Shown here: one piece after another, positions 1-64,000 of the stretch
Layout: every line of letters begins with the position of its first letter
Position numbering within the stretch: the stretch's first letter is position 1
Assembly (NCBI GenBank): GCA_001789645.1
Contig: MGAG01000003.1
Span: 7,843-71,842, forward strand
Origin: Candidatus Roizmanbacteria bacterium RIFCSPLOWO2_01_FULL_37_12
GTDB lineage: Bacteria; Patescibacteriota; Microgenomatia; UBA1406; GWC2-37-13
Length of the DNA: 64,000 nucleotides
Direction of reading: 5' to 3'
The notes under the pieces: generated by a model
The model's database searches: none
The model's input: only the letters and a program-made list of their open reading frames with translations
Told to the model about the DNA's origin: nothing
Translations under genes and position numbers: made by a program

Positions 1-1
1 A

Positions 2-724
2 ACATCAATCATCAGTTCTGTAGGTAATGATCATTATGGGCAATTCATTAAACAAACTTTTATCAAAAATAATATTAACATACAAAATCTTAGGGAAGAC
101 TCATCTGAAAGCTCAGTACATTTTGTCGTGATAGCCAAAAAAACCCAATCAAGAACAATATTTAAAAAAAAGAATCATCTTAAAGTTTTAGCAGAGTTTT
201 CCCCATTTCATAAATTTACGATTCAAAACTCTAAAATATTAGTTCTCGACCGGAATGTAGATAACGAGCAAATAAAAGCTATAAATTGGGCAAAAAAACA
301 TAAAGTAAAAGTGGCATATGACCCTTCGGATAAATATAATTCATTTACACTTAAAATGATCCAATTGGCGGATATTTTTATCGCTCCTCTCGGATTTATC
401 AATCATTTAAAAAATAAATCTAACCCCGAACACGCTTTGAAAGAACTGTGGATGCTTAATAAAAAAATAGTTGTCTTAACTTTGGGTCCCAAAGGTTCAA
501 TGGCAACCGATGGAAAATCAATAGTTTACGAACCACGAATCAATCAGGTACGTGTAGTTGACACTAATGGAGCAGGGGATGTATACTATGGCGCATTTGT
601 TTACGGGGTTTTAAAAAATTGGAATCTTAAGAAAAAATTAACTTTTGCCAATAAAATCGCGGCGTTAAAATGTTCAATACTGGGAAATGATTTTAAAAAA
701 CTGAATTTGAAAAAATATAGATAA
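2..724 (+). CDS. PfkB-family carbohydrate kinase (5' end cut by window edge)
   Basis: Reading frame is open from nt 2 (..SSVGNDHYGQFIKQ..) into listed ORF 128..724. C-terminal DTNGAGDVYYGAF matches the PfkB signature DTxGAGD. Stop TAA shares its last A with the next ATG. Confidence 0.8.
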   Translation, partial: TSIISSVGNDHYGQFIKQTFIKNNINIQNLREDSSESSVHFVVIAKKTQSRTIFKKKNHLKVLAEFSPFHKFTIQNSKILVLDRNVDNEQIKAINWAKKHKVKVAYDPSDKYNSFTLKMIQLADIFIAPLGFINHLKNKSNPEHALKELWMLNKKIVVLTLGPKGSMATDGKSIVYEPRINQVRVVDTNGAGDVYYGAFVYGVLKNWNLKKKLTFANKIAALKCSILGNDFKKLNLKKYR

Positions 725-2547
725 TGTCAAAAAAAATTAAAGTTTCCGATCTGGTAATTAAATTTCTTGAAGATCTGGGTCTTACCCATATTTTTCTAAT
801 TTCCGGAGGCGGAAATATTCATCTCATCGACTCTGTAGGTAAAGCTAAAAAATTAAAATACGTCTGCAATCATCACGAACAGGCCTGCTCGACAGCCGCT
901 GAGGGATATGCCAGAATTCACGGATTGGGAGCTTGCCTGGTAACCACAGGACCGGGCGGCACAAACGCCATAACCGGAGTGCTCGGTGCTTATCAGGACT
1001 CGATTCCAGTAATCGTAATCTCCGGCCAGGTCAGAAGAAATACAATCGGAGCAGGGAAGTTTGCCAGACAGTTCGGCGACCAGGAGGTAAACATCGTCGA
1101 TATTGTCGAACCTCTGACAAAATATGCGGTAACAGTTACTGAACCTGACGAAATCCTTTACCACCTGCAAAAAGCCGCTTATCTGGCAAAAAACGGCAGA
1201 CCTGGTCCGGTTTGGATTGATATTCCGCTCGATGTCCAGGGATGGTTTATCTTTCAGAAAGATTTAAAAAAATTTAATCCAAAAGAAATAAAACCGGGTT
1301 ATCAAACAGAAAAAAAACTTATCAAAAAACTTGTCGGCAATACTTTAGATAAATTAAAAAACTCAAAAAGACCAGTTTTGTATGTGGGGAATGGAATAAG
1401 ACTTGCCGGAGCTGAAAAAGAATTGCTTAAACTTGTAAATCTTCTTAAAATTCCGGTTCTTACCAGTTATGCAGGTTACGATCTTCTTCCCTCTGATCAT
1501 CCGTATTTTTTTGGCAGGGGACACGCCTTTGGTCAAAGAGCGGCTAACTTTATTCTGCAAAACAGCGACCTGCTTATATCGATCGGGGCCAGATTTGATA
1601 TCCGAACCATTGGGTTTACTTACAAAGCTTTTGCTAGAAATGCCTACAAGATTATGGTTGATATTGACATACAAGAAATTAAAAAACCGATTTTATCAGT
1701 TGACTTACCGGTTAATTTTGACGCAAAACAATTTATTGCAGAAATGTTAAAACAGTTAAATAAAAATTCTTTACGCTTAAAAATTGCTGACTGGCTTAAA
1801 TACGGTAGAGATCTAAATAAAGAGTATCCTATTGTCTTGAAAGGCTATTGGAAAGAAAAAAAAGCAGTTAACCCGTATTGTTTTATTGAAACTGTCGGAA
1901 AATATCTTAAACCAAATGAATTAATTGTGGTTTCCGATGGGGTAGGACCATTAAACTGCATGTATCAGGCTTTTCATGTAAAATCCGGACAGAGAATTAT
2001 TCTTAATAACGGTACCGCCCAGATGGGTTATGGGCTACCGGCAGCAATCGGAGTTGCATTTGCCGCCAATAAAAAGAAAAGAATTATCTGTTTTGAAGGA
2101 GACGGAAGTCTGCAACTGAATCTTCACGAATTGGGAATAATGGCTCACTATAAACTACCGATTAAGTTGTTCTTATATAATAACGGCGGCTATTTATCTA
2201 TCATGAATACCCAGAGAGGGCTTTTCGGCGGAAAATTTGTCGGCTCTAACACGGAATCCGGCGTTCCGACTGTAGATTTTATTAAACTTGCGAAAGTTTA
2301 TGGTTTTAAAACAGTGAAAATCAAAAATCATTCCGATATGGTAAAAGGAATTAAAAAAGTCTTAAAAACTCCCGGTCCGGTTTTTTGCGAGATCAATTCA
2401 ACCAGGGATACAGTTCTTACCCCGAAACTTATGGCGCAAAAACTCCCCAACGGCCAATTTGTCTCACCACCCCTGGAAGATATGGGTCCCTTTTTGCCGA
2501 GAGATGAATTCAAAAAAAACATGTTAATTCCTCTATGGAAAGACTAA
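724..2547 (+). CDS. Thiamine-diphosphate-dependent enzyme, acetolactate-synthase large-subunit-like
   Basis: 607 aa. N-terminal GGGNIHLID..TTGPGGTNAITGV, and C-terminal GDGSLQLNLHELG...YNNGGY (ThDP/Mg GDG-X-NN motif). Size and layout match ALS/YerE-type enzymes. Confidence 0.85.
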   Translation: MSKKIKVSDLVIKFLEDLGLTHIFLISGGGNIHLIDSVGKAKKLKYVCNHHEQACSTAAEGYARIHGLGACLVTTGPGGTNAITGVLGAYQDSIPVIVISGQVRRNTIGAGKFARQFGDQEVNIVDIVEPLTKYAVTVTEPDEILYHLQKAAYLAKNGRPGPVWIDIPLDVQGWFIFQKDLKKFNPKEIKPGYQTEKKLIKKLVGNTLDKLKNSKRPVLYVGNGIRLAGAEKELLKLVNLLKIPVLTSYAGYDLLPSDHPYFFGRGHAFGQRAANFILQNSDLLISIGARFDIRTIGFTYKAFARNAYKIMVDIDIQEIKKPILSVDLPVNFDAKQFIAEMLKQLNKNSLRLKIADWLKYGRDLNKEYPIVLKGYWKEKKAVNPYCFIETVGKYLKPNELIVVSDGVGPLNCMYQAFHVKSGQRIILNNGTAQMGYGLPAAIGVAFAANKKKRIICFEGDGSLQLNLHELGIMAHYKLPIKLFLYNNGGYLSIMNTQRGLFGGKFVGSNTESGVPTVDFIKLAKVYGFKTVKIKNHSDMVKGIKKVLKTPGPVFCEINSTRDTVLTPKLMAQKLPNGQFVSPPLEDMGPFLPRDEFKKNMLIPLWKD

Positions 2548-3470
2548 AAGTCAAAAAAATATTCATCACTGGAAGTTCCGGATTTATTGGCAGAAATCTA
2601 AAGGAATATTTGCAGAAAAAATTTACGGTTTTTGCTCCATCCCATAAGCAACTTAATCTTCTTGATGCGGATAAAGTCAGAATTTATATTCTTAAAAATA
2701 AAATTAATGTTATTTTACATTGCGCACTGATCGGGGGTGGAAAAGAAGATCTGGAAATCAAAGATATAGTCTACTCTAATTTAAGAATATTTTTTAATAT
2801 CACCAGAAATTCGAAATTAGTAGACAAAATCATCCATTTTGGATCGGGTCTTGAGTACGACAAAAACAGACCTTTAAAATCCGTGAAAGAAGAAGATTTT
2901 GATAAAAAAATTCCAATGGATGAATACGGTTTTTATAAATATGTTTGCGCAAAATATTCTGAAAACTCCCAAAATATTTATGATCTGGTAATATTTGGAA
3001 TTTACGGTAAATACGAAGACTATCTTTATCGTTTTATTTCCAATTCAATCATCAAAAATCTGTTAAAAATGCCCATCGTAATAAATCAAAATGTCGTTTT
3101 TGATTATCTTTATATTAATGACCTGGTTAAAATTGTCGGGTATTTTATTTCTCACAAACCAAAATATAAAATTTTTAATTTGACTTCAGGAAAAAAAATA
3201 GATCTTCTTTCAATTGCAAAACTGATCAATTCGGTTGGCGAATTCAAATCCGAAATAAAAATCTTAAACAAAGGCTTGAATAATGAATACACCGCCAGTA
3301 ATAACAGATTGTTAAAAGAATTAACCGGATTTAAATTCACTCCGCACAGAGATACGATAAAAGAATTGTATAATTGGTATAAGAATCGGATGCATTTAAA
3401 TGAAAATAATAAAATCAAACAGGATTCGCATATCAAATTTTTAAATATCCATAAAAGTTTATATAAGTAA
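2535..3470 (+). CDS. NAD(P)-dependent sugar epimerase/reductase (extended SDR)
   Basis: N-terminal ITGSSGFIGRNL Rossmann motif and a YxxxK-type centre (YVCAK). 13-nt overlap with the upstream gene. Confidence 0.7.
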   Translation: MERLKVKKIFITGSSGFIGRNLKEYLQKKFTVFAPSHKQLNLLDADKVRIYILKNKINVILHCALIGGGKEDLEIKDIVYSNLRIFFNITRNSKLVDKIIHFGSGLEYDKNRPLKSVKEEDFDKKIPMDEYGFYKYVCAKYSENSQNIYDLVIFGIYGKYEDYLYRFISNSIIKNLLKMPIVINQNVVFDYLYINDLVKIVGYFISHKPKYKIFNLTSGKKIDLLSIAKLINSVGEFKSEIKILNKGLNNEYTASNNRLLKELTGFKFTPHRDTIKELYNWYKNRMHLNENNKIKQDSHIKFLNIHKSLYK

Positions 3471-3474
3471 TATT

Positions 3475-3540
3475 GTCATCCTGAACTCGGTTCAGGATCT
3501 GATTTGTGAAAAACAGATGCTGAAATAAATTCAGCATGAC
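3475..3540 (+). repeat. Family-A double-hairpin miniature element, copy A1 (66 bp)
   Basis: GTCATCCTGAACTCGGTTCAGGATC, a 16-nt spacer, then GATGCTGAAATAAATTCAGCATGAC. Both hairpins and the ATAT 3' flank closely match A6 (one mismatch in the left hairpin loop); the 16-nt spacers differ. Confidence 0.9.
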
Positions 3541-4222
3541 ATATAAGTTTATGAAAAAATCAAAAACTGTATTTTTAACCGGCGCCTCCCGCGGAATCGG
3601 TAAAGCTATCTTTAAAAAACTAAATAAACAAGGGTACAAAATAATTACTCCCTCAAGAAAAGAACTTGATCTCAGTGATCCGACTTCAATTAAACGTTTA
3701 ACTGAAGTGAACAAAAAATTAAAAGTCGACATTCTTATAAATAACGCCGGAATTAATCTACCCCAATGGATCGATGAACTTGAGGATAAAAACTTGGAAG
3801 AAACTCTTCGAATAAATCTAATTAGTCCAATTAGTCTAATCCGTGCTTTTGTCCCTTACATGAAACAACAAAAGTGGGGGAGAATAGTAAATATCTCATC
3901 GATGTTCGGAGTTGTTGCCAGGGGGAAACAAACACCTTACGTTGCCAGTAAACACGGTCTGAACGGCGTAACAAAAACCCTGGCTTTGGAATTAGGACCG
4001 TATAATATTCTGGTTAATTCAGTCTGTCCGGGATTTGTTAAAACCGACCTGGTATTGAGGAATCCTCCGGAAAAGCTTGCAGCTTTAGCCAAAGATGTTC
4101 CGCTTGGCCGACTGGCTGAACCCGAAGAAATCGCCGAACTTGTTTCTTACTTGATTTCCGACAAAAACTCATATATCACAGGAACCAACATCTTAATTGA
4201 CGGAGGATATACGTGCAGATAA
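3536..4222 (+). CDS. Classical short-chain dehydrogenase/reductase (FabG-like)
   Basis: TGASRGIGKA, NNAG and YVASKHG (YxxxK). The ATG at 3536 lies inside repeat element A1, so the real start may be the MKKSK ATG at 3551. Confidence 0.85.
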   Translation: MTYKFMKKSKTVFLTGASRGIGKAIFKKLNKQGYKIITPSRKELDLSDPTSIKRLTEVNKKLKVDILINNAGINLPQWIDELEDKNLEETLRINLISPISLIRAFVPYMKQQKWGRIVNISSMFGVVARGKQTPYVASKHGLNGVTKTLALELGPYNILVNSVCPGFVKTDLVLRNPPEKLAALAKDVPLGRLAEPEEIAELVSYLISDKNSYITGTNILIDGGYTCR

Positions 4223-4229
4223 TTCTTGT

Positions 4230-4302
4230 GTCATCCCCGATCTAATCGGGGATCCAGTCTGGATTTCCCTAAAGGGACTATAGCCCGCCTTCGTGGGAAT
4301 GA
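4230..4302 (+). repeat. Family-A variant element, copy A2
   Basis: GTCATCCCCGATCTAATCGGGGATC, then TCCCTAAAGGGA and CCCGCCTTCGTGGGAATGA hairpins. Confidence 0.7.
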
Positions 4303-4314
4303 AAAATGTAATTT

Positions 4315-5415
4315 ATGAAAGACCTTAAAATTAAAACCGTATTAAAAGAATATTCTGTTAAATTTGTCAACGACTTTACATTTGTAGACAACTTTTTAAA
4401 ACTGCCTTATTATAAAGTAGTCGTAGGAGAAAATGTCTATAAGATTTATAAAAAAAAGATCTTTGATAAATTTCCCAAAGATAAACTAATCATTATAAAA
4501 TTTGACGAAGAAAGAAAAACTTTAGAAACTGCCGCTTTGATCTACGAAAAATTTTTAGACCTCGAAGGCAAAAAAAATGCGACCCTTATTTCTTTTGGCG
4601 GCGGCATTAACCAGGATGTTACCGGTTTCGTAGCTTCAACACTTTATCGGGGTATAAACTGGATTCTTGTCTCAACCACACTTTTGGGAATGGCAGACAG
4701 CTCAATCGGTTTAAAAACTTCACTTAATTTTAAGTCTTACAAAAATGTACTGGGCAGTTTTTATCCCCCATCGGAGATTTATATTAACGTTAATTTTTTG
4801 GATTCTTTACCAAACGAATATTATTGGAGCGGGGTAGGGGAAATAGTTAAATTCTATCTGATGCGAAAAAATCCCTTAAAAACTTTAAAAGATTCAGTCA
4901 GAAAAATCAATATATTAAGCCAAAGAAAAAATAAAAATAAAATAACTAAAATCATTAAGGAAAGCCTGAAGATAAAGCTGGATTATATGTTGGGGGATGA
5001 ATTTGATCAGGGAAAAAGAAACCTTTTAAATTACGGACATGAGTTAGGCCATGCTTTGGAATCCTGCTCAAATTTCGACATCCCGCATGGAATTGCCGTA
5101 ATTATCGGGATTATTTTTGCTAATTTAGCCGCTCTAAACCGCCGGTTAATCACGCGTAAAACTTTCGATTACCTGAACAGTCAGTTACTTTTTCCCTGTA
5201 TTCTAAATAGCCGGATTAAATTGAGAAAAGTATTTTTTGCTTATGATTTTATTTTGGGGAAATATAAAAAAGATAAAAAAAGAGTTTCGTACAACTTACC
5301 CTTAGTCTATCCCGCTAAAAACTTCAGCTTGACAAAGACAACCGACTTTTCAGTGGACGAATTTAAGAATAACTATAGGGAATTTATTAGTCTAATAAGT
5401 CCTTATCTGATCTGA
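4315..5415 (+). CDS. 3-dehydroquinate-synthase-like sugar-phosphate cyclase family protein
   Basis: FGGGINQDVTGFVASTLYRGINWILVSTTLLGMADSSIGLKTSLN resembles the DHQS nucleotide/metal region (GGGxxxDxxGFxA..RG..PTTLLA.VDSSVGGKT). A later YGHELGHALE provides His ligands. Confidence 0.7.
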   Translation: MKDLKIKTVLKEYSVKFVNDFTFVDNFLKLPYYKVVVGENVYKIYKKKIFDKFPKDKLIIIKFDEERKTLETAALIYEKFLDLEGKKNATLISFGGGINQDVTGFVASTLYRGINWILVSTTLLGMADSSIGLKTSLNFKSYKNVLGSFYPPSEIYINVNFLDSLPNEYYWSGVGEIVKFYLMRKNPLKTLKDSVRKINILSQRKNKNKITKIIKESLKIKLDYMLGDEFDQGKRNLLNYGHELGHALESCSNFDIPHGIAVIIGIIFANLAALNRRLITRKTFDYLNSQLLFPCILNSRIKLRKVFFAYDFILGKYKKDKKRVSYNLPLVYPAKNFSLTKTTDFSVDEFKNNYREFISLISPYLI

Positions 5416-5490
5416 TTTACATCCTTTCTATAGCTTTATTTATATTGACTTCAGCAAACTATTCTGCAAAAATGCAAACTATCAACTCCA

Positions 5491-6291
5491 ATGAACACCA
5501 TCGAGCACAAAATGGTTGAACTCCTTAAAGATCTGAAGAAACACTATTCAGTAGTTGCCATAAAAGCCGAATTTGAGGCGGAAGGGTCGCGTCTTCACGA
5601 ACTCATGCGCCTCAAAGACGTTTCCGATCAAGCCGGACTGGGCATTGTCCTAAAGCTTGGGGGCGCCGAAGCAGTTACCGACCTGTTTGAGGCACAAAAG
5701 ATTGGTATTGAAGGCATCGTTGCCCCGATGATTGAAAGTGCCTACGCCCTTAAAAAATATATTGCCATGGTTGAAAATTATGTCAGTAAATCCGAAAGAG
5801 AAGAAATGCGGATAGTTGCAATGATTGAAACAAACCAAGGATATAAAAACGTGGACGCAATTTTAGCCGTTGATCAGACTAACACTGTCAATACAATTAG
5901 TGTCGGCAGGGTAGATTTTTCCGGGTCACTTGGATTAAAAAGAAATGAAATAAACTCTGATAAGGTTTATAAAATAGTTGAAGATATATTCAGCAAAGCC
6001 AAAAAGAAAAAACTAAACACTGTCATGGGGGGAGGCATAGCAAAAGAAGCAATTCCTTTTATTAAAAAGCTTATAACTAAAAAATTACTGGATCGCTATG
6101 AGACAAGAAAAATAGTCTTCTCGACCAGTGAATCCTCAAGCGCGGAAAGCATGGAAGAAGGCATAATTAAGGCAAACCTCTTTGAACTTTTATGGCTGCA
6201 GAACAAAAAAAGATATTATACTAATATCTATCTTGAAGATGACAACCGGATTGAGATGTTGATGTCCCGCATCTACAAGATAAATCTGTGA
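5491..6291 (+). CDS. HpcH/HpaI aldolase / citrate-lyase-beta-like TIM-barrel protein
   Basis: GIVAPMIESAYALKKY, RIVAMIETNQG and VGRVDFSGSLGL resemble the conserved strands of the HpcH/PEP-utilising TIM-barrel family. No closer assignment is possible by eye. Confidence 0.5.
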   Translation: MNTIEHKMVELLKDLKKHYSVVAIKAEFEAEGSRLHELMRLKDVSDQAGLGIVLKLGGAEAVTDLFEAQKIGIEGIVAPMIESAYALKKYIAMVENYVSKSEREEMRIVAMIETNQGYKNVDAILAVDQTNTVNTISVGRVDFSGSLGLKRNEINSDKVYKIVEDIFSKAKKKKLNTVMGGGIAKEAIPFIKKLITKKLLDRYETRKIVFSTSESSSAESMEEGIIKANLFELLWLQNKKRYYTNIYLEDDNRIEMLMSRIYKINL

Positions 6292-7253
6292 GAAAAAAAA
6301 TACTTTCGATTGTTGTTCCAACTTACAACGAAGAAGAAAATGTCGAGTATGCCTACAGGGAAATAAGGAAAATGCTTGCAGCTATACCCGTATATGATTA
6401 TGAAATTATTTTTGTTGACAATTATAGTTCGGATCGATCCCGGGAAATAATAAAAAAAATCACACGCAAGGACAATAAAGTTACTGCGATTTTTTTATCC
6501 CGAAATTTTACTTCTGAATATTCCTCCCACGCGGCAATGAAACAAGCTATCGGTGACATTCTCACCATCGTTGACTGCGATCTTCAGGATCATCCCTCTG
6601 TTATTCCAAAATTTATTAAACAGTGGGAAAAGGGAAATCTGATTGTTGTCGGAATAAGGAATATAATCAACGACACCTTCTTAATGAAAACCGTCAGAAA
6701 AACTTTTTATATTATTTTAAAAAAATTGGCCAACATTGATATGCCTCTCAACGCCGGCACATTCTGCTTAATTGACCGTAAAGTCCTGGACGTTATTATT
6801 GCTTTGCCCGAACGTAATCGCTTTTTTCGCGGGCTGCGCGCCTGGACAGGCTTCAAAACAGCTTATATCGAATATGAACGGAGAAAAAGAAAATTCGGTA
6901 AGACAAAAAATAGTCTTCTTGATTATATTCGGGATGCCCAAAGAGGAATTTTAGGATTTTCCTTTGTTCCACTGGATATTATGACGACTTTTGGCTTTAT
7001 ATCCGTTATTATTTCTTTCTTATTTTTACTGGGGTATCTTTTTATAGTTATATTTTTTGGAAATCCTTTAAGAGCCCAGATTCCGCTGATGTTAGCAATC
7101 GTTTTTTTCGGCGGTATTCAAATGCTTTCGATCAGTATCGTTGGAAAATATATTCAGATAATCTTTGAAGAAGTAAAAGGCAGACCGCCATATGTAATTG
7201 AAAATATTCTTAACGATCATAGAACTAAAAAATTAATTAAAATTTACAAATGA
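6288..7253 (+). CDS. GT2 glycosyltransferase, polyprenol-phosphate sugar synthase type (DPM1/ArnC/GtrB-like) with C-terminal TM helices
   Basis: LSIVVPTYNEEENV, FVDNYSSD and DCDLQD motifs. Two hydrophobic helices lie near the C-terminus. GTG start overlaps the upstream stop (GTGA). Confidence 0.85.
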   Translation: MRKKILSIVVPTYNEEENVEYAYREIRKMLAAIPVYDYEIIFVDNYSSDRSREIIKKITRKDNKVTAIFLSRNFTSEYSSHAAMKQAIGDILTIVDCDLQDHPSVIPKFIKQWEKGNLIVVGIRNIINDTFLMKTVRKTFYIILKKLANIDMPLNAGTFCLIDRKVLDVIIALPERNRFFRGLRAWTGFKTAYIEYERRKRKFGKTKNSLLDYIRDAQRGILGFSFVPLDIMTTFGFISVIISFLFLLGYLFIVIFFGNPLRAQIPLMLAIVFFGGIQMLSISIVGKYIQIIFEEVKGRPPYVIENILNDHRTKKLIKIYK

Positions 7254-7255
7254 CT

Positions 7256-7295
7256 CATTCGACAAGCTCAGAGTCATATTGAGTGCAATCGAAAT
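7256..7295. repeat. Family-B nested-palindrome element (degenerate copy B1)
   Basis: CATTCGACAAGCTCAGAGTC...CAATCGAAAT, immediately before the aminotransferase ATG. Confidence 0.5.
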
Positions 7296-8462
7296 ATGAA
7301 GTTTCCTTTAATCCAAGAGGACGAAATATTTAAACTTAAAGCCGAATTTGAATCGGATCGCAGACAGCATAAAATAAACGGAGGAATCGGTGTGTATCTC
7401 GAAAATAAAGGTACACCCTATATTTTACCGACGGTTAAAAAAACAGCTAATCGTCTTAAATTTAATAATTTTAATTATCTACCCTTATCCGGCGACCCGG
7501 CTTTCTTGGAGCAAACCGCAAAACTTGCATTAGGCAATTCTCTTTTCAAGGAAAATAACCGGTATATTGCCAAACAAGGAACAATCGGAGGGACAAATGC
7601 AATCTATATGTGGGCCAGATTTATCAAGGAAGTCGATAAAAAACCAAAGATTATCATAGCAAATCCTACCTGGGAAAATCATATCAGAATGTTTGAGTAT
7701 TTCGGATTTTCCGTAATCCGCTATCCGCATTTTACAAAAGAGAAGCAATTTAATTTCGCCGCTCTTAAAGAAATCCTGCTTAAAAATCCTGAAGCCTATG
7801 TTCTATACCAGGGTGGCCCTACGCATAATCCTTCCGGTATAAACCCCGATAATAATCAATGGAAAGTTTTAGCTGAAATTAGCAGTGAGAAAAAACAAAG
7901 CATTTTATTCGATTACGCTTATCTGGGATTGGGAAACGATATCGTCTCCGATAGTTTTTGCATACGTCATTTTATCGGGAAAAGAATTCCAACTTCATTC
8001 GCCGTCTCTTACTCAAAAAATATGACGCTTTATCAACACAGAACCGGCGCCTTATTTATTACCCTAAATTCTAATCAAGAAAAAGAGATCGCCGAAAAAA
8101 TATTACAGAATACTTTTAGATTGGTTAATTCAAACCCGGCCGCCTTCGGTGAACAAATAGTAAAAACAATATTGTCCAGCAAGGAATTGTCGGATAATTG
8201 GAAAATTGATCTGTCCTATATGCTCGCGGATCTCAACAAGAGGCGCGGTATTTTTATAAAAGAATCAGCCGGTAAATTTGACTTTCTTAAAGAGTGTCGC
8301 GGTCTGTTTGGAATGCTTTTTCTTACACCCGGCCAAATTAGCAGACTAAGAGAAAAATATGCAATCTATATTCTTTCCAATAGTCGAATTAATTTCGGGG
8401 GGATATCAATTAAAAATATAGCAAAAGTTGCAAAAGCAGTTTTAAAGTTAAAGTTAACCTAA
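7296..8462 (+). CDS. Class-I aspartate/aromatic aminotransferase (AspC/TyrB type)
   Basis: INGGIGVY, YLPLSGDP, NPTWENH, GGPTHNPSGINP and SYSKNMTLYQHRTGAL (PLP-lysine region SxSKNxGLYxxRxG). Confidence 0.85.
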   Translation: MKFPLIQEDEIFKLKAEFESDRRQHKINGGIGVYLENKGTPYILPTVKKTANRLKFNNFNYLPLSGDPAFLEQTAKLALGNSLFKENNRYIAKQGTIGGTNAIYMWARFIKEVDKKPKIIIANPTWENHIRMFEYFGFSVIRYPHFTKEKQFNFAALKEILLKNPEAYVLYQGGPTHNPSGINPDNNQWKVLAEISSEKKQSILFDYAYLGLGNDIVSDSFCIRHFIGKRIPTSFAVSYSKNMTLYQHRTGALFITLNSNQEKEIAEKILQNTFRLVNSNPAAFGEQIVKTILSSKELSDNWKIDLSYMLADLNKRRGIFIKESAGKFDFLKECRGLFGMLFLTPGQISRLREKYAIYILSNSRINFGGISIKNIAKVAKAVLKLKLT

Positions 8463-9956
8463 ACTCTTACGGATTAATCCGCCACGGGTGATAAGATTGC
8501 TCAATTTCTTCTTACTCATTAATCGTTCTCTGACTTTATTGGCTAAATCATGATGCTCCAGATGTAAACTGTTCTTTGGACCTAATTCTATAGAAAAAGT
8601 TTCTTCCAGTACATTTATGTCATCTTTAATTTCTTCCATAACCTTAATCTTTTTGGCCAATTTTTCGATATTTGCTTTATTCAAAAAATAACCTGCTCTG
8701 ATTAAATCATTTTTTAAATTTTTATACATGTGTGAAACTTCAGGCCATAATCTCTGTTTTTGAGCAGCACGGATACCTCTTCCGGTTGCAATAATTTCGG
8801 GGGGAATACCCAAAGAGTACAATAAACCGGTAAAAGTAATAGCTCGGGGAAGTTTAACCGATCCGACCGATCGGGAATAACCGAATAGTCCGATTTGCTG
8901 CATTCGTTCACGCCTGTTAGGAAATTCAGGGGCTAATTTATTTATCATTGGCGCAAGCTTCTCAACCGTTTTTTTATAAGAATATTCAAACAAAGGAATT
9001 ATTTTTTGTATGGCTGTGACTTCCTTATTATTGAGGGTCTCGGCTTTAGTTTTCTGCAGTTTAGTTTTGAGCAGTTTAATTGCCTGTTTCACCTTGCTTT
9101 TTGGGTAGTCATATCGGAAACCGCTCTGAATAACTAAGGTTGAGGCTCCGGAATATTCCTTAATAGTTTGACTGATCAGATCGGGAGTCACGCCGCCTCT
9201 GAAGGGCAGGCTTCCGGTTCCTAATATTGGATAAAGCTTGATTTCTTCATTCTCCTGAATCCTAGAAATATCCGAAAGGGCTACTTTTATCGCCAACATG
9301 GTCGGCACCAATCCCGAATTAAGCGCAGGATCACTCCTTGCCAAAAACGGACGCAGGTATGATGGTTTTTTCCCAAATACTTTTTTATGTAAAGTAATAT
9401 ATTTCTTAATCATCTGACCGGTGTTCATAATTTTGTCTACTTGCTCGACTAGAGGAATTAATTCAATTTGTTGAATCGAATCTTTCATCTTGAGGAGCGG
9501 ATGATTATTATTGACTAACTGTCTGAATGCTTCCTGAATATTTATTAATTCTTCGGCAGACTCGGTAAGCGGCAGGATCATCTCAAAAATCGGGTAATCC
9601 TCGAATCCCAAATTTTGCATTAACTGACTGTTGGTTATCGCCACCATAAACGCACGGGCCAGTCTGAATTGTTTCTCAACCCTTGGATTAGGAATACGGA
9701 AAGTAAGAAATTTTTCTTTCCCTAACGGGTATCTGGAAAAATAGTTATAGTAATCATGCAGTAACTTGTCGACCACCGCCTCATCAACAAACTTTCCCTC
9801 CCAATCCCAGATATATTCATCGATACCAAGATCTGAAAAACAAATGAAACTTTCTTTAATTTCGTCGGAATTGGAAATAAATGAGTTTTTACTCCAGAAA
9901 GGAACGGAGGCATTATCCGGATGTTGGGACGCCATCGACGAAGGAATCTTTCTCAT
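8454..9956 (-). CDS. ppcA: Archaeal-type phosphoenolpyruvate carboxylase
   Basis: 500 aa. N-terminal IPSSMASQHPDN matches the characteristic ..MSTQHPDN start of atPEPC. The size is about half of bacterial Ppc. Confidence 0.75.
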   Translation of the reverse strand: MRKIPSSMASQHPDNASVPFWSKNSFISNSDEIKESFICFSDLGIDEYIWDWEGKFVDEAVVDKLLHDYYNYFSRYPLGKEKFLTFRIPNPRVEKQFRLARAFMVAITNSQLMQNLGFEDYPIFEMILPLTESAEELINIQEAFRQLVNNNHPLLKMKDSIQQIELIPLVEQVDKIMNTGQMIKKYITLHKKVFGKKPSYLRPFLARSDPALNSGLVPTMLAIKVALSDISRIQENEEIKLYPILGTGSLPFRGGVTPDLISQTIKEYSGASTLVIQSGFRYDYPKSKVKQAIKLLKTKLQKTKAETLNNKEVTAIQKIIPLFEYSYKKTVEKLAPMINKLAPEFPNRRERMQQIGLFGYSRSVGSVKLPRAITFTGLLYSLGIPPEIIATGRGIRAAQKQRLWPEVSHMYKNLKNDLIRAGYFLNKANIEKLAKKIKVMEEIKDDINVLEETFSIELGPKNSLHLEHHDLANKVRERLMSKKKLSNLITRGGLIRKSLG

Positions 9957-10912
9957 TCTAAAATATTTTCATACCATTTTTTTATTTTAATGATTTCTTT
10001 TTTTATTCCGTATCTTGGATTCCAACCCAAAGTCTTTTTGACTTTGGAAAAATCCAGCGATTGAAAAGGAATTTCATTTTTAGCCGTATTCAGAATTCTG
10101 TATTTAACTTTCTTTTTTAAAACTTTTTCACATATTTTAATTACTTCAACTACACTCAGCGTCTCGTCGGATCCGAAGTTAAAAGCCTGCCCTTTTGCTG
10201 CTTCAATGTTATTAGCTAACAAGAGATAACCGCTAACAACGTCTTTTACATATAAATAATCCCTGACATACTTACCGTTGCTCCTGATTTCTAACTCCTG
10301 GCTACTGACTACTGATTTCATAATTCCCGGAATAATTCTTGAGAAATTAAGATCACCTTCGCCGTAAATATTTCCAAAACGAGTAGTTACAACTGGTAAT
10401 TTATAGGTTTTAAAATAGGAAGTCACAATTAAATCGGCAGCCGATTTTGAAACTTCATATGGATGATCTCCTCTCAAGGGGTCTGTTTCTTTATACTTTT
10501 CATTTAATCCTTTACCATAGGCTTTATCTGACGATGCCACAATGACTGCCTTAACCTTGGGATATAACCTAGCTGTTTCTAATATGTTTACCGTGCCCAT
10601 AATATTGGTTGATAGAGTTCTTTTTGGATTATAATAGGCGCTTTCAACTAAGGCTTGTGCTCCTAAATGAAAAATGATTTCAATATTATTTTTAACAATC
10701 AGGTCATAAATTTTTTCAAAATCTTCGATATCGACAAGCGCCATTTTTACTTTTTTATGCAATCCCCGTGTAAAAAAATATGATCGGGGAGAGTTCGATA
10801 TAAAAGTAGTTACCACATTAGCCTTCTGTTTTACCAACTCTTCCGCCAGATGTGACCCGACAAAACCAGTCCCGCCTGTTACTAAAATATTTTTATCTAT
10901 AAAATTATTCAT
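9953..10912 (-). CDS. NDP-hexose 4,6-dehydratase, CDP-glucose 4,6-dehydratase-like
   Basis: VTGGTGFVGSHL, FHLGAQALV, SSDKAYG, HPYEVSKSAAD and RFGNIYGEGD parallel RfbG motifs. It lies directly downstream of rfbF. ATGA overlap with ppcA. Confidence 0.65.
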   Translation of the reverse strand: MNNFIDKNILVTGGTGFVGSHLAEELVKQKANVVTTFISNSPRSYFFTRGLHKKVKMALVDIEDFEKIYDLIVKNNIEIIFHLGAQALVESAYYNPKRTLSTNIMGTVNILETARLYPKVKAVIVASSDKAYGKGLNEKYKETDPLRGDHPYEVSKSAADLIVTSYFKTYKLPVVTTRFGNIYGEGDLNFSRIIPGIMKSVVSSQELEIRSNGKYVRDYLYVKDVVSGYLLLANNIEAAKGQAFNFGSDETLSVVEVIKICEKVLKKKVKYRILNTAKNEIPFQSLDFSKVKKTLGWNPRYGIKKEIIKIKKWYENILE

Positions 10913-10921
10913 AAGCTTTTT

Positions 10922-11007
10922 GTCATCCTGAACTTGTTTCAGGATCTGGTTTTACTGGGATCCCGAAATAAATTCGGGATGACTCGCAATTAATGTTAAT
11001 GCGAGTC
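10922..11007 (+). repeat. Family-A element, copy A3, with an extra third hairpin
   Basis: GTCATCCTGAACTTGTTTCAGGATC ... GATCCCGAAATAAATTCGGGATGAC, followed by GACTCGCA-attaatgttaa-TGCGAGTC, which overlaps the rfbF stop. Confidence 0.85.
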
Positions 11008-11785
11008 ACTTCCACACCTTCCATGGTGCAATTCCAGTAGCCCAAATTTTATTTAAATCCTCATACTCTTTATGGGTATCAACTGCGTACCAGAAACCGG
11101 TATGTTTATAGAGCGAAAGCTGGTTTATTTTTGCTAGTCTTTTCAAAGCTTCATGTTCCAACTCGCCCGGTTTTTGATATTCAAAAAACCGCTTATCGAA
11201 TATCATATATCCCCCGTTTACCCAATCACTCATAATAGGTTTTTCACTGAATTCACTTACCATATTATCCTCCTTAATTTTGACTATTCCGAATTTGAAT
11301 TTCGGGTGTATGCCGGTAATAGTACCGATTTTTTTTTGCTTTTTATGAAACTTTACCAAAGCCGATACATCGATATCCGCCACACCGTCTCCATAGGTAA
11401 CCATAAAATATTTATCTTTATCTGGAATGTAATTTCGGCACAACAGTATTCTTTCACCCGGCTGCGTTTCTAAACCGGTATCGACAAAGGTTATTTTAAA
11501 ATCGTCAATTTCTGATCTGTTTTCAAGAAAGAATTTTGTTTTATGATTTCTTGTATTTAAAGTGAAGTCCGAAGTAAATGCTTTTTGATTTAAAAAAAAA
11601 TCTTTGATGTAATCACCTTTATATCCCAATGCCAAGATAAATTCATTATATCCGTACGAGGCATAGATCTTCATGATGTGCCAGACGATGGGTTTATTGC
11701 CGATGTAGACCATTGGTTTCGGCTTGAACTCGGTTTCCTCTTTCATCCTCGTCCCTATTCCGCCACAAAGGATTATTACTTTCAT
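11006..11785 (-). CDS. rfbF: Glucose-1-phosphate cytidylyltransferase
   Basis: MKVIILCGGIGTRMKEETEFKPKPMVYIGNKPIVWHIMKIYASYG is the canonical RfbF N-terminus. 259 aa. Confidence 0.9.
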   Translation of the reverse strand: MKVIILCGGIGTRMKEETEFKPKPMVYIGNKPIVWHIMKIYASYGYNEFILALGYKGDYIKDFFLNQKAFTSDFTLNTRNHKTKFFLENRSEIDDFKITFVDTGLETQPGERILLCRNYIPDKDKYFMVTYGDGVADIDVSALVKFHKKQKKIGTITGIHPKFKFGIVKIKEDNMVSEFSEKPIMSDWVNGGYMIFDKRFFEYQKPGELEHEALKRLAKINQLSLYKHTGFWYAVDTHKEYEDLNKIWATGIAPWKVWK

Positions 11786-11796
11786 ACCCAGTTATT

Positions 11797-13752
11797 TTAC
11801 AATATCTCTCTGATTTTTTTCACTATGGCCTCGCTATCGATCTCCTCGTAGCGCAAAAGATCTTGAGGAGATCCGGACCGGGGAATTTTTCTCACACAGA
11901 GGTGATGAACCGATACTTTAGTATTAACAAAAACCTCTCTCACGGCATCTCCCAATCCGCCATAGGGATAATGATCTTCAACTATAATAAATTGTTTATT
12001 GTTAATTGCTAATTGTTTTATTGTTATAGAGTCTATTGGTTTTATACTGTAGGCATCGACTATACAAATTTTTAGATTTTCTTTGGCTAACAAATCATAT
12101 GCCTTTAAAGCTTCATGCACCACAACTCCCGCCGCAATAATTACGGCACTATCCTCCTCGCTCTGCCTTAATATTTTTGACCCTCCGATACTGAATTCTT
12201 CATCTGCCGGGTAAATGACGGGAACCGAATCTCGCATGGTACGCAAATAACTTATACCTGTCTGTTTCGCCATCAGCATTGTAAGTTTAAAAGCCGATAC
12301 GGCATCACTGGGATGAAGCACTACGCTGTTTAAAATACTTCTCATTAAGCCGATATCTTCTAACCCCTCTTGTGAGGGGCCGTCCGGTCCGACAAAAACT
12401 CCGGCGTGGGAACAAACTATTTTTAGATTGCCTTCTGAATATTGCGCAATTCGGATTTGATCAAAGGCCCTACTTAAAAAGGCGGAAAAAGTTGAGACAA
12501 ATGGTATAAACCCAATTTTAGACAAACCCAAAGCGGTCGATATCATATTCTGCTCGGCGATAAACATCTCAAAAAATCTCTCGGGAAAAATATTTTTAAA
12601 TTTTTCGGTTAAGGTAGAATTGGAAACCTCTGCATCCAGAACAACCAGAACCGGATTTATTTTCCCAATCTCCACCAAAGCATCGCCATATGCTTCACGA
12701 GTCGAAACTAGTTCATCTAATGTGTAATTTGCTATTAACTGTTGATTGTTATTTTTAATTTTTGATATGTTATTTTGATATTTGATATTTAATGTTTGAT
12801 ATTGGGGAGCTATAATCTTACCTCTTATGTTCAAATCAACCTCTCCCAACTCTTTCAACACTACATCCAGTTGATATTTGGTTAGTGCCTTCCCATGCCA
12901 CCCCTCCGCATTCTCTAAAAACGAAACTCCCTTACCTTTCACCGTCTTTGCAATTATCATCATTGGCTTTCCATCCAAGTCTGAATTCGATTGACCTTGA
13001 CTGATTTCAACTGATTTAAACGCTTCATACACTTTATATATATCGTGTCCGTCGTCAACAACAATCGTTTGCCATCCGAAAGAAGAAATCCGGCGCTCGT
13101 AAGTCTCTAAATCCCACCCCAACATCGTTTCTCCACGTTGACCTAACCTGTTAACGTCTAATATCCCTATCAGATTTTTTAACTTGTAGTAAGATGCTAT
13201 TTGTAATCCCTCCCAGATTTGACCCTCTGACATTTCGGAATCACCCAACAAAACCCATATTTTCGGAGTTCTTTCAATTTTTAATTTTTCATCCATTCGA
13301 CTTTGCTCAGGATGACCCTGAGTTTTATCGAATGGGTCATTTTTAATTTTTAATTTAATTCCCAGTGCCATTCCCAATCCGATTGACATTCCCTGGCCTA
13401 AAGATCCGGTCGCGACATCCGCATAAGGAAATCTAGGCATAGGGTGTCCTTCCAATCTCGAACCGAATTTTCTTAGAGTCATTATTTCTTCATATGAAAT
13501 TATTCCCGCTGCCTGGTACAAAGAATAAAGCAGGGGAGCGGCATGACCTTTAGAAAAAACTACCCTGTCATTCGTAATATTTTTTGGATTATCGCTATCG
13601 AATCGTAAAAACCCGGCAAAAAATAAAACCGCCATCAGTTCAACCGCCGAAAGACTGGATGAAGTATGCCCCGAACCGGCCGCATTCGTCGAAGTTAAAA
13701 TATCGTACCTGACTAATCGGCAAATCTTTTCCAATATTTCTCTGTTTGGCAT
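11797..13752 (-). CDS. tkt: Transketolase (single fused polypeptide, with two repeat-derived inserts)
   Basis: GSGHTSSSLS, GHPMPRFPY..ATGSLGQG and LLGDSEMSEGQIWE (ThDP motif) in the N-half. The C-half has FIAEQNM pyrimidine-binding and C-terminal domains. Confidence 0.9.
   Translation of the reverse strand: MPNREILEKICRLVRYDILTSTNAAGSGHTSSSLSAVELMAVLFFAGFLRFDSDNPKNITNDRVVFSKGHAAPLLYSLYQAAGIISYEEIMTLRKFGSRLEGHPMPRFPYADVATGSLGQGMSIGLGMALGIKLKIKNDPFDKTQGHPEQSRMDEKLKIERTPKIWVLLGDSEMSEGQIWEGLQIASYYKLKNLIGILDVNRLGQRGETMLGWDLETYERRISSFGWQTIVVDDGHDIYKVYEAFKSVEISQGQSNSDLDGKPMMIIAKTVKGKGVSFLENAEGWHGKALTKYQLDVVLKELGEVDLNIRGKIIAPQYQTLNIKYQNNISKIKNNNQQLIANYTLDELVSTREAYGDALVEIGKINPVLVVLDAEVSNSTLTEKFKNIFPERFFEMFIAEQNMISTALGLSKIGFIPFVSTFSAFLSRAFDQIRIAQYSEGNLKIVCSHAGVFVGPDGPSQEGLEDIGLMRSILNSVVLHPSDAVSAFKLTMLMAKQTGISYLRTMRDSVPVIYPADEEFSIGGSKILRQSEEDSAVIIAAGVVVHEALKAYDLLAKENLKICIVDAYSIKPIDSITIKQLAINNKQFIIVEDHYPYGGLGDAVREVFVNTKVSVHHLCVRKIPRSGSPQDLLRYEEIDSEAIVKKIREIL
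12761..12801. repeat. Heptamer block (TTTGATA-type) inside the transketolase inter-domain linker
   Basis: TTTGATA at 12761, then TTTGATA TTTGATA TTTAATG TTTGATA at 12774..12801. It encodes ..LNIKYQNNISKIKNN.. Confidence 0.8.
13293..13335. repeat. Family-B nested palindrome, copy B2, in frame inside transketolase
   Basis: CCATTCGA-ctttg-CTCAGG-atgac-CCTGAG-tttta-TCGAATGG. It encodes ..NDPFDKTQGHPEQSRMDE.. Confidence 0.85.
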
Positions 13753-13778
13753 ATTAGTTAAGTATATAATACATAAAT

Positions 13779-14657
13779 ATGTCTAATAAAACGAAGGCTA
13801 TTCTTGCTATTTTATTTGCATCCATATTTGGTGGAGCGGCATCGACTGTTATTAAAATAGCAATCAGACAAATCCCCCCCTTCAGCTTTTCGTTTATTAG
13901 ATTTCTAATTGCTTCAATTTTCTTACTTCCTCTATTTTTTAAGCATAAACCAAAATTTGACAAAGATTTTCGCCATCTTCTTTTAATCTCATTGCTGCCA
14001 ACTTTGAATATAGGCTTATTTGTCATCGGTCTTAAAACAACTACCGCCTCCATCGCGCAGATGCTTTATGCAGGAACTCCACTCATTGTTGGTGTTTTAA
14101 GTTATTTTTTATTCGGATTTAGCATGAAATTGAAGAGATGGTTTTTTATATCGATCGGGCTTTTTGGAGTTTCGCTAGTTATATTTCTTCCTTTGATTCA
14201 GAAAAATGCTGCCCATACAGGAGATTTAGGGGGAAATTTATTAATTGCTCTTGGGGTCATATGTTGGTCTATTTATGCTGTATACTCTAAAGAGCTGCAA
14301 AAAAAATACTCGCCTTTAATTATTACGTCTGTGTTTTTCTTTGTCTCTACCGTGATATTTTTCTTTTTGTCTTTCTTGGAATATTCGCCAAAAAACATAT
14401 GGTGGATAAACTTAAAACTGTCTTCAATAATTGGACTCTTGTATGCCTCAATTTTTGCGACTGTTGGCTCATATATGCTAAACCAATACTCATTCAAATT
14501 TGCCAATCCTGTACTTGGCTCACTCAATCTTTATCTGATTCCAATATTTGCCTATTTTAGCGCTTACGTTTTATTAGGAGAAAAGTTAACAATCGGTTTA
14601 ATCTCAGGAACAATTCTTGTCTTCTTAAGTATAACGCTAGCTACTTATTTCAAATAA
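13779..14657 (+). CDS. EamA/DMT-family transporter
   Basis: 292 aa with about 10 hydrophobic helices in a duplicated 5+5 layout typical of EamA. Confidence 0.75.
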   Translation: MSNKTKAILAILFASIFGGAASTVIKIAIRQIPPFSFSFIRFLIASIFLLPLFFKHKPKFDKDFRHLLLISLLPTLNIGLFVIGLKTTTASIAQMLYAGTPLIVGVLSYFLFGFSMKLKRWFFISIGLFGVSLVIFLPLIQKNAAHTGDLGGNLLIALGVICWSIYAVYSKELQKKYSPLIITSVFFFVSTVIFFFLSFLEYSPKNIWWINLKLSSIIGLLYASIFATVGSYMLNQYSFKFANPVLGSLNLYLIPIFAYFSAYVLLGEKLTIGLISGTILVFLSITLATYFK

Positions 14658-14716
14658 GTTTCCCTTTCTCCGTTTAGGCGACTTGAACAGAATTAAATTT
14701 AACCTACTGTAGAAAT

Positions 14717-14908
14717 TTATGCAAGATGGGAGTGTGTTTCTTCCGGTTTATAATAAGCGCTGCATATACGGCATTTTTTTCTTAACGCAAAAGTGTGTCC
14801 CTTCTTCGTACATCCTTCTGTTCCGCATTTGGTCAATCCGCCCTTGTATTCTTCTTCAGAGATTTCCGCTTTACATGTCCCTGTACAAATATAAACGATT
14901 TTATCCAT
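14717..14908 (-). CDS. Small cysteine-rich (putative metal-binding) protein
   Basis: 63 aa with CTGTC, CGTEGC and CRIC pairs. The opposite-strand ORF 14719..14925 looks like a shadow. Confidence 0.4.
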   Translation of the reverse strand: MDKIVYICTGTCKAEISEEEYKGGLTKCGTEGCTKKGHTFALRKKCRICSAYYKPEETHSHLA

Positions 14909-14946
14909 ATTTATTAAATTTATAATACTTTTATTATACTATATAC

Positions 14947-16305
14947 ATGCGTTTGTTAACTATTGTATTCTTTATCTTTTTATTTATTTTTATCCGTTCC
15001 CTTAATTTTACCGAACACTTGAATTTTTCCTTCGATCAGGCATGGTCGTCTACCCGAGCCCTGGAAATTTGGAGAGATAAGGAATTTACTCTGGTTGGAC
15101 CGGGAAACTCAATAGTTGTTGGCGGAAAACAAATTCTGCAGGGATCGATTAACTATTATTTCCTCCTATTATTTCTTATATTGGGCAATTTTGATCCGAT
15201 AATTTCGTCTTATTTATTTATGCTTTTTTCCGCATTTATGCTCGTCCCGCTTTATTACGGTGTAAAAATGTTCTACAACCACAAAACGGCGGTTTTAATT
15301 ATTGCTTTTTACTCTCTTGTGCCGCTTTATATTGATTTCACTCGGTTTTTCTTTGGCCCCGGTTTTCAGTTCTCGCTAATTCCCTTATTAATATTGTTTG
15401 CCGGTTTGTATAAGCAAAGTAAAAAACTCATCTATCTCTTTATGGCTTTTTTTAGCATTGGAGTTATCTCGCAATTTCATTTTGCAACTCTAATTTTTTT
15501 TCCTCTGTTCCTCTTTTATTTTATTAAAAAGAATTATCTTAAGGAAAAGAAGTCAGAGGAGGAAGGGCCTCCCGGCAGCGCGGAATTGAGGGTTATCGGA
15601 TCCGAAGCGAGCACTGACGGCTTGGCCTTCGTAGCCGTAGGTACTACGACAAAGGAGGCGAAGGAATCATCTGACAGAATCTGGATTAAAGCGGTAATAA
15701 TTTTTTCTGGTTTTCTTTTGGGTTTTTCTCCAATTATTTTTTTTGAACTTAAAAACAAATTTTATAATATCGTAGTTTTTAGCGATTATCTTAAAAATGC
15801 CGGAAGTTTTTCAAATTTTCAGTTACTGCCTCATAGATATTTATCACTAAGTTTGGTTTTATTGGTTTTGATTATCGGCAAATATAAAAAAATCGTCAGT
15901 GTTAAACTGATAGTTTTTGCCTGCTTAATTCTTGGTATTGTTGATCTTAGCTTATATCTACCAAAACCAAAACAAGCCTTCGGAATGGCGGAGAATTGGA
16001 ATTATCTCATGGAAAAAAAAGCATACGGGATTATTAAAAAAGAGGGCTTAAAAGATTTTAATATTGCCAATTTGATTTATGACAATCTATCGGTTGTAAT
16101 TAAATATCAAATGAGAAAAGATAACTATCTTATTAATTTCGATGATTATTATCATAATAAATATCTGTTTGTAATAGATAAAAATGAAAAAAATATTTCG
16201 AAAAATCCTGCCTATGAGGTACAAAACTTCAATCCCCGGAAAAAAAGCAAACAATGGAAAATAAATGATTCTTACAATTTATACCTGTACAAAAGAACAA
16301 AATAA
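14947..16305 (+). CDS. Polytopic membrane protein, GT-C-like putative glycosyltransferase, carrying a GC-rich in-frame insert
   Basis: 452 aa and strongly hydrophobic. The layout resembles ArnT/PMT-type proteins. Residues KKSEEEGPPGSAELRV...KESSDR are encoded by a GC-rich foreign-looking segment. Confidence 0.45.
   Translation: MRLLTIVFFIFLFIFIRSLNFTEHLNFSFDQAWSSTRALEIWRDKEFTLVGPGNSIVVGGKQILQGSINYYFLLLFLILGNFDPIISSYLFMLFSAFMLVPLYYGVKMFYNHKTAVLIIAFYSLVPLYIDFTRFFFGPGFQFSLIPLLILFAGLYKQSKKLIYLFMAFFSIGVISQFHFATLIFFPLFLFYFIKKNYLKEKKSEEEGPPGSAELRVIGSEASTDGLAFVAVGTTTKEAKESSDRIWIKAVIIFSGFLLGFSPIIFFELKNKFYNIVVFSDYLKNAGSFSNFQLLPHRYLSLSLVLLVLIIGKYKKIVSVKLIVFACLILGIVDLSLYLPKPKQAFGMAENWNYLMEKKAYGIIKKEGLKDFNIANLIYDNLSVVIKYQMRKDNYLINFDDYYHNKYLFVIDKNEKNISKNPAYEVQNFNPRKKSKQWKINDSYNLYLYKRTK
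15548..15690. repeat. GC-rich segment of about 140 bp, in frame inside membrane-protein ORF (origin unknown)
   Basis: Visibly higher G+C than its flanks. Small hairpins are present (GGAGG-aaggg-CCTCC; TCGTAG-ccgtaggta-CTACGA). Both strands are open (shadow ORF 15534..15758). Confidence 0.6.
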
Positions 16306-16331
16306 TAGCCGATTCGACGAAGCGGAAAAAT

Positions 16332-17315
16332 TTAAACAAGGAGGGTTTTGACTCTCTTCATATCGGCTTTAACCATCATTTTAACCAACTCAGCAAAAGT
16401 AACTTTTGGTCTCCAGCCTAAAATTTTTAGTGCTTTTTCGGGTTTAGCCTTTAATTCATACACCTCTGCGGGCCTTTTAAAACGGGGGTCGATCACGATA
16501 TATTTTTTCCAATCGGGTATTTCCGCATATTTAAAAGCCAATTCGACAAACTCTTTTACACTATGATTTTGCCCTGTACCGATCACATAATCATCAGCCT
16601 TATCTTGTTGGAGCATCAAATACATCGCTTCCGCATAATCGCCTGCAAAACCCCAGTCACGCTTAGCGTCAAGATTTCCCAAATTTATTTTTTTGGCCAG
16701 TCCGTATTTTATTCGCGCCGCACCATCGGTAATTTTTCTTGTCACAAACTGTTTCCCTCTTACGGGTGATTCATGATTAAAGAGAATTCCGCTCGCCGTA
16801 AATAGGCCGTAAGATTCTCTAAAATTTACCGTCATCCAATGAGCATAAACTTTCGCTATACCATACGGACTTCTTGGATGAAAGGAAGTTTTTTCGTCTT
16901 GGTAACCGTGTGTGTTGCCTAAACCAAACATCTCTGAGGTTGAAGCTTGATAAAACTTAGTAGTCGGGGAAAAAATTTTGAGTGAATTTAATAAATACAA
17001 AACACCAAGTGCGTTTACTTCTGTAGTCAATTTTGCCATCTGCCAAGAGTCTCCGACGAAAGACTGGGCTGCAAGATTATATACTTCATCCGGCCTCACC
17101 GTTCTAACAACATTCATCAGCGAAGATTCGTCACCCATATCGCCTTCAATAAATTCTATTTTGTCTGTAATCTCAAGGTAATCTAAAGTCTCAAAATTAG
17201 GGTTTGAGTATCGCCTAATCATTCCGTAAACTTTATATCCTTTGGCAAGTAGTAATTTCGAGAGATAGGGACCATCCTGACCAAGAATTCCTGTGATTAG
17301 TGCAGTTTTAGCCAT
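16332..17315 (-). CDS. gmd: GDP-mannose 4,6-dehydratase
   Basis: MAKTALITGILGQDGPYLSKLLLAKGYKVYGMIRR, STSEMFG and SPYGIAKVYAHW. A classic Gmd. Confidence 0.92.
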   Translation of the reverse strand: MAKTALITGILGQDGPYLSKLLLAKGYKVYGMIRRYSNPNFETLDYLEITDKIEFIEGDMGDESSLMNVVRTVRPDEVYNLAAQSFVGDSWQMAKLTTEVNALGVLYLLNSLKIFSPTTKFYQASTSEMFGLGNTHGYQDEKTSFHPRSPYGIAKVYAHWMTVNFRESYGLFTASGILFNHESPVRGKQFVTRKITDGAARIKYGLAKKINLGNLDAKRDWGFAGDYAEAMYLMLQQDKADDYVIGTGQNHSVKEFVELAFKYAEIPDWKKYIVIDPRFKRPAEVYELKAKPEKALKILGWRPKVTFAELVKMMVKADMKRVKTLLV

Positions 17316-17346
17316 AACTGTAATTATAACTAATAATTTTCATATT

Positions 17347-17355
17347 TGTTAGAAT
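17347..17355 (+). promoter_or_regulatory. Extended -10-like TGTTAGAAT, 7 nt before the flippase ATG
   Basis: The spacing is compatible with a leaderless transcript. Confidence 0.3.
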
Positions 17356-17362
17356 ATTCTTT

Positions 17363-18646
17363 ATGTTTCAGAGAGCGCTTCACTTTATTAAAAGGCCTAC
17401 CAGCAAAAATATAATTATCAATACATTAGGAAACTATCTCAACGTATTCTTTACCGCTCTTTTTGCTTTAATCCTGGTCAGATTGCTTACTCCTTCTCAA
17501 TACGGAGTTTTAAGTGTGCTTTTGGGTATTGCTTACGTCCTTGCTAATATTCTTGATTTCGGCACAACGGCCACTATTTATTCGTATCTGCCCGGATTAT
17601 ATGAAAACAAGTCAAATAATCTCTATAGTTTTATCAAAAGCACCTTTGTTTTTCAGTCTATTTTTTCCTTATTGGTAATTACGGTTCTATTGTTCTCTTT
17701 TCCTTATCTCGATAAGGTTTTTTTTAAAACCGGTGCGCCGCTTGAAGAGTTTTGGCTGACTTCTTTTTCCGTCCTTTTTTTCATCTGGCAAAACTTTTTA
17801 CAAAATATTCTTTACGCAACCAAAAAGTTTGTCAAGACCAATATCTACCTGAATATATCAAACTTGATAAAGACCGGAATAATTTTAATAATGATGTTTA
17901 CTCAAACTGTCACAGTAGGCTCTATCATCTTTGTCTTTGGAATTGTCGGTCCGGTTATTTTTTTTCTCATCCTGCTTTTCGAAAAAAGAAGCGTCCTGAC
18001 CTTAGTTGTTAAAGCGGTGGTCGATAAAAAGGAAGTTCGCTTCGGCTACACTTTTACTTATTTTATTGCCTCCCAATTTTTTAATCTTGGTCTTCGTATG
18101 GATCTCTTCCTCTTATCCTATTTTAGGTCAAAAAGCGAGGTCGGGTACTACGGTCTTTCACAAAAAATCATTCTGACGATCATAACCACGGTAATCAGTA
18201 TTACTCAAGTGCTTTCTCCCTCTTTTGCCAGAATCTCAAAAAAATCAGAAGCCGTATCCCAACTCAGGACGGGATTTATGTACTTACTGATACCGACGGT
18301 TCTATTTCTCTTGCTTTTTTTCACACCCGGTAAAGTTTATGAACTGGTATTCACCGAAAATTTTACCCAAACAGCCGCAATCACCAAAGCCCTGAGTTTG
18401 CCGTTCATTCTCTATACCATAGGAAGCCTTCCCATGTTGTTTCTTCTCTACACGGTAAAAAAACCGGTTTATATTTTAATCTCTAACATTATTTTTTTTA
18501 TTATTTTGACTGTTGGTTGTTATATGGTTATCCCGACTAGAGGAGTCTTTGGACCACCATGGGTCATTGCTATAGCATTATTCATCGCTATAACAATTCA
18601 AATTTACGCAAGTATTATCGAATTCAAAAAAGCTCTTACCCGATGA
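17363..18646 (+). CDS. Wzx-like oligosaccharide flippase (MOP/PST family)
   Basis: 427 aa with about 12 TM segments, in a polysaccharide-gene context. Confidence 0.6.
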   Translation: MFQRALHFIKRPTSKNIIINTLGNYLNVFFTALFALILVRLLTPSQYGVLSVLLGIAYVLANILDFGTTATIYSYLPGLYENKSNNLYSFIKSTFVFQSIFSLLVITVLLFSFPYLDKVFFKTGAPLEEFWLTSFSVLFFIWQNFLQNILYATKKFVKTNIYLNISNLIKTGIILIMMFTQTVTVGSIIFVFGIVGPVIFFLILLFEKRSVLTLVVKAVVDKKEVRFGYTFTYFIASQFFNLGLRMDLFLLSYFRSKSEVGYYGLSQKIILTIITTVISITQVLSPSFARISKKSEAVSQLRTGFMYLLIPTVLFLLLFFTPGKVYELVFTENFTQTAAITKALSLPFILYTIGSLPMLFLLYTVKKPVYILISNIIFFIILTVGCYMVIPTRGVFGPPWVIAIALFIAITIQIYASIIEFKKALTR

Positions 18647-18658
18647 TTTGCCACAATA

Positions 18659-20086
18659 CTACATAGCATTGTAGCGTCTCCACCTTTCCAAAATAATCCC
18701 TCTATAAGCTTTTTTCTCTACAAGACTAAATTTTTGTTCGGCTAAACGCTTCCGATAGTTAACTCCATGTATATCGGCGGTATAGGGAAGGACAAAAAAT
18801 TCTTTTTTATTAATTTTTTTGGGTATATTTTTAAGATCTTTGATTTTTAGATCACTTTTATAATATTTGATCGGATCAGCCGAAGAGGTAATCATATATA
18901 TTTCCGGTTTTCTGGGCAGGCTTTTGGTCAGACTCTTCCAGTCCTCCCTGTGAAAATTTGGGATTAATAAATAAGCAAAAGAAAAGGCCAAAAAACCTGT
19001 CAGAACAAGCCATTTTCCAACGAAGCGGCTAGAGCCGAGTTTGACTCGGTGAAATTTGGCTGATCCCAGTGCTATCAGCAAACATAATACCGGGATCAAA
19101 TATAAAAACCTGAAATACTGAAGCAGGGGAGTGAGTAATGACATAACGGTTGCCAATCCAAGCGAACCGATAATCACAAACATTAAAAATTTATTTTTAA
19201 ATCCTCCTTTTATTGCAAAAAACCAGACTATGCTTGTCCAAAATCCTGCTATAGACCAATACAACCACTTTGGCTCAAAACTAATTCGGCCTATGGAAAA
19301 TTTAATCGGAATTAATAATAGATTCTTTAAATTTGTCTTTCCCAAAACCTGCTTCCAGTTTGGAACTAACTGTAACTGCTCTTTTGCATTAGTAAATTGC
19401 TGATAGAGAAGAGGGGATAGAATTAAAAATGAAAAAATAATGGATAAAAATGAAATTAAAAAATATTTATATTGCTTTCTGTAAAGCAAGTATAAATACA
19501 TTGGGATAATTAAAAAAATAGATCCGTAAAAAGTGACAAAAGAAAGAATCGCGAAAATGTTGAATAAAATAACTTCTTTTGTCATCCCGAATTTATTTCG
19601 GGATCTGGTTTTAGAAAATGCAGATGCTGAAACAAGTTCAGCATGACAAACGGCAAAACAAAAATATAATGCAGCAGTTAATAAAAAAGTTGCCGTCATA
19701 TACATCCTCGCTTCCTGACTATAATATACTATTAAAGGGTTAAACAAAAAAAACGCCGCCGCCCACAGACCAGTATCTTCATTTTTAATCTTTTTTCCTA
19801 ACAAGTAAACGAAATAACCGGCGAGCAAGTTAAAGATTACCGATGGCATTCTTAATGCTATTTCACTGTAGTTGAAGATATTGGTCCAAGCTTTCATTAA
19901 AAGATAATAGAGTGGGGGATGAAAATCGTTCGGCGAAAATCCGCTAACAATCTGTGTAAATCCAAAGTCCCGGACAACTCTTGCCGTGGTCGCCTCATCC
20001 AACCAAAGAGATTGATTGATAGCAATTAAACGGATCAAAAAAGCAACAAAGAATATTATTAAAAGTATCTTCTTGTTCTTAAGCAT
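18659..20086 (-). CDS. GT-C membrane glycosyltransferase (family 39/83, ArnT/PMT-like) with in-frame hairpin-element insert
   Basis: N-terminal QSLWLDEATTARV motif and many TM helices. Residues VCHAELVSASAFSKTRSRNKFGMT are encoded by repeat A4. Confidence 0.65.
   Translation of the reverse strand: MLKNKKILLIIFFVAFLIRLIAINQSLWLDEATTARVVRDFGFTQIVSGFSPNDFHPPLYYLLMKAWTNIFNYSEIALRMPSVIFNLLAGYFVYLLGKKIKNEDTGLWAAAFFLFNPLIVYYSQEARMYMTATFLLTAALYFCFAVCHAELVSASAFSKTRSRNKFGMTKEVILFNIFAILSFVTFYGSIFLIIPMYLYLLYRKQYKYFLISFLSIIFSFLILSPLLYQQFTNAKEQLQLVPNWKQVLGKTNLKNLLLIPIKFSIGRISFEPKWLYWSIAGFWTSIVWFFAIKGGFKNKFLMFVIIGSLGLATVMSLLTPLLQYFRFLYLIPVLCLLIALGSAKFHRVKLGSSRFVGKWLVLTGFLAFSFAYLLIPNFHREDWKSLTKSLPRKPEIYMITSSADPIKYYKSDLKIKDLKNIPKKINKKEFFVLPYTADIHGVNYRKRLAEQKFSLVEKKAYRGIILERWRRYNAM
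19581..19647 (+). repeat. Family-A element, copy A4, inside GT-C ORF 18659..20086
   Basis: GTCATCCCGAATTTATTTCGGGATC, a 17-nt spacer, then GATGCTGAAACAAGTTCAGCATGAC. It is read through in frame on the minus strand. Confidence 0.9.
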
Positions 20087-20093
20087 GGAACAA

Positions 20094-20102
20094 TGATATA
20101 AT
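20094..20102 (+). promoter_or_regulatory. Extended -10 box TGATATAAT upstream of tRNA-Gly
   Basis: TGnTATAAT consensus, 38 nt before the tRNA 5' end. Confidence 0.4.
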
Positions 20103-20140
20103 ATTTTTGATTTTTAATATTTAATTTTTGAAATTTTTAT

Positions 20141-20211
20141 GCGGGTGTAGTTCACTGGTAGAACGACTCCCTTCCAAGGAGTAAGAGGCGGTCCGATTCC
20201 GCTCACCCGCT
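20141..20211 (+). tRNA. tRNA-Gly (anticodon UCC)
   Basis: Hand-folded cloverleaf: acceptor GCGGGTG/CACCCGC, anticodon stem ACTCC/GGAGT, loop CTTCCAA, T arm GGCGG-TCCGATT-CCGCT, discriminator T. No encoded CCA. Confidence 0.88.
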
Positions 20212-20220
20212 CTCGATGAG

Positions 20221-20241
20221 TCCCCTCCACCGCTCAAATTG
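20221..20241 (+). repeat. 21-bp perfect direct repeat, copy 1 (TCCCCTCCACCGCTCAAATTG)
   Basis: It starts 10 nt after tRNA-Gly and is identical to 21351..21371. Confidence 0.95.
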
Positions 20242-20264
20242 CTGATTGGAATGAAAAATAGCAT

Positions 20265-21023
20265 TTAATGTTCATTTATCAGAATATACACAAGTTTGCT
20301 TCTATCCAACATGACGCGGGCCGCTGCCAATCCAACCAGTTCAAACACTTTTTTTTTAGCATTATATCTGATGATTGGAGATCCGCTATTGCCTTTTGAT
20401 AGTACATTTTCCAAATCGGAAATATAACAGGTATTTTCCAAACATTCGCTTATATCTAGACTCTCGACTGAATCGCCCGTAAAAATAAATGGCCACATTT
20501 CGGGTTGGGAAAAACTTAGGTTCCCTTGAGTAAATGAATTTCCGAAAGGGTTCGAAGTAACTAAAAATAATTCTTCTCCAATTCTGGGTTCGTCTTTTGC
20601 TTTTAGTATAAAATTTTTTTGATCGGCTAACTCATTATTAATTGTAAAAGTTACCACATTTTGATTAATTAATGTATTTGCCTGATAAGACCCGTAATGA
20701 AAGTTTTCGGTTAGGAAAAGACAACCAACATCGGCAACTGTTTGAACTGTATTAAAATTATTTTTATCCTGAACACAATGTATGATCGACGTGATTTCGT
20801 TTTTACCTGTAAATACTCCCGTACATGTAGTATCTGTACTCCCATCCGACAAAGGCTGGTTGAAATTTAATTTCATAAAAACCAGACTGTTTTTTACTTC
20901 GGTGATTGAACTGGCTGGCTCAGGAGAAACTTCTCCGTTGGAATTAATTTCGATTAAAGTAGACGGAGTACAAGCAGTAATCAAAATTAACCCTAAAACC
21001 AAAGCAGCCAGCCCCGCTCTCAT
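20265..21023 (-). CDS. Lipoprotein, trypsin-like (S1) serine protease-like
   Basis: Signal peptide MRAGLAALVLGLILITAC carries a lipobox. IIHCVQD is a His-motif-like region and KGNSGSPII is the GxSGxP Ser motif. The listed ORF extends to 21101, but the lipoprotein signal favours the ATG at 21023. Confidence 0.55.
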   Translation of the reverse strand: MRAGLAALVLGLILITACTPSTLIEINSNGEVSPEPASSITEVKNSLVFMKLNFNQPLSDGSTDTTCTGVFTGKNEITSIIHCVQDKNNFNTVQTVADVGCLFLTENFHYGSYQANTLINQNVVTFTINNELADQKNFILKAKDEPRIGEELFLVTSNPFGNSFTQGNLSFSQPEMWPFIFTGDSVESLDISECLENTCYISDLENVLSKGNSGSPIIRYNAKKKVFELVGLAAARVMLDRSKLVYILINEH

Positions 21024-21167
21024 TTTTATTTTATTCGACGGCGATAAGAATTCTGTCTTCAATCCTTTAGCGAAGCTATTCAATTTTTCTAAAACAGCCA
21101 TAGATCACTAAGCCCTATAATATATCTTAAAATCAGGTATGTCAAATTAAAGAATTGTATTTTTCTC

Positions 21168-21350
21168 TAGCGGGATTAGTTTCTGACAAAAGTATTCGCA
21201 TTTTTTGTCGGATCAGGCGTCAGGCCCGAGTGTCTCCTTCCGAAGCTTTAGCGAAGGAGGACTACTTTATCACGGGCTAATGTTGGGCACGGCGGGCAGG
21301 CAAAGAGAAGGTCAGGAGCTATTGTACTGTACGAAACGAAGGCATTCAAA
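21168..21350. ncRNA. GC-rich structured intergenic segment: candidate small RNA or decayed RNA gene (class unknown)
   Basis: Hairpin CTGACAAAA..TTTTGTCGG (21183..21211). Stacked helix GCCC(GA)GTG / CTCCTTC-loop-GAAGGAG / CACGGGC (21224..21277). G+C is well above the surroundings. No ORF is present. Confidence 0.3.
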
Positions 21351-21371
21351 TCCCCTCCACCGCTCAAATTG
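21351..21371 (+). repeat. 21-bp perfect direct repeat, copy 2
   Basis: Identical to 20221..20241. It is preceded by ATTCAAA, giving a tRNA T-loop/acceptor-like string. Confidence 0.95.
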
Positions 21372-21408
21372 ATAATTTAGATTAATACGACAATCTAATT
21401 ATAATTAC

Positions 21409-21699
21409 ATGCAATCGGAAAAATTGTGGTATACTTTTACATATGGAAAAAAAGTTCTTAATTTTCGAGTCATTATAGAGCAAGATGAAGATGGAATATT
21501 TGTAGCGTCAGTACCATCCCTTCAAGGAAGTTACACAGAAGGAGACACCTTTGAAGAGGTTATACAGAATATTCAAGATGCGATAAAACTACATGTTGAA
21601 GCTCAAAAGAAGCGAGGACTACTTCCTGATGATAGTAAAACTGAATTTGTAGGAATAAAAAACCTTTCTATTCCATATGGCATATCTTCCAATTCTTAA
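21409..21699 (+). CDS. hicB: HicB-family antitoxin
   Basis: FRVIIEQDEDGIFVASVPSLQGSYTEGDTFEEVIQNIQDAIKLHVE matches the HicB/UPF0150 fold signature. Confidence 0.8.
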   Translation: MQSEKLWYTFTYGKKVLNFRVIIEQDEDGIFVASVPSLQGSYTEGDTFEEVIQNIQDAIKLHVEAQKKRGLLPDDSKTEFVGIKNLSIPYGISSNS

Positions 21700-21898
21700 A
21701 CCTAATAAACTCATAAAAATTATAGAATAACAAGGATTCAGCAAAGATCGCCAGAGTGGAAGTCACGCAACATTTATTCATCCGGACGGAAGACGAACTA
21801 CAGCCCCAATTCATAGAAAAACCGTAGGGAAAGGACTGCTTCGAAAAATACTTCGCGATATCAAAATTACCCCAGAGGAATTGAAAAGAATTTCTTGA
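21677..21898 (+). pseudogene. hicA: HicA-family mRNA-interferase toxin interrupted by an in-frame TAA at codon 18
   Basis: Own translation: MAYLPILKPNKLIKIIE-TAA-QGFSKDRQSGSHATFIHPDGRRTTAPIHRKTVGKGLLRKILRDIKITPEELKRIS. GSHxxxxHPDGRxTTxPxH is the HicA core. The stop is at 21728..21730. Confidence 0.75.
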
Positions 21899-21921
21899 AG
21901 TATTCAAATTTAGTTAGCCGC

Positions 21922-22290
21922 TCATTTTTTTTGAGAAGATTTTAAAAGAAGATACATTGATTGGGTGAACAAAATCACCAATATCAGGAGTGAAAGGGGA
22001 ATAATAATCGGGTAGTTGATAATGACATAGCTTGCTTTTTCACTAAATGTAGAGTTTACAGCCAAATACAGCGGAGGTTTTTTAAAAACATACTTACTAA
22101 AAAATACATTTGTGGCATAAATTGCACCTATCAACAGTACTATAATTATTGATTGTTCCATTACAATATTTTTACTCTTCCCGTTCTTTTTTCTCAAAAG
22201 AATACCTTTGATTTCAATTAAGACCATCACCAAAACTGAAATCATGTAAAACAAACCTCCTATTCCTGTACCGGGTAAGCCTGTATTCAT
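21922..22290 (-). CDS. Small membrane protein (3-4 TM), last gene of the GT2 synthase operon
   Basis: 122 aa and hydrophobic. It starts 3 nt after the GT2 stop. Confidence 0.5.
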   Translation of the reverse strand: MNTGLPGTGIGGLFYMISVLVMVLIEIKGILLRKKNGKSKNIVMEQSIIIVLLIGAIYATNVFFSKYVFKKPPLYLAVNSTFSEKASYVIINYPIIIPLSLLILVILFTQSMYLLLKSSQKK

Positions 22291-22293
22291 AGA

Positions 22294-23325
22294 TTAATGA
22301 CCCTTTTCATACTGGGTTAGACGTTTTTTTAAAATAATTTCCGACCAATACGCCTCCATGATAAAAATTGCATTTATAAATCTTAAAACAAAAAAAGCCG
22401 GAAAGCTAAAGATAACTTTTAACATTTCCCTACGTTTAAATCCCTGTATAAAAACAGGGATAAAAACAATCGGAGCATCAATAATAAATAATAATAAAAG
22501 CCAAGGAGACTTGAAAATAATTGAAAATATTGGAATAACAAACAAATACATTATCGAGGCAACGATTGAGTCCCAAGTCATAACTGCAATAATATAATTA
22601 AGGTAGGGCACGGTAAGAACATCTTTCCAATGAAGCATTAAATTCTGGACAAAACCATGCGACCAGCGGATTAATTGTTTTCTCATAAAAGAAAAGGTTT
22701 GAGGTTCTATTGGATAACAAACTGCTTCCGGTATAAAGCGAACATTAAACTTTTTTTTATGAAAACTCCAGGTAAGATCCATGTCTTCGGCCATTGTTCT
22801 TGTCGGCCAACCGTGACTTTCTTTTAAAAACTGAGTTCTATATACCGAAAAACATCCTGAAGAAATCAGTGGCTTACCAAAATATTCCTGAATCGGTTTG
22901 TAATAGGTAAAAGCGATCAAATATTCAATATATCTTCCTCTTTCCCAAATTGTATTTACAAAACGGGGAATAACAAATCCACAGGCAGCTGCAGTATTTT
23001 CTTCTTTAAAAGCTTCCAAAAGTTTTTCAACAGCATGTTTTTCCATGGTTGTATCAGCATCTAAAGCCATGACATATTTTGTTTTCACCTTGGTGAGAGC
23101 ATAATTTTGTGCTCCTGCCTTTGATCCTGTATTAGTCGGAGTTTCCAAAACTTCCGCACCCGCTTTTTCAGCTACAACAGCTGTCTGATCAGTCGAATGG
23201 TCATCAACAACAATAACTCTTTTTGGTTTTACCGTCTGCAACTTAATACTCTCAATAGTGTCTAGTATCGATTTTTCTTCGTTATACGCCGGAACAATAA
23301 TGGTTAAGTCTGATGTTTTATTCAT
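22294..23325 (-). CDS. Processive family-2 glycosyltransferase (polysaccharide synthase, PgaC/NodC/chitin-synthase-like)
   Basis: IIVPAYNEE, VVDDHSTD, LDADT, AEDMDLT and RKQLIRWSHG (QxxRW), followed by C-terminal TM helices. Confidence 0.85.
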   Translation of the reverse strand: MNKTSDLTIIVPAYNEEKSILDTIESIKLQTVKPKRVIVVDDHSTDQTAVVAEKAGAEVLETPTNTGSKAGAQNYALTKVKTKYVMALDADTTMEKHAVEKLLEAFKEENTAAACGFVIPRFVNTIWERGRYIEYLIAFTYYKPIQEYFGKPLISSGCFSVYRTQFLKESHGWPTRTMAEDMDLTWSFHKKKFNVRFIPEAVCYPIEPQTFSFMRKQLIRWSHGFVQNLMLHWKDVLTVPYLNYIIAVMTWDSIVASIMYLFVIPIFSIIFKSPWLLLLFIIDAPIVFIPVFIQGFKRREMLKVIFSFPAFFVLRFINAIFIMEAYWSEIILKKRLTQYEKGH

Positions 23326-23380
23326 TAGTTTATTTTGCTTATTTTAATTTATCCCAATCAATAAATAAAAATGAGTGAAT

Positions 23381-24238
23381 TTATCTTTGCTTTTGAGCTT
23401 GAACTTCTACAACCTGTTTCCACAAGTCATGCATTGATTTACCTGTTAAATTTTCAGTAAAACTATAAGCGTCTCTTATTAGAAATTCGTCTAATTCAGC
23501 ATATTCTTCTAAACTTATTACCTTAATTTTTTTAACCCCATTTTCTTCTATTTGAATATATAAGGGGAATCTTTTTCGCGCTATTTGGGAAGTTTTCCAT
23601 CTATCAAAGAGACCACCTGGCTGGAAATATTCCTCTGGATGAGCTGGTTTACCTTTATCTTTTTTTGAAATTGAATCTGTCATTTTAATTAATCTCGATA
23701 TAATTTGAGGATCAGAGGCGGTTTTAAAATCTGGAATCGGTTTTTTTCCAGTGTGCCAATCCATAGAATGCATATGACCTAATAGTTCTTCTGCCTCACT
23801 CGGTTTAAGCATACTATGAAATATTTTTTCGTTAAACCACCCAGATAGTCCTTCTGTAAAAGTCAAGGAATAAGCACCATTACCGGAAAATCTATATAAG
23901 TCATGGCCATAATTTATGACATGCAAATAAGATTTAGGCTTATCACCTCTTAGTTTATTAAACGTATCGTATCTACTTAGTACATCTATCCAAGAATCTT
24001 GATATTCTTCATGAGTCCACAATCCCATTATATCTGTCGTATCCTCTTCCGGTAATATTGAACTAACTTGTCTGCTGATTCTAAACATGTAATCGGGAAA
24101 GTCTGATGCTAGTTTGTCCCAATTTGCTGATCCATTTGGTAATCGGTGCACTTTTGGACGAGGCACTCTTAAAGCCGCATTTGTTCTTTCTGAGATGTGT
24201 GAAATATCAAAAAATTCACCTTTATATGTTTCTATCAT
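23381..24238 (-). CDS. Hypothetical cytoplasmic protein (no motif recognised)
   Basis: 285-aa ORF with non-repetitive composition. It sits between the nucleotidyltransferase and GT2 synthase genes on the same strand. Confidence 0.6.
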   Translation of the reverse strand: MIETYKGEFFDISHISERTNAALRVPRPKVHRLPNGSANWDKLASDFPDYMFRISRQVSSILPEEDTTDIMGLWTHEEYQDSWIDVLSRYDTFNKLRGDKPKSYLHVINYGHDLYRFSGNGAYSLTFTEGLSGWFNEKIFHSMLKPSEAEELLGHMHSMDWHTGKKPIPDFKTASDPQIISRLIKMTDSISKKDKGKPAHPEEYFQPGGLFDRWKTSQIARKRFPLYIQIEENGVKKIKVISLEEYAELDEFLIRDAYSFTENLTGKSMHDLWKQVVEVQAQKQR

Positions 24239-24250
24239 AGATTGTTTCTA

Positions 24251-25003
24251 TTAACTCCTTTTATGAATATATATATTTTGGCTGGCTTGGAGTTCAGGGA
24301 GTCTGTTAATCCCGATTCCGACCTCTTTAAAGGGAACTTTAAGTCCGACTACTTTTTTACTTTGTTCATTTGCAATATGAATCAGGGCATTAATGTAATA
24401 CTCGCCTGAAACTGGAGATTTTTTGATTTTACCAATATTCTTCTTTAAAAATTCATAATCGAAACAGTAAAAACCGGCGTTAAGCTCGGTTATTTTTCTT
24501 TCTTCCGCAGTAGCATCTTTTTGCTCGATATTGTCAACGATATAATGATTTTTATTTCGAATGACGCGGCCCCAGGCGAGTTCATCAGGATTGGCATGAA
24601 CCGTAGTTATCAAAGATAGGGCGGCTTTGTGAAGAAGATGGGATTTGATGAGTCTTTTAACAGTATCTTTTTTATAGAACATCATATGATCTCCGTATCC
24701 AATCAATACCAAATACGGGTTAAGGGAGCCATTTAAACTTTCAAGACCTACTTTTGTCGCATGCCCAGTTCCCAGTCTTTTTTTTTGATAGGCATATTGA
24801 ACATTATTATTTTGAAGTACCTCTTTAACGCTGTGAGAATAAGCTCCCACCACAACGACTATAGGTTCTACAATTCCTTTAAAAAGCTCGACTCCGTAAC
24901 GGATAAGCGGTTTTCCAACAAAAGACAGTGAAACCTTATTCACATTATGAGATCTTATCCTCGTTCCTTTACCTCCAGCCAAAATGATTCCCGCAATTTT
25001 CAT
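24251..25003 (-). CDS. Sugar-1-phosphate nucleotidyltransferase (GlmU N-terminal-domain-like)
   Basis: MKIAGIILAGGKGTRIRS..NKVSLSFVGKPLIRY matches the G-x-G-T-R-(x)n-K pyrophosphorylase signature. There is no left-handed beta-helix tail. Confidence 0.75.
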   Translation of the reverse strand: MKIAGIILAGGKGTRIRSHNVNKVSLSFVGKPLIRYGVELFKGIVEPIVVVVGAYSHSVKEVLQNNNVQYAYQKKRLGTGHATKVGLESLNGSLNPYLVLIGYGDHMMFYKKDTVKRLIKSHLLHKAALSLITTVHANPDELAWGRVIRNKNHYIVDNIEQKDATAEERKITELNAGFYCFDYEFLKKNIGKIKKSPVSGEYYINALIHIANEQSKKVVGLKVPFKEVGIGINRLPELQASQNIYIHKRS

Positions 25004-25015
25004 ATTTAAGTGCCA

Positions 25016-25024
25016 ATTATATCA
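25016..25024 (-). promoter_or_regulatory. Extended -10 box TGATATAAT, 12 nt upstream of the nucleotidyltransferase ATG
   Basis: Reverse complement of ATTATATCA. Confidence 0.35.
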
Positions 25025-25090
25025 AATTACATCAGTAAATTCTACAGCAGTAAAGGGTTATAAGGTTATGAAGTCTGTTTGGAAGAATGG

Positions 25091-25501
25091 TTAGGAAGTT
25101 GGTCTTTTAAAATTAGTCCAGGCTTTTGAAAGTTTATAAAGTTGCCTCCCGGAAATATCATAGATTTTAATCAATTCGTTAATTTCTTTCTCATGTAACA
25201 TATAGAGATCTTTACATTGTTCTAGACTTACAATTGTTTCATTACATTCAGCTATCGCATCGTCTAAATATTTTTGAAATCCAGCTTTTTGATGACGTTT
25301 TCCATATCCCTCGGCAACCAAACGGGGGATAGATTTACAAGATCTGCTTAGTTGATCTCTTAAATCATATTTCTCACTGTCAGGTAATTCTGGAACTATA
25401 TTTTTCATCACTAACAACATTGCTCTATAAGTATTCTGATAAACATCTAAATCTCTAAACGATCTTATTGGTTTTTTCACTTCAGATTTTTGATTGTCCA
25501 T
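25091..25501 (-). CDS. Four-helix-bundle protein (23S rRNA intervening-sequence protein / Avd-like family)
   Basis: FRDLDVYQNTYRAMLLV...LRDQLSRSCKSIPRLVAEGYGKR..FQKYLDDAIAECNET is typical of this family. Confidence 0.75.
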   Translation of the reverse strand: MDNQKSEVKKPIRSFRDLDVYQNTYRAMLLVMKNIVPELPDSEKYDLRDQLSRSCKSIPRLVAEGYGKRHQKAGFQKYLDDAIAECNETIVSLEQCKDLYMLHEKEINELIKIYDISGRQLYKLSKAWTNFKRPTS

Positions 25502-25540
25502 ATTGCTTTATACCTTTTCCCCTAAACCAATCGGGCTTCT

Positions 25541-26446
25541 TCACCTTTTACCTCCTAACCTATGAATAGGGTGCCAGTGGATTCTGCCTTCAGCCAAGAA
25601 AATTCCCCCGAATACCAGCAAAGAGCCGATAAAAAAATGAACTGTTGGATACTCATGAATCAGTGGGGCTGCGATTAATACAGCTACTATAGGATCTATA
25701 TAGGTAAAGATGCCAACCTCCTGCATTTTTATTTTCGCAATTCCGTAACTAAATAAATAGTAAGCCAGAGCCGAAGAAAGAAATACCCCAAAAATTATTC
25801 CGGTCCATCCCTGAATATTAAGTAGTGCCGGTGACCACGACTGCAATTCTTTGAACGAAAAAGGGGAAAAAGTCACGGCTCCGATAAAAAAACTTATCAA
25901 ACTTACTTTCAATGCTCCGATTTTGGGAATTACTTTTTTTTGCAAAAGAGGATGTAAAACTGCGCTAAGAGTAGCAAGTACAAAAAAAATATTACCCTGC
26001 AATTCTCCAAACGCGAAGACTTTACCGTCAAACAATATCGGTGCAAAAATTATTAACGTTACACCCAAGAGTGCGATCATCATCCCGAAAAATACCTTTA
26101 ACCGGGGTTTTTCCCGAAAAAATATTATTGAGAGAAAATACAAAAAAACCGGACCCGAAGAGGCAATAATCGGAGCATTGATGCTTTCGGCACGCTGAAG
26201 TCCCCAAAAGAAAAAAGTTATGTTGAGGCTGATTCCAAAAACCGCTCCAAGAATAAGTTCTGCCCATTCCACCCCTGACAATTTTACGCTGAAATTCCTG
26301 ATAAATGGAAGAAGTATTAATCCCGCGAAAAAAAACCTGATAAAGGCTAAGGTAAAGGGAGGAATATTCTCGAGGGCGTATTTAAAAATAGGCGAAGCGG
26401 CACCCCAAATTATATTCGCAACAATAAGTGCCAATACAGGATTCAT
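25541..26446 (-). CDS. EamA/DMT-family transporter
   Basis: 301 aa with 10 TM segments in a duplicated EamA layout. Confidence 0.75.
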   Translation of the reverse strand: MNPVLALIVANIIWGAASPIFKYALENIPPFTLAFIRFFFAGLILLPFIRNFSVKLSGVEWAELILGAVFGISLNITFFFWGLQRAESINAPIIASSGPVFLYFLSIIFFREKPRLKVFFGMMIALLGVTLIIFAPILFDGKVFAFGELQGNIFFVLATLSAVLHPLLQKKVIPKIGALKVSLISFFIGAVTFSPFSFKELQSWSPALLNIQGWTGIIFGVFLSSALAYYLFSYGIAKIKMQEVGIFTYIDPIVAVLIAAPLIHEYPTVHFFIGSLLVFGGIFLAEGRIHWHPIHRLGGKR

Positions 26447-26489
26447 AAACTCTAAATACTAAACTCTAAATAAAACATAAAAAACAAAT

Positions 26490-26834
26490 GTCATGCTGAA
26501 CTTGTTTCAGCATCTTTCACCATTTCTTCGACAAATCTTCAAGTTTTGGATTTTTTGTTTTAATTAAATTGTATTTCCAACTTCTATGCCAATTTTTAAG
26601 CTGCTTTTCTCTAGTTATTGCACTTTCGATACTTTTGTATTCCTCAAAATAAACTAAATATTTTAAAAAATATTTTTTACTAAAACCTTCTACTAATCCG
26701 TTTTTATGCTCATACAATCTTCTTTGCAAATTATTAGTAACGCCTATATATAAAACTGATCTAGTGTAATTCGAAATAATATATACATAATAACTCATTA
26801 ATTCAAAAAGATCCCGAAACAAGTTCGGGATGAC
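26490..26834 (-). mobile_element. Candidate full-length family-A element: hairpin GTCATCCCGAACTTGTTTCGGGATC, then GIY-YIG ORF, then hairpin GATGCTGAAACAAGTTCAGCATGAC
   Basis: On the minus strand the left hairpin (26834..26810) ends 11 nt before the ATG. The right hairpin (26514..26490) starts 2 nt after the TGA. The two hairpins have the same types and order as the miniature copies. Confidence 0.55.
26517..26798 (-). CDS. Small GIY-YIG nuclease-family protein (COG2827/UPF0213-like)
   Basis: MSYYVYIISNYTRSVLYIGVTNNLQRRLYEHKNGLVEGFSKKY...REKQLKNWHR carries the GIY-X-YIG, R and E/N elements. The listed ORF start at 26822 reads through the flanking hairpin, so the ATG at 26798 is preferred. Confidence 0.85.
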   Translation of the reverse strand: MSYYVYIISNYTRSVLYIGVTNNLQRRLYEHKNGLVEGFSKKYFLKYLVYFEEYKSIESAITREKQLKNWHRSWKYNLIKTKNPKLEDLSKKW

Positions 26835-26890
26835 TAAGTATTATTTTTTGAATTTTTAATTTCTGTCATTTGAATTTATTTAGAATTTAT

Positions 26891-26927
26891 CCATTCGACA
26901 AGCTCAGGATCCTGAGTTTACCGAAGG
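26891..26927. repeat. Family-B element, copy B3
   Basis: CCATTCGAcaagCTCAGGatCCTGAGtttaCCGAAGG, just downstream of the GT2 stop. Confidence 0.75.
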
Positions 26928-26932
26928 AGAGT

Positions 26933-27826
26933 TTAGGATTTAGGATTTTTCTTATTTAGATATACAATCAATTCACCAATTATACCGGTCATTATTACCT
27001 GTATTCCCACAATTATTAGCGATAACCCAAGCCATAAAACCGGTCTCTGATAGAGCAGAACTCCAAAAAAGAGTCTTTCAATGGCAAGAACCAGAGAGAT
27101 CAAAAAACCACCCGTAAACAGCAATCCTCCGATCATGCCAAAAAAATGCAGCGGTCGTTCGGCAAACTTATAGATAAAAAAGGCAGTTAAAGTGTCAAAT
27201 ATTCCAACTACCAGTTTACCCGGGCCAAATTTGCTTTTCCCAAACCGTCTTGGATTATTTTTTATCTCAATCTCTGTCACCTTATATCCATTATAAAAAA
27301 CCGCGAGCGGAAAAAAGCGGAAATTATTGGCATAAAAAGTAAAACCGGACAATACTTCAACCTTAAATGCTTTATAGCCGCAGTTAATATCCGTAAAAGG
27401 CGAATCGATCAAAATCCTTAAAAAATATTTAGCAATTAATGAATAAAACTTAACAATACCGCTATCATTTCTTCCCACCCTGACTCCATTGACAAAATCA
27501 TATCCTTCCTCAATTTTTTTTATAAATTTTGGCAGGTCTTCCGGATCATCTTGAAAGTCCCCATCCATAAAAACTAAAGTATCTCCCCGGGCATATTTAA
27601 CTCCCGTATTTAGTGCTTCTCCCTTTCCAAGTCTTTTTTTGTGTTTTATAACTTTTAACTTTTCACTTTTCACTTTTAAATTCGACGCGTAAGCGTCGGT
27701 AGATCCATCATCTACCAAAATTATTTCACAATCGTATTCGTTTTTATCAGCCACTTCAATTAAATATTTAATTAATCTGGGTAGACTCTCCGATTCATTA
27801 TAAAAGGGAACGATTATGCTTATCAT
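26933..27826 (-). CDS. GT2 glycosyltransferase, polyprenol-phosphate sugar synthase type
   Basis: ISIIVPFYNESE, LVDDGSTD and MDGDFQD, plus C-terminal TM helices. It contains a heptamer block (SNLKVKSEKLKV). Confidence 0.85.
   Translation of the reverse strand: MISIIVPFYNESESLPRLIKYLIEVADKNEYDCEIILVDDGSTDAYASNLKVKSEKLKVIKHKKRLGKGEALNTGVKYARGDTLVFMDGDFQDDPEDLPKFIKKIEEGYDFVNGVRVGRNDSGIVKFYSLIAKYFLRILIDSPFTDINCGYKAFKVEVLSGFTFYANNFRFFPLAVFYNGYKVTEIEIKNNPRRFGKSKFGPGKLVVGIFDTLTAFFIYKFAERPLHFFGMIGGLLFTGGFLISLVLAIERLFFGVLLYQRPVLWLGLSLIIVGIQVIMTGIIGELIVYLNKKNPKS
27650..27677. repeat. Four tandem heptamers (AACTTTT x2, CACTTTT x2) inside a GT2 gene
   Basis: Read directly from the sequence. The coding strand gives AAAAGTG AAAAGTG AAAAGTT AAAAGTT. 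Confidence 0.85.
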
Positions 27827-28016
27827 AAAATTCTAAACTCTAAATACTAAACAATATCAAAGCTAGCAAATCCAAATTTCAAAGCTCAAGTGTCAAATCA
27901 AATCCAAAGATCAAATGTCGAAATATTATTATTTTGAGCTTTGAGCTTGATTTGATTCTTTGGATTTTGATAATTGAAATTATTTTTTTAGTTGTTTAGA
28001 AATTAGAGTTTAGGAA
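27827..28016. repeat. Long AT-rich low-complexity element (CAAA-word arm followed by its TTTG-word complement)
   Basis: Outer arms TTCTAAACTCTAAATACTAAACAA and TTGTTTAGAAATTAGAGTTTAGGAA pair. Inner blocks TCAAAGCTCAAG/TCAAATCAAATCCAAAGA are mirrored by TTTGAGCTTTGAGC/TTGATTTGATTCTTTGGAT. Confidence 0.65.
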
Positions 28017-29585
28017 TTAGGATTTTACTCTTTTATAGACTTCAAAGTTATCCTTCTTATATATTAGCTGAAAATTGGTATCTTGAATTAATCTTTCGTA
28101 TACCGGAATCAGTTCTTTTTTTTCGGGGTAGTTGTAGACTTCGCTTGGTCTAAGAACGATATAGTCAGCCAGTCTGTATCTGGCGGAAAAAGTATAAAAA
28201 TATCTCCTCGAAGTAAAAAATGGTGACAATTGCCCGGTGGTTGAAATTTTGAGGTTTTCATCCCTTAGTGTCCTGCCCCAAAACGCCGTATCTTTAGATT
28301 GCGGTTGCGGCCATTTAAAAGGATGAATATTCTGTTTCTTTGCAAATGGTAAGGGTCCGCGTAAATACGCATTCCCAACTGCAAAAAAAAGTATATAAAT
28401 AGACATAAATAAAATTATTTTCTTCTCGTTATTTTTTTTCCTAATAACGATTAACAAATAACTAATAACTTTCTTAGTCCCGTAAACTGCCGAAATAAAC
28501 ACAAAAGGTGTGATAACTGCTGTGTAGTGATAAATAACATTACGCATATTGGGATTTTTGGATAAGAGGTTTATGGCAAATTCCGGCAGAGCAATAAAAA
28601 GTTGGATTGGGGAGAGAAGCGATAAAAATCCAACCGGACCGAGTAAAGACTTCAGGTAGTTCAAGGTGTTGTCCCGCAAAATATACTTTGAAATACTATA
28701 TGGGTTTGTCATGATTCCTATAATAATTCTTATGGGCGACTCACCGAAATCAGAGTATCTGGAAGCTGCAAAATGGTTGCCTCCCCGGAAAATCGGGATG
28801 ATATAAAAAACTGATGTGATAAACCAAAAAATACTGATAAATATAACGATTAAAGAAAAATTAAAATTCTGTCTGTCATCCTGAACTCGTTTCAGGATCT
28901 TTTTTTTAAAAATCAGATGCTGAAATAAATTCAGCATGACATATTGCCCTTTTGAATTAAAAAACGTATAAATTCCAAAAAGTAGCGTAATTAGGGCAAC
29001 TTGTTCTTTTGCCAAAAGACTCAATCCAAAAAAAATTAAGCTCAGCCAATATTTTTTAACCAGCCAGAAATAAAACATGAATAAAAGCAGAGTCGTAGCT
29101 AATGCTACGGCATGAAATTCAAAAATGTTTGTCAGTTGCAGCGGAGGATAGACTAAATAGCTTAAAGAAAAGATAAGGGATAAGACAAAAGAGTAGCTCA
29201 ATTTTTGAAAATTAAACCGTGCTATCTTAAATACTGCCATTGCTCCAAGAGCCAGCATGACGGACTGGACGACTAAAAGTGTCTCAGGTCCTGAATAAAT
29301 AAAATAAAAAGGCGCCAATAAAGCCAACATAGGATCGTTATGAATTGCCATTCTTTTTATCTGTTCTGCTCCGCTGGGATTCGTCAATTCAAGAAATCTG
29401 CTCAGGTCCCCGGTTTTAAGTGATTGGTAGGTATTAAAAACCGTCTGGTGCATAATCCCCAAATCGTAATATGAGGCATAAAGAGTCTTGTAACGGAGAA
29501 TAGAAAAGTAAGAAAAATAAACGATATATGCTAGAATAAAAATCCAAAGCAGGATTTGGATTTTATATTTGTTAAGAAAATACAT
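28017..29585 (-). CDS. Large polytopic membrane protein, DUF2079-like, with in-frame hairpin-element insert
   Basis: 522 aa. SYYDLGIMHQTVFNT resembles the DUF2079 N-terminal motif. Residues VMLNLFQHLIFKKKILKRVQDD are encoded by repeat A6. Confidence 0.6.
   Translation of the reverse strand: MYFLNKYKIQILLWIFILAYIVYFSYFSILRYKTLYASYYDLGIMHQTVFNTYQSLKTGDLSRFLELTNPSGAEQIKRMAIHNDPMLALLAPFYFIYSGPETLLVVQSVMLALGAMAVFKIARFNFQKLSYSFVLSLIFSLSYLVYPPLQLTNIFEFHAVALATTLLLFMFYFWLVKKYWLSLIFFGLSLLAKEQVALITLLFGIYTFFNSKGQYVMLNLFQHLIFKKKILKRVQDDRQNFNFSLIVIFISIFWFITSVFYIIPIFRGGNHFAASRYSDFGESPIRIIIGIMTNPYSISKYILRDNTLNYLKSLLGPVGFLSLLSPIQLFIALPEFAINLLSKNPNMRNVIYHYTAVITPFVFISAVYGTKKVISYLLIVIRKKNNEKKIILFMSIYILFFAVGNAYLRGPLPFAKKQNIHPFKWPQPQSKDTAFWGRTLRDENLKISTTGQLSPFFTSRRYFYTFSARYRLADYIVLRPSEVYNYPEKKELIPVYERLIQDTNFQLIYKKDNFEVYKRVKS
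28875..28940 (+). repeat. Family-A element, copy A6, inside DUF2079-like ORF 28017..29585 (66 bp = 22 codons)
   Basis: GTCATCCTGAACTCGTTTCAGGATC, a 16-nt spacer, then GATGCTGAAATAAATTCAGCATGAC. Confidence 0.9.
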
Positions 29586-29666
29586 TATGAAATATTAAAA
29601 AATGGTTATTGTTTATTACTAACTTCTTTATCTATTATCCAAACTGGTTTTTTAACCCATTTACCT

Positions 29667-30605
29667 CTATCTATTTCCAGAGTGATATTTTTCATGAACT
29701 TCCCGTAATTTTGCGTCGGTAATATGGGTATAGATTTGAGTTGTTGCTATATTTTTATGTCCCAGCAATAACTGTACAGAGCGTATATCTGCACCTTCGT
29801 GTAAAAGATCCGTAGCGTAAGAATGCCTCAGTGTGTGAGGTCCAATATGAAATAAAATGCCGGCTTTTTTCCGGTATTTTTCGATCATTCGCTCGACCGA
29901 CCGTACCGAAAGTCTTTTTTTTTCATCTGTAAGTCCGTCATCCGCCTTGGGACCGGAGTATCGGATAAATAAAGGTTTATACGGATCGTTCCTCATGCCG
30001 AAATATTTTCGCAACCATTCTTTGGCTTTCTTGGTTAAGAAAACAACCCTAGCCTTACCCCCTTTTCCCACAACACCGAACTCACCGGACTCAATATTTA
30101 CATGTTCGCGGTTTAAAGCAACCATCTCGGATACCCGTAAACCGGTAGAGAAGAGAGTCTCCAGTATAGCCCTGTCTCTTATACCCATAATATCTGTTGT
30201 GTCTACTGCTTTAAAAAGCCTGCTCAACTGATCTACTTCCAGATGTTTAATTTGCCGATCCCTTTGTTTCCCCAACTCTATCATTTCCGGTGAAATCGTA
30301 TTCACTTTTTGTTTTATCAGATAGCGGAAAAAAGAGCGGAGTGCCACTAAAAAATAGTTCTGGGTCTGCCTTTTCAGCGCTCCCTTAAATTTATTTTTAT
30401 ATTGGTGGGACAGGTACAAACGAAAATTTCTGATAATATTATCGTCAATATCTTCAACGGAGAAGTCTTTCTTGTTTTGCGATTTTAACAACCAGTCCTG
30501 GAAAAAATGCAGATAATATCCATACATCCGGACAGTTTTTAGCGAGAGATTCCTATCTAACTCGGAATATTCCAAAAATCGAAGTATTGCTTCCTTGATT
30601 TCCAT
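29667..30605 (-). CDS. Tyrosine site-specific recombinase, XerC/XerD-like
   Basis: N-terminal SAM-like domain. The C-terminal part has ..GLRVSE.., HTLRHSYATDLL, LLGHKNIATTQIYTH (R-H-R-Y catalytic set). Confidence 0.85.
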   Translation of the reverse strand: MEIKEAILRFLEYSELDRNLSLKTVRMYGYYLHFFQDWLLKSQNKKDFSVEDIDDNIIRNFRLYLSHQYKNKFKGALKRQTQNYFLVALRSFFRYLIKQKVNTISPEMIELGKQRDRQIKHLEVDQLSRLFKAVDTTDIMGIRDRAILETLFSTGLRVSEMVALNREHVNIESGEFGVVGKGGKARVVFLTKKAKEWLRKYFGMRNDPYKPLFIRYSGPKADDGLTDEKKRLSVRSVERMIEKYRKKAGILFHIGPHTLRHSYATDLLHEGADIRSVQLLLGHKNIATTQIYTHITDAKLREVHEKYHSGNR

Positions 30606-30664
30606 AACCTTATATTATACGACGTCATGAGTTTTTGCAAGAAAGTGTATAATATGAATTAAAA

Positions 30665-30748
30665 GCCGGGGTGGCGGAACTGGCAGACGCGCAGGGTTTA
30701 GGACCCTGTGTCCGCAAGGACGTGGGGGTTCAACTCCTCTTCCCGGCA
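30665..30748 (+). tRNA. tRNA-Leu (anticodon UAG)
   Basis: Acceptor GCCGGGG/TCCCGGC, anticodon stem CAGGG/CCCTG with loop TTTAGGA, long variable arm, T loop TTCAACT, discriminator A. Confidence 0.88.
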
Positions 30749-31383
30749 CTTTGAGAAACTAAATAACCAAAAATAAACCCTCCTATATGCGCAAAAAAGG
30801 CAACACCGCCTTGGTTAATATCATAGGCAACCAACGATCCGACACCGGAAAAGATCTGGATAACAAACCAATAACCGAGGAAAAACCAGGTCGGCAATTC
30901 GATAATGTCGTAAAATCCGAAAAATGTCGGAACCAATGACTCTATTCTTGAATGTCTGAACAAGACAAAATAGGCTCCGGCAACACCCGAGATAGCTCCT
31001 GATGCCCCGATCATCGGAATACTGCTTCCCCAGTTGAAAAAAAGCTGGACAAAAACAGCTACAACTCCCGCCAAAATATAAAAAATCAAATAGGAAATGT
31101 GTCCCATCCTGTCCTCGACATTGTCACCGAAAATATGCAAGAACCACAAATTGGACGCTATGTGGAATAAGCCACCGTGCAGGAAAATAGAGTAGAGGAT
31201 ATTTTTGTATGAATCTAGATTAAAAAAATTAAACCTTGCCGGAATAAATCCGAATTTAAAAACAAATGCCTCAAAATCCGTAGCCGTTATCTGGAGATAA
31301 AACGCATAAATCGTCAGCACGATTAACAGGTAATTAACAATCGGAAAAGTCCTTCTGGGTGTTAAATCTCTAATCGGAAACAT
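30730..31383 (-). CDS. Rhomboid-family intramembrane serine protease
   Basis: GASGAISGVAGAY (GxSG) and HIGGFIFG (catalytic His) with 6 TM segments. The 3' end overlaps tRNA-Leu by 19 nt on the other strand. Confidence 0.85.
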   Translation of the reverse strand: MFPIRDLTPRRTFPIVNYLLIVLTIYAFYLQITATDFEAFVFKFGFIPARFNFFNLDSYKNILYSIFLHGGLFHIASNLWFLHIFGDNVEDRMGHISYLIFYILAGVVAVFVQLFFNWGSSIPMIGASGAISGVAGAYFVLFRHSRIESLVPTFFGFYDIIELPTWFFLGYWFVIQIFSGVGSLVAYDINQGGVAFFAHIGGFIFGYLVSQSAGKRS

Positions 31384-31419
31384 AATATTTGAATATAAAT
31401 ATTATATATAATCCTCTTA

Positions 31420-32076
31420 ATGAAAGATTTAGTGCTATTTATAATCGGTTTATTGATTGGTATTGGCGCCGTAATTGGAAATTCAAGTTTAAAAATAAAA
31501 AATACTCCTGCGGAACCGATCATAAGCAAAAAACCGCCGGAGCCGTCATTCTCCGTAGAAACGCCTCCTTCGGAGTCGCTCAGAGGAATAATTGCTACTC
31601 ATTCCGGAAATATGTTGTGGGAATCTCGAACCGCAACATCTCCCGGAGAATTAAAGGGTAACGCAAAAATACAGCAAGGTGAACGGTTGGTTACCAAAGA
31701 AAAAAGTAGTGCAAAAGTAAATTTTGACCGGGCAGGTTCGTTTGAACTCTCCGAGAATTCCGATCTATCTTTTATTCAAACATTACCAATCGACCTGGTC
31801 GTAGAACAAAAAAAAGGAAAAATTAAGTACATAATAAACGGAAAATCTCCTTTGTCGATAAGAGTCAGGAGCGCCTTGATTACAAAAAAATCCGGAATCA
31901 TTGAAATCACTTTAGCAGACAACGATTCAATCGTATTAATTTCTACACTCCAAGGAACCGCACAGATCGGATTTAACGACCTGGACTACGTAAGCCAGGT
32001 CTTTACTTTACGCGAAGGGCATATCTACGAATATAACAGCGACGAAAGAACTGCTGTAAACACCAAGAATAGATAA
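31420..32076 (+). CDS. Membrane-anchored hypothetical protein (possibly FecR-like beta-sandwich)
   Basis: N-terminal TM helix LVLFIIGLLIGIGAVIG followed by a beta-rich region. ORF 31389..31661 in another frame is judged spurious. Confidence 0.45.
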   Translation: MKDLVLFIIGLLIGIGAVIGNSSLKIKNTPAEPIISKKPPEPSFSVETPPSESLRGIIATHSGNMLWESRTATSPGELKGNAKIQQGERLVTKEKSSAKVNFDRAGSFELSENSDLSFIQTLPIDLVVEQKKGKIKYIINGKSPLSIRVRSALITKKSGIIEITLADNDSIVLISTLQGTAQIGFNDLDYVSQVFTLREGHIYEYNSDERTAVNTKNR

Positions 32077-32093
32077 CTACGGAGAATAAGCAA

Positions 32094-32207
32094 ATACTAC
32101 AAATGCCACAAATATGCAAATGAATAAACAAATTATTTAAATTATTTAATGATTTAATCATTCTGACATTTAATTGTTTATTTGTCGGATTTGATTATTT
32201 GTAGTAT
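32094..32207. terminator. AT-rich imperfect inverted repeat between convergent genes (possible bidirectional terminator; repeat family with 48969..49100)
   Basis: ATACTACAAAT..AATAAACAA pairs with TTGTTTATT..ATTTGTAGTAT. It shares AAGCAAATACTACAAAT with the second locus. Confidence 0.4.
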
Positions 32208-32224
32208 TAATTAATCTGTAAAAT

Positions 32225-33385
32225 TCATAAATCTATCAAAGGATCAAGTATGTTTTTTCCTTCATAACCCAGCGCCCATAACGCCATACCGCCTAACCGA
32301 TATTTATTAACCAGTTTGATTTTTTCTTGCATTACCTTTTTATCGGGATAAAATATTTGGTGAAAAGTATTTGTCTCCTGGTCTTGATAAATAACATAAG
32401 CCTCAAGGCTTACCGGATCAAACTTTGCACTACAGGAAGAACACTTGGTTAACAATTCTTCAACCCGTTTGTTGCTGGCAGTAATTCCCGAACCTGGAAT
32501 AATCGCAGCCTGCGGATAATCCGAAAGTGTTTCCCACTCATACCCGTAAAGAGGTACTCCCATAATAATTTTTTCCGCCGGAAGAATTTTTAAAGCTTCT
32601 TTAATCGATGTTTCCGTATCAAACTCTGCCGACCTTCCGGCACCATTGACCGGAGCAACGGCACCAGTCACCGATGAACCTTGATAATGGAAGTCATAGG
32701 TCATCAGTATTACCTTATCTACATAAGAGGAAATTTTTCCAACATCGATCAGATATTTTTTAATGAGCGCGGTTGGCGAAACATCGATGCTCAGAGTAAT
32801 CAAATCATGTCGCTTTTTCAGCTCTTCATGAATTGTTTTCGTAAAAAGCGTAAAGTTTTGCCGAGCGCTATCACTTGCTGTGGATACGCTTTCAATATCA
32901 AGATTGAGATCGGTAAATCCGTATTTTGTTAGGATAGGTGAAACTTCATTAACCAGATTTTGCGCGTGTTTTTCCGGATTTTCCATAAGCCGACCGATCT
33001 TTTCCTGGTTTCCGTTAAATATAACCAACGACCTGTTCAGATTTTTTTCTTTACTGGTTTCGAGAATCGATTTAATTTTTTTAGACTTCAGAGTCAACCA
33101 GCCCGGTTCGGTTTCTCCGGGATTTGTGAATTTTTCAATAGTTCCGTCCGCATCAACTGTCAAACCGAAATAACTGACTGTATCAAGATAAGGTGAGTAG
33201 TCTTTATTATCTTTAGCGAGTAGCCAATAAGGAAGAAAGCCAATAACTGTTGGCTTTTGCAATCCTAACGGAGTTAATAAGCGGTTGGTTCCCGGAAATA
33301 AACTTGTGTAATTGGTTAAAACGTAAACTGATCCTATTATTCCGCACCCCAGTCCGAAAATAATTAAGAGAATATTTTTAAACAT
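32225..33385 (-). CDS. Glycoside hydrolase family 18-like protein (membrane-anchored)
   Basis: FTDLNLDIES (DxDxE catalytic region), MTYDFHY and PLYGYEW. The start is preferred at MFKNILL (33385), because the upstream 37 codons run through a GC-rich hairpin. Confidence 0.65.
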   Translation of the reverse strand: MFKNILLIIFGLGCGIIGSVYVLTNYTSLFPGTNRLLTPLGLQKPTVIGFLPYWLLAKDNKDYSPYLDTVSYFGLTVDADGTIEKFTNPGETEPGWLTLKSKKIKSILETSKEKNLNRSLVIFNGNQEKIGRLMENPEKHAQNLVNEVSPILTKYGFTDLNLDIESVSTASDSARQNFTLFTKTIHEELKKRHDLITLSIDVSPTALIKKYLIDVGKISSYVDKVILMTYDFHYQGSSVTGAVAPVNGAGRSAEFDTETSIKEALKILPAEKIIMGVPLYGYEWETLSDYPQAAIIPGSGITASNKRVEELLTKCSSCSAKFDPVSLEAYVIYQDQETNTFHQIFYPDKKVMQEKIKLVNKYRLGGMALWALGYEGKNILDPLIDL

Positions 33386-33517
33386 TAAAATACTCAATAA
33401 ATTATATTTACCTTTAGTGAAATTGCGAAAATATTTTTTACGAATGGCTTGGGGTCCCCTACGGGGTGAAGCCGAAGCAAAAAATCGTTTTAGCAATTTG
33501 AATTAATATAGGTATAG

Positions 33518-34531
33518 TTATTTAAACGACTTATTATAAAACTCCATCGTCCGCTGCATTACCAGATCCCAATTCCCTTGGTCAAAATTATGGACTTCAC
33601 CCGGATAAACGTAGTATTCAACGTCTTTTTTCTTTTTCTTCAATGTTTCAACCAATGTATCCGTCCATTTTTGCGGTACCTCTTGATCTGCCGCTCCTTG
33701 ATGAATCTGCAGCGGCGCCTTGATCCAATCTAAGTAATTGGTGAGAGAATAATTTTCGGCATTATAGTCTTTTTCAAAATCGGCGACTACTTTGCGCAAA
33801 GATTTCCCGTGATCGGGAATGTCGTCGGTGTAATAAAGGATCGAGTAGGGGAATGGCTTGGAAACCGGAGCCCAAAGGACTGTCGGATATTCTTTTCCCG
33901 AGATTTCCAAAACCGACAGAGCAATCTGCCCGCCGTTGCTGTGACCCCAGATTCCCAGATTTGTCTTGTCGAATCGTGCGTCTAATTCTGCGTTTTTCAG
34001 GGCGGTCTTCAAATTTTTCATCGAACTGATGAGCTCTAGTACAGTAACGTATGTCAGGAATCTGTCTTCCATGGGGTCGGTCGACTCTTTGTCGGAAAAA
34101 CCATATCCCAAAAAGTCCGGAGCCAGGGTGATAAAGTCTCTCTTAGCCAAGAGCTCTCCGCCGTGGCTTGTTCCGACTCCCGGCTCATACATCTCTTTAT
34201 CAACATAACCACGGAGCATGATGATTACCGGGTAGTCGCCGGCTTTTTTGGGTATATTCATAAGTCCGCTGACTTTTTTCCCTCTAACCTTAAAATAAAA
34301 AAGAAAAGAGGCAAACTCTTCCTTCGACTTTATTTCTTTGTCGATAAGAATCTCACTTCCTAAAAATACAGTCTTTTGTAATGCAGAATAGGAATACTTG
34401 AGTAATTTCTTTTCAAATAAAATTTTTCCACCTCCCAAAGGCGAAATAATTTTTTCCGTTTTTAAATACTTTAACCTGATAATTACTCCTATTATTATTA
34501 TTCCGCTAAAAACTATTATTTTTTTAATCAT
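33518..34531 (-). CDS. Alpha/beta hydrolase (S9 / dienelactone-hydrolase-like), N-terminal TM anchor
   Basis: GIWGHSNGGQIAL nucleophile elbow (GxSxG), with later D and H (..GEVHNF). Confidence 0.75.
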   Translation of the reverse strand: MIKKIIVFSGIIIIGVIIRLKYLKTEKIISPLGGGKILFEKKLLKYSYSALQKTVFLGSEILIDKEIKSKEEFASFLFYFKVRGKKVSGLMNIPKKAGDYPVIIMLRGYVDKEMYEPGVGTSHGGELLAKRDFITLAPDFLGYGFSDKESTDPMEDRFLTYVTVLELISSMKNLKTALKNAELDARFDKTNLGIWGHSNGGQIALSVLEISGKEYPTVLWAPVSKPFPYSILYYTDDIPDHGKSLRKVVADFEKDYNAENYSLTNYLDWIKAPLQIHQGAADQEVPQKWTDTLVETLKKKKKDVEYYVYPGEVHNFDQGNWDLVMQRTMEFYNKSFK

Positions 34532-34602
34532 GCTATTTTTTAATTCTAAATATTTATTTATATTTAACCTTACAAAAATATTATTAAGTAAATCCGATGT
34601 TT

Positions 34603-34630
34603 TACTACCATCCTACGTAGGATGGTAGTA
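34603..34630. repeat. Perfect 28-bp palindrome TACTACCATCCTAC|GTAGGATGGTAGTA
   Basis: Read directly from the sequence. It lies between the divergent hydrolase gene start and tRNA-Ser. Confidence 0.9.
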
Positions 34631-34659
34631 TTGTAACCAAATTCCGGGTACCAATTCCA

Positions 34660-34668
34660 TGATATAAT
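34660..34668 (+). promoter_or_regulatory. Extended -10 box TGATATAAT upstream of tRNA-Ser
   Basis: The same 9-mer as at tRNA-Gly, 31 nt before the tRNA 5' end. Confidence 0.4.
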
Positions 34669-34699
34669 TTAGTGTCATACTTGAGAACATAAATAGCTT

Positions 34700-34786
34700 G
34701 GAGAAGTCGCATAGTGGCCGAGTGCGTACGCCTGGAAAGCGTATATGGCAGCAATGTCATCGCGGGTTCGAATCCCGCCTTCTCCG
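34700..34786 (+). tRNA. tRNA-Ser (anticodon GGA)
   Basis: Acceptor GGAGAAG/CTTCTCC, anticodon stem TACGC/GCGTA with loop CTGGAAA, long variable arm, T arm GCGGG-TTCGAAT-CCCGC, discriminator G. Confidence 0.9.
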
Positions 34787-34814
34787 CAAAATTTTGAGAT
34801 AATATATTAAAGCT

Positions 34815-35126
34815 TCATGATAACCTATCATACTCCGGGAGTGATATTATTGCTGTAAATCCTGCTGAAATTTCCCAAATATCTCCAATATTGTCCATCG
34901 CCCAACTAGCTGCTGGTGGCTCTTGAGGAATAAAATACCGACCCGCCTGATCTTGTGTCATACCGAATTTAGCAGGATATAATTGCATATCGTGCATAAT
35001 TTCAAGTTGCATCATAAGCTGACCTGCTAAAAACTCAGTTGTTTTTCAGGTGTAAAAAGTCTTTCGAAGTGCACGCTCTATCAGGGGTTGTTTTTTAGCA
35101 GTTTGTGGAGCTTTTCCTACTTCCAT
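34815..35126 (-). pseudogene. Hypothetical gene with an in-frame TGA (codon 27)
   Basis: Own translation from the ATG at 35126: MEVGKAPQTAKKQPLIERALRKTFYT-TGA-KTTEFLAGQLMMQLEIMHD..., which continues in frame into listed ORF 34815..35015. Confidence 0.3.
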
Positions 35127-35239
35127 ATTTTTAAGATTAACATATTATAAATTTGGAGGTTAAAAATAGCAAAAGAAAAGAACTATTTTTATAAGTGAAA
35201 TGGATGGTGGGGTAAATTTAATATGTTATACTTCAATCA

Positions 35240-35470
35240 ATGAAAATTAGAGAAGCTCTCGGCAAACATCCAGAGTTAGTTCCTGCAGGGATGGTGGTTG
35301 GAGCAGCAATCAATAGTTACATTGAATATAAAAATAATAATCAAGCAAACCTTTTGTTTTATATAAGTCTCGGAATAACAGGAATGGCTATGTTAATTAC
35401 TGGAATAGTTCACGACTTAAGGTTTATAAGAGACAGAGCTGCTGCCGCAAGACAAAAAACTTTACATTAG
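35240..35470 (+). CDS. Small membrane protein (hypothetical)
   Basis: 76 aa with two hydrophobic stretches. There is no other support. Confidence 0.3.
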   Translation: MKIREALGKHPELVPAGMVVGAAINSYIEYKNNNQANLLFYISLGITGMAMLITGIVHDLRFIRDRAAAARQKTLH

Positions 35471-35728
35471 AAAAATTAGGATTTATCTTTTCTTTTTAAG
35501 GCTCTAATTTTCTTGAATAAAACGATAGTGTCATAAACTAAAACTCCAAATCCAACTGATGCTGTTACCTGCAAAATAGTTTCTAAATTTTTATTCATAT
35601 CAGGGTAAACCATATTCAGTCCAGTTAGTCCGATAACTAATAAACCAAGTGGAAAATCTCTTTTAAAATGGGGAGGTATTTCATTTTTACAAGTTCATCT
35701 CTTGCCATAACTAAATATATTATGAAAG

Positions 35729-36016
35729 TTAAAAAAATTCAATTACTTCTCCTTTTTTTAGCTTTTGTAGTATGTCATACTGACCTGTATGATGATCGTC
35801 TGCTGCAAATCGAAGAGGACTAACACGACTTAGTCCTTCATCTGGTGGAATTATGCGAGTTTTTCCATCTCGATCTGAGTGAATTATGTGAGGTTCTTCC
35901 GCAACAGATAAAGGATAACGCTTCAATCTATAAGCGGCTCTTAACGTTTGGGTATGCCATGGAAACTTTTCCATAATTTTACCTATTATACTAAAAAAAT
36001 GCATACTAACGATCAA
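35729..36016 (-). CDS. Hypothetical protein
   Basis: 95-aa ORF with a likely start at MEKFPWH (35974). No motif recognised. Confidence 0.3.
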   Translation of the reverse strand: MIVSMHFFSIIGKIMEKFPWHTQTLRAAYRLKRYPLSVAEEPHIIHSDRDGKTRIIPPDEGLSRVSPLRFAADDHHTGQYDILQKLKKGEVIEFF

Positions 36017-36320
36017 AAGACAAAAATTGCTGTGTTTGCTGGAAGTAAATATTCGGATATTCTATAATGTCGTACCAATTAAGAGTTCGAAAGTCATCCC
36101 ACTTTGCCCGCAGCGAAAAAAATCTTACTAGAGATCTGAAAATCGGATAGAATTTTAAAATAACATCTTTCACTCCGTCTGAATTTTATAATTTAATCTT
36201 TGCTGGCTTTTGGATTATTATTTGGAAATAAAACAAATTTTTTTCAGGTTTTTTGTGTTTTAATCATGTACGTCTGGATGGGTATTTTTGTCTTTAAATT
36301 TCTTTAATTAAAATGCAATC

Positions 36321-36329
36321 TGCTATAAT
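36321..36329 (+). promoter_or_regulatory. Extended -10 box TGCTATAAT, 9 nt before the dsbA-like ATG
   Basis: TGnTATAAT consensus. No Shine-Dalgarno sequence lies between it and the ATG. Confidence 0.35.
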
Positions 36330-36338
36330 ACAATAGTC

Positions 36339-36983
36339 ATGAATAAAACTGTAATAATAATTCTTTCAGTTGTAGCAGTGTTCATCTTTCTTTTTGCCGC
36401 CTATAAATTTACCAATACCTCCTCGGATATAACTTATCCAGAAGTAAGCAAAATTAGCAAAACCGACCATGTTGCCTGGTCCAAAGATAAGAATTATATT
36501 TTGGTCGAGTATAGCGATCTGCAGTGTCCGGCCTGCCAGAGTTTTGCCCAGTTTATAAAATCGGAGATAGAAGCTAGCGGAGCAGCGGAAGCTGATATTA
36601 TGAAAAAGGTTACTTTTGTCTACCGTCATTTTCCCTTAGCTCAACACGCCAACGCTGAAAACGCCGCCAAGGCAGCAGAAGCCGCAGGAAAACAGGGAAA
36701 ATTTTTTGAGTTTGTCTCGATGGCTTTTGATAAGCAAAAAGACTGGGCTGAAAAAAAGGATGCCGTAAAAAAATTCGAGGACTATGCAAAAGACCTAGAT
36801 CTAGATATGGATAAATTCAAAAAGGACCGCGACTCTAAAGAATCCAAAAACAAAATAGAAGCCGATCTTTTGTCCGGCCAAACCGCACAGGTCAATGCTA
36901 CACCGACCTTCTATCTCAACGGCAAAAAGCTTGGCCCCATCAACTCTTTTGCAGACTTTTTAAAACCTCTCAAAGCCCTGTAA
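36339..36983 (+). CDS. DsbA-family thiol:disulfide oxidoreductase, membrane-anchored
   Basis: N-terminal TM helix, CPAC active site (DLQCPACQSF) and a thioredoxin-fold C-terminus (..ATPTFYLNG). Confidence 0.8.
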   Translation: MNKTVIIILSVVAVFIFLFAAYKFTNTSSDITYPEVSKISKTDHVAWSKDKNYILVEYSDLQCPACQSFAQFIKSEIEASGAAEADIMKKVTFVYRHFPLAQHANAENAAKAAEAAGKQGKFFEFVSMAFDKQKDWAEKKDAVKKFEDYAKDLDLDMDKFKKDRDSKESKNKIEADLLSGQTAQVNATPTFYLNGKKLGPINSFADFLKPLKAL

Positions 36984-37005
36984 AGAGCTTCATCTGTTAA
37001 AATTG

Positions 37006-37090
37006 ATATGCATTAACATTAATTGCATATTATCCCGAATTTATTTAGGGATCCCAATAAAATCAGATCCTGAAACGAGTTCAGGATGAC
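37006..37090 (+). repeat. Family-A element, copy A7 (degenerate left hairpin, plus an ATATGCA..TGCATAT hairpin)
   Basis: ATATGCATTAACATTAATTGCATAT, TATCCCGAATTTATTTAGGGATC, GATCCTGAAACGAGTTCAGGATGAC. The GCAATTAATGTTAATGC module is shared with A3 in inverted orientation. Confidence 0.8.
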
Positions 37091-37811
37091 AAACCAAATG
37101 ACTATAAAAATTAAGACCAAAATAATAAAATATGAAATCAAGGGCAAAGGAGATCCGATACTGCTGATTCACGGCTGGGGCGGAAGTTCAAAAAGTCTTG
37201 AGGCTTTGGCCGGGTTATTATCCGAAAAATACAAAGCCATAACTTTAGATTTACCAGGCTTTGGTCAGAGTGCCAAGCCTGATCCGGACTGGGGAGTAGG
37301 GGAGTACGCCAAATTCCTGGTTGATATTATTGACTATTTAAAATTAAAACCTGTAGTTTATTTTGGACATTCTTTCGGAGGGGCTTTAGGTATTTATCTC
37401 GCGGCAAAATATCCAACCTATATAAAAAAAATAGTTTTATCCGGAGCATCTTATAAAAGAGCAACGCCTAACACTTCAGTATTTGGTAAGTTATTAGGTT
37501 GGCTTCCTCCGCTAATCAAAAAAATAATTTATAAAATAATTCTACCCCAATCGGATCTTTACAAGGTACCCGGACTTGAAACTAATTTCAGAAAAATAGT
37601 CACTCAGAATCTAACATCGGTTCTCCTATCAATCAAAACACCGACTCTTATTCTCTGGGGTGAAGATGACAAGCAGACTCCGGTTGAACTTGCCGATGAA
37701 CTGCATGAAAAAATATCAAATTCCCAGTTAAAAATATTTCCCGAAATCGGACACAATTTGCCGCTAAAATACCCTGAATTAGTCTTCAGTGCAATTAAAA
37801 AATTCTTATGA
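37086..37811 (+). CDS. Alpha/beta hydrolase
   Basis: LLIHGWGGSS and GHSFGG nucleophile elbow, with C-terminal ..GHNLP. The ATG at 37086 lies inside repeat A7, and an alternative ATG is at 37098. Confidence 0.8.
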   Translation: MTNQMTIKIKTKIIKYEIKGKGDPILLIHGWGGSSKSLEALAGLLSEKYKAITLDLPGFGQSAKPDPDWGVGEYAKFLVDIIDYLKLKPVVYFGHSFGGALGIYLAAKYPTYIKKIVLSGASYKRATPNTSVFGKLLGWLPPLIKKIIYKIILPQSDLYKVPGLETNFRKIVTQNLTSVLLSIKTPTLILWGEDDKQTPVELADELHEKISNSQLKIFPEIGHNLPLKYPELVFSAIKKFL

Positions 37812-39172
37812 TCTCAATTTTTTTATTAATAGCAGGGTTGACTGTTTATCTTCTTAAATCGCTAGATTTCATTTACCTTTTCCAAACCAAAGAATATCGT
37901 GTCGACAGAATTATGTCTTTCTTAAATGAAGAGAATTTTTTAAGTCTTTTATATTTTCGCAAAATCAGGATGCCGGGAATTTCGCTACGGAATCTTCTGA
38001 TTACTCAAATAATTTTTCTAAACTCCCTACTTTTTACCTTCTTTTTGTTAAATCAAAGTCAACTAAATTTATTAATTTTTTTACTGTTAACTCCACCGAC
38101 TGCTTTTTTGACAATGCTGTTAGGAGTCTTTATAAGCGAAATTCCCGTGCAGATTTACCGAAAAAAGATAATCCAACAGGCCAAAATCAAAGTCGCAGCT
38201 TCAGATACGGTCTTTATCGGAATTACCGGTTCCTATGGCAAAACTTCAACAAAAGAATTTCTTTACCAGATTCTATCTCAAAAATATAAAGTTGCAAAAA
38301 CCGACAAAAACAATAACTCTGAAATCGGAGTAGCTATTTCAATATTAAAAAATCTGAAACCTGATACCGAATATTTTATTGCCGAACTTGGAGCATATAG
38401 AAAAGGCGAAATTAAAGCCACCCGTGAATTGATTCACCCTAAATATGGAATACTAACCGGTATTGGCAATCAACATCTGGGACTCTTCGGATCAAAAGAA
38501 AATCTTTTACAAGCAAAAGCTGAATTACTCGAATCCCTTGCAAAAGAAGGCATCGCCTACATTAATAAAGATATTAAAGAATGGAAATATTTCGCCGACA
38601 AAACCCGGGTTAAAAAAGTATTCTATTCAATTAAAAATCTCCCTTTTGAAATTAAAACAAATCTCCCCGGAAAACATAATTTACAGAATCTTCTTCCATG
38701 TATCGCATTGGCATCGCATCTGGGAATTACAAAGGAGCAGATTCAGAGGGTTCTGATAAATCTCAAGCCTGTTGCCGGTAGACTTTCATTTGACAAAGGT
38801 ATTAACGGATCCACAATCTTAAATGATTCTTATAACTCAAACATTGAAGGATTTAGTTCGGCGATTGAAACCGCACAAATATTGAAAAACTTTTCAAAAA
38901 AATTAATTATGTCACGTGGGCTTATCGAACTCGGTGTTGAAAAAAAACAATCATACCAAACTATAATTAATATACTCTATAAAACCGACTTAACACTTAT
39001 AACTACAGACAATTTGTTCAAAAGTCTGGACACAAAAAATAAAGTGCGGCTTTTTAATAATGAATCCCTAATATTAAACTATATTAAAGAAGTAATGGAT
39101 AATAAAACTTTACTGGTCGTTGAAGGAAGATTTGAACCTGATACTTTGCATATACTTTTTGCTAATAACTAA
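37808..39172 (+). CDS. Mur-ligase family protein (MurF-like) with hydrophobic N-terminal extension
   Basis: GITGSYGKTSTKEF P-loop and the central/C-terminal Mur ligase layout. The first ~130 aa contain 3-4 predicted TM helices. Confidence 0.7.
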   Translation: MISIFLLIAGLTVYLLKSLDFIYLFQTKEYRVDRIMSFLNEENFLSLLYFRKIRMPGISLRNLLITQIIFLNSLLFTFFLLNQSQLNLLIFLLLTPPTAFLTMLLGVFISEIPVQIYRKKIIQQAKIKVAASDTVFIGITGSYGKTSTKEFLYQILSQKYKVAKTDKNNNSEIGVAISILKNLKPDTEYFIAELGAYRKGEIKATRELIHPKYGILTGIGNQHLGLFGSKENLLQAKAELLESLAKEGIAYINKDIKEWKYFADKTRVKKVFYSIKNLPFEIKTNLPGKHNLQNLLPCIALASHLGITKEQIQRVLINLKPVAGRLSFDKGINGSTILNDSYNSNIEGFSSAIETAQILKNFSKKLIMSRGLIELGVEKKQSYQTIINILYKTDLTLITTDNLFKSLDTKNKVRLFNNESLILNYIKEVMDNKTLLVVEGRFEPDTLHILFANN

Positions 39173-39194
39173 TAACTATTAATAAATAACTACT

Positions 39195-40433
39195 ATGATC
39201 AGTACAGACTTTGCGCCAAACGAATCCTGGGACGACGCGATTCTTTCCCTCAAACTGCTCTTCCAACCCTGGAAATGGATGAGAGGTAATGATATTGAAC
39301 AGGTTAAAAGAAAACTACTATCCAAATTACTAATCACAAATAACAAATACCGAATATCTTTATTTTTGTCTGGCAGATCTGCATTATATTTTTTACTCAA
39401 ATCCTTAAATCTTCCCAAAGGATCTGAGGTATTAGTCCAAGCCTTTACCTGCGAAGCAGTAGTCCTTCCCATAGTCGAGCTCGGCATGAAGCCAATCTAT
39501 GTTGATATAGAAGCAGATACTTATTCTATGGATTATCGCTTTTTAACGAGCAAACCAGGTAACAAGCTAACTAAGGTGTTGATTTTGCAGCACACCTTCG
39601 GCCTAACTCCTAAATATCGCAACAAAATATTAAATCTTACGAAAGAAAGAAAATTGATTGTCATAGAAGACCTCGCCCACGGCTTTAATAAAAGTATTTT
39701 TTCTCCAAATAACCAGTATCTGATTTCTAATAACTTTTTTCTCTTATCCTTCGGTCGGTCAAAGACGTTATCTTCCGTCTTCGGCGGCGCAATCGCAACC
39801 CCCCAATCAACAATCAACAATTTACCCATGCCTTCAACTTGGTTCATCTTTCAATGTCTTTTATACAAACCCTTAACAATGTTAATCAAATCGACCTATG
39901 ATATTTATCTTGGAAAAATACTTCATAAAGTACTCAATAAATTGAATTTACTCATCCCGGAAATAACAAAAAAGGAGAAAAAAGGCATTTACGATCGGTT
40001 ATTTAACAAAGCCTATCCCAATGCTTTGGCCATCCTTTTACTTCACCAGTTAAATAAGTTTGAACAAATTAAACAACAAAGAGCTAAAATATGCCAGATT
40101 TACAACCAACATTTTCCCAATTTCATACTTCCTTCTTCCAAACCAGCTTCTATTCCCAAACAACAAAGTTCCAACTTCTCATTAATAAGATATCCTTTAC
40201 TGACTGAAAGGAGAGATAAAATTTTAGTTAAAGTTAATAAACAAAATGTGTATCTAGGTAAGTGGTACGACGAGGTAGTAGCCCCAAAAGACCTGGACCA
40301 AAGTAGAGTAGAGTACGAACAAGGAAGTTGTCCAAATGCAGAGAAAGTCTGTAAAAATATAATTAATTTGCCTACAAATATTACCGAAGAGCAAGCCAAA
40401 AGAGTACTGAAAATATTAAACGACGTTAAATGA
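39195..40433 (+). CDS. DegT/DnrJ/EryC1/StrS-like PLP-dependent aminotransferase-fold protein
   Basis: LSGRSALYFLLKSLNLPKGSEVLVQAFTCEAVVLPI..PIYVDIE and SFGRSKTLSSVFGG (PLP-lysine region). Confidence 0.65.
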   Translation: MISTDFAPNESWDDAILSLKLLFQPWKWMRGNDIEQVKRKLLSKLLITNNKYRISLFLSGRSALYFLLKSLNLPKGSEVLVQAFTCEAVVLPIVELGMKPIYVDIEADTYSMDYRFLTSKPGNKLTKVLILQHTFGLTPKYRNKILNLTKERKLIVIEDLAHGFNKSIFSPNNQYLISNNFFLLSFGRSKTLSSVFGGAIATPQSTINNLPMPSTWFIFQCLLYKPLTMLIKSTYDIYLGKILHKVLNKLNLLIPEITKKEKKGIYDRLFNKAYPNALAILLLHQLNKFEQIKQQRAKICQIYNQHFPNFILPSSKPASIPKQQSSNFSLIRYPLLTERRDKILVKVNKQNVYLGKWYDEVVAPKDLDQSRVEYEQGSCPNAEKVCKNIINLPTNITEEQAKRVLKILNDVK

Positions 40434-40434
40434 T

Positions 40435-40447
40435 TTAACGACGTTAA
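40435..40447. promoter_or_regulatory. Palindromic 13-mer TTAACGACGTTAA (site 2 of 3)
   Basis: Also present at 41832..41844. A one-base-longer variant TTAAACGACGTTAA is at 40416..40429. Confidence 0.3.
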
Positions 40448-40476
40448 TTGTTTTCATCAGCAGAATATTTCGTAGC

Positions 40477-40656
40477 CTACCGCTCCTTAAAACGAATAGA
40501 ATTTATTTTTTTACCGTAAATTTCTCTGAGTCCCGGAACATTACCTTTTAAATAACCAATACCTGACCTAATTCCCTCGCCTAATTGAATTAAATAATCA
40601 CCTATAAATTTAAGTCCTCCAAATACTAGGCTGAGTCCTTTATAGAAGTTTTGCAT
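40477..40656 (-). CDS. Small ORF (59 aa) below the track threshold
   Basis: Own translation: MQNFYKGLSLVFGGLKFIGDYLIQLGEGIRSGIGYLKGNVPGLREIYGKKINSIRFKER. ATG start, Gly-rich, fills an otherwise empty 240-bp gap. No further support. Confidence 0.25.
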   Translation of the reverse strand: MQNFYKGLSLVFGGLKFIGDYLIQLGEGIRSGIGYLKGNVPGLREIYGKKINSIRFKER

Positions 40657-40659
40657 AAA

Positions 40660-40668
40660 TGTTATAAT
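40660..40668 (+). promoter_or_regulatory. Extended -10 box TGTTATAAT, 6 nt before the femX-like ATG
   Basis: TGnTATAAT consensus. The expected start site coincides with the ATG. Confidence 0.35.
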
Positions 40669-40674
40669 TCTTAA

Positions 40675-41736
40675 ATGCTAAATATAACAGAAATTCTCTA
40701 TAAATCAAGCTGGGATGATTTTTTTAATCAAAACGGGTCGCCGAGTTTTCTCCAAAGTTGGGAGTGGGGAGAATTTGAAAAAAAATCAGGTTACGAAATT
40801 CTTCGCTTAGGTATTTTTGAAAAAGAAAAACTTCAGGCAATTTCCTTAATTATTAAAATAAAAGCCAAACGGGGGAGTTTTCTTTTTATACCGCATGGAC
40901 CGGTTTTCCAACATTCAACTTCCAATACCCAATATTCAATAAAAAAAATAACTTCCCAATTACTTAACTATCTATCAGATATTGCAAAAAAGGAAAATTT
41001 TTCTTTTATCAGAATTGCGCCGACGCTTCTTGATACTTCGGAAAATCTGAAAATTTTTTCTGATCTGGGATTCAGTAAAGCTCCTATCTACATGCACGCC
41101 GAGAGACTCTGGGTATTGGATCTGAATAAATCCGAAGAAGAATTACTTGCCGGAATGAGAAAAACAACCAGATACCTTATCAAAAGGGCAACACGGGATG
41201 GAGTCGTGATCGAAAAAAGAAGCGATGATAAGGTTGTAAATGACTTTAATAAGTTATATCAGCAGACAGCCGAAAGAGAAAACTTCGTACCGTTTTCAAA
41301 AGAATTCATCAGAAACGAGTTCGATTCGTTTAAAAAAACAGGTAACGCTATTTTCTTGTTTGGGAGCGTCCCAAAAGCTTTTCCAACCCCAGAGGTTGGA
41401 AAAAGCTCTCCAATAACTTCTGCGCTAATTATTTTTACCAAATCGACGGTCTTTTACCACCAGGGTGCTTCTATTCATACCAAAATCCCGATAACCTATG
41501 CCCTCCAATGGGAAGCGATAAAAGAAGCAAAAAGAAGAGGCTGTCGGTACTATAACTTCTGGGGAATCCTGCAGGAAGGCCGCACCCCTAAAAACTGGGG
41601 AGGACTAACACTTTTTAAGCAGGGATTCGGGGGAAGACAAATAGATTATTTGCCAACTCAAGACTATATTATTTCGCCCAAGTATTATATTACCTCGCTT
41701 TACGAAAGATTCCTCGCCTGGAGAAGGGGAGTGTGA
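40675..41736 (+). CDS. FemAB-family peptidoglycan interpeptide-bridge aminoacyltransferase (FemX/MurM-like)
   Basis: SFLQSWEWGEFEKKSGY, and tandem GNAT-like halves with ..YYHQGAS....YALQWEAI. 353 aa. Confidence 0.8.
   Translation: MLNITEILYKSSWDDFFNQNGSPSFLQSWEWGEFEKKSGYEILRLGIFEKEKLQAISLIIKIKAKRGSFLFIPHGPVFQHSTSNTQYSIKKITSQLLNYLSDIAKKENFSFIRIAPTLLDTSENLKIFSDLGFSKAPIYMHAERLWVLDLNKSEEELLAGMRKTTRYLIKRATRDGVVIEKRSDDKVVNDFNKLYQQTAERENFVPFSKEFIRNEFDSFKKTGNAIFLFGSVPKAFPTPEVGKSSPITSALIIFTKSTVFYHQGASIHTKIPITYALQWEAIKEAKRRGCRYYNFWGILQEGRTPKNWGGLTLFKQGFGGRQIDYLPTQDYIISPKYYITSLYERFLAWRRGV
40913..40940. repeat. Four heptamers in ..CAA. phase inside the femX-like gene
   Basis: ATTCAAC TTCCAAT ACCCAAT ATTCAAT. 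It encodes ..HSTSNTQYSI.. Confidence 0.6.
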
Positions 41737-41787
41737 GAAAATTTCTAATTTCTAATTGACCTAATTTCTAATATAAATAAGAGAGAC

Positions 41788-41830
41788 TTGTCCTGAGCGA
41801 CCCTGAACTTGTCGAAGGGGAGTCGAAGGA
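41788..41830. repeat. Family-B-related element, copy B4 (inverted orientation)
   Basis: Reverse complement reads CCTTCGACTCCCCTTCGACAAGTTCAGGGTCGCTCAGGA. It shares the TTCGACAAG.TCAGG core. Confidence 0.55.
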
Positions 41831-41831
41831 T

Positions 41832-41844
41832 TTAACGACGTTAA
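41832..41844. promoter_or_regulatory. Palindromic 13-mer TTAACGACGTTAA (site 3 of 3)
   Basis: Identical to 40435..40447. It lies between the convergent femX-like and ABC permease genes. Confidence 0.3.
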
Positions 41845-41849
41845 AATAA

Positions 41850-42638
41850 TCAACCTTCAAGTCGGGCAAATTTACCTAAATCTTTAGATTTGTTGAACAT
41901 AAGTTTGAAAAAGTAGATAGCTAGAAGGAAAAAAATTAAATTGAGTATAAAGGCAATGAATAGATTTGACCATGCTGTAGCTTTATTTTCTAAATTATAT
42001 CTGGCTGCTTCAAAAATATAGGTGGGAGGAAAAAAATAAGCCAAACTTCTAAATGGTTCAGGTAATACTCGTACAGGATAAATTACTGCCATGAGAGGCT
42101 GGAACACAGTCAATAATCCCCAGGTAAAAGCCTGGATTTTTGTTCCAAATCGAAATAATAAACCCAAAACAATTATTCCGAAAGAAATAGCAAAAAAGGC
42201 TAAATTTACAAATATCAATAAGAGGTTGGCCAATCCTAAAGATAAAATATTGAATTTGAACACAAAATAAGCGAGTAGACTTGCCAATATCATAATAATG
42301 ATAGCTTTGACAACTCCTGATAATGAATAAGCCGTAAAATATTCCCCGATTGAAATTGGGGTTATAAAAATATTTGTCAGATTTCGGGCCCAAATATCCC
42401 AAAGACAACCGATAGAAATCGAGTACTGAACTAAATTGACAATCTGCCAGAGAATAATTCCCAGCAGAACATTTTTACCAATAATTTGGTCGCCACTTCC
42501 GACTATATAGATGGTCATGAATCCAAAAATAATTATCGACCACAAAGGATATAAAAATAAATCATTTATTAATTCGTATGAGTGCTTGGTGATATATAAT
42601 TCGTGAGCTAATATGGCTCTAATTCTTTTTAAAGACAT
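41850..42638 (-). CDS. ABC-2-type transporter permease
   Basis: 6 TM segments downstream of an ABC ATPase. The start is preferred at MSLKRIRAIL (42638); the listed ORF extends to 42671. Confidence 0.75.
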   Translation of the reverse strand: MSLKRIRAILAHELYITKHSYELINDLFLYPLWSIIIFGFMTIYIVGSGDQIIGKNVLLGIILWQIVNLVQYSISIGCLWDIWARNLTNIFITPISIGEYFTAYSLSGVVKAIIIMILASLLAYFVFKFNILSLGLANLLLIFVNLAFFAISFGIIVLGLLFRFGTKIQAFTWGLLTVFQPLMAVIYPVRVLPEPFRSLAYFFPPTYIFEAARYNLENKATAWSNLFIAFILNLIFFLLAIYFFKLMFNKSKDLGKFARLEG

Positions 42639-43581
42639 GGCGATTTCCTCTGGCAATTTGTAAAAACACATCGTCTAAAGTAGGCTTCTGCAATTCTATA
42701 TCAGTTACCCAAATATTGGTTTTACTTACACCGTAAATTACTTTTGGTATATCTTTTTCATTTACTTCTAATTCGATCCGGTTGTTTTTTTTAAAAATAT
42801 GGATTAACTTTTTTTCTTTAACATAAGCTTCGATCAAAGCTTTTTCAGTACTGTATGTAAGAACCACCTTGGCTGTTTCTATTCGTTTTGTTAAACCCAC
42901 AGGCGTATCCTGAGCAACGATTTTACCCCGATCTAGAAAAATTACTCTATCGCAAATTCTAGTTACCTCTGTCATATTATGGCTTGTATATAAAATTGAT
43001 AGTTTTTTGTCCGTTTTTAATTTTTCAATTAAATACAAGGTCTTATCGGCAATATCAGGATCCAAGGAAGCAGTCGGCTCATCCATTAAGATTATTTTCG
43101 GGTCATTAAGTAAAGCTTTTATAAAGTTCACCCTGGTTCTTTGACCGGAAGAGAGTTCCCAATAAATTTTATTCAACAAATCTTTTGCGTCAAAATACTC
43201 GACCAGTTCCTTTATTTTTTTATAAGGATTAGACACTTCGTAAAGATAACTAAATACCAGAAGATTTTCCTTGACTGTGTTTCTTCCTTGAAGAGTGTTG
43301 AATGCTGAAGTGAAATTAATTTTTTTCAAACAGTCTTTTGGCAGCTTGAAAAAATTCATATCAAAGTATTCAATTGTTCCAGAAGTAGGTGTTGTTATTC
43401 CAAGCAGTATTTGGATAGTTGTAGTTTTTCCGGCGCCGTTTGGACCAAGTAAACCCAATATTTCTCCCTCCTTAAGATTAAAGGAAATTTTATCTACGGC
43501 AGTAAAATAACCTCGCCCAAAGGGCGATCGACCTTTGGTCGAGAATTTTTTGCTTAAGTTTTTAGCTTGCAGAACATCCAT
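42619..43581 (-). CDS. ABC transporter ATP-binding protein
   Basis: Walker A GPNGAGKTT, signature LSSGQRTR and Walker B ILMDEPTASLD. Confidence 0.9.
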   Translation of the reverse strand: MDVLQAKNLSKKFSTKGRSPFGRGYFTAVDKISFNLKEGEILGLLGPNGAGKTTTIQILLGITTPTSGTIEYFDMNFFKLPKDCLKKINFTSAFNTLQGRNTVKENLLVFSYLYEVSNPYKKIKELVEYFDAKDLLNKIYWELSSGQRTRVNFIKALLNDPKIILMDEPTASLDPDIADKTLYLIEKLKTDKKLSILYTSHNMTEVTRICDRVIFLDRGKIVAQDTPVGLTKRIETAKVVLTYSTEKALIEAYVKEKKLIHIFKKNNRIELEVNEKDIPKVIYGVSKTNIWVTDIELQKPTLDDVFLQIARGNRHVFKKN

Positions 43582-43647
43582 GAAGTTTATTATAACTTAT
43601 CACGTAACAGGAGTTTTGTGAATGTTTGAAGTCATTATTTTACTGTT

Positions 43648-43739
43648 GTCATGTTGAACTTGTTTCAACATCTGTTTTTTAACTTTTTAAAAAACTAAAG
43701 TTTACTAAAAATCAGATCCTGAAATAAATTCAGGATGAC
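43648..43739 (+). repeat. Family-A element, copy A8 (long spacer)
   Basis: GTCATGTTGAACTTGTTTCAACATC, a 42-nt spacer, then GATCCTGAAATAAATTCAGGATGAC. Confidence 0.85.
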
Positions 43740-43797
43740 ATAATGTGTGATAAAGTTTATCAAAAACCAAAAAATCTTATGAAGTGTTAATTTTCTG

Positions 43798-43971
43798 CTA
43801 ATATTCAGTAGGTTTTAAGTATTCTATGCGCTTCATTAATTTATCCCATCTTTTATCAATTTCTTGCGATTCCTTTTTCCATTTTTTATTTTGCGCTTTA
43901 ACTTCAGCAATTTTTCTATCCATATCAATTTCCCATGCTGCTTTTTTTGAACTTATTTTTTTATTTTTCAT
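43798..43971 (-). CDS. Small Lys-rich ORF (57 aa) below the track threshold
   Basis: Own translation: MKNKKISSKKAAWEIDMDRKIAEVKAQNKKWKKESQEIDKRWDKLMKRIEYLKPTEY. Coiled-coil-like; no other support. Confidence 0.25.
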   Translation of the reverse strand: MKNKKISSKKAAWEIDMDRKIAEVKAQNKKWKKESQEIDKRWDKLMKRIEYLKPTEY

Positions 43972-44057
43972 AACCTCATGATAACAAACAATAAGTTTCT
44001 GTCAAACGAAATTAACTCCCAGATGATTATAAAAGATTCTTCGACTAATAATTTAAC

Positions 44058-45275
44058 ATGCTGAAAAATGTGTCTAGGCGCCTTCTCCAGATTCCCGAAA
44101 GTCCCATACGCAAACTGGTGCCTTACGCAACAAATGCCATTAAAAAAGGCATCAAAGTCTACTATTTTAATATCGGTGATCCGGATATAGAAACGCCGGA
44201 AATTATGCTTGAGGTCTTGACCAACTGGAAGCAAAAAACCATCACCTACTCAAGATCCCACGGCGAACCAACCCTGCTTGATTCACTCAAGGCTTACTAT
44301 AACAAACTCGGACATACTTCAATCAATATCAACAATTTGGTTGTCACGCTAGGCGGCTCAGAGGCAATTTCAATGGCATTTCTGGCAACTACCGAAGTCG
44401 GTGACGAAATACTTACCTTCGAACCTTTTTATACCAACTACAACTCCTATGCGGCTGTAAACGGAGTCAAAATTGTTCCCGTCAAAACTTCTGCCAAGGA
44501 CGGTTTTCACTTTCCTCCTCAACAGGTAATTGAAAAAAAAATATCATCAAAAACCAAAGCGATATTATTTTGCAACCCAAATAATCCTACAGGAACAGTC
44601 TATAGCCAAAAAGAAATCAATACCTTAGTCAGCATTGCCAAAAAGCATAATTTATTTATCATAGCAGACGAGGTTTATCGCGAGTTTGTCTTTGATAAGC
44701 GAAAGCATTTCTCAATACTCAATTATCTTTCTGAAATCCCAAAGCAAATTATTTTAGTCGATAGTCTATCTAAGCGTTACAGCCTTTGCGGAGCCCGCGT
44801 CGGAGTTCTATGTTCCCTGAATAAGCAAATAATTGATGGCGCAATGCGTATTGCCCAAGGCAGACTGTCTGCCGGACTGATCGACCAGTTGATGGCCAGC
44901 AAACTGTCAAAAGTACCGGAATCTTATTTCAAAAAAGTCCACCTGGAATATCAAAATCGCCGTAACACCCTTTACCGGGGGCTTTTATCGATCCCCGGCG
45001 TATCCGTGCCAAATCCTGAAGGTGCTTTTTACTGCATTGTTGATTTGCCCGTAAAAAACAGCGAAGACTTCTGCAAATTCCTGCTTACCGACTTTAATCT
45101 AAAAGGAGAAACAATAATGATTGCTCCTGCTGCCGGATTTTATGCAACGCCGGGATTAGGCAGGAATCAGGTTCGGATTGCCTATGTATTAAAGGTCGAA
45201 TATATAAAAAAATTAATCGAAATTCTCCGGCAGGCACTTCCCGCTTATAACAATAAACTAAAGAGTAGGGGATAA
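44058..45275 (+). CDS. Class I/II PLP-dependent aminotransferase (AspC/AlaA-like)
   Basis: NIGDPD, NPNNPTG and SLSKRYSLCGARVG (PLP lysine). Confidence 0.85.
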   Translation: MLKNVSRRLLQIPESPIRKLVPYATNAIKKGIKVYYFNIGDPDIETPEIMLEVLTNWKQKTITYSRSHGEPTLLDSLKAYYNKLGHTSININNLVVTLGGSEAISMAFLATTEVGDEILTFEPFYTNYNSYAAVNGVKIVPVKTSAKDGFHFPPQQVIEKKISSKTKAILFCNPNNPTGTVYSQKEINTLVSIAKKHNLFIIADEVYREFVFDKRKHFSILNYLSEIPKQIILVDSLSKRYSLCGARVGVLCSLNKQIIDGAMRIAQGRLSAGLIDQLMASKLSKVPESYFKKVHLEYQNRRNTLYRGLLSIPGVSVPNPEGAFYCIVDLPVKNSEDFCKFLLTDFNLKGETIMIAPAAGFYATPGLGRNQVRIAYVLKVEYIKKLIEILRQALPAYNNKLKSRG

Positions 45276-45678
45276 AGAGCATAATAACAACAAAAACTTC
45301 TGAGTCATTTCCCCGAATTTAATCTTATAGTATTGAAAAAGAGTGGTTTATACTTCGAGCGGTTAGTCGAGAAGTATTGTTCTCGACAAGCTCGAACAAT
45401 AAAATTATTTATCAGAAATTAGATTTATTATAATTTGGAAATTTAATGGACTTCTCTTTCGTCAGCCACGGTTGACGTCGTAAAAGATACAATTTACGAC
45501 GTTATAAACCTATCTTCCCTCCGGGAACTATATCCGTTTTTTTGCTTATAATTAAAACTTTCCATTTTTATCTCCAAACCATTTGGAGAAGAGAATGCTT
45601 TAATTAACACGCGAATTAATTTCCCGACGACCTACACTAATGTTGCTTAATTTTCAGTAATTACTCAGAATCTAAGTA

Positions 45679-45704
45679 GATCCGTTCGATTAACTCAGGA
45701 TGAC
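45679..45704 (+). repeat. Degenerate solo family-A half-site
   Basis: GATCCGTTCGATTAACTCAGGATGAC keeps the ..CAGGATGAC terminus, but the stem is eroded. Confidence 0.4.
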
Positions 45705-45730
45705 AAACAATAGAGGTTAATGTTTATCAA

Positions 45731-45939
45731 TTTAGAGCTAAATAACGGCCTAAAATCTCACTTTTGAGGCTAAAATACCGGTATTCGGTAATTGAAATAT
45801 TAAGGAGATTTAGAGCATAATAACTGGCTAAACTTTAATTTTCGAGGCTAAATACTTAAATATTATATTAAGGGCCATTATATTAATTAGAGCATAATAA
45901 CAGTCTAAAACATTATTTTTAATTAGTTTAGACTGTTAT
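45731..45939 (+). repeat. Degenerate tandem repeat with a period of about 78 bp (2.5 units), ending in a 13-bp-stem hairpin
   Basis: Units start with TTTAGAGC(T/A)(A/T)AATAAC at 45731, 45809 and 45888. The hairpin is ATAACAGTCTAAA..TTTAGACTGTTAT (45897..45939). Confidence 0.75.
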
Positions 45940-46206
45940 ATCAACCCGAACAAAAATAATATAATTTAAAGTAATTATCGGCCCTCGCAGAGAGCCGAGC
46001 CGTTTGCAAACTGTTTAGTTTCGGACTGTAATAACGGTCTAAGTCTTATTTTTAGCCTTAAATTTTTAAAGATATACACATTATATGTCCTATAGTTTTA
46101 AATAAGTTTAAATTTATTATAGGACATATTATATACGATCGTGCACTTTACCCTCTCCTCCACCCTTCATCCCTGTTTAAAATATTTGGGACTCCGGAGG
46201 GAGAAT

Positions 46207-47037
46207 TTACCACCTTATAGAAAGAATTGTTAATCCCAAAACAATCAGCCAAACAGATACAAATTCTCGTACGGTTTCTTTAAACAGCCTCTGATCCAGG
46301 TGACTGTATATCAGACCCGACAAACTGTAATAGGAAGAAGCTAAAAAGAGGGCTAAAATAGTCGATTTTAAAGGAACAAACGAACCAATTAGCGCTAACT
46401 CACTTAAAAGAAGTCCGATCAAAAAAGCGTAGGCAATTGTTTTTTTATCGATTACCAAGTCTAATTTAACAGACCAAATCAGCTGAAAAGCCAACAATAC
46501 GGCTATTATAAAAACCGCTAGGGCATTAATAATAAAGTTGAGTTTAAAAGAAAAAAGCGCGTTGTTGAAAAGAAAAAATACCACGGCTTGGTAAAAAAAG
46601 TTTATCGAGAATGCGGCTCGGTACAACTGAAGACTTTTCTCTACTCCTACATTGAATATATTTGAACATAGCAAAACAGCATAAAAAGAGATTCCAAATA
46701 AAAACATAAACGGCAGGCGAGTTAACCATCTTACCGGAAAGAGAAAATAAAAAAAGTAAAATGAAACCGTGAGTATTATCGGCATCAGAAATAACGTAAA
46801 CCACTCTATTCCTTCGACCCCTTCCAAAATAGAAAAATAAGTAAACAAATATCCGAAAACCAAAAAAACGGCCAAGAAAATTAACGCTTTATCAAATAAA
46901 AAAAATGTAGATAATAGCATAAGAGAGCCCATTACAAGCGCACTGATCACAAATCTAAAGCGTTTTTCAATCTTTAGGGCTTTTTTTTGCAAAAATTCAC
47001 TAAATTTTTCCATTGCTGAAGACTTTTTGAACATCAT
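46207..47037 (-). CDS. Polytopic membrane protein (hypothetical)
   Basis: 276 aa with 7-8 hydrophobic helices. Its start overlaps the yebC-like stop. Confidence 0.5.
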   Translation of the reverse strand: MMFKKSSAMEKFSEFLQKKALKIEKRFRFVISALVMGSLMLLSTFFLFDKALIFLAVFLVFGYLFTYFSILEGVEGIEWFTLFLMPIILTVSFYFFYFLFPVRWLTRLPFMFLFGISFYAVLLCSNIFNVGVEKSLQLYRAAFSINFFYQAVVFFLFNNALFSFKLNFIINALAVFIIAVLLAFQLIWSVKLDLVIDKKTIAYAFLIGLLLSELALIGSFVPLKSTILALFLASSYYSLSGLIYSHLDQRLFKETVREFVSVWLIVLGLTILSIRW

Positions 47038-47719
47038 CCAAATTTTCTAAAGCATCAATTAAATCTACTACTTTTCTAGTAGTCTGTTCGTCACCTATTG
47101 ATATTTGTGAATTTGGCTTGTAATCAACCTCTATTCTCTGAGTTTTTAAATTACCTTTATACACATTGACTTTTCCCAGGTTTTCGTATGGAAAGTAAAC
47201 ACAATAATTTTCGCCGTATTTATCGAAATCAAAAGCATTAATTTTATCGGCAAATTCAAATATCGGCTTCTCCTCTGCTTCACTTAGTTTAAAAGTCACT
47301 AATCCGCATTTTTTAAAAAGATAGGATACCGAGTGTTGATCGCCAAGTTTTCCATTATGCAATTCCAAAATTTTTCTAACTTCGCCAAGCGTCCTGTTAA
47401 GATTGTCTGTTGTAGCCAAAATAATAAGCGAAATTCCTCCCGGTCCAAATGCTTCATAGATTACCTCCTTAAGCAGATGTCTATCCGGACCCGATCCTTT
47501 TTCGATGGCTCTTTCTATATTTTCTTTGGGAAAATTTAGGCTTTTAGCTTTTTCGATTGCTATTCGAAGTTTTATATTATTTTCAGGATCCGTAACTCCG
47601 CCTCCTTCTATAACCGCAAGCGTGATTAACCTGGCCAATTTTGAAAAAACATTACCTTTATTTTTATCCCTTATTCCTTTATCTCTTTTTATTTTTGACC
47701 ACTTGTTATGACCACTCAT
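47000..47719 (-). CDS. YebC/PmpR-family DNA-binding transcriptional regulator
   Basis: MSGHNKWSKIKRDKG is the canonical N-terminus. 239 aa. Confidence 0.92.
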   Translation of the reverse strand: MSGHNKWSKIKRDKGIRDKNKGNVFSKLARLITLAVIEGGGVTDPENNIKLRIAIEKAKSLNFPKENIERAIEKGSGPDRHLLKEVIYEAFGPGGISLIILATTDNLNRTLGEVRKILELHNGKLGDQHSVSYLFKKCGLVTFKLSEAEEKPIFEFADKINAFDFDKYGENYCVYFPYENLGKVNVYKGNLKTQRIEVDYKPNSQISIGDEQTTRKVVDLIDALENLDDVQKVFSNGKI

Positions 47720-47858
47720 ATTTACAAAACGAACGCTATAAAAAAATATTCGAATGATACGAATATACTAATACTGAACTTTATAATCTGAATTAAAATA
47801 TTTGCGGCATACGCATAAAGATTCGCATCATTCGTATTATATTCTGAGTTTATTATAC

Positions 47859-47888
47859 TTGACAATCAATTTTATTTACATATATACT
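47859..47888 (+). promoter_or_regulatory. Sigma-70-like promoter TTGACA-N18-TATACT upstream of the TPR gene
   Basis: A consensus -35 and a near-consensus -10, about 115 nt upstream of ATG 48003. Confidence 0.35.
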
Positions 47889-48002
47889 CGTCTTGTTGAT
47901 TTAATAATTAACCGAATTATTTAATCAACTTAGAAAGAGTTATACTCGAGCAAATTTATTTGCGAGTGGTATACTAGAAACCTGTTATTATTTTATAAGA
48001 CT

Positions 48003-48791
48003 ATGGAAAATATCGAGCAGCTGGAAAATCAAGCAATCAATGCGGCGGTTCATTTTAACTGGCCATTGGCTGTCGAGCTGAATGAAAAAATAATCAAACT
48101 CGATAAAAGAAATCTGGAAGCTTATTTGCGTTTGGGCTTTGCTTCAAGTCAATATCAAAAATTTACCGATGCAATAAACTTTTATAAAAAAGCTTTAAAA
48201 ATTCAACCCAACAGCAATATAGCCAAAGAAAACATCGAAAGGCTAAAAGTTTTGCAATCAAGAAACACTAAAAAAAGTAAAAAAACACCCGGGTATCTGG
48301 ATCCAAATTTATTTTTAGAAACACCGGGCAAGACAAAAAGTGTTGCCCTAGTCAATATCGGTCAAAAAAATATAATAGCCCAGCTAACGGTCGGACAGCA
48401 AATCGATCTAAAGTTTAAAAAAAGAAAAGTTGAAATAAGAACAAAAGAAAATGAGTATATTGGTACTCTTCCCGATGATTTGTCAAGAAGACTGCTTGTT
48501 TTTTTGAAAGCCAAAAGCAAATACTCCGTTTTCATAAAGGAAGCCGGTTTAAGTAAGGTGATTGTATTTATCCGGGAGGAAATTAAGGGTAAAAAAGTTC
48601 AGCAATATCTTTCTTTCCCGCAAAATATTCAGTCTCAAATCGGAGAAATGCAGAATGAAAAAGAAGGAGAAGCTGAATCAGAAGTCGAAGCTGAGGTTGA
48701 TTTGGAAAAATTAGCCGAATCTCTGGCTACCGAAGAAAAAGAATATCTCCCTTTCCATCCGGAAACCAATGAAGATGAAAATGAAGAATAA
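48003..48791 (+). CDS. TPR-repeat protein with acidic C-terminal tail
   Basis: The N-terminal ~90 aa show a TPR-like A/Y/L pattern (EAYLRLGFA..AINFYKKALKIQP). The C-terminal tail is Glu-rich. Confidence 0.55.
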   Translation: MENIEQLENQAINAAVHFNWPLAVELNEKIIKLDKRNLEAYLRLGFASSQYQKFTDAINFYKKALKIQPNSNIAKENIERLKVLQSRNTKKSKKTPGYLDPNLFLETPGKTKSVALVNIGQKNIIAQLTVGQQIDLKFKKRKVEIRTKENEYIGTLPDDLSRRLLVFLKAKSKYSVFIKEAGLSKVIVFIREEIKGKKVQQYLSFPQNIQSQIGEMQNEKEGEAESEVEAEVDLEKLAESLATEEKEYLPFHPETNEDENEE

Positions 48792-48792
48792 A

Positions 48793-48963
48793 TTAACTTT
48801 TGTAGTGTTTTATTTGTTCCTTGAAAAACATAATGGTCCCGCGAATTTTATTTACCCTGAATAATTTCCGTACCTCACTGGGAACCTCAAAATCGCTCAT
48901 CGAACGTAGAGTCAAGGTAAACGAAATAAATAAAATTAATCCTAGGACTAAAATAATAGTCAT
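48793..48963 (-). CDS. Small membrane-anchored ORF (56 aa) below the track threshold
   Basis: Own translation: MTIILVLGLILFISFTLTLRSMSDFEVPSEVRKLFRVNKIRGTIMFFKEQIKHYKS. It has an N-terminal TM helix. Confidence 0.25.
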   Translation of the reverse strand: MTIILVLGLILFISFTLTLRSMSDFEVPSEVRKLFRVNKIRGTIMFFKEQIKHYKS

Positions 48964-48968
48964 ATATC

Positions 48969-49100
48969 AAATAAGCAAATACTACAAATTGTTCAAATAA
49001 ACAAATAAATTTTCAAATGTTTGAATGATTTTATCATTAATTAATTCTTAATATTTTTACATTTATTTGCTTATTCAGTATTTGTTTATTGGTAGTATTC
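48969..49100. terminator. AT-rich imperfect inverted repeat at convergent gene ends (same family as 32094..32207)
   Basis: AATAAGCAAATACTACAAAT..AATAAACAAATAAA versus ATTTATTTGCTTATT..TTTGTTTATTGGTAGTATT. Confidence 0.4.
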
Positions 49101-50014
49101 TACTCTACCGCCCACTCCCCTTCCGCATTACCCAACTTTAATATTATATCGTACGCTTCAGTTTTACCCGCCGAGAGCTGACAACCGAAAAACCGACTGA
49201 TTGACTTAGCCGTCTCAGTATACTTTTCACTATCCTCAATTACTTTGCATTTTTTAATCCTTTCATCATTCTGATTCAAGTCCACCACTCTTATACCCTC
49301 CCCTTCCAATATTCGTCCAAGTTGCAAAGCAGTATTATAACTTCTCGTATACACAATTTGAACACTGCGGTTTTCTTTTCTATAGGTCGTTTTATATAAA
49401 ATACCTTGGAACGTCTCAAAAAAATCATTTGGAGAGAATGCTTTTCTGTTGCCCTGACTTTCAGTCGTAAGAGAATTAATGGTATTAAATTGACCTTTTG
49501 TTTTTCCCAAAAATTGGAGGTAGAGGTATATTCTGTCAAAAAAATGAGCGTTACTTTCGCCAAAAAATAACAAAGAAAATCTCGGAAGAGAAAAATCGCT
49601 GCTTTTCTTCCCGAAAAAAATTTCCATCTGGTCTACGGAAGCATTGGTATAAAAGTAATAATCGACTATACTGGAGGTTGCTACAGAATATGTCTTTTTA
49701 AATAAATCAGGATTCTTTTCCAAGCTGGCCAATTTGGCAAGCGCTCCCAGTCTGTAATAACCATACCCGCCCGGAACAACCATTTCAAGATCGGGATAAA
49801 AAGAGATAAAATAGTTTATCTTATCGGCCAATCCCAAGGAATAAAAAGCAATCTTGTCTTCGCTAAAAACCAGATTGATCCGGTCTTTTTTTTGAAAAAA
49901 AGCTGAGCTTCGCAAATTAAAAAATAAAAAATAAAATGTAAGAACGACAATTAAAAAGTAAAAAAGCTTCACACGACTTATTTTTTGTATTTTCTTTAAT
50001 TTTTCCTTTTTCAT
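49100..50014 (-). CDS. Membrane-anchored LytR/CpsA/Psr (LCP)-like protein with LytR_C-like C-terminus
   Basis: N-terminal TM helix. The central region loosely resembles LCP, and the C-terminal VQIVYTRSYNTALQLGRILEGEGIRVV resembles LytR_C. The resemblance is weak. Confidence 0.4.
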   Translation of the reverse strand: MKKEKLKKIQKISRVKLFYFLIVVLTFYFLFFNLRSSAFFQKKDRINLVFSEDKIAFYSLGLADKINYFISFYPDLEMVVPGGYGYYRLGALAKLASLEKNPDLFKKTYSVATSSIVDYYFYTNASVDQMEIFFGKKSSDFSLPRFSLLFFGESNAHFFDRIYLYLQFLGKTKGQFNTINSLTTESQGNRKAFSPNDFFETFQGILYKTTYRKENRSVQIVYTRSYNTALQLGRILEGEGIRVVDLNQNDERIKKCKVIEDSEKYTETAKSISRFFGCQLSAGKTEAYDIILKLGNAEGEWAVE

Positions 50015-50032
50015 TTTTCATTATTAAATTTC

Positions 50033-51757
50033 TTAAATCATTCCGTGTTCTATTTTTAGTCTTTTTATTTTTCTGGCAATTTCTTCCCTATCTAATCCTT
50101 TCCATAAAAGCGTTCTTCTAACAATAGAAAGAGAGGCTTCAAATTCGGGCTGAACAACCACTTCCACCCCCAAGTCTCTCATTCTACGCCGGTCCGCTTC
50201 TGAATGTACTCTGGTAAAAATTACAATCTTCGGATTGAGTTTTTTTGCATTAAAGATAATCATCTCCTGAGAAAAACTTTCGGGAACGGCTGAAATAAGA
50301 ATACTGGCCGCCTCGCCTTCTACATAATCCAAAACATCCAAATCTGTCGGATCGCCGTAAATAACATTGACTCCTTCTTTTTTTGCCTTCTCAACGGTAT
50401 GAAAATTATAATCTACTGCCACAAAAGGAATATTTGCCAGAGTTAAGGCTCTACCTATATAGCTTCCCACCCTTCCATATCCGCAGATGATCACGTGATT
50501 TTTCAAGGGTAAGACATCTATATTCGGTATTTCCCGGTCAAATTTATAAACAATATAGCGTTCTAAAAAATTAAGATATTTTTTAATAAACGAACGGATC
50601 TTCAGGTAAAAAACGTCTTTTTTTGATATGAAAAAGGGGGTAAGAAGAAGCGTCAGCAAAACCACACTCAAGGCAAAGTTATATGATTCTTGTCGAACGG
50701 CTCCGGATGATAATCCCTGAAAGATCAAAATGAAGGCGTCTTCTCCGATCTGAAAAAGAAAAACGGCAAGTCCAAATGCAGTGCGGGTGTGAAATCTGAA
50801 AAATAAATATATACCCACAACAGTCACCATCTTAATTAAGATAATCAAACAGACAAAAGCTAGAATCGGCAAGAAGTTATTCAGAACAAATCCAAGTTCT
50901 AGAGACAGACCTAGGAAAACAAAAAAGACAATCACTAGAATATCTCGCAAAGGCCGGACTTGTGAAAATATATGATAATGTTCAAATGTCTGACCAAGAA
51001 GTATACCCGCGATAAATGCTGCTAAAAGGCTGGACAGTCCGAAAAAAGAGAAAAAAGCGAGGGAGGCAACGATAAAAACAACAATAAAAAAATTCAATAT
51101 TTCCCTCGATACTTTTGCTATTTTATTAAAAACCATCGGAATTATTTTTTGCCCGATATAATAGACTATTCCTAAGACAACCGCGGCTTTACCTACGTTA
51201 AGTAAAACAGTCTGAAACACCTCCCAGGTCGATGAACCTTTGCCAAATGAGGACAAAACAATCAGAATCGGAATAAATGCCAAGTCCTGAAATATGAGGA
51301 CACCTATTGCAATTCCGCCCAGAAGCGAATTTTCCTCTCCTTTATCTTGGATAATTTTGGAAACAACGGCAGTAGACGATAAAGCAAAGGCAAATCCGAA
51401 AAAAACCGATTCAACAACGGAAAAACGAAACAAATATGATATGAAAAAAATAAAAACCGCGCTTATACCGATCTGTAATAAACCGCCAAGTATCACAAAC
51501 TTGCCGAATCTCTGCAGACTGGCGAAGTTTGTCTCAAGACCGATCGTAAAAATAAGCAGAACCAAACCCAGTATTGAAAAATTATTAATAAAGGCTTTGG
51601 GCAACCTGTCTCCTACCAATAGGTGTAAAAAAATACCCCCGATTATATAACCGATAATCGGTGATAATCTGTATTTAACAGCCAAATACCCGCCTAATAG
51701 TGGAAATAGCAAAAAAATTAAAGCCTCAAAAAGAAGATTAAAGGGAATATCGGTCAT
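50033..51757 (-). CDS. CPA2-family cation:proton antiporter (Kef-type) with C-terminal RCK/TrkA-N domain
   Basis: About 12 TM segments followed by VIICGYGRVGSYIGRAL (GxGxxG Rossmann). Confidence 0.88.
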   Translation of the reverse strand: MTDIPFNLLFEALIFLLFPLLGGYLAVKYRLSPIIGYIIGGIFLHLLVGDRLPKAFINNFSILGLVLLIFTIGLETNFASLQRFGKFVILGGLLQIGISAVFIFFISYLFRFSVVESVFFGFAFALSSTAVVSKIIQDKGEENSLLGGIAIGVLIFQDLAFIPILIVLSSFGKGSSTWEVFQTVLLNVGKAAVVLGIVYYIGQKIIPMVFNKIAKVSREILNFFIVVFIVASLAFFSFFGLSSLLAAFIAGILLGQTFEHYHIFSQVRPLRDILVIVFFVFLGLSLELGFVLNNFLPILAFVCLIILIKMVTVVGIYLFFRFHTRTAFGLAVFLFQIGEDAFILIFQGLSSGAVRQESYNFALSVVLLTLLLTPFFISKKDVFYLKIRSFIKKYLNFLERYIVYKFDREIPNIDVLPLKNHVIICGYGRVGSYIGRALTLANIPFVAVDYNFHTVEKAKKEGVNVIYGDPTDLDVLDYVEGEAASILISAVPESFSQEMIIFNAKKLNPKIVIFTRVHSEADRRRMRDLGVEVVVQPEFEASLSIVRRTLLWKGLDREEIARKIKRLKIEHGMI

Positions 51758-51840
51758 ATTAGACAGTATACATGAGCTTTTATCTTATGCGATACGTTCA
51801 TTAGGTAGAGCAGGATTCAAGTTGTAGCCTTGAAGTATAT

Positions 51841-51935
51841 AAAAAATTAAAAATAAAAAATCAAAATTACAATGCAAAATGCAAATTTTTTAACTTTGAT
51901 ATGTCGTTTTGATCTTTGATATTTAATATTTGATT
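51841..51935. repeat. AT-rich element: A-rich arm plus four TTTGAT-type heptamers (51908..51935)
   Basis: AAAAAATTAAAAATAAAAAATCAAAATT... then TTTGATC TTTGATA TTTAATA TTTGATT. It abuts the dksA-like stop. Confidence 0.75.
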
Positions 51936-52301
51936 TTATTTTCTAAGCTTCTGTTCACACTCTACGTCATACCTTGCCTCGGGTAGCAGCTTCAGGCGAG
52001 CAATTGGAATTGCCAAACCACACCTCTCGCAAAATCCATACCTTCCTTTTCTCATCTTGTTTAAGGCTAGATTTATATCCGTCAATTTTTTTTGCAAATC
52101 CTTGATCTCTGCCTCGATTGTTTCGTGACCGACCTGTTCACGGACGTCTGTATCCACCGCGGCATTATCCGTCGCATGGTCGGGGTCCGAGAATGGATCA
52201 TTTTTTTTCAATTCCTCGATCTGTTTTTGCAGATTTTTTACTTCTGTCTCCAAAGCTTCCTGCAAATCTTTTAGTAATTTTTTTGTAAGCAATTTTACCA
52301 T
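51936..52301 (-). CDS. DksA/TraR-family C4 zinc-finger protein
   Basis: Coiled-coil N-terminus followed by CERCGLAIPIARLKLLPEARYDVEC (CxxC-N17-C..C). Confidence 0.8.
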   Translation of the reverse strand: MVKLLTKKLLKDLQEALETEVKNLQKQIEELKKNDPFSDPDHATDNAAVDTDVREQVGHETIEAEIKDLQKKLTDINLALNKMRKGRYGFCERCGLAIPIARLKLLPEARYDVECEQKLRK

Positions 52302-53076
52302 AAGCTAACAAAGAACTTCTAAAATTGATTAAAAAATAAACCGAGACTATCAAGAGTATTACCCCTGATAAAATAAAATTAAAACTGAATCCGGCTTGCC
52401 CCGATTTAAACGGGATTAAGTATAAAGGGTTTGCTTTAATTTTGTCAAATAGAATATAAATAAGGGCAAAATACCAGCAAAAGAAATAAAAAACAAAGCC
52501 CTTGCGGAACCTTTCTCTTCTGACCTCGAAGATGAGTTTGTATGAAATATATGCACCAAGACAGAAGAAAATAGCTTCGTATAAAGGAGTCAGATGTCGA
52601 AAACCATCGTAGCCGAAATACTTTAAAGCAATAGGAAATTTGGTTTTGCTGCCAATTTCTGAACCGGAAAAAAAACTCCCCAGCTTTCCAAAGGTCAAAG
52701 CGATAAATAGAGGTGTTATAAAATAGTCAGCTACGTCTCGAAAATTAATTTTTTTTAGCAAAAAAAATACGTAAAGGGAGATAAAAGCACCAATTAAAGC
52801 TCCGTAAAGAGATAAACCCGGATATCCATTGATCAGGATGAATTTTAATATATCAAATCCGAATTTTTCAAAATTTAGCGCAACATAAACTACCCGGCTG
52901 ACAAATAATCCTCCCGTAATTGATAAAAATAGACCGTCAAAGATCAAATCTTCTTTTTGCGACGTTAACCTAATGATTCTCCATAAAAGAAAACTCCCCC
53001 AAAAAAAAGCCAGAACCAGAAATATTCCGAAAGTGTAAATTTTTATGAATTTAAAGTCGAGTAAAACTGGAAGCAT
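52198..53076 (-). CDS. lgt: Prolipoprotein diacylglyceryl transferase
   Basis: N-terminal ..IKIYTFGIFLVLAFFWG, the FRHLTPLYEA motif (RHPxQLYE-like) and 7 TM segments. The C-terminal tail overlaps the dksA-like gene by 104 nt. Confidence 0.7.
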   Translation of the reverse strand: MLPVLLDFKFIKIYTFGIFLVLAFFWGSFLLWRIIRLTSQKEDLIFDGLFLSITGGLFVSRVVYVALNFEKFGFDILKFILINGYPGLSLYGALIGAFISLYVFFLLKKINFRDVADYFITPLFIALTFGKLGSFFSGSEIGSKTKFPIALKYFGYDGFRHLTPLYEAIFFCLGAYISYKLIFEVRRERFRKGFVFYFFCWYFALIYILFDKIKANPLYLIPFKSGQAGFSFNFILSGVILLIVSVYFLINFRSSLLAYGKIAYKKITKRFAGSFGDRSKKSAKTDRGIEKK

Positions 53077-53181
53077 AAAAAAATAAAAAAATAAAAAATC
53101 AAATATTAAAACTACAAATCAAAAGTAAAAACTTTTGATTTTTAAACTGTAGATTTGATCTTTGATCTTTGATATTTGATA
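53077..53181. repeat. AT-rich element: A-rich arm, central hairpin and four TTTGAT-type heptamers (53154..53181)
   Basis: AAAAAAATAAAAAAATAAAAAATCAAATATT..., then hairpin AAATCAAAAGT-aaaa-ACTTTTGATTT (53116..53141), then TTTGATC TTTGATC TTTGATA TTTGATA. Confidence 0.8.
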
Positions 53182-53207
53182 TTAAGCTAAGTATAATTTA
53201 CCAAATA

Positions 53208-53792
53208 ATGTCACTAAAAACAAAGAAAAGGGTAAATGTGAATAAAATTCTAAGGGTAGGATTCGATCTCGATGGCGTACTACTCTACAATCCTGCCAGA
53301 ATTGCCAGACCTATAATTGTTTTTTTTAAAAAAAAATTTCTTCCCAAGGAAGAAAAAAAATTTCACCTGCCTAAAAACAAACTACAGAAATTTATCTGGT
53401 GGTTATTGCATAAATCGAGCTTTAAATCAGCGGCAGGAATTCAGGAGATTTACCGATTGGTTAAAGAAAATAAAATTGAAGCATACATTGTCTCTGCGCG
53501 ATACGAATCGCTTAAAAAAGACTTTGAAAACTGGATCAATAAAATTGAGGCAAGGAAATATTTCACCGGAATTTACTATAACAACAACAACGAACAACCT
53601 CACCTTTTTAAGGAACAGGTAATAAAAAAATTAAATATTGATATCTTTGTTGAAGATAACTGGGACATTGTTAACCATCTCTCAAAAAACACCAAAGCAA
53701 AAATTTATTGGATCTATAACCTGTTGGACAGAAACATTAAATTTAAGAATAGATTTCCCAATTTGGTAAAAGCAGTTAAAAAATTGATATGA
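53208..53792 (+). CDS. HAD-superfamily hydrolase-like protein
   Basis: VGFDLDGVLL (HAD motif I DxDG) and a later ..VEDN.. motif. The listed ORF starts at TTG 53169 inside a heptamer block, so the ATG at 53208 is preferred. Confidence 0.5.
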   Translation: MSLKTKKRVNVNKILRVGFDLDGVLLYNPARIARPIIVFFKKKFLPKEEKKFHLPKNKLQKFIWWLLHKSSFKSAAGIQEIYRLVKENKIEAYIVSARYESLKKDFENWINKIEARKYFTGIYYNNNNEQPHLFKEQVIKKLNIDIFVEDNWDIVNHLSKNTKAKIYWIYNLLDRNIKFKNRFPNLVKAVKKLI

Positions 53793-54808
53793 ATATTCTG
53801 ATAACCGGTGGGGTTGGATTTATTGGAACTAATACAGTTCTCCATTTTGCTAAAAATAAAAAAAACCGGATTTATATCGTTGACGATTTTTCGCGATCCG
53901 GTGTAGAAAAAAATGCAATTTATTTAAAAAAAACCTATCCTCAAATAAAAATAATTAAATCACATATCAGAAACATTAATCAATATAAGATTTATCTTAA
54001 AAAAGCAGATGCAATAATACATCTTGCCGGACAAACAGCCGTAACAACCTCAATCCAAAAACCAGATGAGGACTTCGATACCAATCTTCTGGGAAGTTTT
54101 GCATTATTAGAAGCGATTAGAAATTATAATCCGCGTTCAATAATACTTTATTCATCAACCAATAAAGTTTATGGCGATCTAAACTCTCATCGTTTTAAAA
54201 AAAATAAAAAATTAAAAATATACGAGGAACTTTGTCACTCTGAAGGAATAAACGAGTCAGAAAAGCTCGATTTTATTTCACCATATGGTTGTTCAAAAGG
54301 AGCAACCGATCTGTATTTTCTGGATTATGCAAGAATTTTCGGTTTAAAAACCGTAGTTTTCAGACAATCATGTATCTATGGAGAATTTCAAATCGGTGTA
54401 GAGGATCAGGGATGGGTGGCTCACTTCAGCAACCAGTTCATCAGGAAAAAACCTTTGACAATATTTGGTGACGGTATGCAAGTCAGGGACCTTCTCTACA
54501 TCCAGGATCTGATAAAACTCTACGAGTTAACCATAAATAATATTAGTAAAACCAAAGGTCAGGCATTTAATATCGGCGGCGGAATAAATAATGCTTATTC
54601 CCTTCTCCAAGTAATAGACTTAATTAAAAAAATAACGGGTACAAACATTAAAACTAGTTTCAAATCCGAAAGATTAGGGGATCAAAAATATTTCGTTTCA
54701 GCTAATAAAAAGGTAAACAAAATACTCGGCTGGAAACCAACTACGGATTTTAAAGACGGACTTCGTAAATTAATTAACTGGCAATATAACCACGTCAAAC
54801 GTGGCTGA
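53789..54808 (+). CDS. NDP-sugar epimerase, CDP-paratose 2-epimerase (tyvelose epimerase)-like
   Basis: ITGGVGFIGTN, YSSTNKVYGD, SPYGCSKGATDLYFLDYARIFGL, QGWVAHF, FGDGMQVRD and AFNIGGG closely parallel remembered RfbE motifs. Confidence 0.7.
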   Translation: MNILITGGVGFIGTNTVLHFAKNKKNRIYIVDDFSRSGVEKNAIYLKKTYPQIKIIKSHIRNINQYKIYLKKADAIIHLAGQTAVTTSIQKPDEDFDTNLLGSFALLEAIRNYNPRSIILYSSTNKVYGDLNSHRFKKNKKLKIYEELCHSEGINESEKLDFISPYGCSKGATDLYFLDYARIFGLKTVVFRQSCIYGEFQIGVEDQGWVAHFSNQFIRKKPLTIFGDGMQVRDLLYIQDLIKLYELTINNISKTKGQAFNIGGGINNAYSLLQVIDLIKKITGTNIKTSFKSERLGDQKYFVSANKKVNKILGWKPTTDFKDGLRKLINWQYNHVKRG

Positions 54809-54820
54809 TGCAATATAGAA

Positions 54821-56032
54821 ATGAAAATATTATTTTTTTCTCCATATTTTTATCCTTATACTTCGGGTATTACCACCTATCCCCTGAAAATACTGTCCTA
54901 TCTTGCCAAAAAACATGAAATTAATGTCCTGACTTTTCGTCATAGCAAAAACTTATGGAGTCGGGAAAAATTTCAGGGAATAAATATTCAGAGAATGCCG
55001 TATATCTTTAAAATATCCAAAGGATTTATATCTCCCCAATCCGTATGCTTTTTCCTGAAGCAGGCAATAAAATCCGACCTGATTATTTTAAATAATCCCA
55101 ATTTCGAAGGGTTTATCCTGGCTTTGCTTGCCAAGATTTTTCGTAAAAAAATTATTGCAATTTTTCACTGTGAAGTTCTCCTGGGCGATAACATTATTGC
55201 CCGGATTATTAATTCAACTTTAAATTCATCCGTTTATTTACAGCTTTATTTAAGCGATACAATTATTGCCTATACCAAGGACTATATTGATAGTATACCT
55301 ATCGGTAAAATTTTTAATCATAAAATTAAATATACTCTCCCACCCGTAGAAAGGCTACCGATCAATAAATATAAACTTGCAGAATTTCGAAAATTAAAAG
55401 GGAATAATATCTGGATTGGTTATGCCGGAAGATTTGCTAAAGAGAAAGGCTTGGAATACTTGATTGAAGCAGTTCATAATTCAGAATTCAAAATTCAGAA
55501 ATCTTGTCTTGTATTCGCCGGACCTTACGGAAAAGAAGTGGCCGGTGAGGAAAAATATTATCTTGAAATAAAAAAAATGCTCGGCCATTATGGAATCAAG
55601 CACCATTTCTTTGGCAATTTGTCTACCGGTAATCTGGGTGCATTTTATAAATCGATTGATGTTCTGGTACTGCCATCCATAAATAAAACTGAGGCTTTTG
55701 GCATGGTCCAGGTAGAAGCCATGCTTTTAGGAATTCCAGTAATCGCATCAAATCTGCCTGGAGTTCGGATACCAATTAAACTTACCAAAATGGGTGAGAC
55801 AGTAGAACTAAAAAATATTGAACAGCTTTCAACTGCAATTATGAAAATAATAAAAAACAAAAATAAATATACAAATGAGAAAATAATATTAAAAACGCGA
55901 GTTATTTTTGATATTAATAAAACTAATTCATTTTACGAAAAATTATTTCTAAAAATAATTTGGCTTGGGATCTTATTTATTTCCGGTTATTTCAAAAATA
56001 TAAAAGGCTACAATATTACTTGGATAATATAG
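54821..56032 (+). CDS. GT4-family (GT-B fold) glycosyltransferase
   Basis: C-terminal EAFGMVQVEAMLLGIPVIASNLPG (E-x7-E region). It contains a 3x heptamer block (NSEFKIQ). Confidence 0.8.
   Translation: MKILFFSPYFYPYTSGITTYPLKILSYLAKKHEINVLTFRHSKNLWSREKFQGINIQRMPYIFKISKGFISPQSVCFFLKQAIKSDLIILNNPNFEGFILALLAKIFRKKIIAIFHCEVLLGDNIIARIINSTLNSSVYLQLYLSDTIIAYTKDYIDSIPIGKIFNHKIKYTLPPVERLPINKYKLAEFRKLKGNNIWIGYAGRFAKEKGLEYLIEAVHNSEFKIQKSCLVFAGPYGKEVAGEEKYYLEIKKMLGHYGIKHHFFGNLSTGNLGAFYKSIDVLVLPSINKTEAFGMVQVEAMLLGIPVIASNLPGVRIPIKLTKMGETVELKNIEQLSTAIMKIIKNKNKYTNEKIILKTRVIFDINKTNSFYEKLFLKIIWLGILFISGYFKNIKGYNITWII
55478..55498. repeat. Three tandem heptamers (AATTCAG AATTCAA AATTCAG) inside the GT4 gene
   Basis: Read directly from the sequence. 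21 bp = 7 codons (NSEFKIQ). Confidence 0.75.
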
Positions 56033-57529
56033 AATTTTCTTAACTTTATAATTGTATGCTTTAAATTTTGGTAACTCCTCAATTCTAGCGGCAAATAATT
56101 GTTTTCTAGAAGTATTTACTTCCTCGAAATGACCGATTTTACAATTTTGACATTCATTTTCAGGGTCATAGAATTCTAAAAAAATATCAGGTGCGTTAAA
56201 ATTACCAGTCATATAGAGATCGTCATAATTATTTTTTTCTTTGATAAAGTAACTCATTATGGATTTCGGTCCATATTGCCAACCCCAATAGTCCGAAGCA
56301 TACTTTGGGTATTTTATAAAAAAAGCAAAAAAGTAAAAATAATTCGTAAAACAAATTATTCCGAATAAAAGAACTCCAATTGAAACATGAATATATTTTT
56401 GCTTTAAATTAAAAATAAAGTTTAATAGTTGATTGAATCCGATTGCGGATAAAATCGTTAAAGGAATTAATCCAATTACAGATCTTGTTGCAAAAGGCCC
56501 AGCACTAGTTAAAGCGCTACCTAGTGGATATAACAAGAGTAGAATCAGTACTGAAAACAATTTAGGATTATCTAATTTAGAAATACCATTTAATAACCCG
56601 ATTAATAAAAGCGGTAAATAAAAAATATGCAACTGTCCAAATTCTCTAACAGAATGTCTGGAAATAAATTGGCCCTCAAATCCTGAATCACCTTTGATAA
56701 AAAGAAAATCCGGTGAAAAATGATTTAAATATGAAAAAATAGAGTTTTGAATTTTTTCATTACGAGATAAAGAATTATTAATAATATTTTTCCAACGGGA
56801 TTGCAAATTTCCAGCTTTATAACTATAAATTAATGGTAAGCAAAATAATAGAAAGGTAAATAAACTATAATATAAGAATTTATTGAATTTTCTTTTTATA
56901 ATATATAAGGTAATTAATCCTTTCAATAAAAATATCGGTGCAATAATTATTGCCGGATAATAAGTATACATTGATAATCCATAGAATAGACTTGATATGC
57001 TTAGAAGTCTTAGATTAATAAACGATTTGAGGTAAAAATAAAGACCTATACTAAATATAGCAGGAAAATAAATTGATTCTGCTCCCCATCTGCTAAAGTG
57101 AATATGCCATGGCATTATTGCCAGTAGTAGGCCGGCCAGGTAGGCAGTTCGCTTATCAGCTATTTCTAAAGTAGACAACATTGTAAACAATATACTAATA
57201 AGCCCAAATATTACAGCTGTGAGTCTCACGCTTCTTTCATTTAAACCAAAAAGAGCGATTATGGGAATATTGGCATATATAGGTATTGGCAATCTGTAGT
57301 CGCCAAATGATTTAAAAAAAATCGGGAACGGAACACCGTATTCGTCCTTGCCGGTTTTTAGGATTTTGTAAGCATTATAACCTATTGCCGCCTCGTCTGA
57401 AAAAAAACCTGGAGGATTGTTTTCCAAGTCGAAAACCCTAATTGAAAAAGCAAGAAACAAAATTATTGTTATAATAAGTAGGTTTGTTTTTCTGGTATTA
57501 TGTGATATCATACTTAAAATATACAGCAA
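55973..57529 (-). CDS. GT-C membrane glycosyltransferase (ArnT/PMT_2-like)
   Basis: NNPPGFFSDEAAIGYNAYKI N-terminal loop motif and more than 10 TM segments. Convergent 60-nt overlap with the GT4 gene. Confidence 0.65.
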   Translation of the reverse strand: MLYILSMISHNTRKTNLLIITIILFLAFSIRVFDLENNPPGFFSDEAAIGYNAYKILKTGKDEYGVPFPIFFKSFGDYRLPIPIYANIPIIALFGLNERSVRLTAVIFGLISILFTMLSTLEIADKRTAYLAGLLLAIMPWHIHFSRWGAESIYFPAIFSIGLYFYLKSFINLRLLSISSLFYGLSMYTYYPAIIIAPIFLLKGLITLYIIKRKFNKFLYYSLFTFLLFCLPLIYSYKAGNLQSRWKNIINNSLSRNEKIQNSIFSYLNHFSPDFLFIKGDSGFEGQFISRHSVREFGQLHIFYLPLLLIGLLNGISKLDNPKLFSVLILLLLYPLGSALTSAGPFATRSVIGLIPLTILSAIGFNQLLNFIFNLKQKYIHVSIGVLLFGIICFTNYFYFFAFFIKYPKYASDYWGWQYGPKSIMSYFIKEKNNYDDLYMTGNFNAPDIFLEFYDPENECQNCKIGHFEEVNTSRKQLFAARIEELPKFKAYNYKVKKILYYPSNIVAFYIFEITGNK

Positions 57530-57535
57530 ATAAGG

Positions 57536-58549
57536 ATGGAAAACGGATTATTTTTCAAAAACAAAACTATCCTGATCACTGGGGGCACAGGTTCCTGGGG
57601 CAATGAGTTAACATTATTCTTTTTAAAAAAGCAAAGCGTAAAAGAAATTAGAATTTATTCCAGAGACGAATATAAACAGGTTAAAATGAAGAGGAAGTTC
57701 CAACATAATCCGAAACTAAAATTTATAGTCGGAGATGTCAGAAATAATAAGGAATTAACTCTTTCGTGTATGGGGGTGGATTTTATCTTTCATCTCGCAG
57801 CACTAAAACACGTGCCTGTCTGTGAAGATAACGTCTGGGAAACTATTTCTACCAATATAATTGGAACGCAAAATGTTATCGAAGCCAGCATAGCAAATAG
57901 AGTAAGCAAGGTGATTTATGTTTCTACTGACAAAGCTGTGGAACCTTACAATTTGTACGGAATGACAAAGGCTTGTGGAGAAAAACTAATAACTTCGGCA
58001 AACAAATATTATCGCTCTTCTACAAAATTTATTACAATCAGAAGCGGAAACGTTTTGGGAACAAGAGGAAGTGTATTGCCGTTATTTATTGAGCAGATTA
58101 CCACAGATAATAAAGTTACCCTGACAGACGAACAGATGACTAGATATTTTATAAACAGTAAAGTAGCTATAAATCTTATAATTGAAGCAACAAAATTAGG
58201 AGTTGGTGGGGAAATTTTTGTTTTGAAAATGCCTGCAACTGATAATCTGACTCTTATAAAAACTATAATTAAAATGTTCGGTAATGAAAAAACTAAGATA
58301 ATAAAAGTAGGTCCGAGGCCTGGGGAAAAAAGAGACGAGGTCCTAATATCAAAACACGAAGTCCCCTACTCTCGAATTATAAACGATAAACTTTTCGTAA
58401 TATTAGATCAGCGTGTTAATAATAAATTTATTAATAAATATTACAGATTGAAGAGATTAAAAGATCCTGAATACACATCCAAGAATACCTTCAGGCTTGA
58501 GAGCCGACAAATTGAAAAATTGCTTATAGAGGAAGGCGTTAAAGTCTAA
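57536..58549 (+). CDS. UDP-HexNAc 4,6-dehydratase (PseB/FnlA/CapD-like)
   Basis: ILITGGTGSWGNEL, IRIYSRDEYKQ, FHLAALKHVP, STDKAV.P.NLYGMTKA. Confidence 0.8.
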   Translation: MENGLFFKNKTILITGGTGSWGNELTLFFLKKQSVKEIRIYSRDEYKQVKMKRKFQHNPKLKFIVGDVRNNKELTLSCMGVDFIFHLAALKHVPVCEDNVWETISTNIIGTQNVIEASIANRVSKVIYVSTDKAVEPYNLYGMTKACGEKLITSANKYYRSSTKFITIRSGNVLGTRGSVLPLFIEQITTDNKVTLTDEQMTRYFINSKVAINLIIEATKLGVGGEIFVLKMPATDNLTLIKTIIKMFGNEKTKIIKVGPRPGEKRDEVLISKHEVPYSRIINDKLFVILDQRVNNKFINKYYRLKRLKDPEYTSKNTFRLESRQIEKLLIEEGVKV

Positions 58550-58551
58550 AA

Positions 58552-59436
58552 ATGAAAAATATAGCTATTTCAGGTGCGACCGGAATGTTAGGTAGTATGC
58601 TGTTTAAGGTTTTCAAAGATAAATTTAATTTAATATTAATTGCAAGATCTAAACAAAAATTTGAAGCACTTTTCCAAGCCTACGGCAAAAGTAGATATTC
58701 AAAAATCGTACTATTTGATTTTTTTAATATCTATGGAGATTTCATTAAAAAATCTGCAAATTCTACCCATCCTAATTTCCTAAGATTAGTTAAAAAAATC
58801 GGAAAGATTGACGCATTTATAAATTGCGCGGGCATTATTAATCGTTTTTCAAATCAAGATCCTGTTAGAACATTTTTTATAAATAGTGCTCTACCTCATT
58901 TGTTGAGTAATTTTTATAAAGAAAAATTAATTCATATAACCACTGACTGTGTATTTAGCGGTAAGCAGAATAAGCCATATACTGAGTTATCAGTTCATGA
59001 TCCAACAGATCTTTACGGCTTGTCAAAAAGTCTGGGAGAACCTTCAGCTAAATCTCTAGTCTTAAGAAGTTCGTTTGTTGGTCCTGAAATTTCAGGATTT
59101 GTATCACTTTTTGAGTGGTATAAAAGGGGTAAACAGGATACTTTGGGATTTACCAATCATTTATGGAACGGCATAACTACCAAGCAATTTGCTCGAATAT
59201 GCATAAAATTAATAAACAATAGATATAATTTTCCTTTCAAAGGACTTTTTCATATTTATTCAAATACCGTCACAAAATACCAAATGCTTTTAGCATTTAA
59301 GAAAATTCTTAACAAAAAAACAAAAGTAATTCCTACAAAGGTTGACTCTATTGACAGGAGATTATCAAGTTGTTATAAATTATCTAACCAACTCGATATA
59401 CCTAAGTTTGAGCAAATGCTTTCTGACTTCTATTAA
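58552..59436 (+). CDS. RmlD/FnlB-like NAD(P)-dependent sugar reductase
   Basis: ISGATGMLGS Rossmann start, TTDCVF and YGLSKSLGE (YxxxK). Confidence 0.55.
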   Translation: MKNIAISGATGMLGSMLFKVFKDKFNLILIARSKQKFEALFQAYGKSRYSKIVLFDFFNIYGDFIKKSANSTHPNFLRLVKKIGKIDAFINCAGIINRFSNQDPVRTFFINSALPHLLSNFYKEKLIHITTDCVFSGKQNKPYTELSVHDPTDLYGLSKSLGEPSAKSLVLRSSFVGPEISGFVSLFEWYKRGKQDTLGFTNHLWNGITTKQFARICIKLINNRYNFPFKGLFHIYSNTVTKYQMLLAFKKILNKKTKVIPTKVDSIDRRLSSCYKLSNQLDIPKFEQMLSDFY

Positions 59437-59437
59437 A

Positions 59438-60157
59438 ATGTCTAAAGAAAAAATAATTGCAATAATTCCTTGCTTTAATAATGCAAATACAATAAAAGCG
59501 GTTTGTAAGAGTATTTCTAAAAAATATGTCAATGAAATAATAGTAATTGATGATGGAAGTACCGACCAAACTCTCTCTGTACTTAAAAAAATCGGTGTAT
59601 CTTACATTTCTCATAAAAGAAATTTAGGTTATGGTGCTAGCCAGAAATCAGGTTATAAGGTAGCGTTAAAAAAGGGCGCTGATTTAATTATTATGCTTCA
59701 CTCTGATGGTCAACACGACCCTAAATATATTCCCTTATTAATTAAGACTCTAAAAGAAAAAAAATTGGATATTGTTATGGGTAGTAGAATAAAAAGCATT
59801 TCCTATGCTTTAAAAAACAAAATGCCGCTATATAAAATTATTTTTAATAAAATACTTACTCAAATTACCAATATTATTCTTGGGTTGCAATTAACCGAAT
59901 ATCATACAGGATATAGAGTTTTTAAAAGGAAAGTGCTTGAAAATCAGAATATTAATAAACTATCTGATGAATTTATTTTCGATCAGGAAATATTACTTTC
60001 CGCACATCTTCATAACTATAGAATTGGTGACGTACTCACTTCCTGCATATATAATGCAGACTCCAACTCGATTAATTTTAGAAAATCATTGCGTTATGGA
60101 TTTGCGGTTGTAGGAAGTTTGCTTCGTTATGTTTTTAATAAAAATTATTATTTTTAG
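59438..60157 (+). CDS. GT2 glycosyltransferase
   Basis: IIAIIPCFNNANTI, VIDDGSTD and LHSDGQHD. The start is taken at MSKEK (59438); the listed ORF 59342 overlaps the upstream gene. Confidence 0.8.
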   Translation: MSKEKIIAIIPCFNNANTIKAVCKSISKKYVNEIIVIDDGSTDQTLSVLKKIGVSYISHKRNLGYGASQKSGYKVALKKGADLIIMLHSDGQHDPKYIPLLIKTLKEKKLDIVMGSRIKSISYALKNKMPLYKIIFNKILTQITNIILGLQLTEYHTGYRVFKRKVLENQNINKLSDEFIFDQEILLSAHLHNYRIGDVLTSCIYNADSNSINFRKSLRYGFAVVGSLLRYVFNKNYYF

Positions 60158-60168
60158 TGAATAAATTC

Positions 60169-61890
60169 TCAATTTTTTTTATATATCATTACTTTCGGAT
60201 GATCATAAACTGTAAAGCTCTCATCAGCCCAATCATCTGGGAAAGAAATTCGAAATTCGAAATTCGAAATTCGAAAATTCAACGCTGGGTAGGATGTAAA
60301 CTCTGCAATTTTCTTAAACTTAGTCCTTCCGGCAAATATATCTTCGTAGAACTTGCTCATTCTTGGATACATCTGAGGAACAGTGGAAATACTTCCCCAT
60401 CCTCTATTGGAAGAAAGAATATAGTAATCTGCTTGTGCCATAACTTCATTCATTTGCGTCCACTTTTCTTCGTTATCAGGACCGAATATGGGTAGTTCGA
60501 GTGTTGTGAACTGTTTACCGTAATTATTATTAACAGGTAAGGGTAATCCGTCATCCCAATGTTCATTTGCAATTACTGATCCATTTTTAAAATTTTTATA
60601 GATCCATTCGGAAGCCTCAACGCGAGAATGTTTATTATGGTAAATTGAAGTAAACATAATTGGCCAAACCAATAAAACAGTTGTCAGCAAACTGTATTCA
60701 GTAATCAGTAATAAATTAGTATTTAATTTAATTTTTTTGTTAAAACCTGATAACTGATCATTGATAACCGACATGCCAATACCTGCAATTATGGCTAAAA
60801 AAGGATATAAAATTATAAAATATCTGTTAGTTGGATTTGCTTGCAAACTTTGGTAAGCGAAAAAAAGCAAAACCCAAAATAATATTATTATCACGATAAT
60901 ATAATGGTTTATGGATTTATTCTTGAATAACACTGAAGTCGTTCCCGTTAGAATGAAAATAGATATTGGCAACCCTAATCCTAATACGGAGTTATTTACT
61001 AGACTGTGTATTACTGTATTTTTATTCATCCACTGTATATTCGGTGGATAATAATTATCCGGGCTAATTAAAACTAGGTTTTTTAATTCTTTTAAACTGT
61101 TAACAAAGTTAATACTTAAACTTAAATTAAAAAAATCCATATTTTCAAACATGTAGGGATTTGCCAAACGAAGACTAACATATGCAATTAAAATATAAAT
61201 TGAAGTTAAAGGAAAGAGTTTAATTATACTCCTTTTTTTAATACTGAAAAACAAAATAAAAAAAACATTTAGAGGAAAAACATATAAAGCTGTTACTTTT
61301 GAAGCAATCGCTAAACCTAAAAAAATTGCGGACAGCGCGAGACTTACGCCTTGCATCTTACAACTTTTAGCTTTATAAAAACGCAAAGAAAAATAAAAAC
61401 TGGCAAGCATAAAGAAATTTAAAAAAGTGTCTACCGTAAAAAAATGCGCTAGTTGTATGGGAAGAACAGCAACTGCATAAAAAAAAGAACTCCATAAGGG
61501 AATGGTCGATTTTTTTTTATCAATTATTAATCTAGCTATTTTATAAACTAGAATTACTACCAGCAAATCCAGGAATGCCGATAGTTTTCTTCCCAGGATT
61601 GTAAAGTCATCATAATTATCTTTATTCAAATAGTTCACAAAATACTTATTTAAAGTTAAGGGAAACACACCATAAACAAAAAAATTGTTTCCTACATTAG
61701 CCGGATTTAACCGAGAAATCTTCGGGTCAACATACTCCAAAAAACTGTCGGGCAACTTCAGTGAGGTTCCAACCATGGTTAAGAATCGCTCATCCGGATG
61801 AAGATGATGGTTATCATCCCAATTTAGATTGTTAAATCTGAAGTAAAATGCAATAATTAGGATCGCTATTAATATAATTTTTTCTTTCAT
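60169..61890 (-). CDS. Large polytopic membrane protein, GT-C-like, with C-terminal soluble domain
   Basis: 573 aa. N-terminal HLHPDERFLTMV loop motif and more than 10 TM segments. It carries a perfect 4x GAAATTC repeat near its 3' end. Confidence 0.55.
   Translation of the reverse strand: MKEKIILIAILIIAFYFRFNNLNWDDNHHLHPDERFLTMVGTSLKLPDSFLEYVDPKISRLNPANVGNNFFVYGVFPLTLNKYFVNYLNKDNYDDFTILGRKLSAFLDLLVVILVYKIARLIIDKKKSTIPLWSSFFYAVAVLPIQLAHFFTVDTFLNFFMLASFYFSLRFYKAKSCKMQGVSLALSAIFLGLAIASKVTALYVFPLNVFFILFFSIKKRSIIKLFPLTSIYILIAYVSLRLANPYMFENMDFFNLSLSINFVNSLKELKNLVLISPDNYYPPNIQWMNKNTVIHSLVNNSVLGLGLPISIFILTGTTSVLFKNKSINHYIIVIIILFWVLLFFAYQSLQANPTNRYFIILYPFLAIIAGIGMSVINDQLSGFNKKIKLNTNLLLITEYSLLTTVLLVWPIMFTSIYHNKHSRVEASEWIYKNFKNGSVIANEHWDDGLPLPVNNNYGKQFTTLELPIFGPDNEEKWTQMNEVMAQADYYILSSNRGWGSISTVPQMYPRMSKFYEDIFAGRTKFKKIAEFTSYPALNFRISNFEFRISFPDDWADESFTVYDHPKVMIYKKN
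60245..60280. repeat. Perfect 4x GAAATTC tandem repeat plus an imperfect fifth unit, inside a GT-C-like gene
   Basis: GAAATTC at 60245, 60252, 60259 and 60266, then GAAAATTC. It encodes ..NFRISNFEFRISF.. about 30 codons from the stop. Confidence 0.9.
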
Positions 61891-61899
61891 CTCATAATT

Positions 61900-61934
61900 G
61901 GAACCCTCAGGGTTCCCGGAACCCTGAGGGTTCC
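61900..61934. repeat. Tandem GC-rich palindromes GGAACCCTCAGGGTTCC-C-GGAACCCTGAGGGTTCC
   Basis: Two 17-bp perfect palindromes that are also mutual complements at the centre. They lie in the 63-bp divergent intergenic region. Confidence 0.9.
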
Positions 61935-61953
61935 ATAAATTTGTAAATTTATT

Positions 61954-62706
61954 ATGAAAAAAACCAAAATACTTTCAATAATAATACCAGTTTATAATGA
62001 GGAAAAATACATTAAGGTTTTGCTTTCGAAGGTATATAAGGCTGATACGCTGGGTATGAAAAAGGACATAATAGTCGTTAATGATGGTTCAACCGATAAT
62101 TCAAAATTAAAAATTCAAAATTCAAAATTTCAACTCAAAAGTCAAAAGTCAAAAATAACATTGATTAATAAAACAAGAAACGAGGGGAAGGGAAAGGCTT
62201 TAAAAGAAGGTATTCTAAAATCGACTGGTGATATAGTCATTATCCAGGATGCAGATTTGGAATATGATCCGCTCAACTACCCAACTCTGCTGGAACCGTT
62301 TATCAAATATGATGCCGATGTAGTCTTTGGATCTCGATTTATCAGTCAACATCCGCACCGAGTACTCTACTTCTGGCATTTTATCGGCAATTTTTTCCTG
62401 ACGTCTTTATCTAATTTATTTACCAATCTAAATTTCACCGATATGGAAACAGGTTATAAAGTATTTAAGGGTGATTTAATTCGGAAAATAGCGCATAAAT
62501 TGGAAAGTAAACGCTTTGGTTTTGAGCCCGAAATAACAGCCAGAATAGCAAAAAATAAAGACTTAAAAATATATGAAGTGGGAATTTCGTATTTTGGCAG
62601 AACGTATAAAGAAGGAAAAAAAATCGGCTGGAAAGACGGGATTAGGGCCGTTTGGGAAATTATTAAGTATAATTTCCTCGAGTTAGAACAAACGAAAGAC
62701 CCTTAA
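61954..62706 (+). CDS. GT2 glycosyltransferase (DPM1-like, soluble)
   Basis: LSIIIPVYNEEKYI, VNDGSTDN and IQDADLEYDP. An insert of about 20 aa (SKLKIQNSKFQLKSQKSK) is encoded by heptamers. Confidence 0.85.
   Translation: MKKTKILSIIIPVYNEEKYIKVLLSKVYKADTLGMKKDIIVVNDGSTDNSKLKIQNSKFQLKSQKSKITLINKTRNEGKGKALKEGILKSTGDIVIIQDADLEYDPLNYPTLLEPFIKYDADVVFGSRFISQHPHRVLYFWHFIGNFFLTSLSNLFTNLNFTDMETGYKVFKGDLIRKIAHKLESKRFGFEPEITARIAKNKDLKIYEVGISYFGRTYKEGKKIGWKDGIRAVWEIIKYNFLELEQTKDP
62098..62153. repeat. About eight tandem heptamers (AATTCAA / AGTCAAA types) inside a GT2 gene
   Basis: AATTCAA AATTAAA AATTCAA AATTCAA AATTTCA ACTCAAA AGTCAAA AGTCAAA. Confidence 0.8.
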
Positions 62707-63580
62707 AAAAACCGCCAAGTATTTGGCGGCTTTGTTGGGAAAAATTCTTAGTAAGAATTTGGGACTTCTTCCCGTTTCCGTTCCTCCAAATTATATTGAG
62801 GAAATCCTTAGTAGTAAGAATTCCGACGGGATGTCTTTCCTCATCCACTATCACCACACTGCCAATTTTTTTATTAATAATTAACTCTAAAGCTTTCCTG
62901 GCATGGTCTTTGGGAGTTAACGTAAGAGTGTATGTTTTTGCAAAATTTTTTATTTTAAGATGAAAAAAACCCACGTGATTACCTTCACGTTGACCTCTAT
63001 TGATTGATTCGCGGGGTCTGACCAAATATGATATCAGGTCATAATAACTCAATACTCCTTTTAATTTGAGATCTTTATTTAAAATGATTAACTTCGATAA
63101 CTTTGTTTTTCTAAAGATCTCTATAGCTGAATTTACAGTATCGTCTTCATAGATCGTTACTAGAGGTTTAGTTTTGATTTGTAGAATTTCGCTGATTGGG
63201 ATATCGAACAAAGGTGAATCAAGATAATAGGATAAAAGATGTCTTGCCGATATTATACCCATAAATTTTTCGTTATCATTAAAAACAGGCAAATAATGTA
63301 TCTTTGATTCAATAAAAAGTTCGGCAACTTTTGGAATCAAATAGTTAATATGTAATTTGGGCGGATGGAATAGGCAGTGTCTCACTTTTGAATTACCGGG
63401 ATAAGACGATTTAATGAGCGAGTAATAGGGATTAACCACGCCCATAAATTCATTTTTTTCGTCAAAAACAAAAGTTGCATCATGCGACGTCCGCATCTGA
63501 GATACCGCCTGGGAAAGAGTTTCGTCTGGAGATGTCTTGATAATACGATCTGTCTTAATAATGTCTTTGAGTTGGAACAT
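62663..63580 (-). CDS. CBS-domain protein (two CBS pairs)
   Basis: Repeated ..hhGhh.........P.....D......A......... patterns, e.g. FMGVVN, FMGIISARHLL, LKGVLSYYDL, PVGILTTKDFL. Confidence 0.7.
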   Translation of the reverse strand: MFQLKDIIKTDRIIKTSPDETLSQAVSQMRTSHDATFVFDEKNEFMGVVNPYYSLIKSSYPGNSKVRHCLFHPPKLHINYLIPKVAELFIESKIHYLPVFNDNEKFMGIISARHLLSYYLDSPLFDIPISEILQIKTKPLVTIYEDDTVNSAIEIFRKTKLSKLIILNKDLKLKGVLSYYDLISYLVRPRESINRGQREGNHVGFFHLKIKNFAKTYTLTLTPKDHARKALELIINKKIGSVVIVDEERHPVGILTTKDFLNIIWRNGNGKKSQILTKNFSQQSRQILGGFFKGLSFVLTRGNYT

Positions 63581-63653
63581 AATAGACAGCTAACCTAATG
63601 CCGTATGAACATAGTACTCTGACAATCTTGAGTTGTCAAGAGGAAAATACAAG

Positions 63654-63739
63654 TGCCGCGAGTCGGATTCGAACCGACACGGTGTATTAACACCACGAGT
63701 TTTTGAGACTCGCTTGTCTACCAGTTCCAACATCGCGGC
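63654..63739 (-). tRNA. tRNA-Leu (anticodon CAA)
   Basis: Reverse complement folds with acceptor GCCGCGA/TCGCGGC, anticodon stem CGAGT/ACTCG with loop CTCAAAA, long variable arm, T arm GTCGG-TTCGAAT-CCGAC, discriminator A. Confidence 0.9.
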
Positions 63740-63749
63740 TTAGACTTAA

Positions 63750-64000
63750 TTATACCTTGCCTAACTCGATTTTTGATTTGTAAAAGAAGTATCCCACTAC
63801 TCCGAAAGTGGCAGCAGGCGAAAACCATTGAGGAATATGAAATCCGAAACTGTCCAAAACCATAATCAATCCAAGAAATAATATCGAATACATTGCCCCG
63901 TTTTTGATATATCTGTATTTCTTAATTTTATTGATATTTCCCACCGTAAGCTGTCTGAGAACCAAAGCCCCCAGACCATTCCCCAAAAGAATTAAAGGAA
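63750..64000 (-). CDS. Integral membrane protein, C-terminal part (gene continues past window end; TerC/DUF475-like?)
   Basis: The frame stays open to nt 64000. Hydrophobic C-terminal helices are present. The family call is tentative. Confidence 0.45.
   Translation of the reverse strand, partial: PLILLGNGLGALVLRQLTVGNINKIKKYRYIKNGAMYSILFLGLIMVLDSFGFHIPQWFSPAATFGVVGYFFYKSKIELGKV

Follow-up and report, generated by a model that had tools for sequence, protein, structure and literature searches.

A biosynthetic scheme for acyl-branched sugars, in which aldolase-made 2-keto acids are coupled by a YerE-like enzyme to CDP-4-keto-3,6-dideoxyglucose and a reductase then acts on the product, was set out by Steitz et al. 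(2022; PMC9306805), and MMAR_2331 and MMAR_2332 of Mycobacterium marinum were assigned there to caryophyllose. The main text of that paper proposes pyruvate and an aldehyde (numbered 28), and the DHQS-family gene is unmentioned in it. This gene, MMAR_2329, is annotated as a 3-dehydroquinate synthase family protein in the supplementary table of another study (PMC12395582), and nearby are MMAR_2331 (aldolase/citrate lyase), MMAR_2332 (ThDP enzyme), MMAR_2333 (GT2), MMAR_2334 (RfbF), MMAR_2335 (RfbH), MMAR_2336 (CDP-glucose dehydratase), and MMAR_2327 (GT87). The branch of caryophyllose itself is a 1,3,4,5-tetrahydroxyhexyl group (PMC5706390).

We analysed a 64,000-nt stretch of DNA (the window) from the 1.34 Mb assembly of a Roizmanbacteria-like CPR groundwater bacterium. 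ORF layout and Pfam/NCBIfam scans gave 7 tightly packed genes on the forward (+) strand at 2..7253, with overlaps of 1 nt (TAATG) at 724, 13 nt at 2535-2547, and 4 nt (GTGA) at 6288-6291, the same packed operon as had been read from the sequence in the original prediction. A double-hairpin dispersed repeat element, seen in the sequence at 3471..3535, sits between the extended and classical SDR genes. A cyclitol pathway is improbable here; the genes correspond to an established type of set, one for making a cell-surface sugar that bears a long carbon branch. We are confident that it represents the CPR version of an acyl-branched 3,6-dideoxyhexose (caryophyllose-type) pathway. The fuller explanation, in which the DHQS paralogue of this pathway replaces a phosphate by a methyl group, is on balance the probable one.

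Five of the 7 operon genes, encoding the extended SDR, the ThDP enzyme, the HpcH-like protein, the classical SDR, and the DHQS-like protein, form a core that is conserved across phyla. The core recurs in CPR loci together with RfbFGH, a lipid-carrier GT2, and GtrA/GT87/PMT_2 proteins, and this whole set is also present on one actinobacterial, one Elusimicrobia, and one Anaeromyxobacter contig. Independent contigs share this gene order, so the arrangement is not due to chance. The extended SDR gene adjoins the ThDP gene in all homologous loci, as the classical SDR gene does the DHQS-like gene, often with overlap; in several loci, the HpcH, SDR, and DHQS-like genes form a contiguous and often overlapping trio away from the ThDP gene. 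Two natural variants were found. In G004, the HpcH-like protein is replaced by DHDPS-family aldolases, one of them fused to a P-loop kinase, while the DHQS-like protein, SDR, and ThDP enzyme are kept; in G045, the HpcH-like protein, ThDP enzyme, and extended SDR are present, and the DHQS-like gene and its SDR have been lost together.

Co-conservation of all 7 genes in relatives, a check posed at the outset, thus extends to the 5 core genes and fails for the PfkB kinase, whose conservation is restricted to a small sub-lineage. Its family comprises only some 15 proteins, which share contigs with cyclase homologues; it heads the same operon in locus L017 and was not found in 60 relatives examined. 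The gene (2..724, +) is cut by the window edge, with its 3′ part inside; the full gene (C3:7655-8566) starts 188 nt upstream (or 161 nt) and encodes a protein of 303 aa (294 aa with the start chosen by gene callers). The full protein (Pfam PfkB, 126 bits) belongs to the PfkB family of sugar or sugar-acid kinases, and its best NCBIfam matches (ribokinase, IolC, and KDG kinase) are all far under their cut-offs.

Several steps of the pathway can be assigned by homology, namely those of RfbFGH, the YerE-like enzyme, the extended SDR, and the GT2/GT-C proteins. The CDP-hexose genes and fused transketolase that had been noticed downstream of the operon were borne out, all on the reverse (-) strand: a glucose-1-phosphate cytidylyltransferase (RfbF; 11006..11785; TIGR02623 as best match, 269 bits, cut-off 300), a CDP-glucose 4,6-dehydratase-like protein (RfbG; 9953..10912; TIGR02622 as best match, 223 bits, cut-off 278) that is conserved alongside the cassette in other loci, and the transketolase (11797..13752; NF004559, 790 bits, above cut-off). 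A divergent gene just upstream of the window encodes RfbH/E1 (630 bits versus an equivalog cut-off of 423), and the CDP-hexose genes belong to the same pathway as the operon. Together, RfbF, RfbG, and RfbH would produce CDP-4-keto-3,6-dideoxyglucose. No E3 (AscD/RfbI-type) reductase is present in the cluster, the sole candidate being an NAD_binding_1 frame of 246 aa located on a different contig.

The ThDP enzyme (724..2547, +) contains all 3 TPP domains and was expected to be of the YerE type. It scores 445.6 bits against PDB 8rph versus 263 bits against acetolactate synthase, and falls under every ALS cut-off in the NCBIfam scan; judged from its CDG motif, 8rph is JanthE, a YerE-like enzyme. 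This agrees with the expectation, and we predict a branch-forming carboligase that would place an acyl branch onto C4 of CDP-4-keto-3,6-dideoxyglucose. The extended SDR (2535..3470, +; Pfam Epimerase and RmlD_sub_bind) is, by position, a candidate YerF-like reductase of the C1' ketone of the branch. The last gene of the operon (6288..7253, +) encodes a GT2 of the polyprenol-phosphate sugar synthase type (PgfS/ArnC/GtrB-like; Glycos_transf_2, 101 bits), as predicted: its best models are PgfS (223 bits, below the curated cut-off) and ArnC (132 bits), and a GT-A domain is followed by 2 C-terminal hydrophobic (TM) helices at about residues 224-289. The many GT-C enzymes reported for the window were also found, with 3 PMT_2 genes inside it and 3 just upstream, plus one DUF2079 protein; no GtrA flippase was found in this cluster. 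The GT2 would transfer the sugar to polyprenol phosphate, and the neighbouring GT-C (PMT_2) proteins would then transfer it outside the membrane.

For the HpcH, PfkB, DHQS, classical SDR, and donor steps, we infer the following. The divergent HpcH/HpaI-fold protein (5491..6291, +; Pfam HpcH_HpaI, 49.7 bits, cut-off 25) has an AF2 model with a pLDDT of 89, for which the best Foldseek matches are SbnG, HpaI, HpcH, YfaU, and macrophomate synthase, with a TM score of only about 0.55. E113 and D142, which are metal ligands, are conserved; where HpaI has its catalytic Arg70, this family has what appears to be an invariant Lys. We propose that it is a pyruvate- or oxaloacetate-dependent aldolase giving a 2-keto-3-deoxy acid, so that pyruvate or oxaloacetate and erythrose-4-phosphate or a free tetrose would yield a DAHP-like 3-deoxyheptulosonate; if the aldehyde is unphosphorylated, the C7 phosphate could be put on by PfkB. 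Erythrose-4-phosphate likely comes from the fused transketolase, and in L005, L006, and L009 the corresponding position is taken by transaldolase-family genes, whose products likewise yield it. Oxaloacetate may be supplied by 2 adjoining genes, although their membership of the pathway is uncertain. The first encodes an AspC/TyrB-type class I aminotransferase (7296..8462, +; Aminotran_1_2, 120 bits; PRK09257, 310 bits, cut-off 377), with the aromatic amino acid transaminase subfamily as best NCBIfam match; it is syntenic with HpcH-GT2 in 4 loci and lies downstream of the GT2 gene in L003, L017, and L018. The second encodes an archaeal-type PEP carboxylase (8454..9956, -; PEPcase_2, 468 bits; TIGR02751, 496 bits, above cut-off), which is inside the cassette operon in L005 and L006 and beside the cassette in L003. 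Alternatively, both may belong to ordinary aspartate metabolism and be merely syntenic.

The DHQS-like step is the only undescribed part of the pathway. The protein (366 aa; 4315..5415, +; Pfam DHQ_synthase and DHQS_C) scores 345.7 bits with TIGR04425 (cut-off 400) and 229 bits with aroB (cut-off 305). Every AroB active-site residue is retained (the phosphate, carboxylate, metal, and NAD binders), and the equivalents of K250 and R264 of the Aspergillus nidulans enzyme, which bind the DAHP carboxylate, are kept in 240 of the 240 family members examined; the family motifs are GGGxxQD, DEFD, and GH[E/C]xGH. In S7P cyclases, the Arg of this carboxylate-binding pair is replaced. Retention of the complete set therefore counts against the cyclitol synthase of the EEVS, DDGS, EVS, or DOIS type that was suggested originally, which would use sedoheptulose-7-P or glucose-6-P to build a C7 or C6 cyclitol for loading on a lipid carrier. 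S7P sources (transketolase or transaldolase genes) are nearby and the DHQS fold occurs in a genome in which the shikimate pathway was not found, but the PDB matches also favour AroB (131 bits) over DOIS (110), EEVS (85), and DDGS (80), and the always-linked HpcH-like aldolase and YerE-like enzyme would be left without a role. We regard such a cyclitol synthase as very improbable.

A complete AroB fingerprint would also suit an orphan but genuine dehydroquinate synthase, fed by the HpcH-like protein as an alternative DAHP synthase and providing dehydroquinate or quinate to a part of metabolism that has nothing to do with the glycan, and the aromatic transaminase match of the adjoining aminotransferase points the same way. 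Yet the DHQS-like family forms a clade apart from bona fide AroB (support 100/97) in a tree that includes 2 CPR AroBs from real shikimate operons. Moreover, the absence of other shikimate genes noted for the window holds genome-wide: no chorismate synthase, shikimate dehydrogenase, DAHP synthase, or any of the dehydroquinase-to-chorismate genes were found in the host genome, whereas in a relative that does have the pathway the operon is complete. The grouping with AroB plus a full shikimate pathway that would have spoken against a distinct function was thus not what we found. Given also the strict linkage to glycan genes in 4 phyla, an orphan dehydroquinate synthase seems hardly credible.

The enzyme is, we propose, NAD-dependent and phosphate-eliminating, acting on a DAHP-like acid, and we give a slightly better than even chance to it being a non-cyclising deoxygenase that converts the terminal phosphate to a methyl group. 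Of the dehydroquinate synthase reaction, it would perform only the first half, i.e., NAD-dependent C5 oxidation, beta-elimination of phosphate, and re-reduction. The resulting C6 ketone would be reduced by its obligate partner, the FabG-like classical SDR (3536..4222, +; Pfam adh_short_C2, 171 bits; true start probably the ATG at 3551), to 3,7-dideoxyheptulosonate, with a terminal methyl in place of the phosphate.

The enol-pyranose intermediate of AroB closes spontaneously to dehydroquinate, so a non-cyclising outcome requires a special mechanism, and the fully conserved active site would be equally compatible with real ring closure. In that case, a DAHP-like acid would become a dehydroquinate-like carbocycle, which the SDR, serving as a quinate-dehydrogenase-like reductase, could convert to a quinate-like acid destined to be a cell-surface substituent or C-linked branch. 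However, the cyclised product is no 2-keto acid and cannot serve as ThDP donor, the conserved core is without a ligase or transferase to attach a carbocyclic acid, and 3 invariant motifs close to the active site set the family apart from AroB. The M. marinum caryophyllose locus has the same set by annotation, and its open-chain 6-deoxy branch fits a non-cyclised product. We therefore consider ring closure unlikely. The cyclisation problem would also be avoided, with identical gene content, if coupling came first, with the ThDP enzyme joining the DAHP-like acid, still phosphorylated, to the CDP-keto-sugar, and the DHQS paralogue then eliminated the phosphate from the side chain of the nucleotide sugar, where ring closure is impossible. 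This order of events is doubtful too: the invariant carboxylate-binding Lys and Arg point to a free acid as substrate rather than to the decarboxylated side chain of a large CDP-sugar, and in several loci the HpcH, SDR, and DHQS-like trio is separate from the ThDP gene.

With the DHQS paralogue as a deoxygenase of the free acid, 3,7-dideoxyheptulosonate would be the ThDP donor and give rise to a 1,3,4,5-tetrahydroxyhexyl branch after reduction of the branch ketone by the extended SDR, as in caryophyllose. This branch is 3,7-dideoxyheptulosonate minus its carboxylate, and 3,7-dideoxyheptulosonate differs from DAHP solely in having a methyl for the C7 phosphate. The operon had originally been described as matching no cluster that could be named; we find that its gene set fits the acyl-branched sugar scheme (PMC9306805) and that the closest described system is the caryophyllose locus of M. 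marinum (MMAR_2329-MMAR_2336), a likeness of gene annotation and order only.

The operon at the start of the window is likely an acyl-branched-sugar cluster of the caryophyllose type in a CPR bacterium, judged from its gene content. ORF listing and profile scans bore out the seven packed plus-strand genes of the original prediction, together with the overlaps it described (TAATG, 13 nt and GTGA). They encode a PfkB kinase (2..724), a ThDP enzyme of 607 aa (724..2547), an extended SDR (2535..3470), a classical SDR (3536..4222), a DHQS-family protein of 366 aa (4315..5415), an HpcH_HpaI-like protein (5491..6291) and a GT2 (6288..7253). The PfkB gene is truncated by the window edge and starts on the contig at C3:7655, or 27 nt later according to gene callers; upstream of it lies a divergent DegT-family gene, RfbH. 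Beyond the GT2, an AspC-type aminotransferase gene (7296-8462, plus strand) converges with that of an archaeal-type PEP carboxylase (8454-9956, minus strand), with a 9-nt overlap. The gap between the two SDR genes (3471-3535) holds a 65-nt dispersed repeat with two hairpins (ATCCTGAAC..GTTCAGGAT and ATGCTGAA..TTCAGCAT) and flanks TGTCAT/ATGACA; since the end of the repeat supplies the first in-frame ATG of the classical SDR frame (3536), the gene probably starts at 3551. The source assembly comprises 1.34 Mb in 41 contigs and is approximately 91% complete, and its proteins have their nearest named relatives in Candidatus Roizmanbacteria, Levybacteria and Gottesmanbacteria (CPR Microgenomates).

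The DHQS-like protein is encoded by the only DHQS-family gene in the source genome, and the obvious reading would be a genuine AroB. It shares with AroB (EC 4.2.3.4; 1DQS, 1XAG) the fold, the sites for NAD and metal, and all residues that bind the substrate: when it was aligned with five AroB sequences, the A. nidulans active-site positions (R130, D146, K152, N162, E194, K197, K250, R264, N268, H271, H275, H287 and K356) all proved to be kept. However, genome-wide searches for chorismate synthase, shikimate dehydrogenase and DAHP synthase I found none in the source genome, while the same searches recovered every control genome that possesses these families. CPR bacteria generally do not have amino acid biosynthesis. 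In a genome of the same CPR family, one contig region (L014, G032:C2:266000-283000, 3473-11983) carries a complete shikimate/aromatic amino acid operon, unusual for these bacteria, with genes for DAHP synthase, prephenate dehydratase, CM/PDH, AroB, AroA, AroK, AroE, AroD and AroC; where the pathway exists in this lineage, it can thus be recognised, complete with its own AroB. The protein also scores below the cut-off of the aroB model (TIGR01357; 229 bits, cut-off 305), and a maximum-likelihood tree splits the cassette proteins, with 100/97 branch support, from seven bona fide AroBs, two of which come from CPR shikimate operons. Three motifs differ as well, with GGGxxQD, DEFD and GH[E/C/D]xGH in all 240 family members examined, where AroB has GGGxxGD, DExE and GHTxGH. 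The absence of the pathway from the genome and the separate clade led us to reject a genuine AroB. A further difference from AroB is the constant pairing of the DHQS-like gene with one for a classical SDR.

The original prediction favoured a cyclitol synthase acting on sedoheptulose-7-phosphate or glucose-6-phosphate. This did not hold, both on comparison with PDB sequences and on the substrate-binding residues. The best AroB structure gave 131 bits, compared with 109.7 for DOIS (2d2x), 84.7 for EEVS (4p53) and 80.1 for DDGS (5tpr). The Lys and Arg that bind the carboxylate of DAHP (A. nidulans K250 and R264) are retained together with the phosphate binders, so that the substrate should be a 3-deoxy-2-ulosonate phosphate rather than sedoheptulose-7-phosphate or glucose-6-phosphate; in the sedoheptulose-7-phosphate cyclases the carboxylate-binding Arg is replaced. 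The best-scoring curated model is TIGR04425 ([quoted passage not shown]; 345.7 bits, cut-off 400), which likewise describes an AroB paralogue outside the shikimate pathway and whose 400-bit cut-off is exceeded in none of the 61 related genomes. Literature searches on TIGR04425 or "sugar phosphate phospholyase" and on CPR cyclases found nothing, a search on bradyrhizose gave no relevant paper, and the only hits of a tblastn search against plasmids were ordinary AroB or DOIS proteins, one case being a genuine shikimate operon carried by a Thermovirga plasmid.

The ThDP enzyme and its neighbours place the operon in sugar-nucleotide chemistry. As first proposed, the ThDP enzyme is of the YerE branch-forming type: it scores 445.6 bits against PDB 8rph and 263 bits against the best acetolactate synthase, an identity that we reject on this difference, and it has the GDG motif and the HEQ glutamate. 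The 8rph sequence has a CDG variant of the ThDP motif, as described for the YerE-like enzyme JanthE (PMC12247030), and on the strength of this motif we take 8rph to be JanthE. An IolC-like PfkB next to an IolD-like ThDP enzyme would suggest inositol catabolism, a reading that we set aside in view of the YerE-like nature of the ThDP enzyme and the glycan-synthesis context. The extended SDR, whose gene overlaps the ThDP gene by 13 nt, occupies the slot of the YerF-like reductase, and this position is conserved in the homologous loci. The divergent upstream gene matches RfbH (E1 3-dehydrase) with 630 bits (cut-off 423), and two minus-strand genes have as their best matches RfbF (glucose-1-phosphate cytidylyltransferase; 269 bits, cut-off 300) and RfbG (CDP-glucose 4,6-dehydratase-like; 223 bits, cut-off 278). 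No E3-type reductase is found in the cluster, the sole candidate being a 246-aa NAD_binding_1 frame on contig C15.

To the ThDP enzyme, the HpcH-like protein would be the supplier of the branch donor. It matches Pfam HpcH_HpaI with 49.7 bits (cut-off 25), and a Foldseek search with its structural model placed class II aldolases, SbnG and macrophomate synthase among the nearest folds (TM approximately 0.55). E113 and D142 align with the Glu and Asp metal ligands of class II enzymes, and an invariant Lys55 aligns, in a weak alignment, with an Arg of PDB 3qz6, which we take to correspond to the catalytic Arg70 of HpaI; the position of this arginine thus seems to be occupied by Lys in the HpcH-like family. 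Its gene is co-conserved with the ThDP gene in the homologous loci, and we propose that the protein is a putative aldolase supplying a functionalised 2-keto acid.

The genes around the cassettes offer candidates for both aldolase substrates. Erythrose-4-phosphate is the common product of the transketolase present here and of the transaldolase-family proteins of three homologous CPR loci (L005, L006 and L009). PEP carboxylase is a neighbour of the cassette both here and in L003, where its pairing with the aminotransferase is kept, and within the operon in L005 and L006 (RfbF, RfbG, PEP carboxylase, transaldolase, DHQS-like, HpcH); an AspC-type aminotransferase follows HpcH and GT2 on the 3' side in four loci. 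Both PEP carboxylase and the aminotransferase yield oxaloacetate, which is used by SbnG and by macrophomate synthase. Because these two enzymes make it and these two folds are among the nearest, oxaloacetate is a reasonable C3 donor for the HpcH-like protein, although we put this forward only tentatively and as somewhat short of probable.

The PfkB kinase is the least conserved part of the operon, with no counterpart in 60 relatives. Its family is very small (15 proteins of 55-87% identity among 5.8 billion clusters), and for four members the longest contig has the same length as that recorded for a homologue of the DHQS-like protein, which suggests that they share contigs. One locus, L017, shows this co-location directly and has the identical order of PfkB, ThDP, extended SDR, SDR, DHQS-like, HpcH, GT2 and aminotransferase. 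Keto-deoxy-acid kinases (IolC and KDG kinase) are among the weak best models for PfkB, and we infer that it may phosphorylate the terminal hydroxyl of a 3-deoxy-ulosonate if the aldehyde partner of the aldolase is unphosphorylated. We also considered hidden PfkB kinases among the unannotated proteins of 308-328 aa in L005, L007 and L009, and rejected them, as these are not PfkB and have only weak HAD or methyltransferase matches.

The block of extended SDR, ThDP, HpcH-like, SDR and DHQS-like genes recurs on other CPR contigs (L003, L005, L007, L009 and L017) with 51-81% identity, and also on an actinobacterial contig (L011), in an Elusimicrobia genome (L012) and in an Anaeromyxobacter MAG (L013); in the last three, the DHQS-like gene either overlaps the SDR gene or directly adjoins it. 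It is usually accompanied by RfbF, RfbG, RfbH and GT2. The distribution is patchy, with the DHQS-like gene (above 345 bits) in six and the HpcH-like gene in five of the 61 related genomes, side by side in three of them (G005, G006 and G010).

Three natural variants are informative: the PfkB-headed operon, a swapped aldolase with fused kinase, and the joint loss of the DHQS-like gene and SDR. The second is found in a genome of the same genus (G004), whose variant cassette (L016, G004:C37:22000-40000, 4184-13914) lacks an HpcH-like gene and instead has a pair of aldolase genes of the DHDPS family (class I pyruvate aldolases), one of which also encodes a fused P-loop kinase domain (AAA_33). These are followed by genes for the DHQS-like protein, an SDR, a methyltransferase, a ThDP enzyme and an SDR, with NeuB-family and HAD genes upstream. 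Another family can therefore supply the aldolase function, and a kinase can accompany the aldolase; the proposed role of PfkB would parallel that of the fused kinase. The third variant, G045, retains HpcH, GT2, aminotransferase and ThDP with the extended SDR, and neither a DHQS-like gene nor a classical SDR was found in it. Taken together, the G004 and G045 variants show that the DHQS-like gene and the SDR are kept or lost as a unit, like an optional pair with a tailoring role.

Two of these loci carry further genes of the same kind. In G045 (L018, G045:C32, 13977-19824), a second YerE-like ThDP gene adjoins a class I/II aminotransferase gene in a stretch that also contains genes for a HAD hydrolase, an aspartate-semialdehyde dehydrogenase and a homoserine dehydrogenase; this module, which shares its contig with the HpcH, ThDP and extended SDR genes, may make 4-hydroxy-2-oxobutanoate from homoserine as a C3-branch donor. 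In L007 (1792-5521), the region directly 5' of the cassette encodes a pair that resembles ErwJ/ErwI, namely an acetaldehyde dehydrogenase and an HMGL-like/DmpG aldolase, together with an extra ThDP enzyme (592 aa); two modules for branched sugars thus seem to be present in this locus.

By homology, RfbF, RfbG and RfbH would provide CDP-4-keto-3,6-dideoxyglucose, the YerE-like ThDP enzyme would form the branch, the extended SDR would reduce it, and the GT2 would move the branched sugar to polyprenol phosphate. The steps that build the donor are more conjectural. The HpcH-fold aldolase could produce a DAHP-like acid; the DHQS paralogue would oxidise C5, eliminate the C7 phosphate and re-reduce C5; and the SDR would reduce the new C6 ketone to give 3,7-dideoxyheptulosonate. 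Decarboxylative coupling by the ThDP enzyme and reduction at C1' would then yield a 1,3,4,5-tetrahydroxyhexyl branch, which is exactly the side chain of caryophyllose (PMC5706390). DAHP differs from the required donor solely in having a phosphate at C7 in place of a methyl group. The DHQS paralogue and AroB probably share the first three chemical steps, and we lean slightly towards the paralogue being a phosphate-eliminating deoxygenase which, unlike AroB, does not close the ring. The main weakness of this model is that the enol-pyranose intermediate of AroB cyclises spontaneously, and at the known residues the active site is indistinguishable from that of AroB; a different outcome is hinted at only by the three motifs peculiar to the family and by the SDR as an obligate partner. 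Should the ring close after all, an outcome that we consider improbable, a quinate-like carbocycle would be displayed in a sugar or substituent on the surface of Roizmanbacteria-like CPR bacteria and of cassette carriers in several other phyla. Its precursor would then be a DAHP analogue made by the aldolase and phosphorylated by PfkB, with no shikimate pathway involved. The products of the two routes would have equal mass, since 3,7-dideoxyheptulosonate is an isomer of quinate (C7H12O6) and the 2,6-diulosonate one of dehydroquinate (C7H10O6). If the paralogue does act as a non-cyclising deoxygenase, a well-known enzyme fold would gain a reaction outcome that is new to it.

The last gene of the operon points to transfer onto a lipid carrier. 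In agreement with the original prediction, the GT2 is of the polyprenol-phosphate type, with a GT-A domain (Glycos_transf_2, residues 7-168), two C-terminal hydrophobic helices (approximately 224-289) and PgfS and ArnC as best models; PgfS equivalence itself was rejected, since its 223 bits lie below the cut-off of 500. Three PMT_2 genes (18659-20086, 55973-57529 and 60169-61890) and a DUF2079 protein (28017-29585) are encoded in the window. Just upstream of it (L002, C3:1-9000), a run of three PMT_2 (GT-C) genes together with a GT2 gene occupies 69-4713, and after it the other strand carries RfbH along with genes for a HAD phosphatase and a GalE-like epimerase. GtrA and GT87 or PMT_2 genes adjoin the GT2 in some of the homologous loci; the cluster here has no GtrA gene, the only copy in the genome being on contig C18. 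In M. marinum, the GT2 MMAR_2333 is needed for caryophyllose addition (PMC9306805) and has a GT87 gene nearby (PMC12395582). As the architecture of the GT2, the nearby PMT_2 genes, the homologous loci and MMAR_2333 agree, the putative loading of the product on a lipid carrier for GT-C enzymes is well supported by context. The arrangement recalls the three-component GtrA/GtrB/GtrC and PgfS/PgfM systems (polyprenol-phosphate GT2, flippase and GT-C) in its GT2 with a GT-A domain and two C-terminal TM helices and in the GT-C genes around it, but differs in the missing GtrA and in its predicted donor, a branched sugar linked to CDP.

These assignments place rare surface sugars with long branches (of the caryophyllose, ropiose and aurantose types) in CPR/Patescibacteria, whose surface chemistry is almost unknown, and tie such a sugar to the lipid-carrier/GT-C glycosylation machinery that is abundant in CPR genomes. 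The original interpretation was thus half right: the YerE-type branch and the polyprenol-phosphate GT2 stood, whereas the cyclitol synthase did not, and neither did the view that the pathway matches no nameable cluster. By annotation and order, the gene set is that of the M. marinum caryophyllose genes, and it fits the unifying acyl-branched-sugar scheme, proposed and partly demonstrated by Steitz et al. 2022 (PMC9306805), in which an aldolase provides a functionalised 2-keto acid for coupling to CDP-4-keto-3,6-dideoxyglucose by a YerE-like enzyme, before a YerF-like reductase completes the branch. The published scheme leaves the terminal methyl of the C6 branch unexplained; a dehydroquinate-synthase paralogue that removes phosphate and builds no ring would, if true, fill this gap. 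Among the papers searched, none mentions caryophyllose together with dehydroquinate, so that what the DHQS-family gene does appears not to have been discussed.

Among known systems, yersiniose A (YerE/YerF), erwiniose (ErwE/F/I/J) and JanthE share with the operon a ThDP carboligase that adjoins an NAD(P)H reductase and an acceptor sugar supplied by RfbF, RfbG and RfbH. YerE adds a C2 branch from pyruvate, and the ErwE donor is 4-hydroxy-2-oxopentanoate from a BphI/BphJ-type pair, which lies beside the cassette in L007 and is absent from the window. Unlike in the YerE and ErwE systems, the aldolase here is of the HpcH fold and is joined with a DHQS paralogue and an SDR. The closest correspondence is with M. 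marinum MMAR_2327 and MMAR_2329-2336, with which the operon and its neighbours share, by annotation and order, a DHQS-family protein (MMAR_2329, in the caryophyllose locus), an aldolase/citrate-lyase-family protein (MMAR_2331), the ThDP enzyme (MMAR_2332) and the GT2 and, by annotation, RfbF (MMAR_2334), RfbH (MMAR_2335), CDP-glucose 4,6-dehydratase (MMAR_2336) and a GT-C partner (MMAR_2327, a GT87 protein), as listed in a supplementary gene table (PMC12395582). The link rests on this annotation because a homologue search from the actinobacterial member did not reach Mycobacterium. The logic is that of the Steitz scheme, with an aldolase-made 2-keto acid, ThDP coupling to CDP-4-keto-3,6-dideoxyglucose, and reduction. 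Unlike the M. marinum locus, the operon resides in a CPR host, is headed by PfkB, has PMT_2 in place of GT87 as GT-C partners, and has a transketolase, an archaeal-type PEP carboxylase and an AspC-type aminotransferase attached; PfkB and these three enzymes are lineage-specific additions to the acyl-branched-sugar cluster.

Follow-up and report, generated by a model that had tools for sequence, protein, structure and literature searches.

How does a stretch of DNA that also occurs between genes come to lie, in frame, inside a membrane protein, and did it arrive there recently? This question is raised by a 66-bp (22-codon) element of a repeat family (family A) in a DUF2079 protein encoded in the window, by which we mean the whole 64,000-nt stretch of Roizmanbacteria DNA analyzed here. 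The preliminary description of this element was correct in every detail, including the start of codon 216 at 28940 (29585 − 645). The host gene and the parts of the element are as follows:

28017..29585 (−), host gene, DUF2079 membrane protein with a GT-C glycosyltransferase-like fold, 522 aa
28875..28940 (−), family-A hairpin dimer, tags outward, 66 nt, residues 216–237 of the host protein
28874..28902 (+), module 1: T-GTC tag, 8-bp stem ATCCTGAA/TTCAGGAT, loop CTCGT, tail CTT
28913..28941 (−), module 2: T-GTC tag, stem ATGCTGAA/TTCAGCAT, loop TTTAT, tail CTG
28900..28915 (no strand), A/T spacer, 16 nt, five positions unlike copy A1

The dimer is composed of two inverted modules, each with a TGTC tag, an 8-bp stem that starts with AT, and a 5-nt loop, with the 16-nt spacer between them. 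Read on the minus strand, positions 28875–28940 are GTCATGCTGAATTTATTTCAGCATC-TGATTTTTAAAAAAAA-GATCCTGAAACGAGTTCAGGATGAC; with the T/A of the TGTC tags included (28874–28877 on the plus strand and 28941–28938 on the minus strand), the dimer is 68 nt long (28874–28941). Its folding energy as single-stranded DNA is −15.7 kcal/mol (z = −5.4). One of its six frames is open, namely the frame in use, with the translation VMLNLFQHLIFKKKILKRVQDD (residues 216–237); that the 66-nt insert is translated is our assumption, taken from the intact frame. No signs of decay were seen in this copy. The tag and the C directly past the palindrome, positions that are important for cutting and binding by the Neisseria nuclease SsnA (PMC11893778), are intact in both modules.

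The host protein matches Pfam DUF2079 over residues 31–515 (E = 4e-54), a match that spans the insert. Its AlphaFold model (pLDDT 84.5, pTM 0.86) has an intact core, with Foldseek matches to STT3/ArnT/AglB/AftA (E down to 2.7e-6, TM about 0.5). According to the model, the dimer lies in a low-confidence loop of a predicted GT-C-fold membrane protein, between helices H196–218 and H228–267, and the blocks of lowest pLDDT (54, 52, and 68) cover residues 211–240, coinciding with the insert. The gene order xerC–DUF2079–GT2 is conserved. We ruled out an assembly artifact based on the frame and orthology on both sides, the conserved synteny, and the presence of the identical protein on 11 contigs. No empty-site allele of the host gene is on record (the 90% protein cluster is a single member sequence, on these 11 contigs), and the insertion event is therefore unobserved.

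Further family-A copies are spread over the window:

3475..3540 (no strand), copy A1, intergenic dimer filling the gap between two co-directional ORFs
10922..10983 (no strand), dimer, 62 nt
19581..19647 (−), second in-frame dimer of the window, in another reading frame (CHAELVSASAFSKTRSRNKFGMT), inside the PMT_2-like GT-C gene 18659..20086
37066..37090 (−), solo module, identical to module 1 of the 28875–28940 dimer
43648..43739 (no strand), dimer with a long spacer, 92 nt

The likeness of the in-frame copy (A6) to A1 in both hairpins and the 3′ flank, and the difference in the spacer, held up as first described. A pairwise alignment gave 92% identity over 71 nt; the 25-nt modules differ at one loop base (CTCGG versus CTCGT) and the 16-nt spacers at five. 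Both copies have T before GTCAT and ATAT after ATGAC. The ORF coordinates agree that A1 is intergenic, as ORFs 2535..3470 and 3536..4222 are 65 nt apart and A1 occupies the whole of this gap. The nearest copy to A6 is nonetheless not A1, since the dimer at C22:1053–1117 has both modules identical to those of A6. Chance matches are rare: The two 25-mers of A6 have five and eight matches in the window (≤3 mismatches) compared with none in 100 shuffles, and a strict module pattern matched the genome 50 times and its reversed control not once.

Across the 1.34-Mb genome, family A comprises about 50–58 modules, with 24 dimers (60–92 nt) and about 17 solo modules. Stems are perfectly complementary in 57/58 modules and come in six variants, among modules that were picked without requiring complementarity; the hairpins of this multi-copy family are maintained by compensatory change. 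A T precedes GTCAT in 17/23 dimers, and the 3-nt tail is CTG in most copies. Modules are enriched in the 64-kb window (12/50 vs. 2.4 expected, p = 3e-6). Long ORFs contain five of the 24 dimers; stop-free dimer-frames amount to 18/138, and every intragenic copy sits in an open one. The insert in the PMT_2 gene (residues 147–169) is, like the one in the DUF2079 protein, covered by a Pfam match (PMT_2, 56–228). The same DNA is present between genes and, in other frames, in unrelated proteins. None of 23 dimers is flanked by a target-site duplication, the flanks being only the T...A that is part of the tag; a classical MITE, for which the inverted termini (TGTCAT...ATGACA) would have been suitable, was rejected because no direct repeat was found at any of them. 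The genome has a second hairpin family, family B (GTCATTCCCGCGAAAGCGGGAATC), which is the Neisseria NTS consensus.

High identity between A1 and A6 had been taken as a sign of recent spread. We dropped this dating, because 25-mers identical to those of family A are found in other species and genera, where they are presumably held by nuclease recognition; identity between copies cannot date the insertion.

A candidate for that nuclease lies 2 kb from the insertion:

26490..26834 (−), likely parent-type unit: family-A module, GIY-YIG (Ssn-like) gene, family-A module

The GIY-YIG ORF (26517..26822, probable start 26798, 93–101 aa) matches Pfam PF01541 with 60.9 bits. An NCBIfam search with the protein gave no match, and a PDB search gave a marginal one (1zg2, a UPF0213 protein). 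Family-A hairpins bracket the GIY-YIG gene here and its closest homologs elsewhere: All homologs at 57%–76% identity (G001, G008, G007, G052, G006, and G003) have family-A modules, on both sides and about 320 nt apart in the first five and on one side, at a contig end, in G003. Homologs at 51%–55% identity have NTS-type modules instead. An Ssn-like gene was present in 18/18 genomes with at least five family-A modules and in 13/43 others (Fisher p = 2e-7, kinship ignored). Of the eight small GIY-YIG genes in the genome, only two have detectable tagged hairpins beside them, and no flanking modules were detectable around the GIY-YIG gene at the sister locus L009. Judged from these comparisons, the hairpin family appears to co-vary with the GIY-YIG clade across genomes.

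We then compared the loop across 120 orthologs. Orthologs that lack the 22 residues, a comparison proposed in the preliminary description, were readily found: In most of the 120, the loop is short and without insert. The sister ortholog (P0002 from G007; 81% identity over the whole protein and 87% without the loop; support of 100) has another hairpin family at the site. Both results bear out the view that the 22 residues are repeat-derived DNA and non-ancestral. Within the genus, the loop is occupied by family A in G000, by family C in G007 and G004, and by family D in G006, and is without insert in G001, G003, and G005. P0011 (65% identity) and P0023 (about 57%) have a family-A dimer at the identical codon, orientation, and frame, and P0022 (60%) has the left family-A module alone at the same codon. 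This position is 27 nt past a conserved Tyr codon and 39 nt ahead of a Ser codon. Each family has its own position past the Tyr codon, whatever the phylogeny (A at 27 nt, C at 19 nt, and D at 13 nt). Finally, a clade of five orthologs (support of 100) has a decayed copy, in which the hairpins are eroded and the frame is kept. Given the other family in the sister, the same-codon copies at about 57%–65% identity, and the decayed clade, the loop is a recurrent landing or turnover site. It has housed such elements repeatedly and for a long time, with changes of occupant. The earlier claim of recent spread stands in part. The different family in the sister and the undecayed window copy speak for it; the decayed clade speaks against it, as does same-codon family A in P0011, P0023, and P0022, which formally are the homologous segments in distant orthologs that had been named as contrary evidence.

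Could the window copy be old? Family A may have been inserted in an ancestor of a large part of the ortholog tree and later lost, decayed, or overwritten, in which case the window copy would not be recent. The identical placement in P0001, P0011, and P0023, the left half in P0022, and the decayed clade favor such a history, as does the dimer in the PMT_2 gene, which is common to G003 (partly decayed) and in part to G005. However, the tree places the four clean copies apart, each with a nearest relative that is without family A (the sisters P0002 and P0017 have family C), and well-supported branches force at least four changes for the clean copies. Moreover, the window and P0011 copies remain at consensus (25/25 and 23/25 between them) amid adjoining codons saturated with changes, the decayed clade's copy begins about 14 nt past the Tyr codon rather than 27 nt, and one origin would need dozens of clean deletions. 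We regard a single old insertion as unlikely, though still deserving appreciable weight. The same-codon copies might otherwise stem from homologous recombination of the loop and its flanks among co-occurring Roizmanbacteria and not from separate insertions, which would suit the fixed position of each family. In line with this, the flanks of P0001 are closer to those of P0011 than whole-protein identity predicts (z = +1.5), and the flanks of P0011 are farther from those of its sister P0017 (z = −1.9). Over all pairs, however, flank similarity did not differ significantly between same-family and different-family pairs (mean z 0.80 vs. 0.56, Mann–Whitney p = 0.17), and neither resemblance nor a common target motif was seen in the 27 nt upstream of the four family-A copies that share the codon. 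Recombination of this kind seems quite improbable to us.

Two further readings concern the agent of movement and the encoded peptide. The genome has seven Y1_Tnp (PF01797) ORFs (214–252 aa, with HxH and Y motifs), and an inverted pair without target-site duplication is also the anatomy of REPINs (PMC3116915, PMC3337134), so the dimers could be REPINs moved by a RAYT-type Y1 (IS200/IS605-like) transposase, with the GIY-YIG gene a mere passenger. Tagged hairpins are nevertheless absent within 1.5 kb of all seven Y1 genes, for which reason we set RAYT aside as the main explanation; the tag is TGTC and not GTAG, Di Nocera et al. could not assign CGTC REPs a transposase of their own (PMC3733652), and the hairpin family appears to track the GIY-YIG clade. 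We consider a RAYT origin very improbable. Similarly, we give hardly any credence to the notion that selection favored the 22 residues as a functional addition (an amphipathic, basic helix-loop), the DNA palindrome being incidental. The peptide is basic, lies between membrane helices, and keeps its frame even in decayed copies; but the same DNA is found in intergenic positions and, in other frames, within unrelated proteins, compensatory stem changes alter the peptide, orthologs work with unrelated inserts or none, and pLDDT is at its minimum at the insert.

The explanation we favor, and hold to be highly likely, is that the element consists of two Ssn-type recognition hairpins in a head-out dimer that carries no gene; its hairpins would be TGTC-tagged REPs, a divergent branch of the Ssn-related motifs (SRM). 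The dimer would be a miniature, non-autonomous form of the hairpin-ssn-hairpin unit. As to its route of movement, we infer arrival by a single-strand-DNA process in which Ssn would first cut immediately 5′ of the TGTC tag of each module and host replication or repair would complete the event, a route that would leave no target-site duplication. GIY-YIG enzymes are not known to join DNA, which counts against this route at the integration step. The protein may tolerate the 22 encoded residues as a passenger, by which two helices and the loop that joins them become longer. Both modules probably still serve as live nuclease sites; such sites would favor breaks nearby, nesting, and replacement, which would explain why the same loop is used repeatedly. 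A broader idea, which strikes us as rather doubtful, is that head-out dimers and hairpin-ssn-hairpin units constitute a class of mobile elements driven by a GIY-YIG ssDNA nuclease. Their insertion would resemble homing and leave no duplication, and each family would enter, or overwrite, sites at its own positions that are already permissive or occupied. Such a class would account for three observations: Sister species have different families in the same five-codon loop, lineages that are not sisters have the same family at one nucleotide position, and the copies keep to consensus although the host gene diverges.

A selfish hairpin pair is an already known kind of repeat, but this host loop holds different families, or none, in sister species. 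With three hairpin families or none in one genus, the DUF2079 loop is a natural experiment, tractable for asking whether repeats move, how sites are chosen, and by what steps selfish DNA turns into new protein sequence. This one locus ties together the in-frame palindromic elements of Rickettsia (RPE), CGTC-tagged REPs, and the Ssn nuclease/SRM system reported in 2025, and it extends elements of this type to CPR bacteria, for which our literature search found no earlier report. Surveys based on the SRM undercount the system, because CTGAA-type hairpins escape the published string yet co-vary with their own Ssn clade. For annotation, peptides like VMLNLFQH...ILKRVQDD mark repeat-derived loops and not conserved motifs.

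How does family A compare with known systems? The RPE, reportedly introduced by Ogata and colleagues in 2000, are likewise palindromic selfish repeats of a small genome that lie in frame in coding genes and are tolerated in surface loops. An in-frame palindrome in an otherwise intact host is also what we see here, with the DUF2079 match spanning the insert and an intact core in the AlphaFold model. RPE-1 is longer (about 100–150 bp) and presumably unrelated in sequence. At orthologous sites, most RPE copies have been inherited and have diverged along with their gene, whereas the occupant of the family-A site differs between sister species.

REPINs (Bertels and Rainey 2011, PMC3116915) share with family A the two inverted hairpins with a short spacer, the non-autonomous unit, the lack of target-site duplication, and a single-copy enzyme gene flanked by repeats; they differ in the tag (GTAG vs. 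TGTC) and in the flanked enzyme, a Y1 transposase rather than a GIY-YIG nuclease.

A closer likeness is found in the CGTC/TGTC-tagged REP superfamily (Di Nocera, De Gregorio and Rocco 2013, PMC3733652), whose members are Rickettsia RPE-4/RPE-6, Neisseria dRS3/NTS, and Wolbachia CGTC-4, among others. These repeats have an unpaired 5′ tag, (C/T)GTC or CCTC, an 8–9-bp stem whose first two pairs are A-T, a 4–5-nt loop, and a short 3′ tail; they are mostly inverted dimers, often heterodimers with unlike stems, and their intragenic dimers encode 20–30 amino acids in loops of real proteins. Family A matches this anatomy of tag, stem, loop, and dimers, and by this resemblance is a putative member of the superfamily. 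It differs in its stem (CCTGAA/GCTGAA), its tail (mostly CTG, and CTT in module 1, sharing only the C with the CCA consensus), its host, a CPR bacterium (Patescibacteria being outside the five phyla listed in 2013), and its GIY-YIG gene bracketed by repeats, where no associated enzyme was found for CGTC REPs (PMC3733652).

Such an enzyme is known from the Ssn nucleases and their NTS/SRM repeats (Chenal et al. 2025, Nat Commun 16:2388, PMC11893778). Characteristic of the Ssn system is site-specific cutting of ssDNA a few nucleotides upstream of the motif, and not of dsDNA or RNA; its known role in Neisseria is the modulation of transformation (PMC11893778). Checked by hand, family A does not match the published SRM string HGTCWYN(0-2)YYVSBRHN(0-5)WNVSBRGN(0-2)RNCYNB, as CCTGAAC fails the V and B positions at any allowed offset. 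NTS are rare inside genes of N. meningitidis (2%, PMC11893778), compared with 5/24 of the family-A dimers. The putative family-A system is like Ssn in its hairpin, which has a directional GTC tag and, past the palindrome, a C; in its many dispersed copies clustered near cell-envelope genes; and in the repeat-ssn-repeat arrangement around a single-domain GIY-YIG gene of ~94 aa, with the motif on both sides of the gene, as at 26490–26834.

The 66-nt family-A hairpin dimer A6 encodes residues 216-237 (VMLNLFQHLIFKKKILKRVQDD) of a 522-aa ORF (28017..29585, minus strand). The preliminary description had placed it in frame in a DUF2079-like protein, with codon 216 read from 28940, and the sequence and the ORF coordinates bear this out. 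The features of the window considered here are as follows.

28875-28940, read on the minus strand: A6, GTCATGCTGAATTTATTTCAGCATC followed by a 16-nt A/T spacer and GATCCTGAAACGAGTTCAGGATGAC
19581-19647: family-A dimer in a PMT_2-like protein, whose Pfam match spans the insert
26517..26822, minus strand: predicted GIY-YIG nuclease gene (PF01541, 60.9 bits)
4229-4251 (contig C3:12072-12093): possible module of family B, the NTS-type hairpin
55473-55500 and 62100-62127: examples of the AAATTCAAAATTC-type low-complexity repeats (D3, D5, D6, D17)

A pairwise comparison of A6 with the copy A1 (3475-3540) agreed with that description as well: a single loop base differs across both modules (the tagged hairpins), a flanking T and ATAT are common to both, and the spacers are unlike (5 of 16 positions differ). 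A1 is indeed intergenic, occupying all 65 nt that separate ORF 2535..3470 from ORF 3536..4222. The upstream ORF ends (3468-3470) immediately ahead of the A1 tag, and ORF 3536..4222 has its first start codon in the right terminus of A1 (the ATG of CATGAC; 3536-3538), so A1 may supply a start codon to this gene. The repetition of A6 is far beyond chance, since its two 25-mers had five and eight matches, against none in 100 shuffles.

Across the host genome (1.34 Mb, 36% G+C, 41 contigs; nearest proteins labelled Candidatus Roizmanbacteria), family A comprises 24 inverted dimers of 60-92 nt and about 17 solo modules; a strict module pattern had 50 matches and its reversed control had none. With a relaxed pattern, in which the tag, the inner GAA/TTC and ATC were fixed and three stem positions left free, 57 of 58 modules were perfectly complementary at the free positions. 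Since six stem variants are represented (CCT/AGG, GCT/AGC, CCC/GGG, TCC/GGA, GTT/AAC and TCT/AGA), the hairpin is under selection. Folded as single-stranded DNA, the dimer reaches -15 to -17.5 kcal/mol (z about -5.4). Most dimers combine two unlike stems, and no target-site duplication was seen beside them, the flanks being T...A alone, bases that complete the TGTC tag. Of the 50 strict matches, 12 fall in the window (2.4 expected; p=3e-6), and they sit in its stretch of genes for cell-envelope glycosylation (GT2, DUF2079, PMT_2, EamA).

Other hairpin families share this genome. Family B (GTCATTCCCGCGAAAGCGGGAATC and variants) has about 29 modules (outside the window, for example, C10:1358-1412, C15:4476-4548 and C30:9148-9211), and hybrid A/B dimers also exist; GTCATTCCCGCGAAAGCGGGAATC matches the Neisseria NTS consensus at every base, here in a CPR genome. 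A 763-aa membrane protein (C20:11436-11460 and surroundings) carries the composite insert VMPNIFRNLDSGQARMTNQILKLVQDD, which can be read as a family-A left half followed by a right module of family C and a right module of family A, an order that suggests one hairpin family nested inside another.

The host ORF matches Pfam DUF2079 (E=4e-54) from residue 31 to 515, so the match spans the insert. Its AlphaFold model, built with 39 orthologues (pLDDT 84.5, pTM 0.86), matches GT-C glycosyltransferases (STT3, ArnT, AglB, AftA; E down to 2.7e-6, TM about 0.5). In the model the insert lengthens helices H196-218 and H228-267, with coil in between, and falls on the lowest-confidence blocks (54, 52 and 68). 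Only 18 of the 138 dimer-frames in the genome are stop-free, and A6 is open in one of six, namely the frame in use, so the in-frame survival of dimers is filtered rather than automatic. The insert is probably translated. The protein's 90% cluster has one member sequence, found on 11 contigs.

The order xerC-DUF2079-GT2 is conserved, so the genes compared are true orthologues. Among 120 of them the loop varies in length between about 8 and about 70 residues, and orthologues lacking the 22 residues, which we sought, are the majority, having no repeat there. Clean family A was found in four: P0001 (the window's protein), P0011, P0023 and, with the left half only, P0022. The others with repeats have decayed family-A-like sequence in about nine, family C (HSGERSDSRI...GQARMT) in four and family D (CHCERLKGAKQSQ...RFAPRND) in five; the DNA of all three families starts with GTCAT and ends with ATGAC. 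In a tree computed without the loop columns, P0001 is sister to P0002 (support 100), whose loop holds family C, and P0011 is sister to P0017 (support 97), again a pairing of family A with family C. Well-supported branches force at least four changes for the clean family-A copies, and a clade of five orthologues (support 100) has a common decayed copy, its DNA recognisably family A with eroded stems. Within the window's genus alone, the loop holds A in G000 (the window's genome), C in G007 and G004, D in G006 and nothing in G001, G003 and G005.

The 22-residue segment is repeat-derived and had no place in the ancestral protein, which agrees with the preliminary description. That description had also read the A1-A6 identity as a sign of recent spread; this identity is a poor guide to age, since modules can be identical even between genera. 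Distant orthologues do have the homologous segment at the same codon, the finding that the description had named as its refutation. The best reading is of a very short permissive loop between helices, colonised again and again, in which one occupant gives way to another. In the window the copy shows no decay, and the sister species lacks it, so its arrival or renewal postdates the split from the G007 lineage. Exchange of the loop plus its flanks between lineages was tested and was not significant (p=0.17).

Positions in the loop are family-specific. In four non-sister lineages family A follows a conserved Tyr codon at a distance of 27 nt; family C lies 19 nt after this codon in three lineages, and family D 13 nt after it in G006, as read from DNA, and in all five orthologues, as judged from the protein alignment. 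Such positions may reflect constraint, with a single usable phase per family and few usable codons in the loop, or they may reflect a site-directed process initiated by a nuclease. No target motif is apparent, since the 27-nt stretches ahead of the family-A copies are not related to one another.

Other genes carry internal hairpins. Besides the one at 19581-19647, family-A dimers lie in long ORFs for a second PMT_2-like protein, a methyltransferase and an asparagine-synthase-like fusion protein (named from sequence alone), and between them these dimers use two different frames. The loop of the window's PMT_2-like gene behaves as the DUF2079 loop does: the dimer is clean in G000 and partly decayed in G003 (locus L056), and G005 (L055), the closest orthologue, has a composite of B and A modules. 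Besides its family-A dimer, the P0011 gene contains another, unlike GTCAT-tagged long-loop hairpin (L008:1869-1910, about residues 358-372), which falls in a second variable loop. In P0003, P0014, P0028 and P0034 the same DUF2079 loop is filled with peptides such as SNFKIQIVNKFKI, which resemble translations of the AAATTCAAAATTC-type repeats dispersed in the window, so these may be a further repeat class entering coding loops.

Ssn enzymes, small GIY-YIG nucleases, bind hairpins of this kind in single-stranded DNA, which they cleave a few nucleotides upstream (Chenal et al. 2025, PMC11893778). Family-A modules lie on both sides of the predicted nuclease gene, at 26490 and 26834. Homologues at 57-76% identity (G001, G008, G007, G052, G006 and G003) all have family-A modules, which in the five complete cases bracket the gene about 320 nt apart (the G003 homologue sits at a contig end), whereas those at 51-55% identity have NTS-type modules beside them; hairpin family thus co-varies with nuclease clade. 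An Ssn-like gene is present in 18 of 18 genomes with at least five family-A modules and in 13 of 43 others (p=2e-7, kinship ignored). A second Ssn-like gene (C13:9852-10235) has an NTS-type module at its 5' end. The enzyme might instead be a RAYT-type Y1 transposase, and the genome does encode seven Y1_Tnp (IS200/RAYT-like) paralogues of 214-252 aa (C3:143992-144663, three copies on C27, and one each on C23, C9 and C22), but no tagged hairpin was found within 1.5 kb of any of them. For family A, both nuclease activity and an integration step are inferred.

We identify A6 as a TGTC-tagged REP/Ssn-type hairpin dimer, RPE-like in frame. Such elements are already known; the literature searched contained no report of them in Patescibacteria, and what A6 adds is a turnover hot spot documented across orthologues. 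Compared by hand, family A departs from the degenerate SRM string in print and is a branch outside the reach of that definition. Its clustering at envelope glycosylation genes has a parallel in Neisseria, where NTS gather around envelope genes. The family-A module (TGTC, an 8-bp stem starting with AT and closed by its return stem around a 5-nt loop, and a 3-nt tail) fits the published anatomy of CGTC-tagged REPs, in which TGTC is a frequent tag, stems of 8-9 bp have A-T at their first two positions, the loop takes 4-5 nt, tails are short, inverted dimers predominate, heterodimers are frequent and intragenic dimers code for 20-30 residues, a superfamily that includes Rickettsia RPE-4 and RPE-6 and Neisseria dRS3 (PMC3733652).
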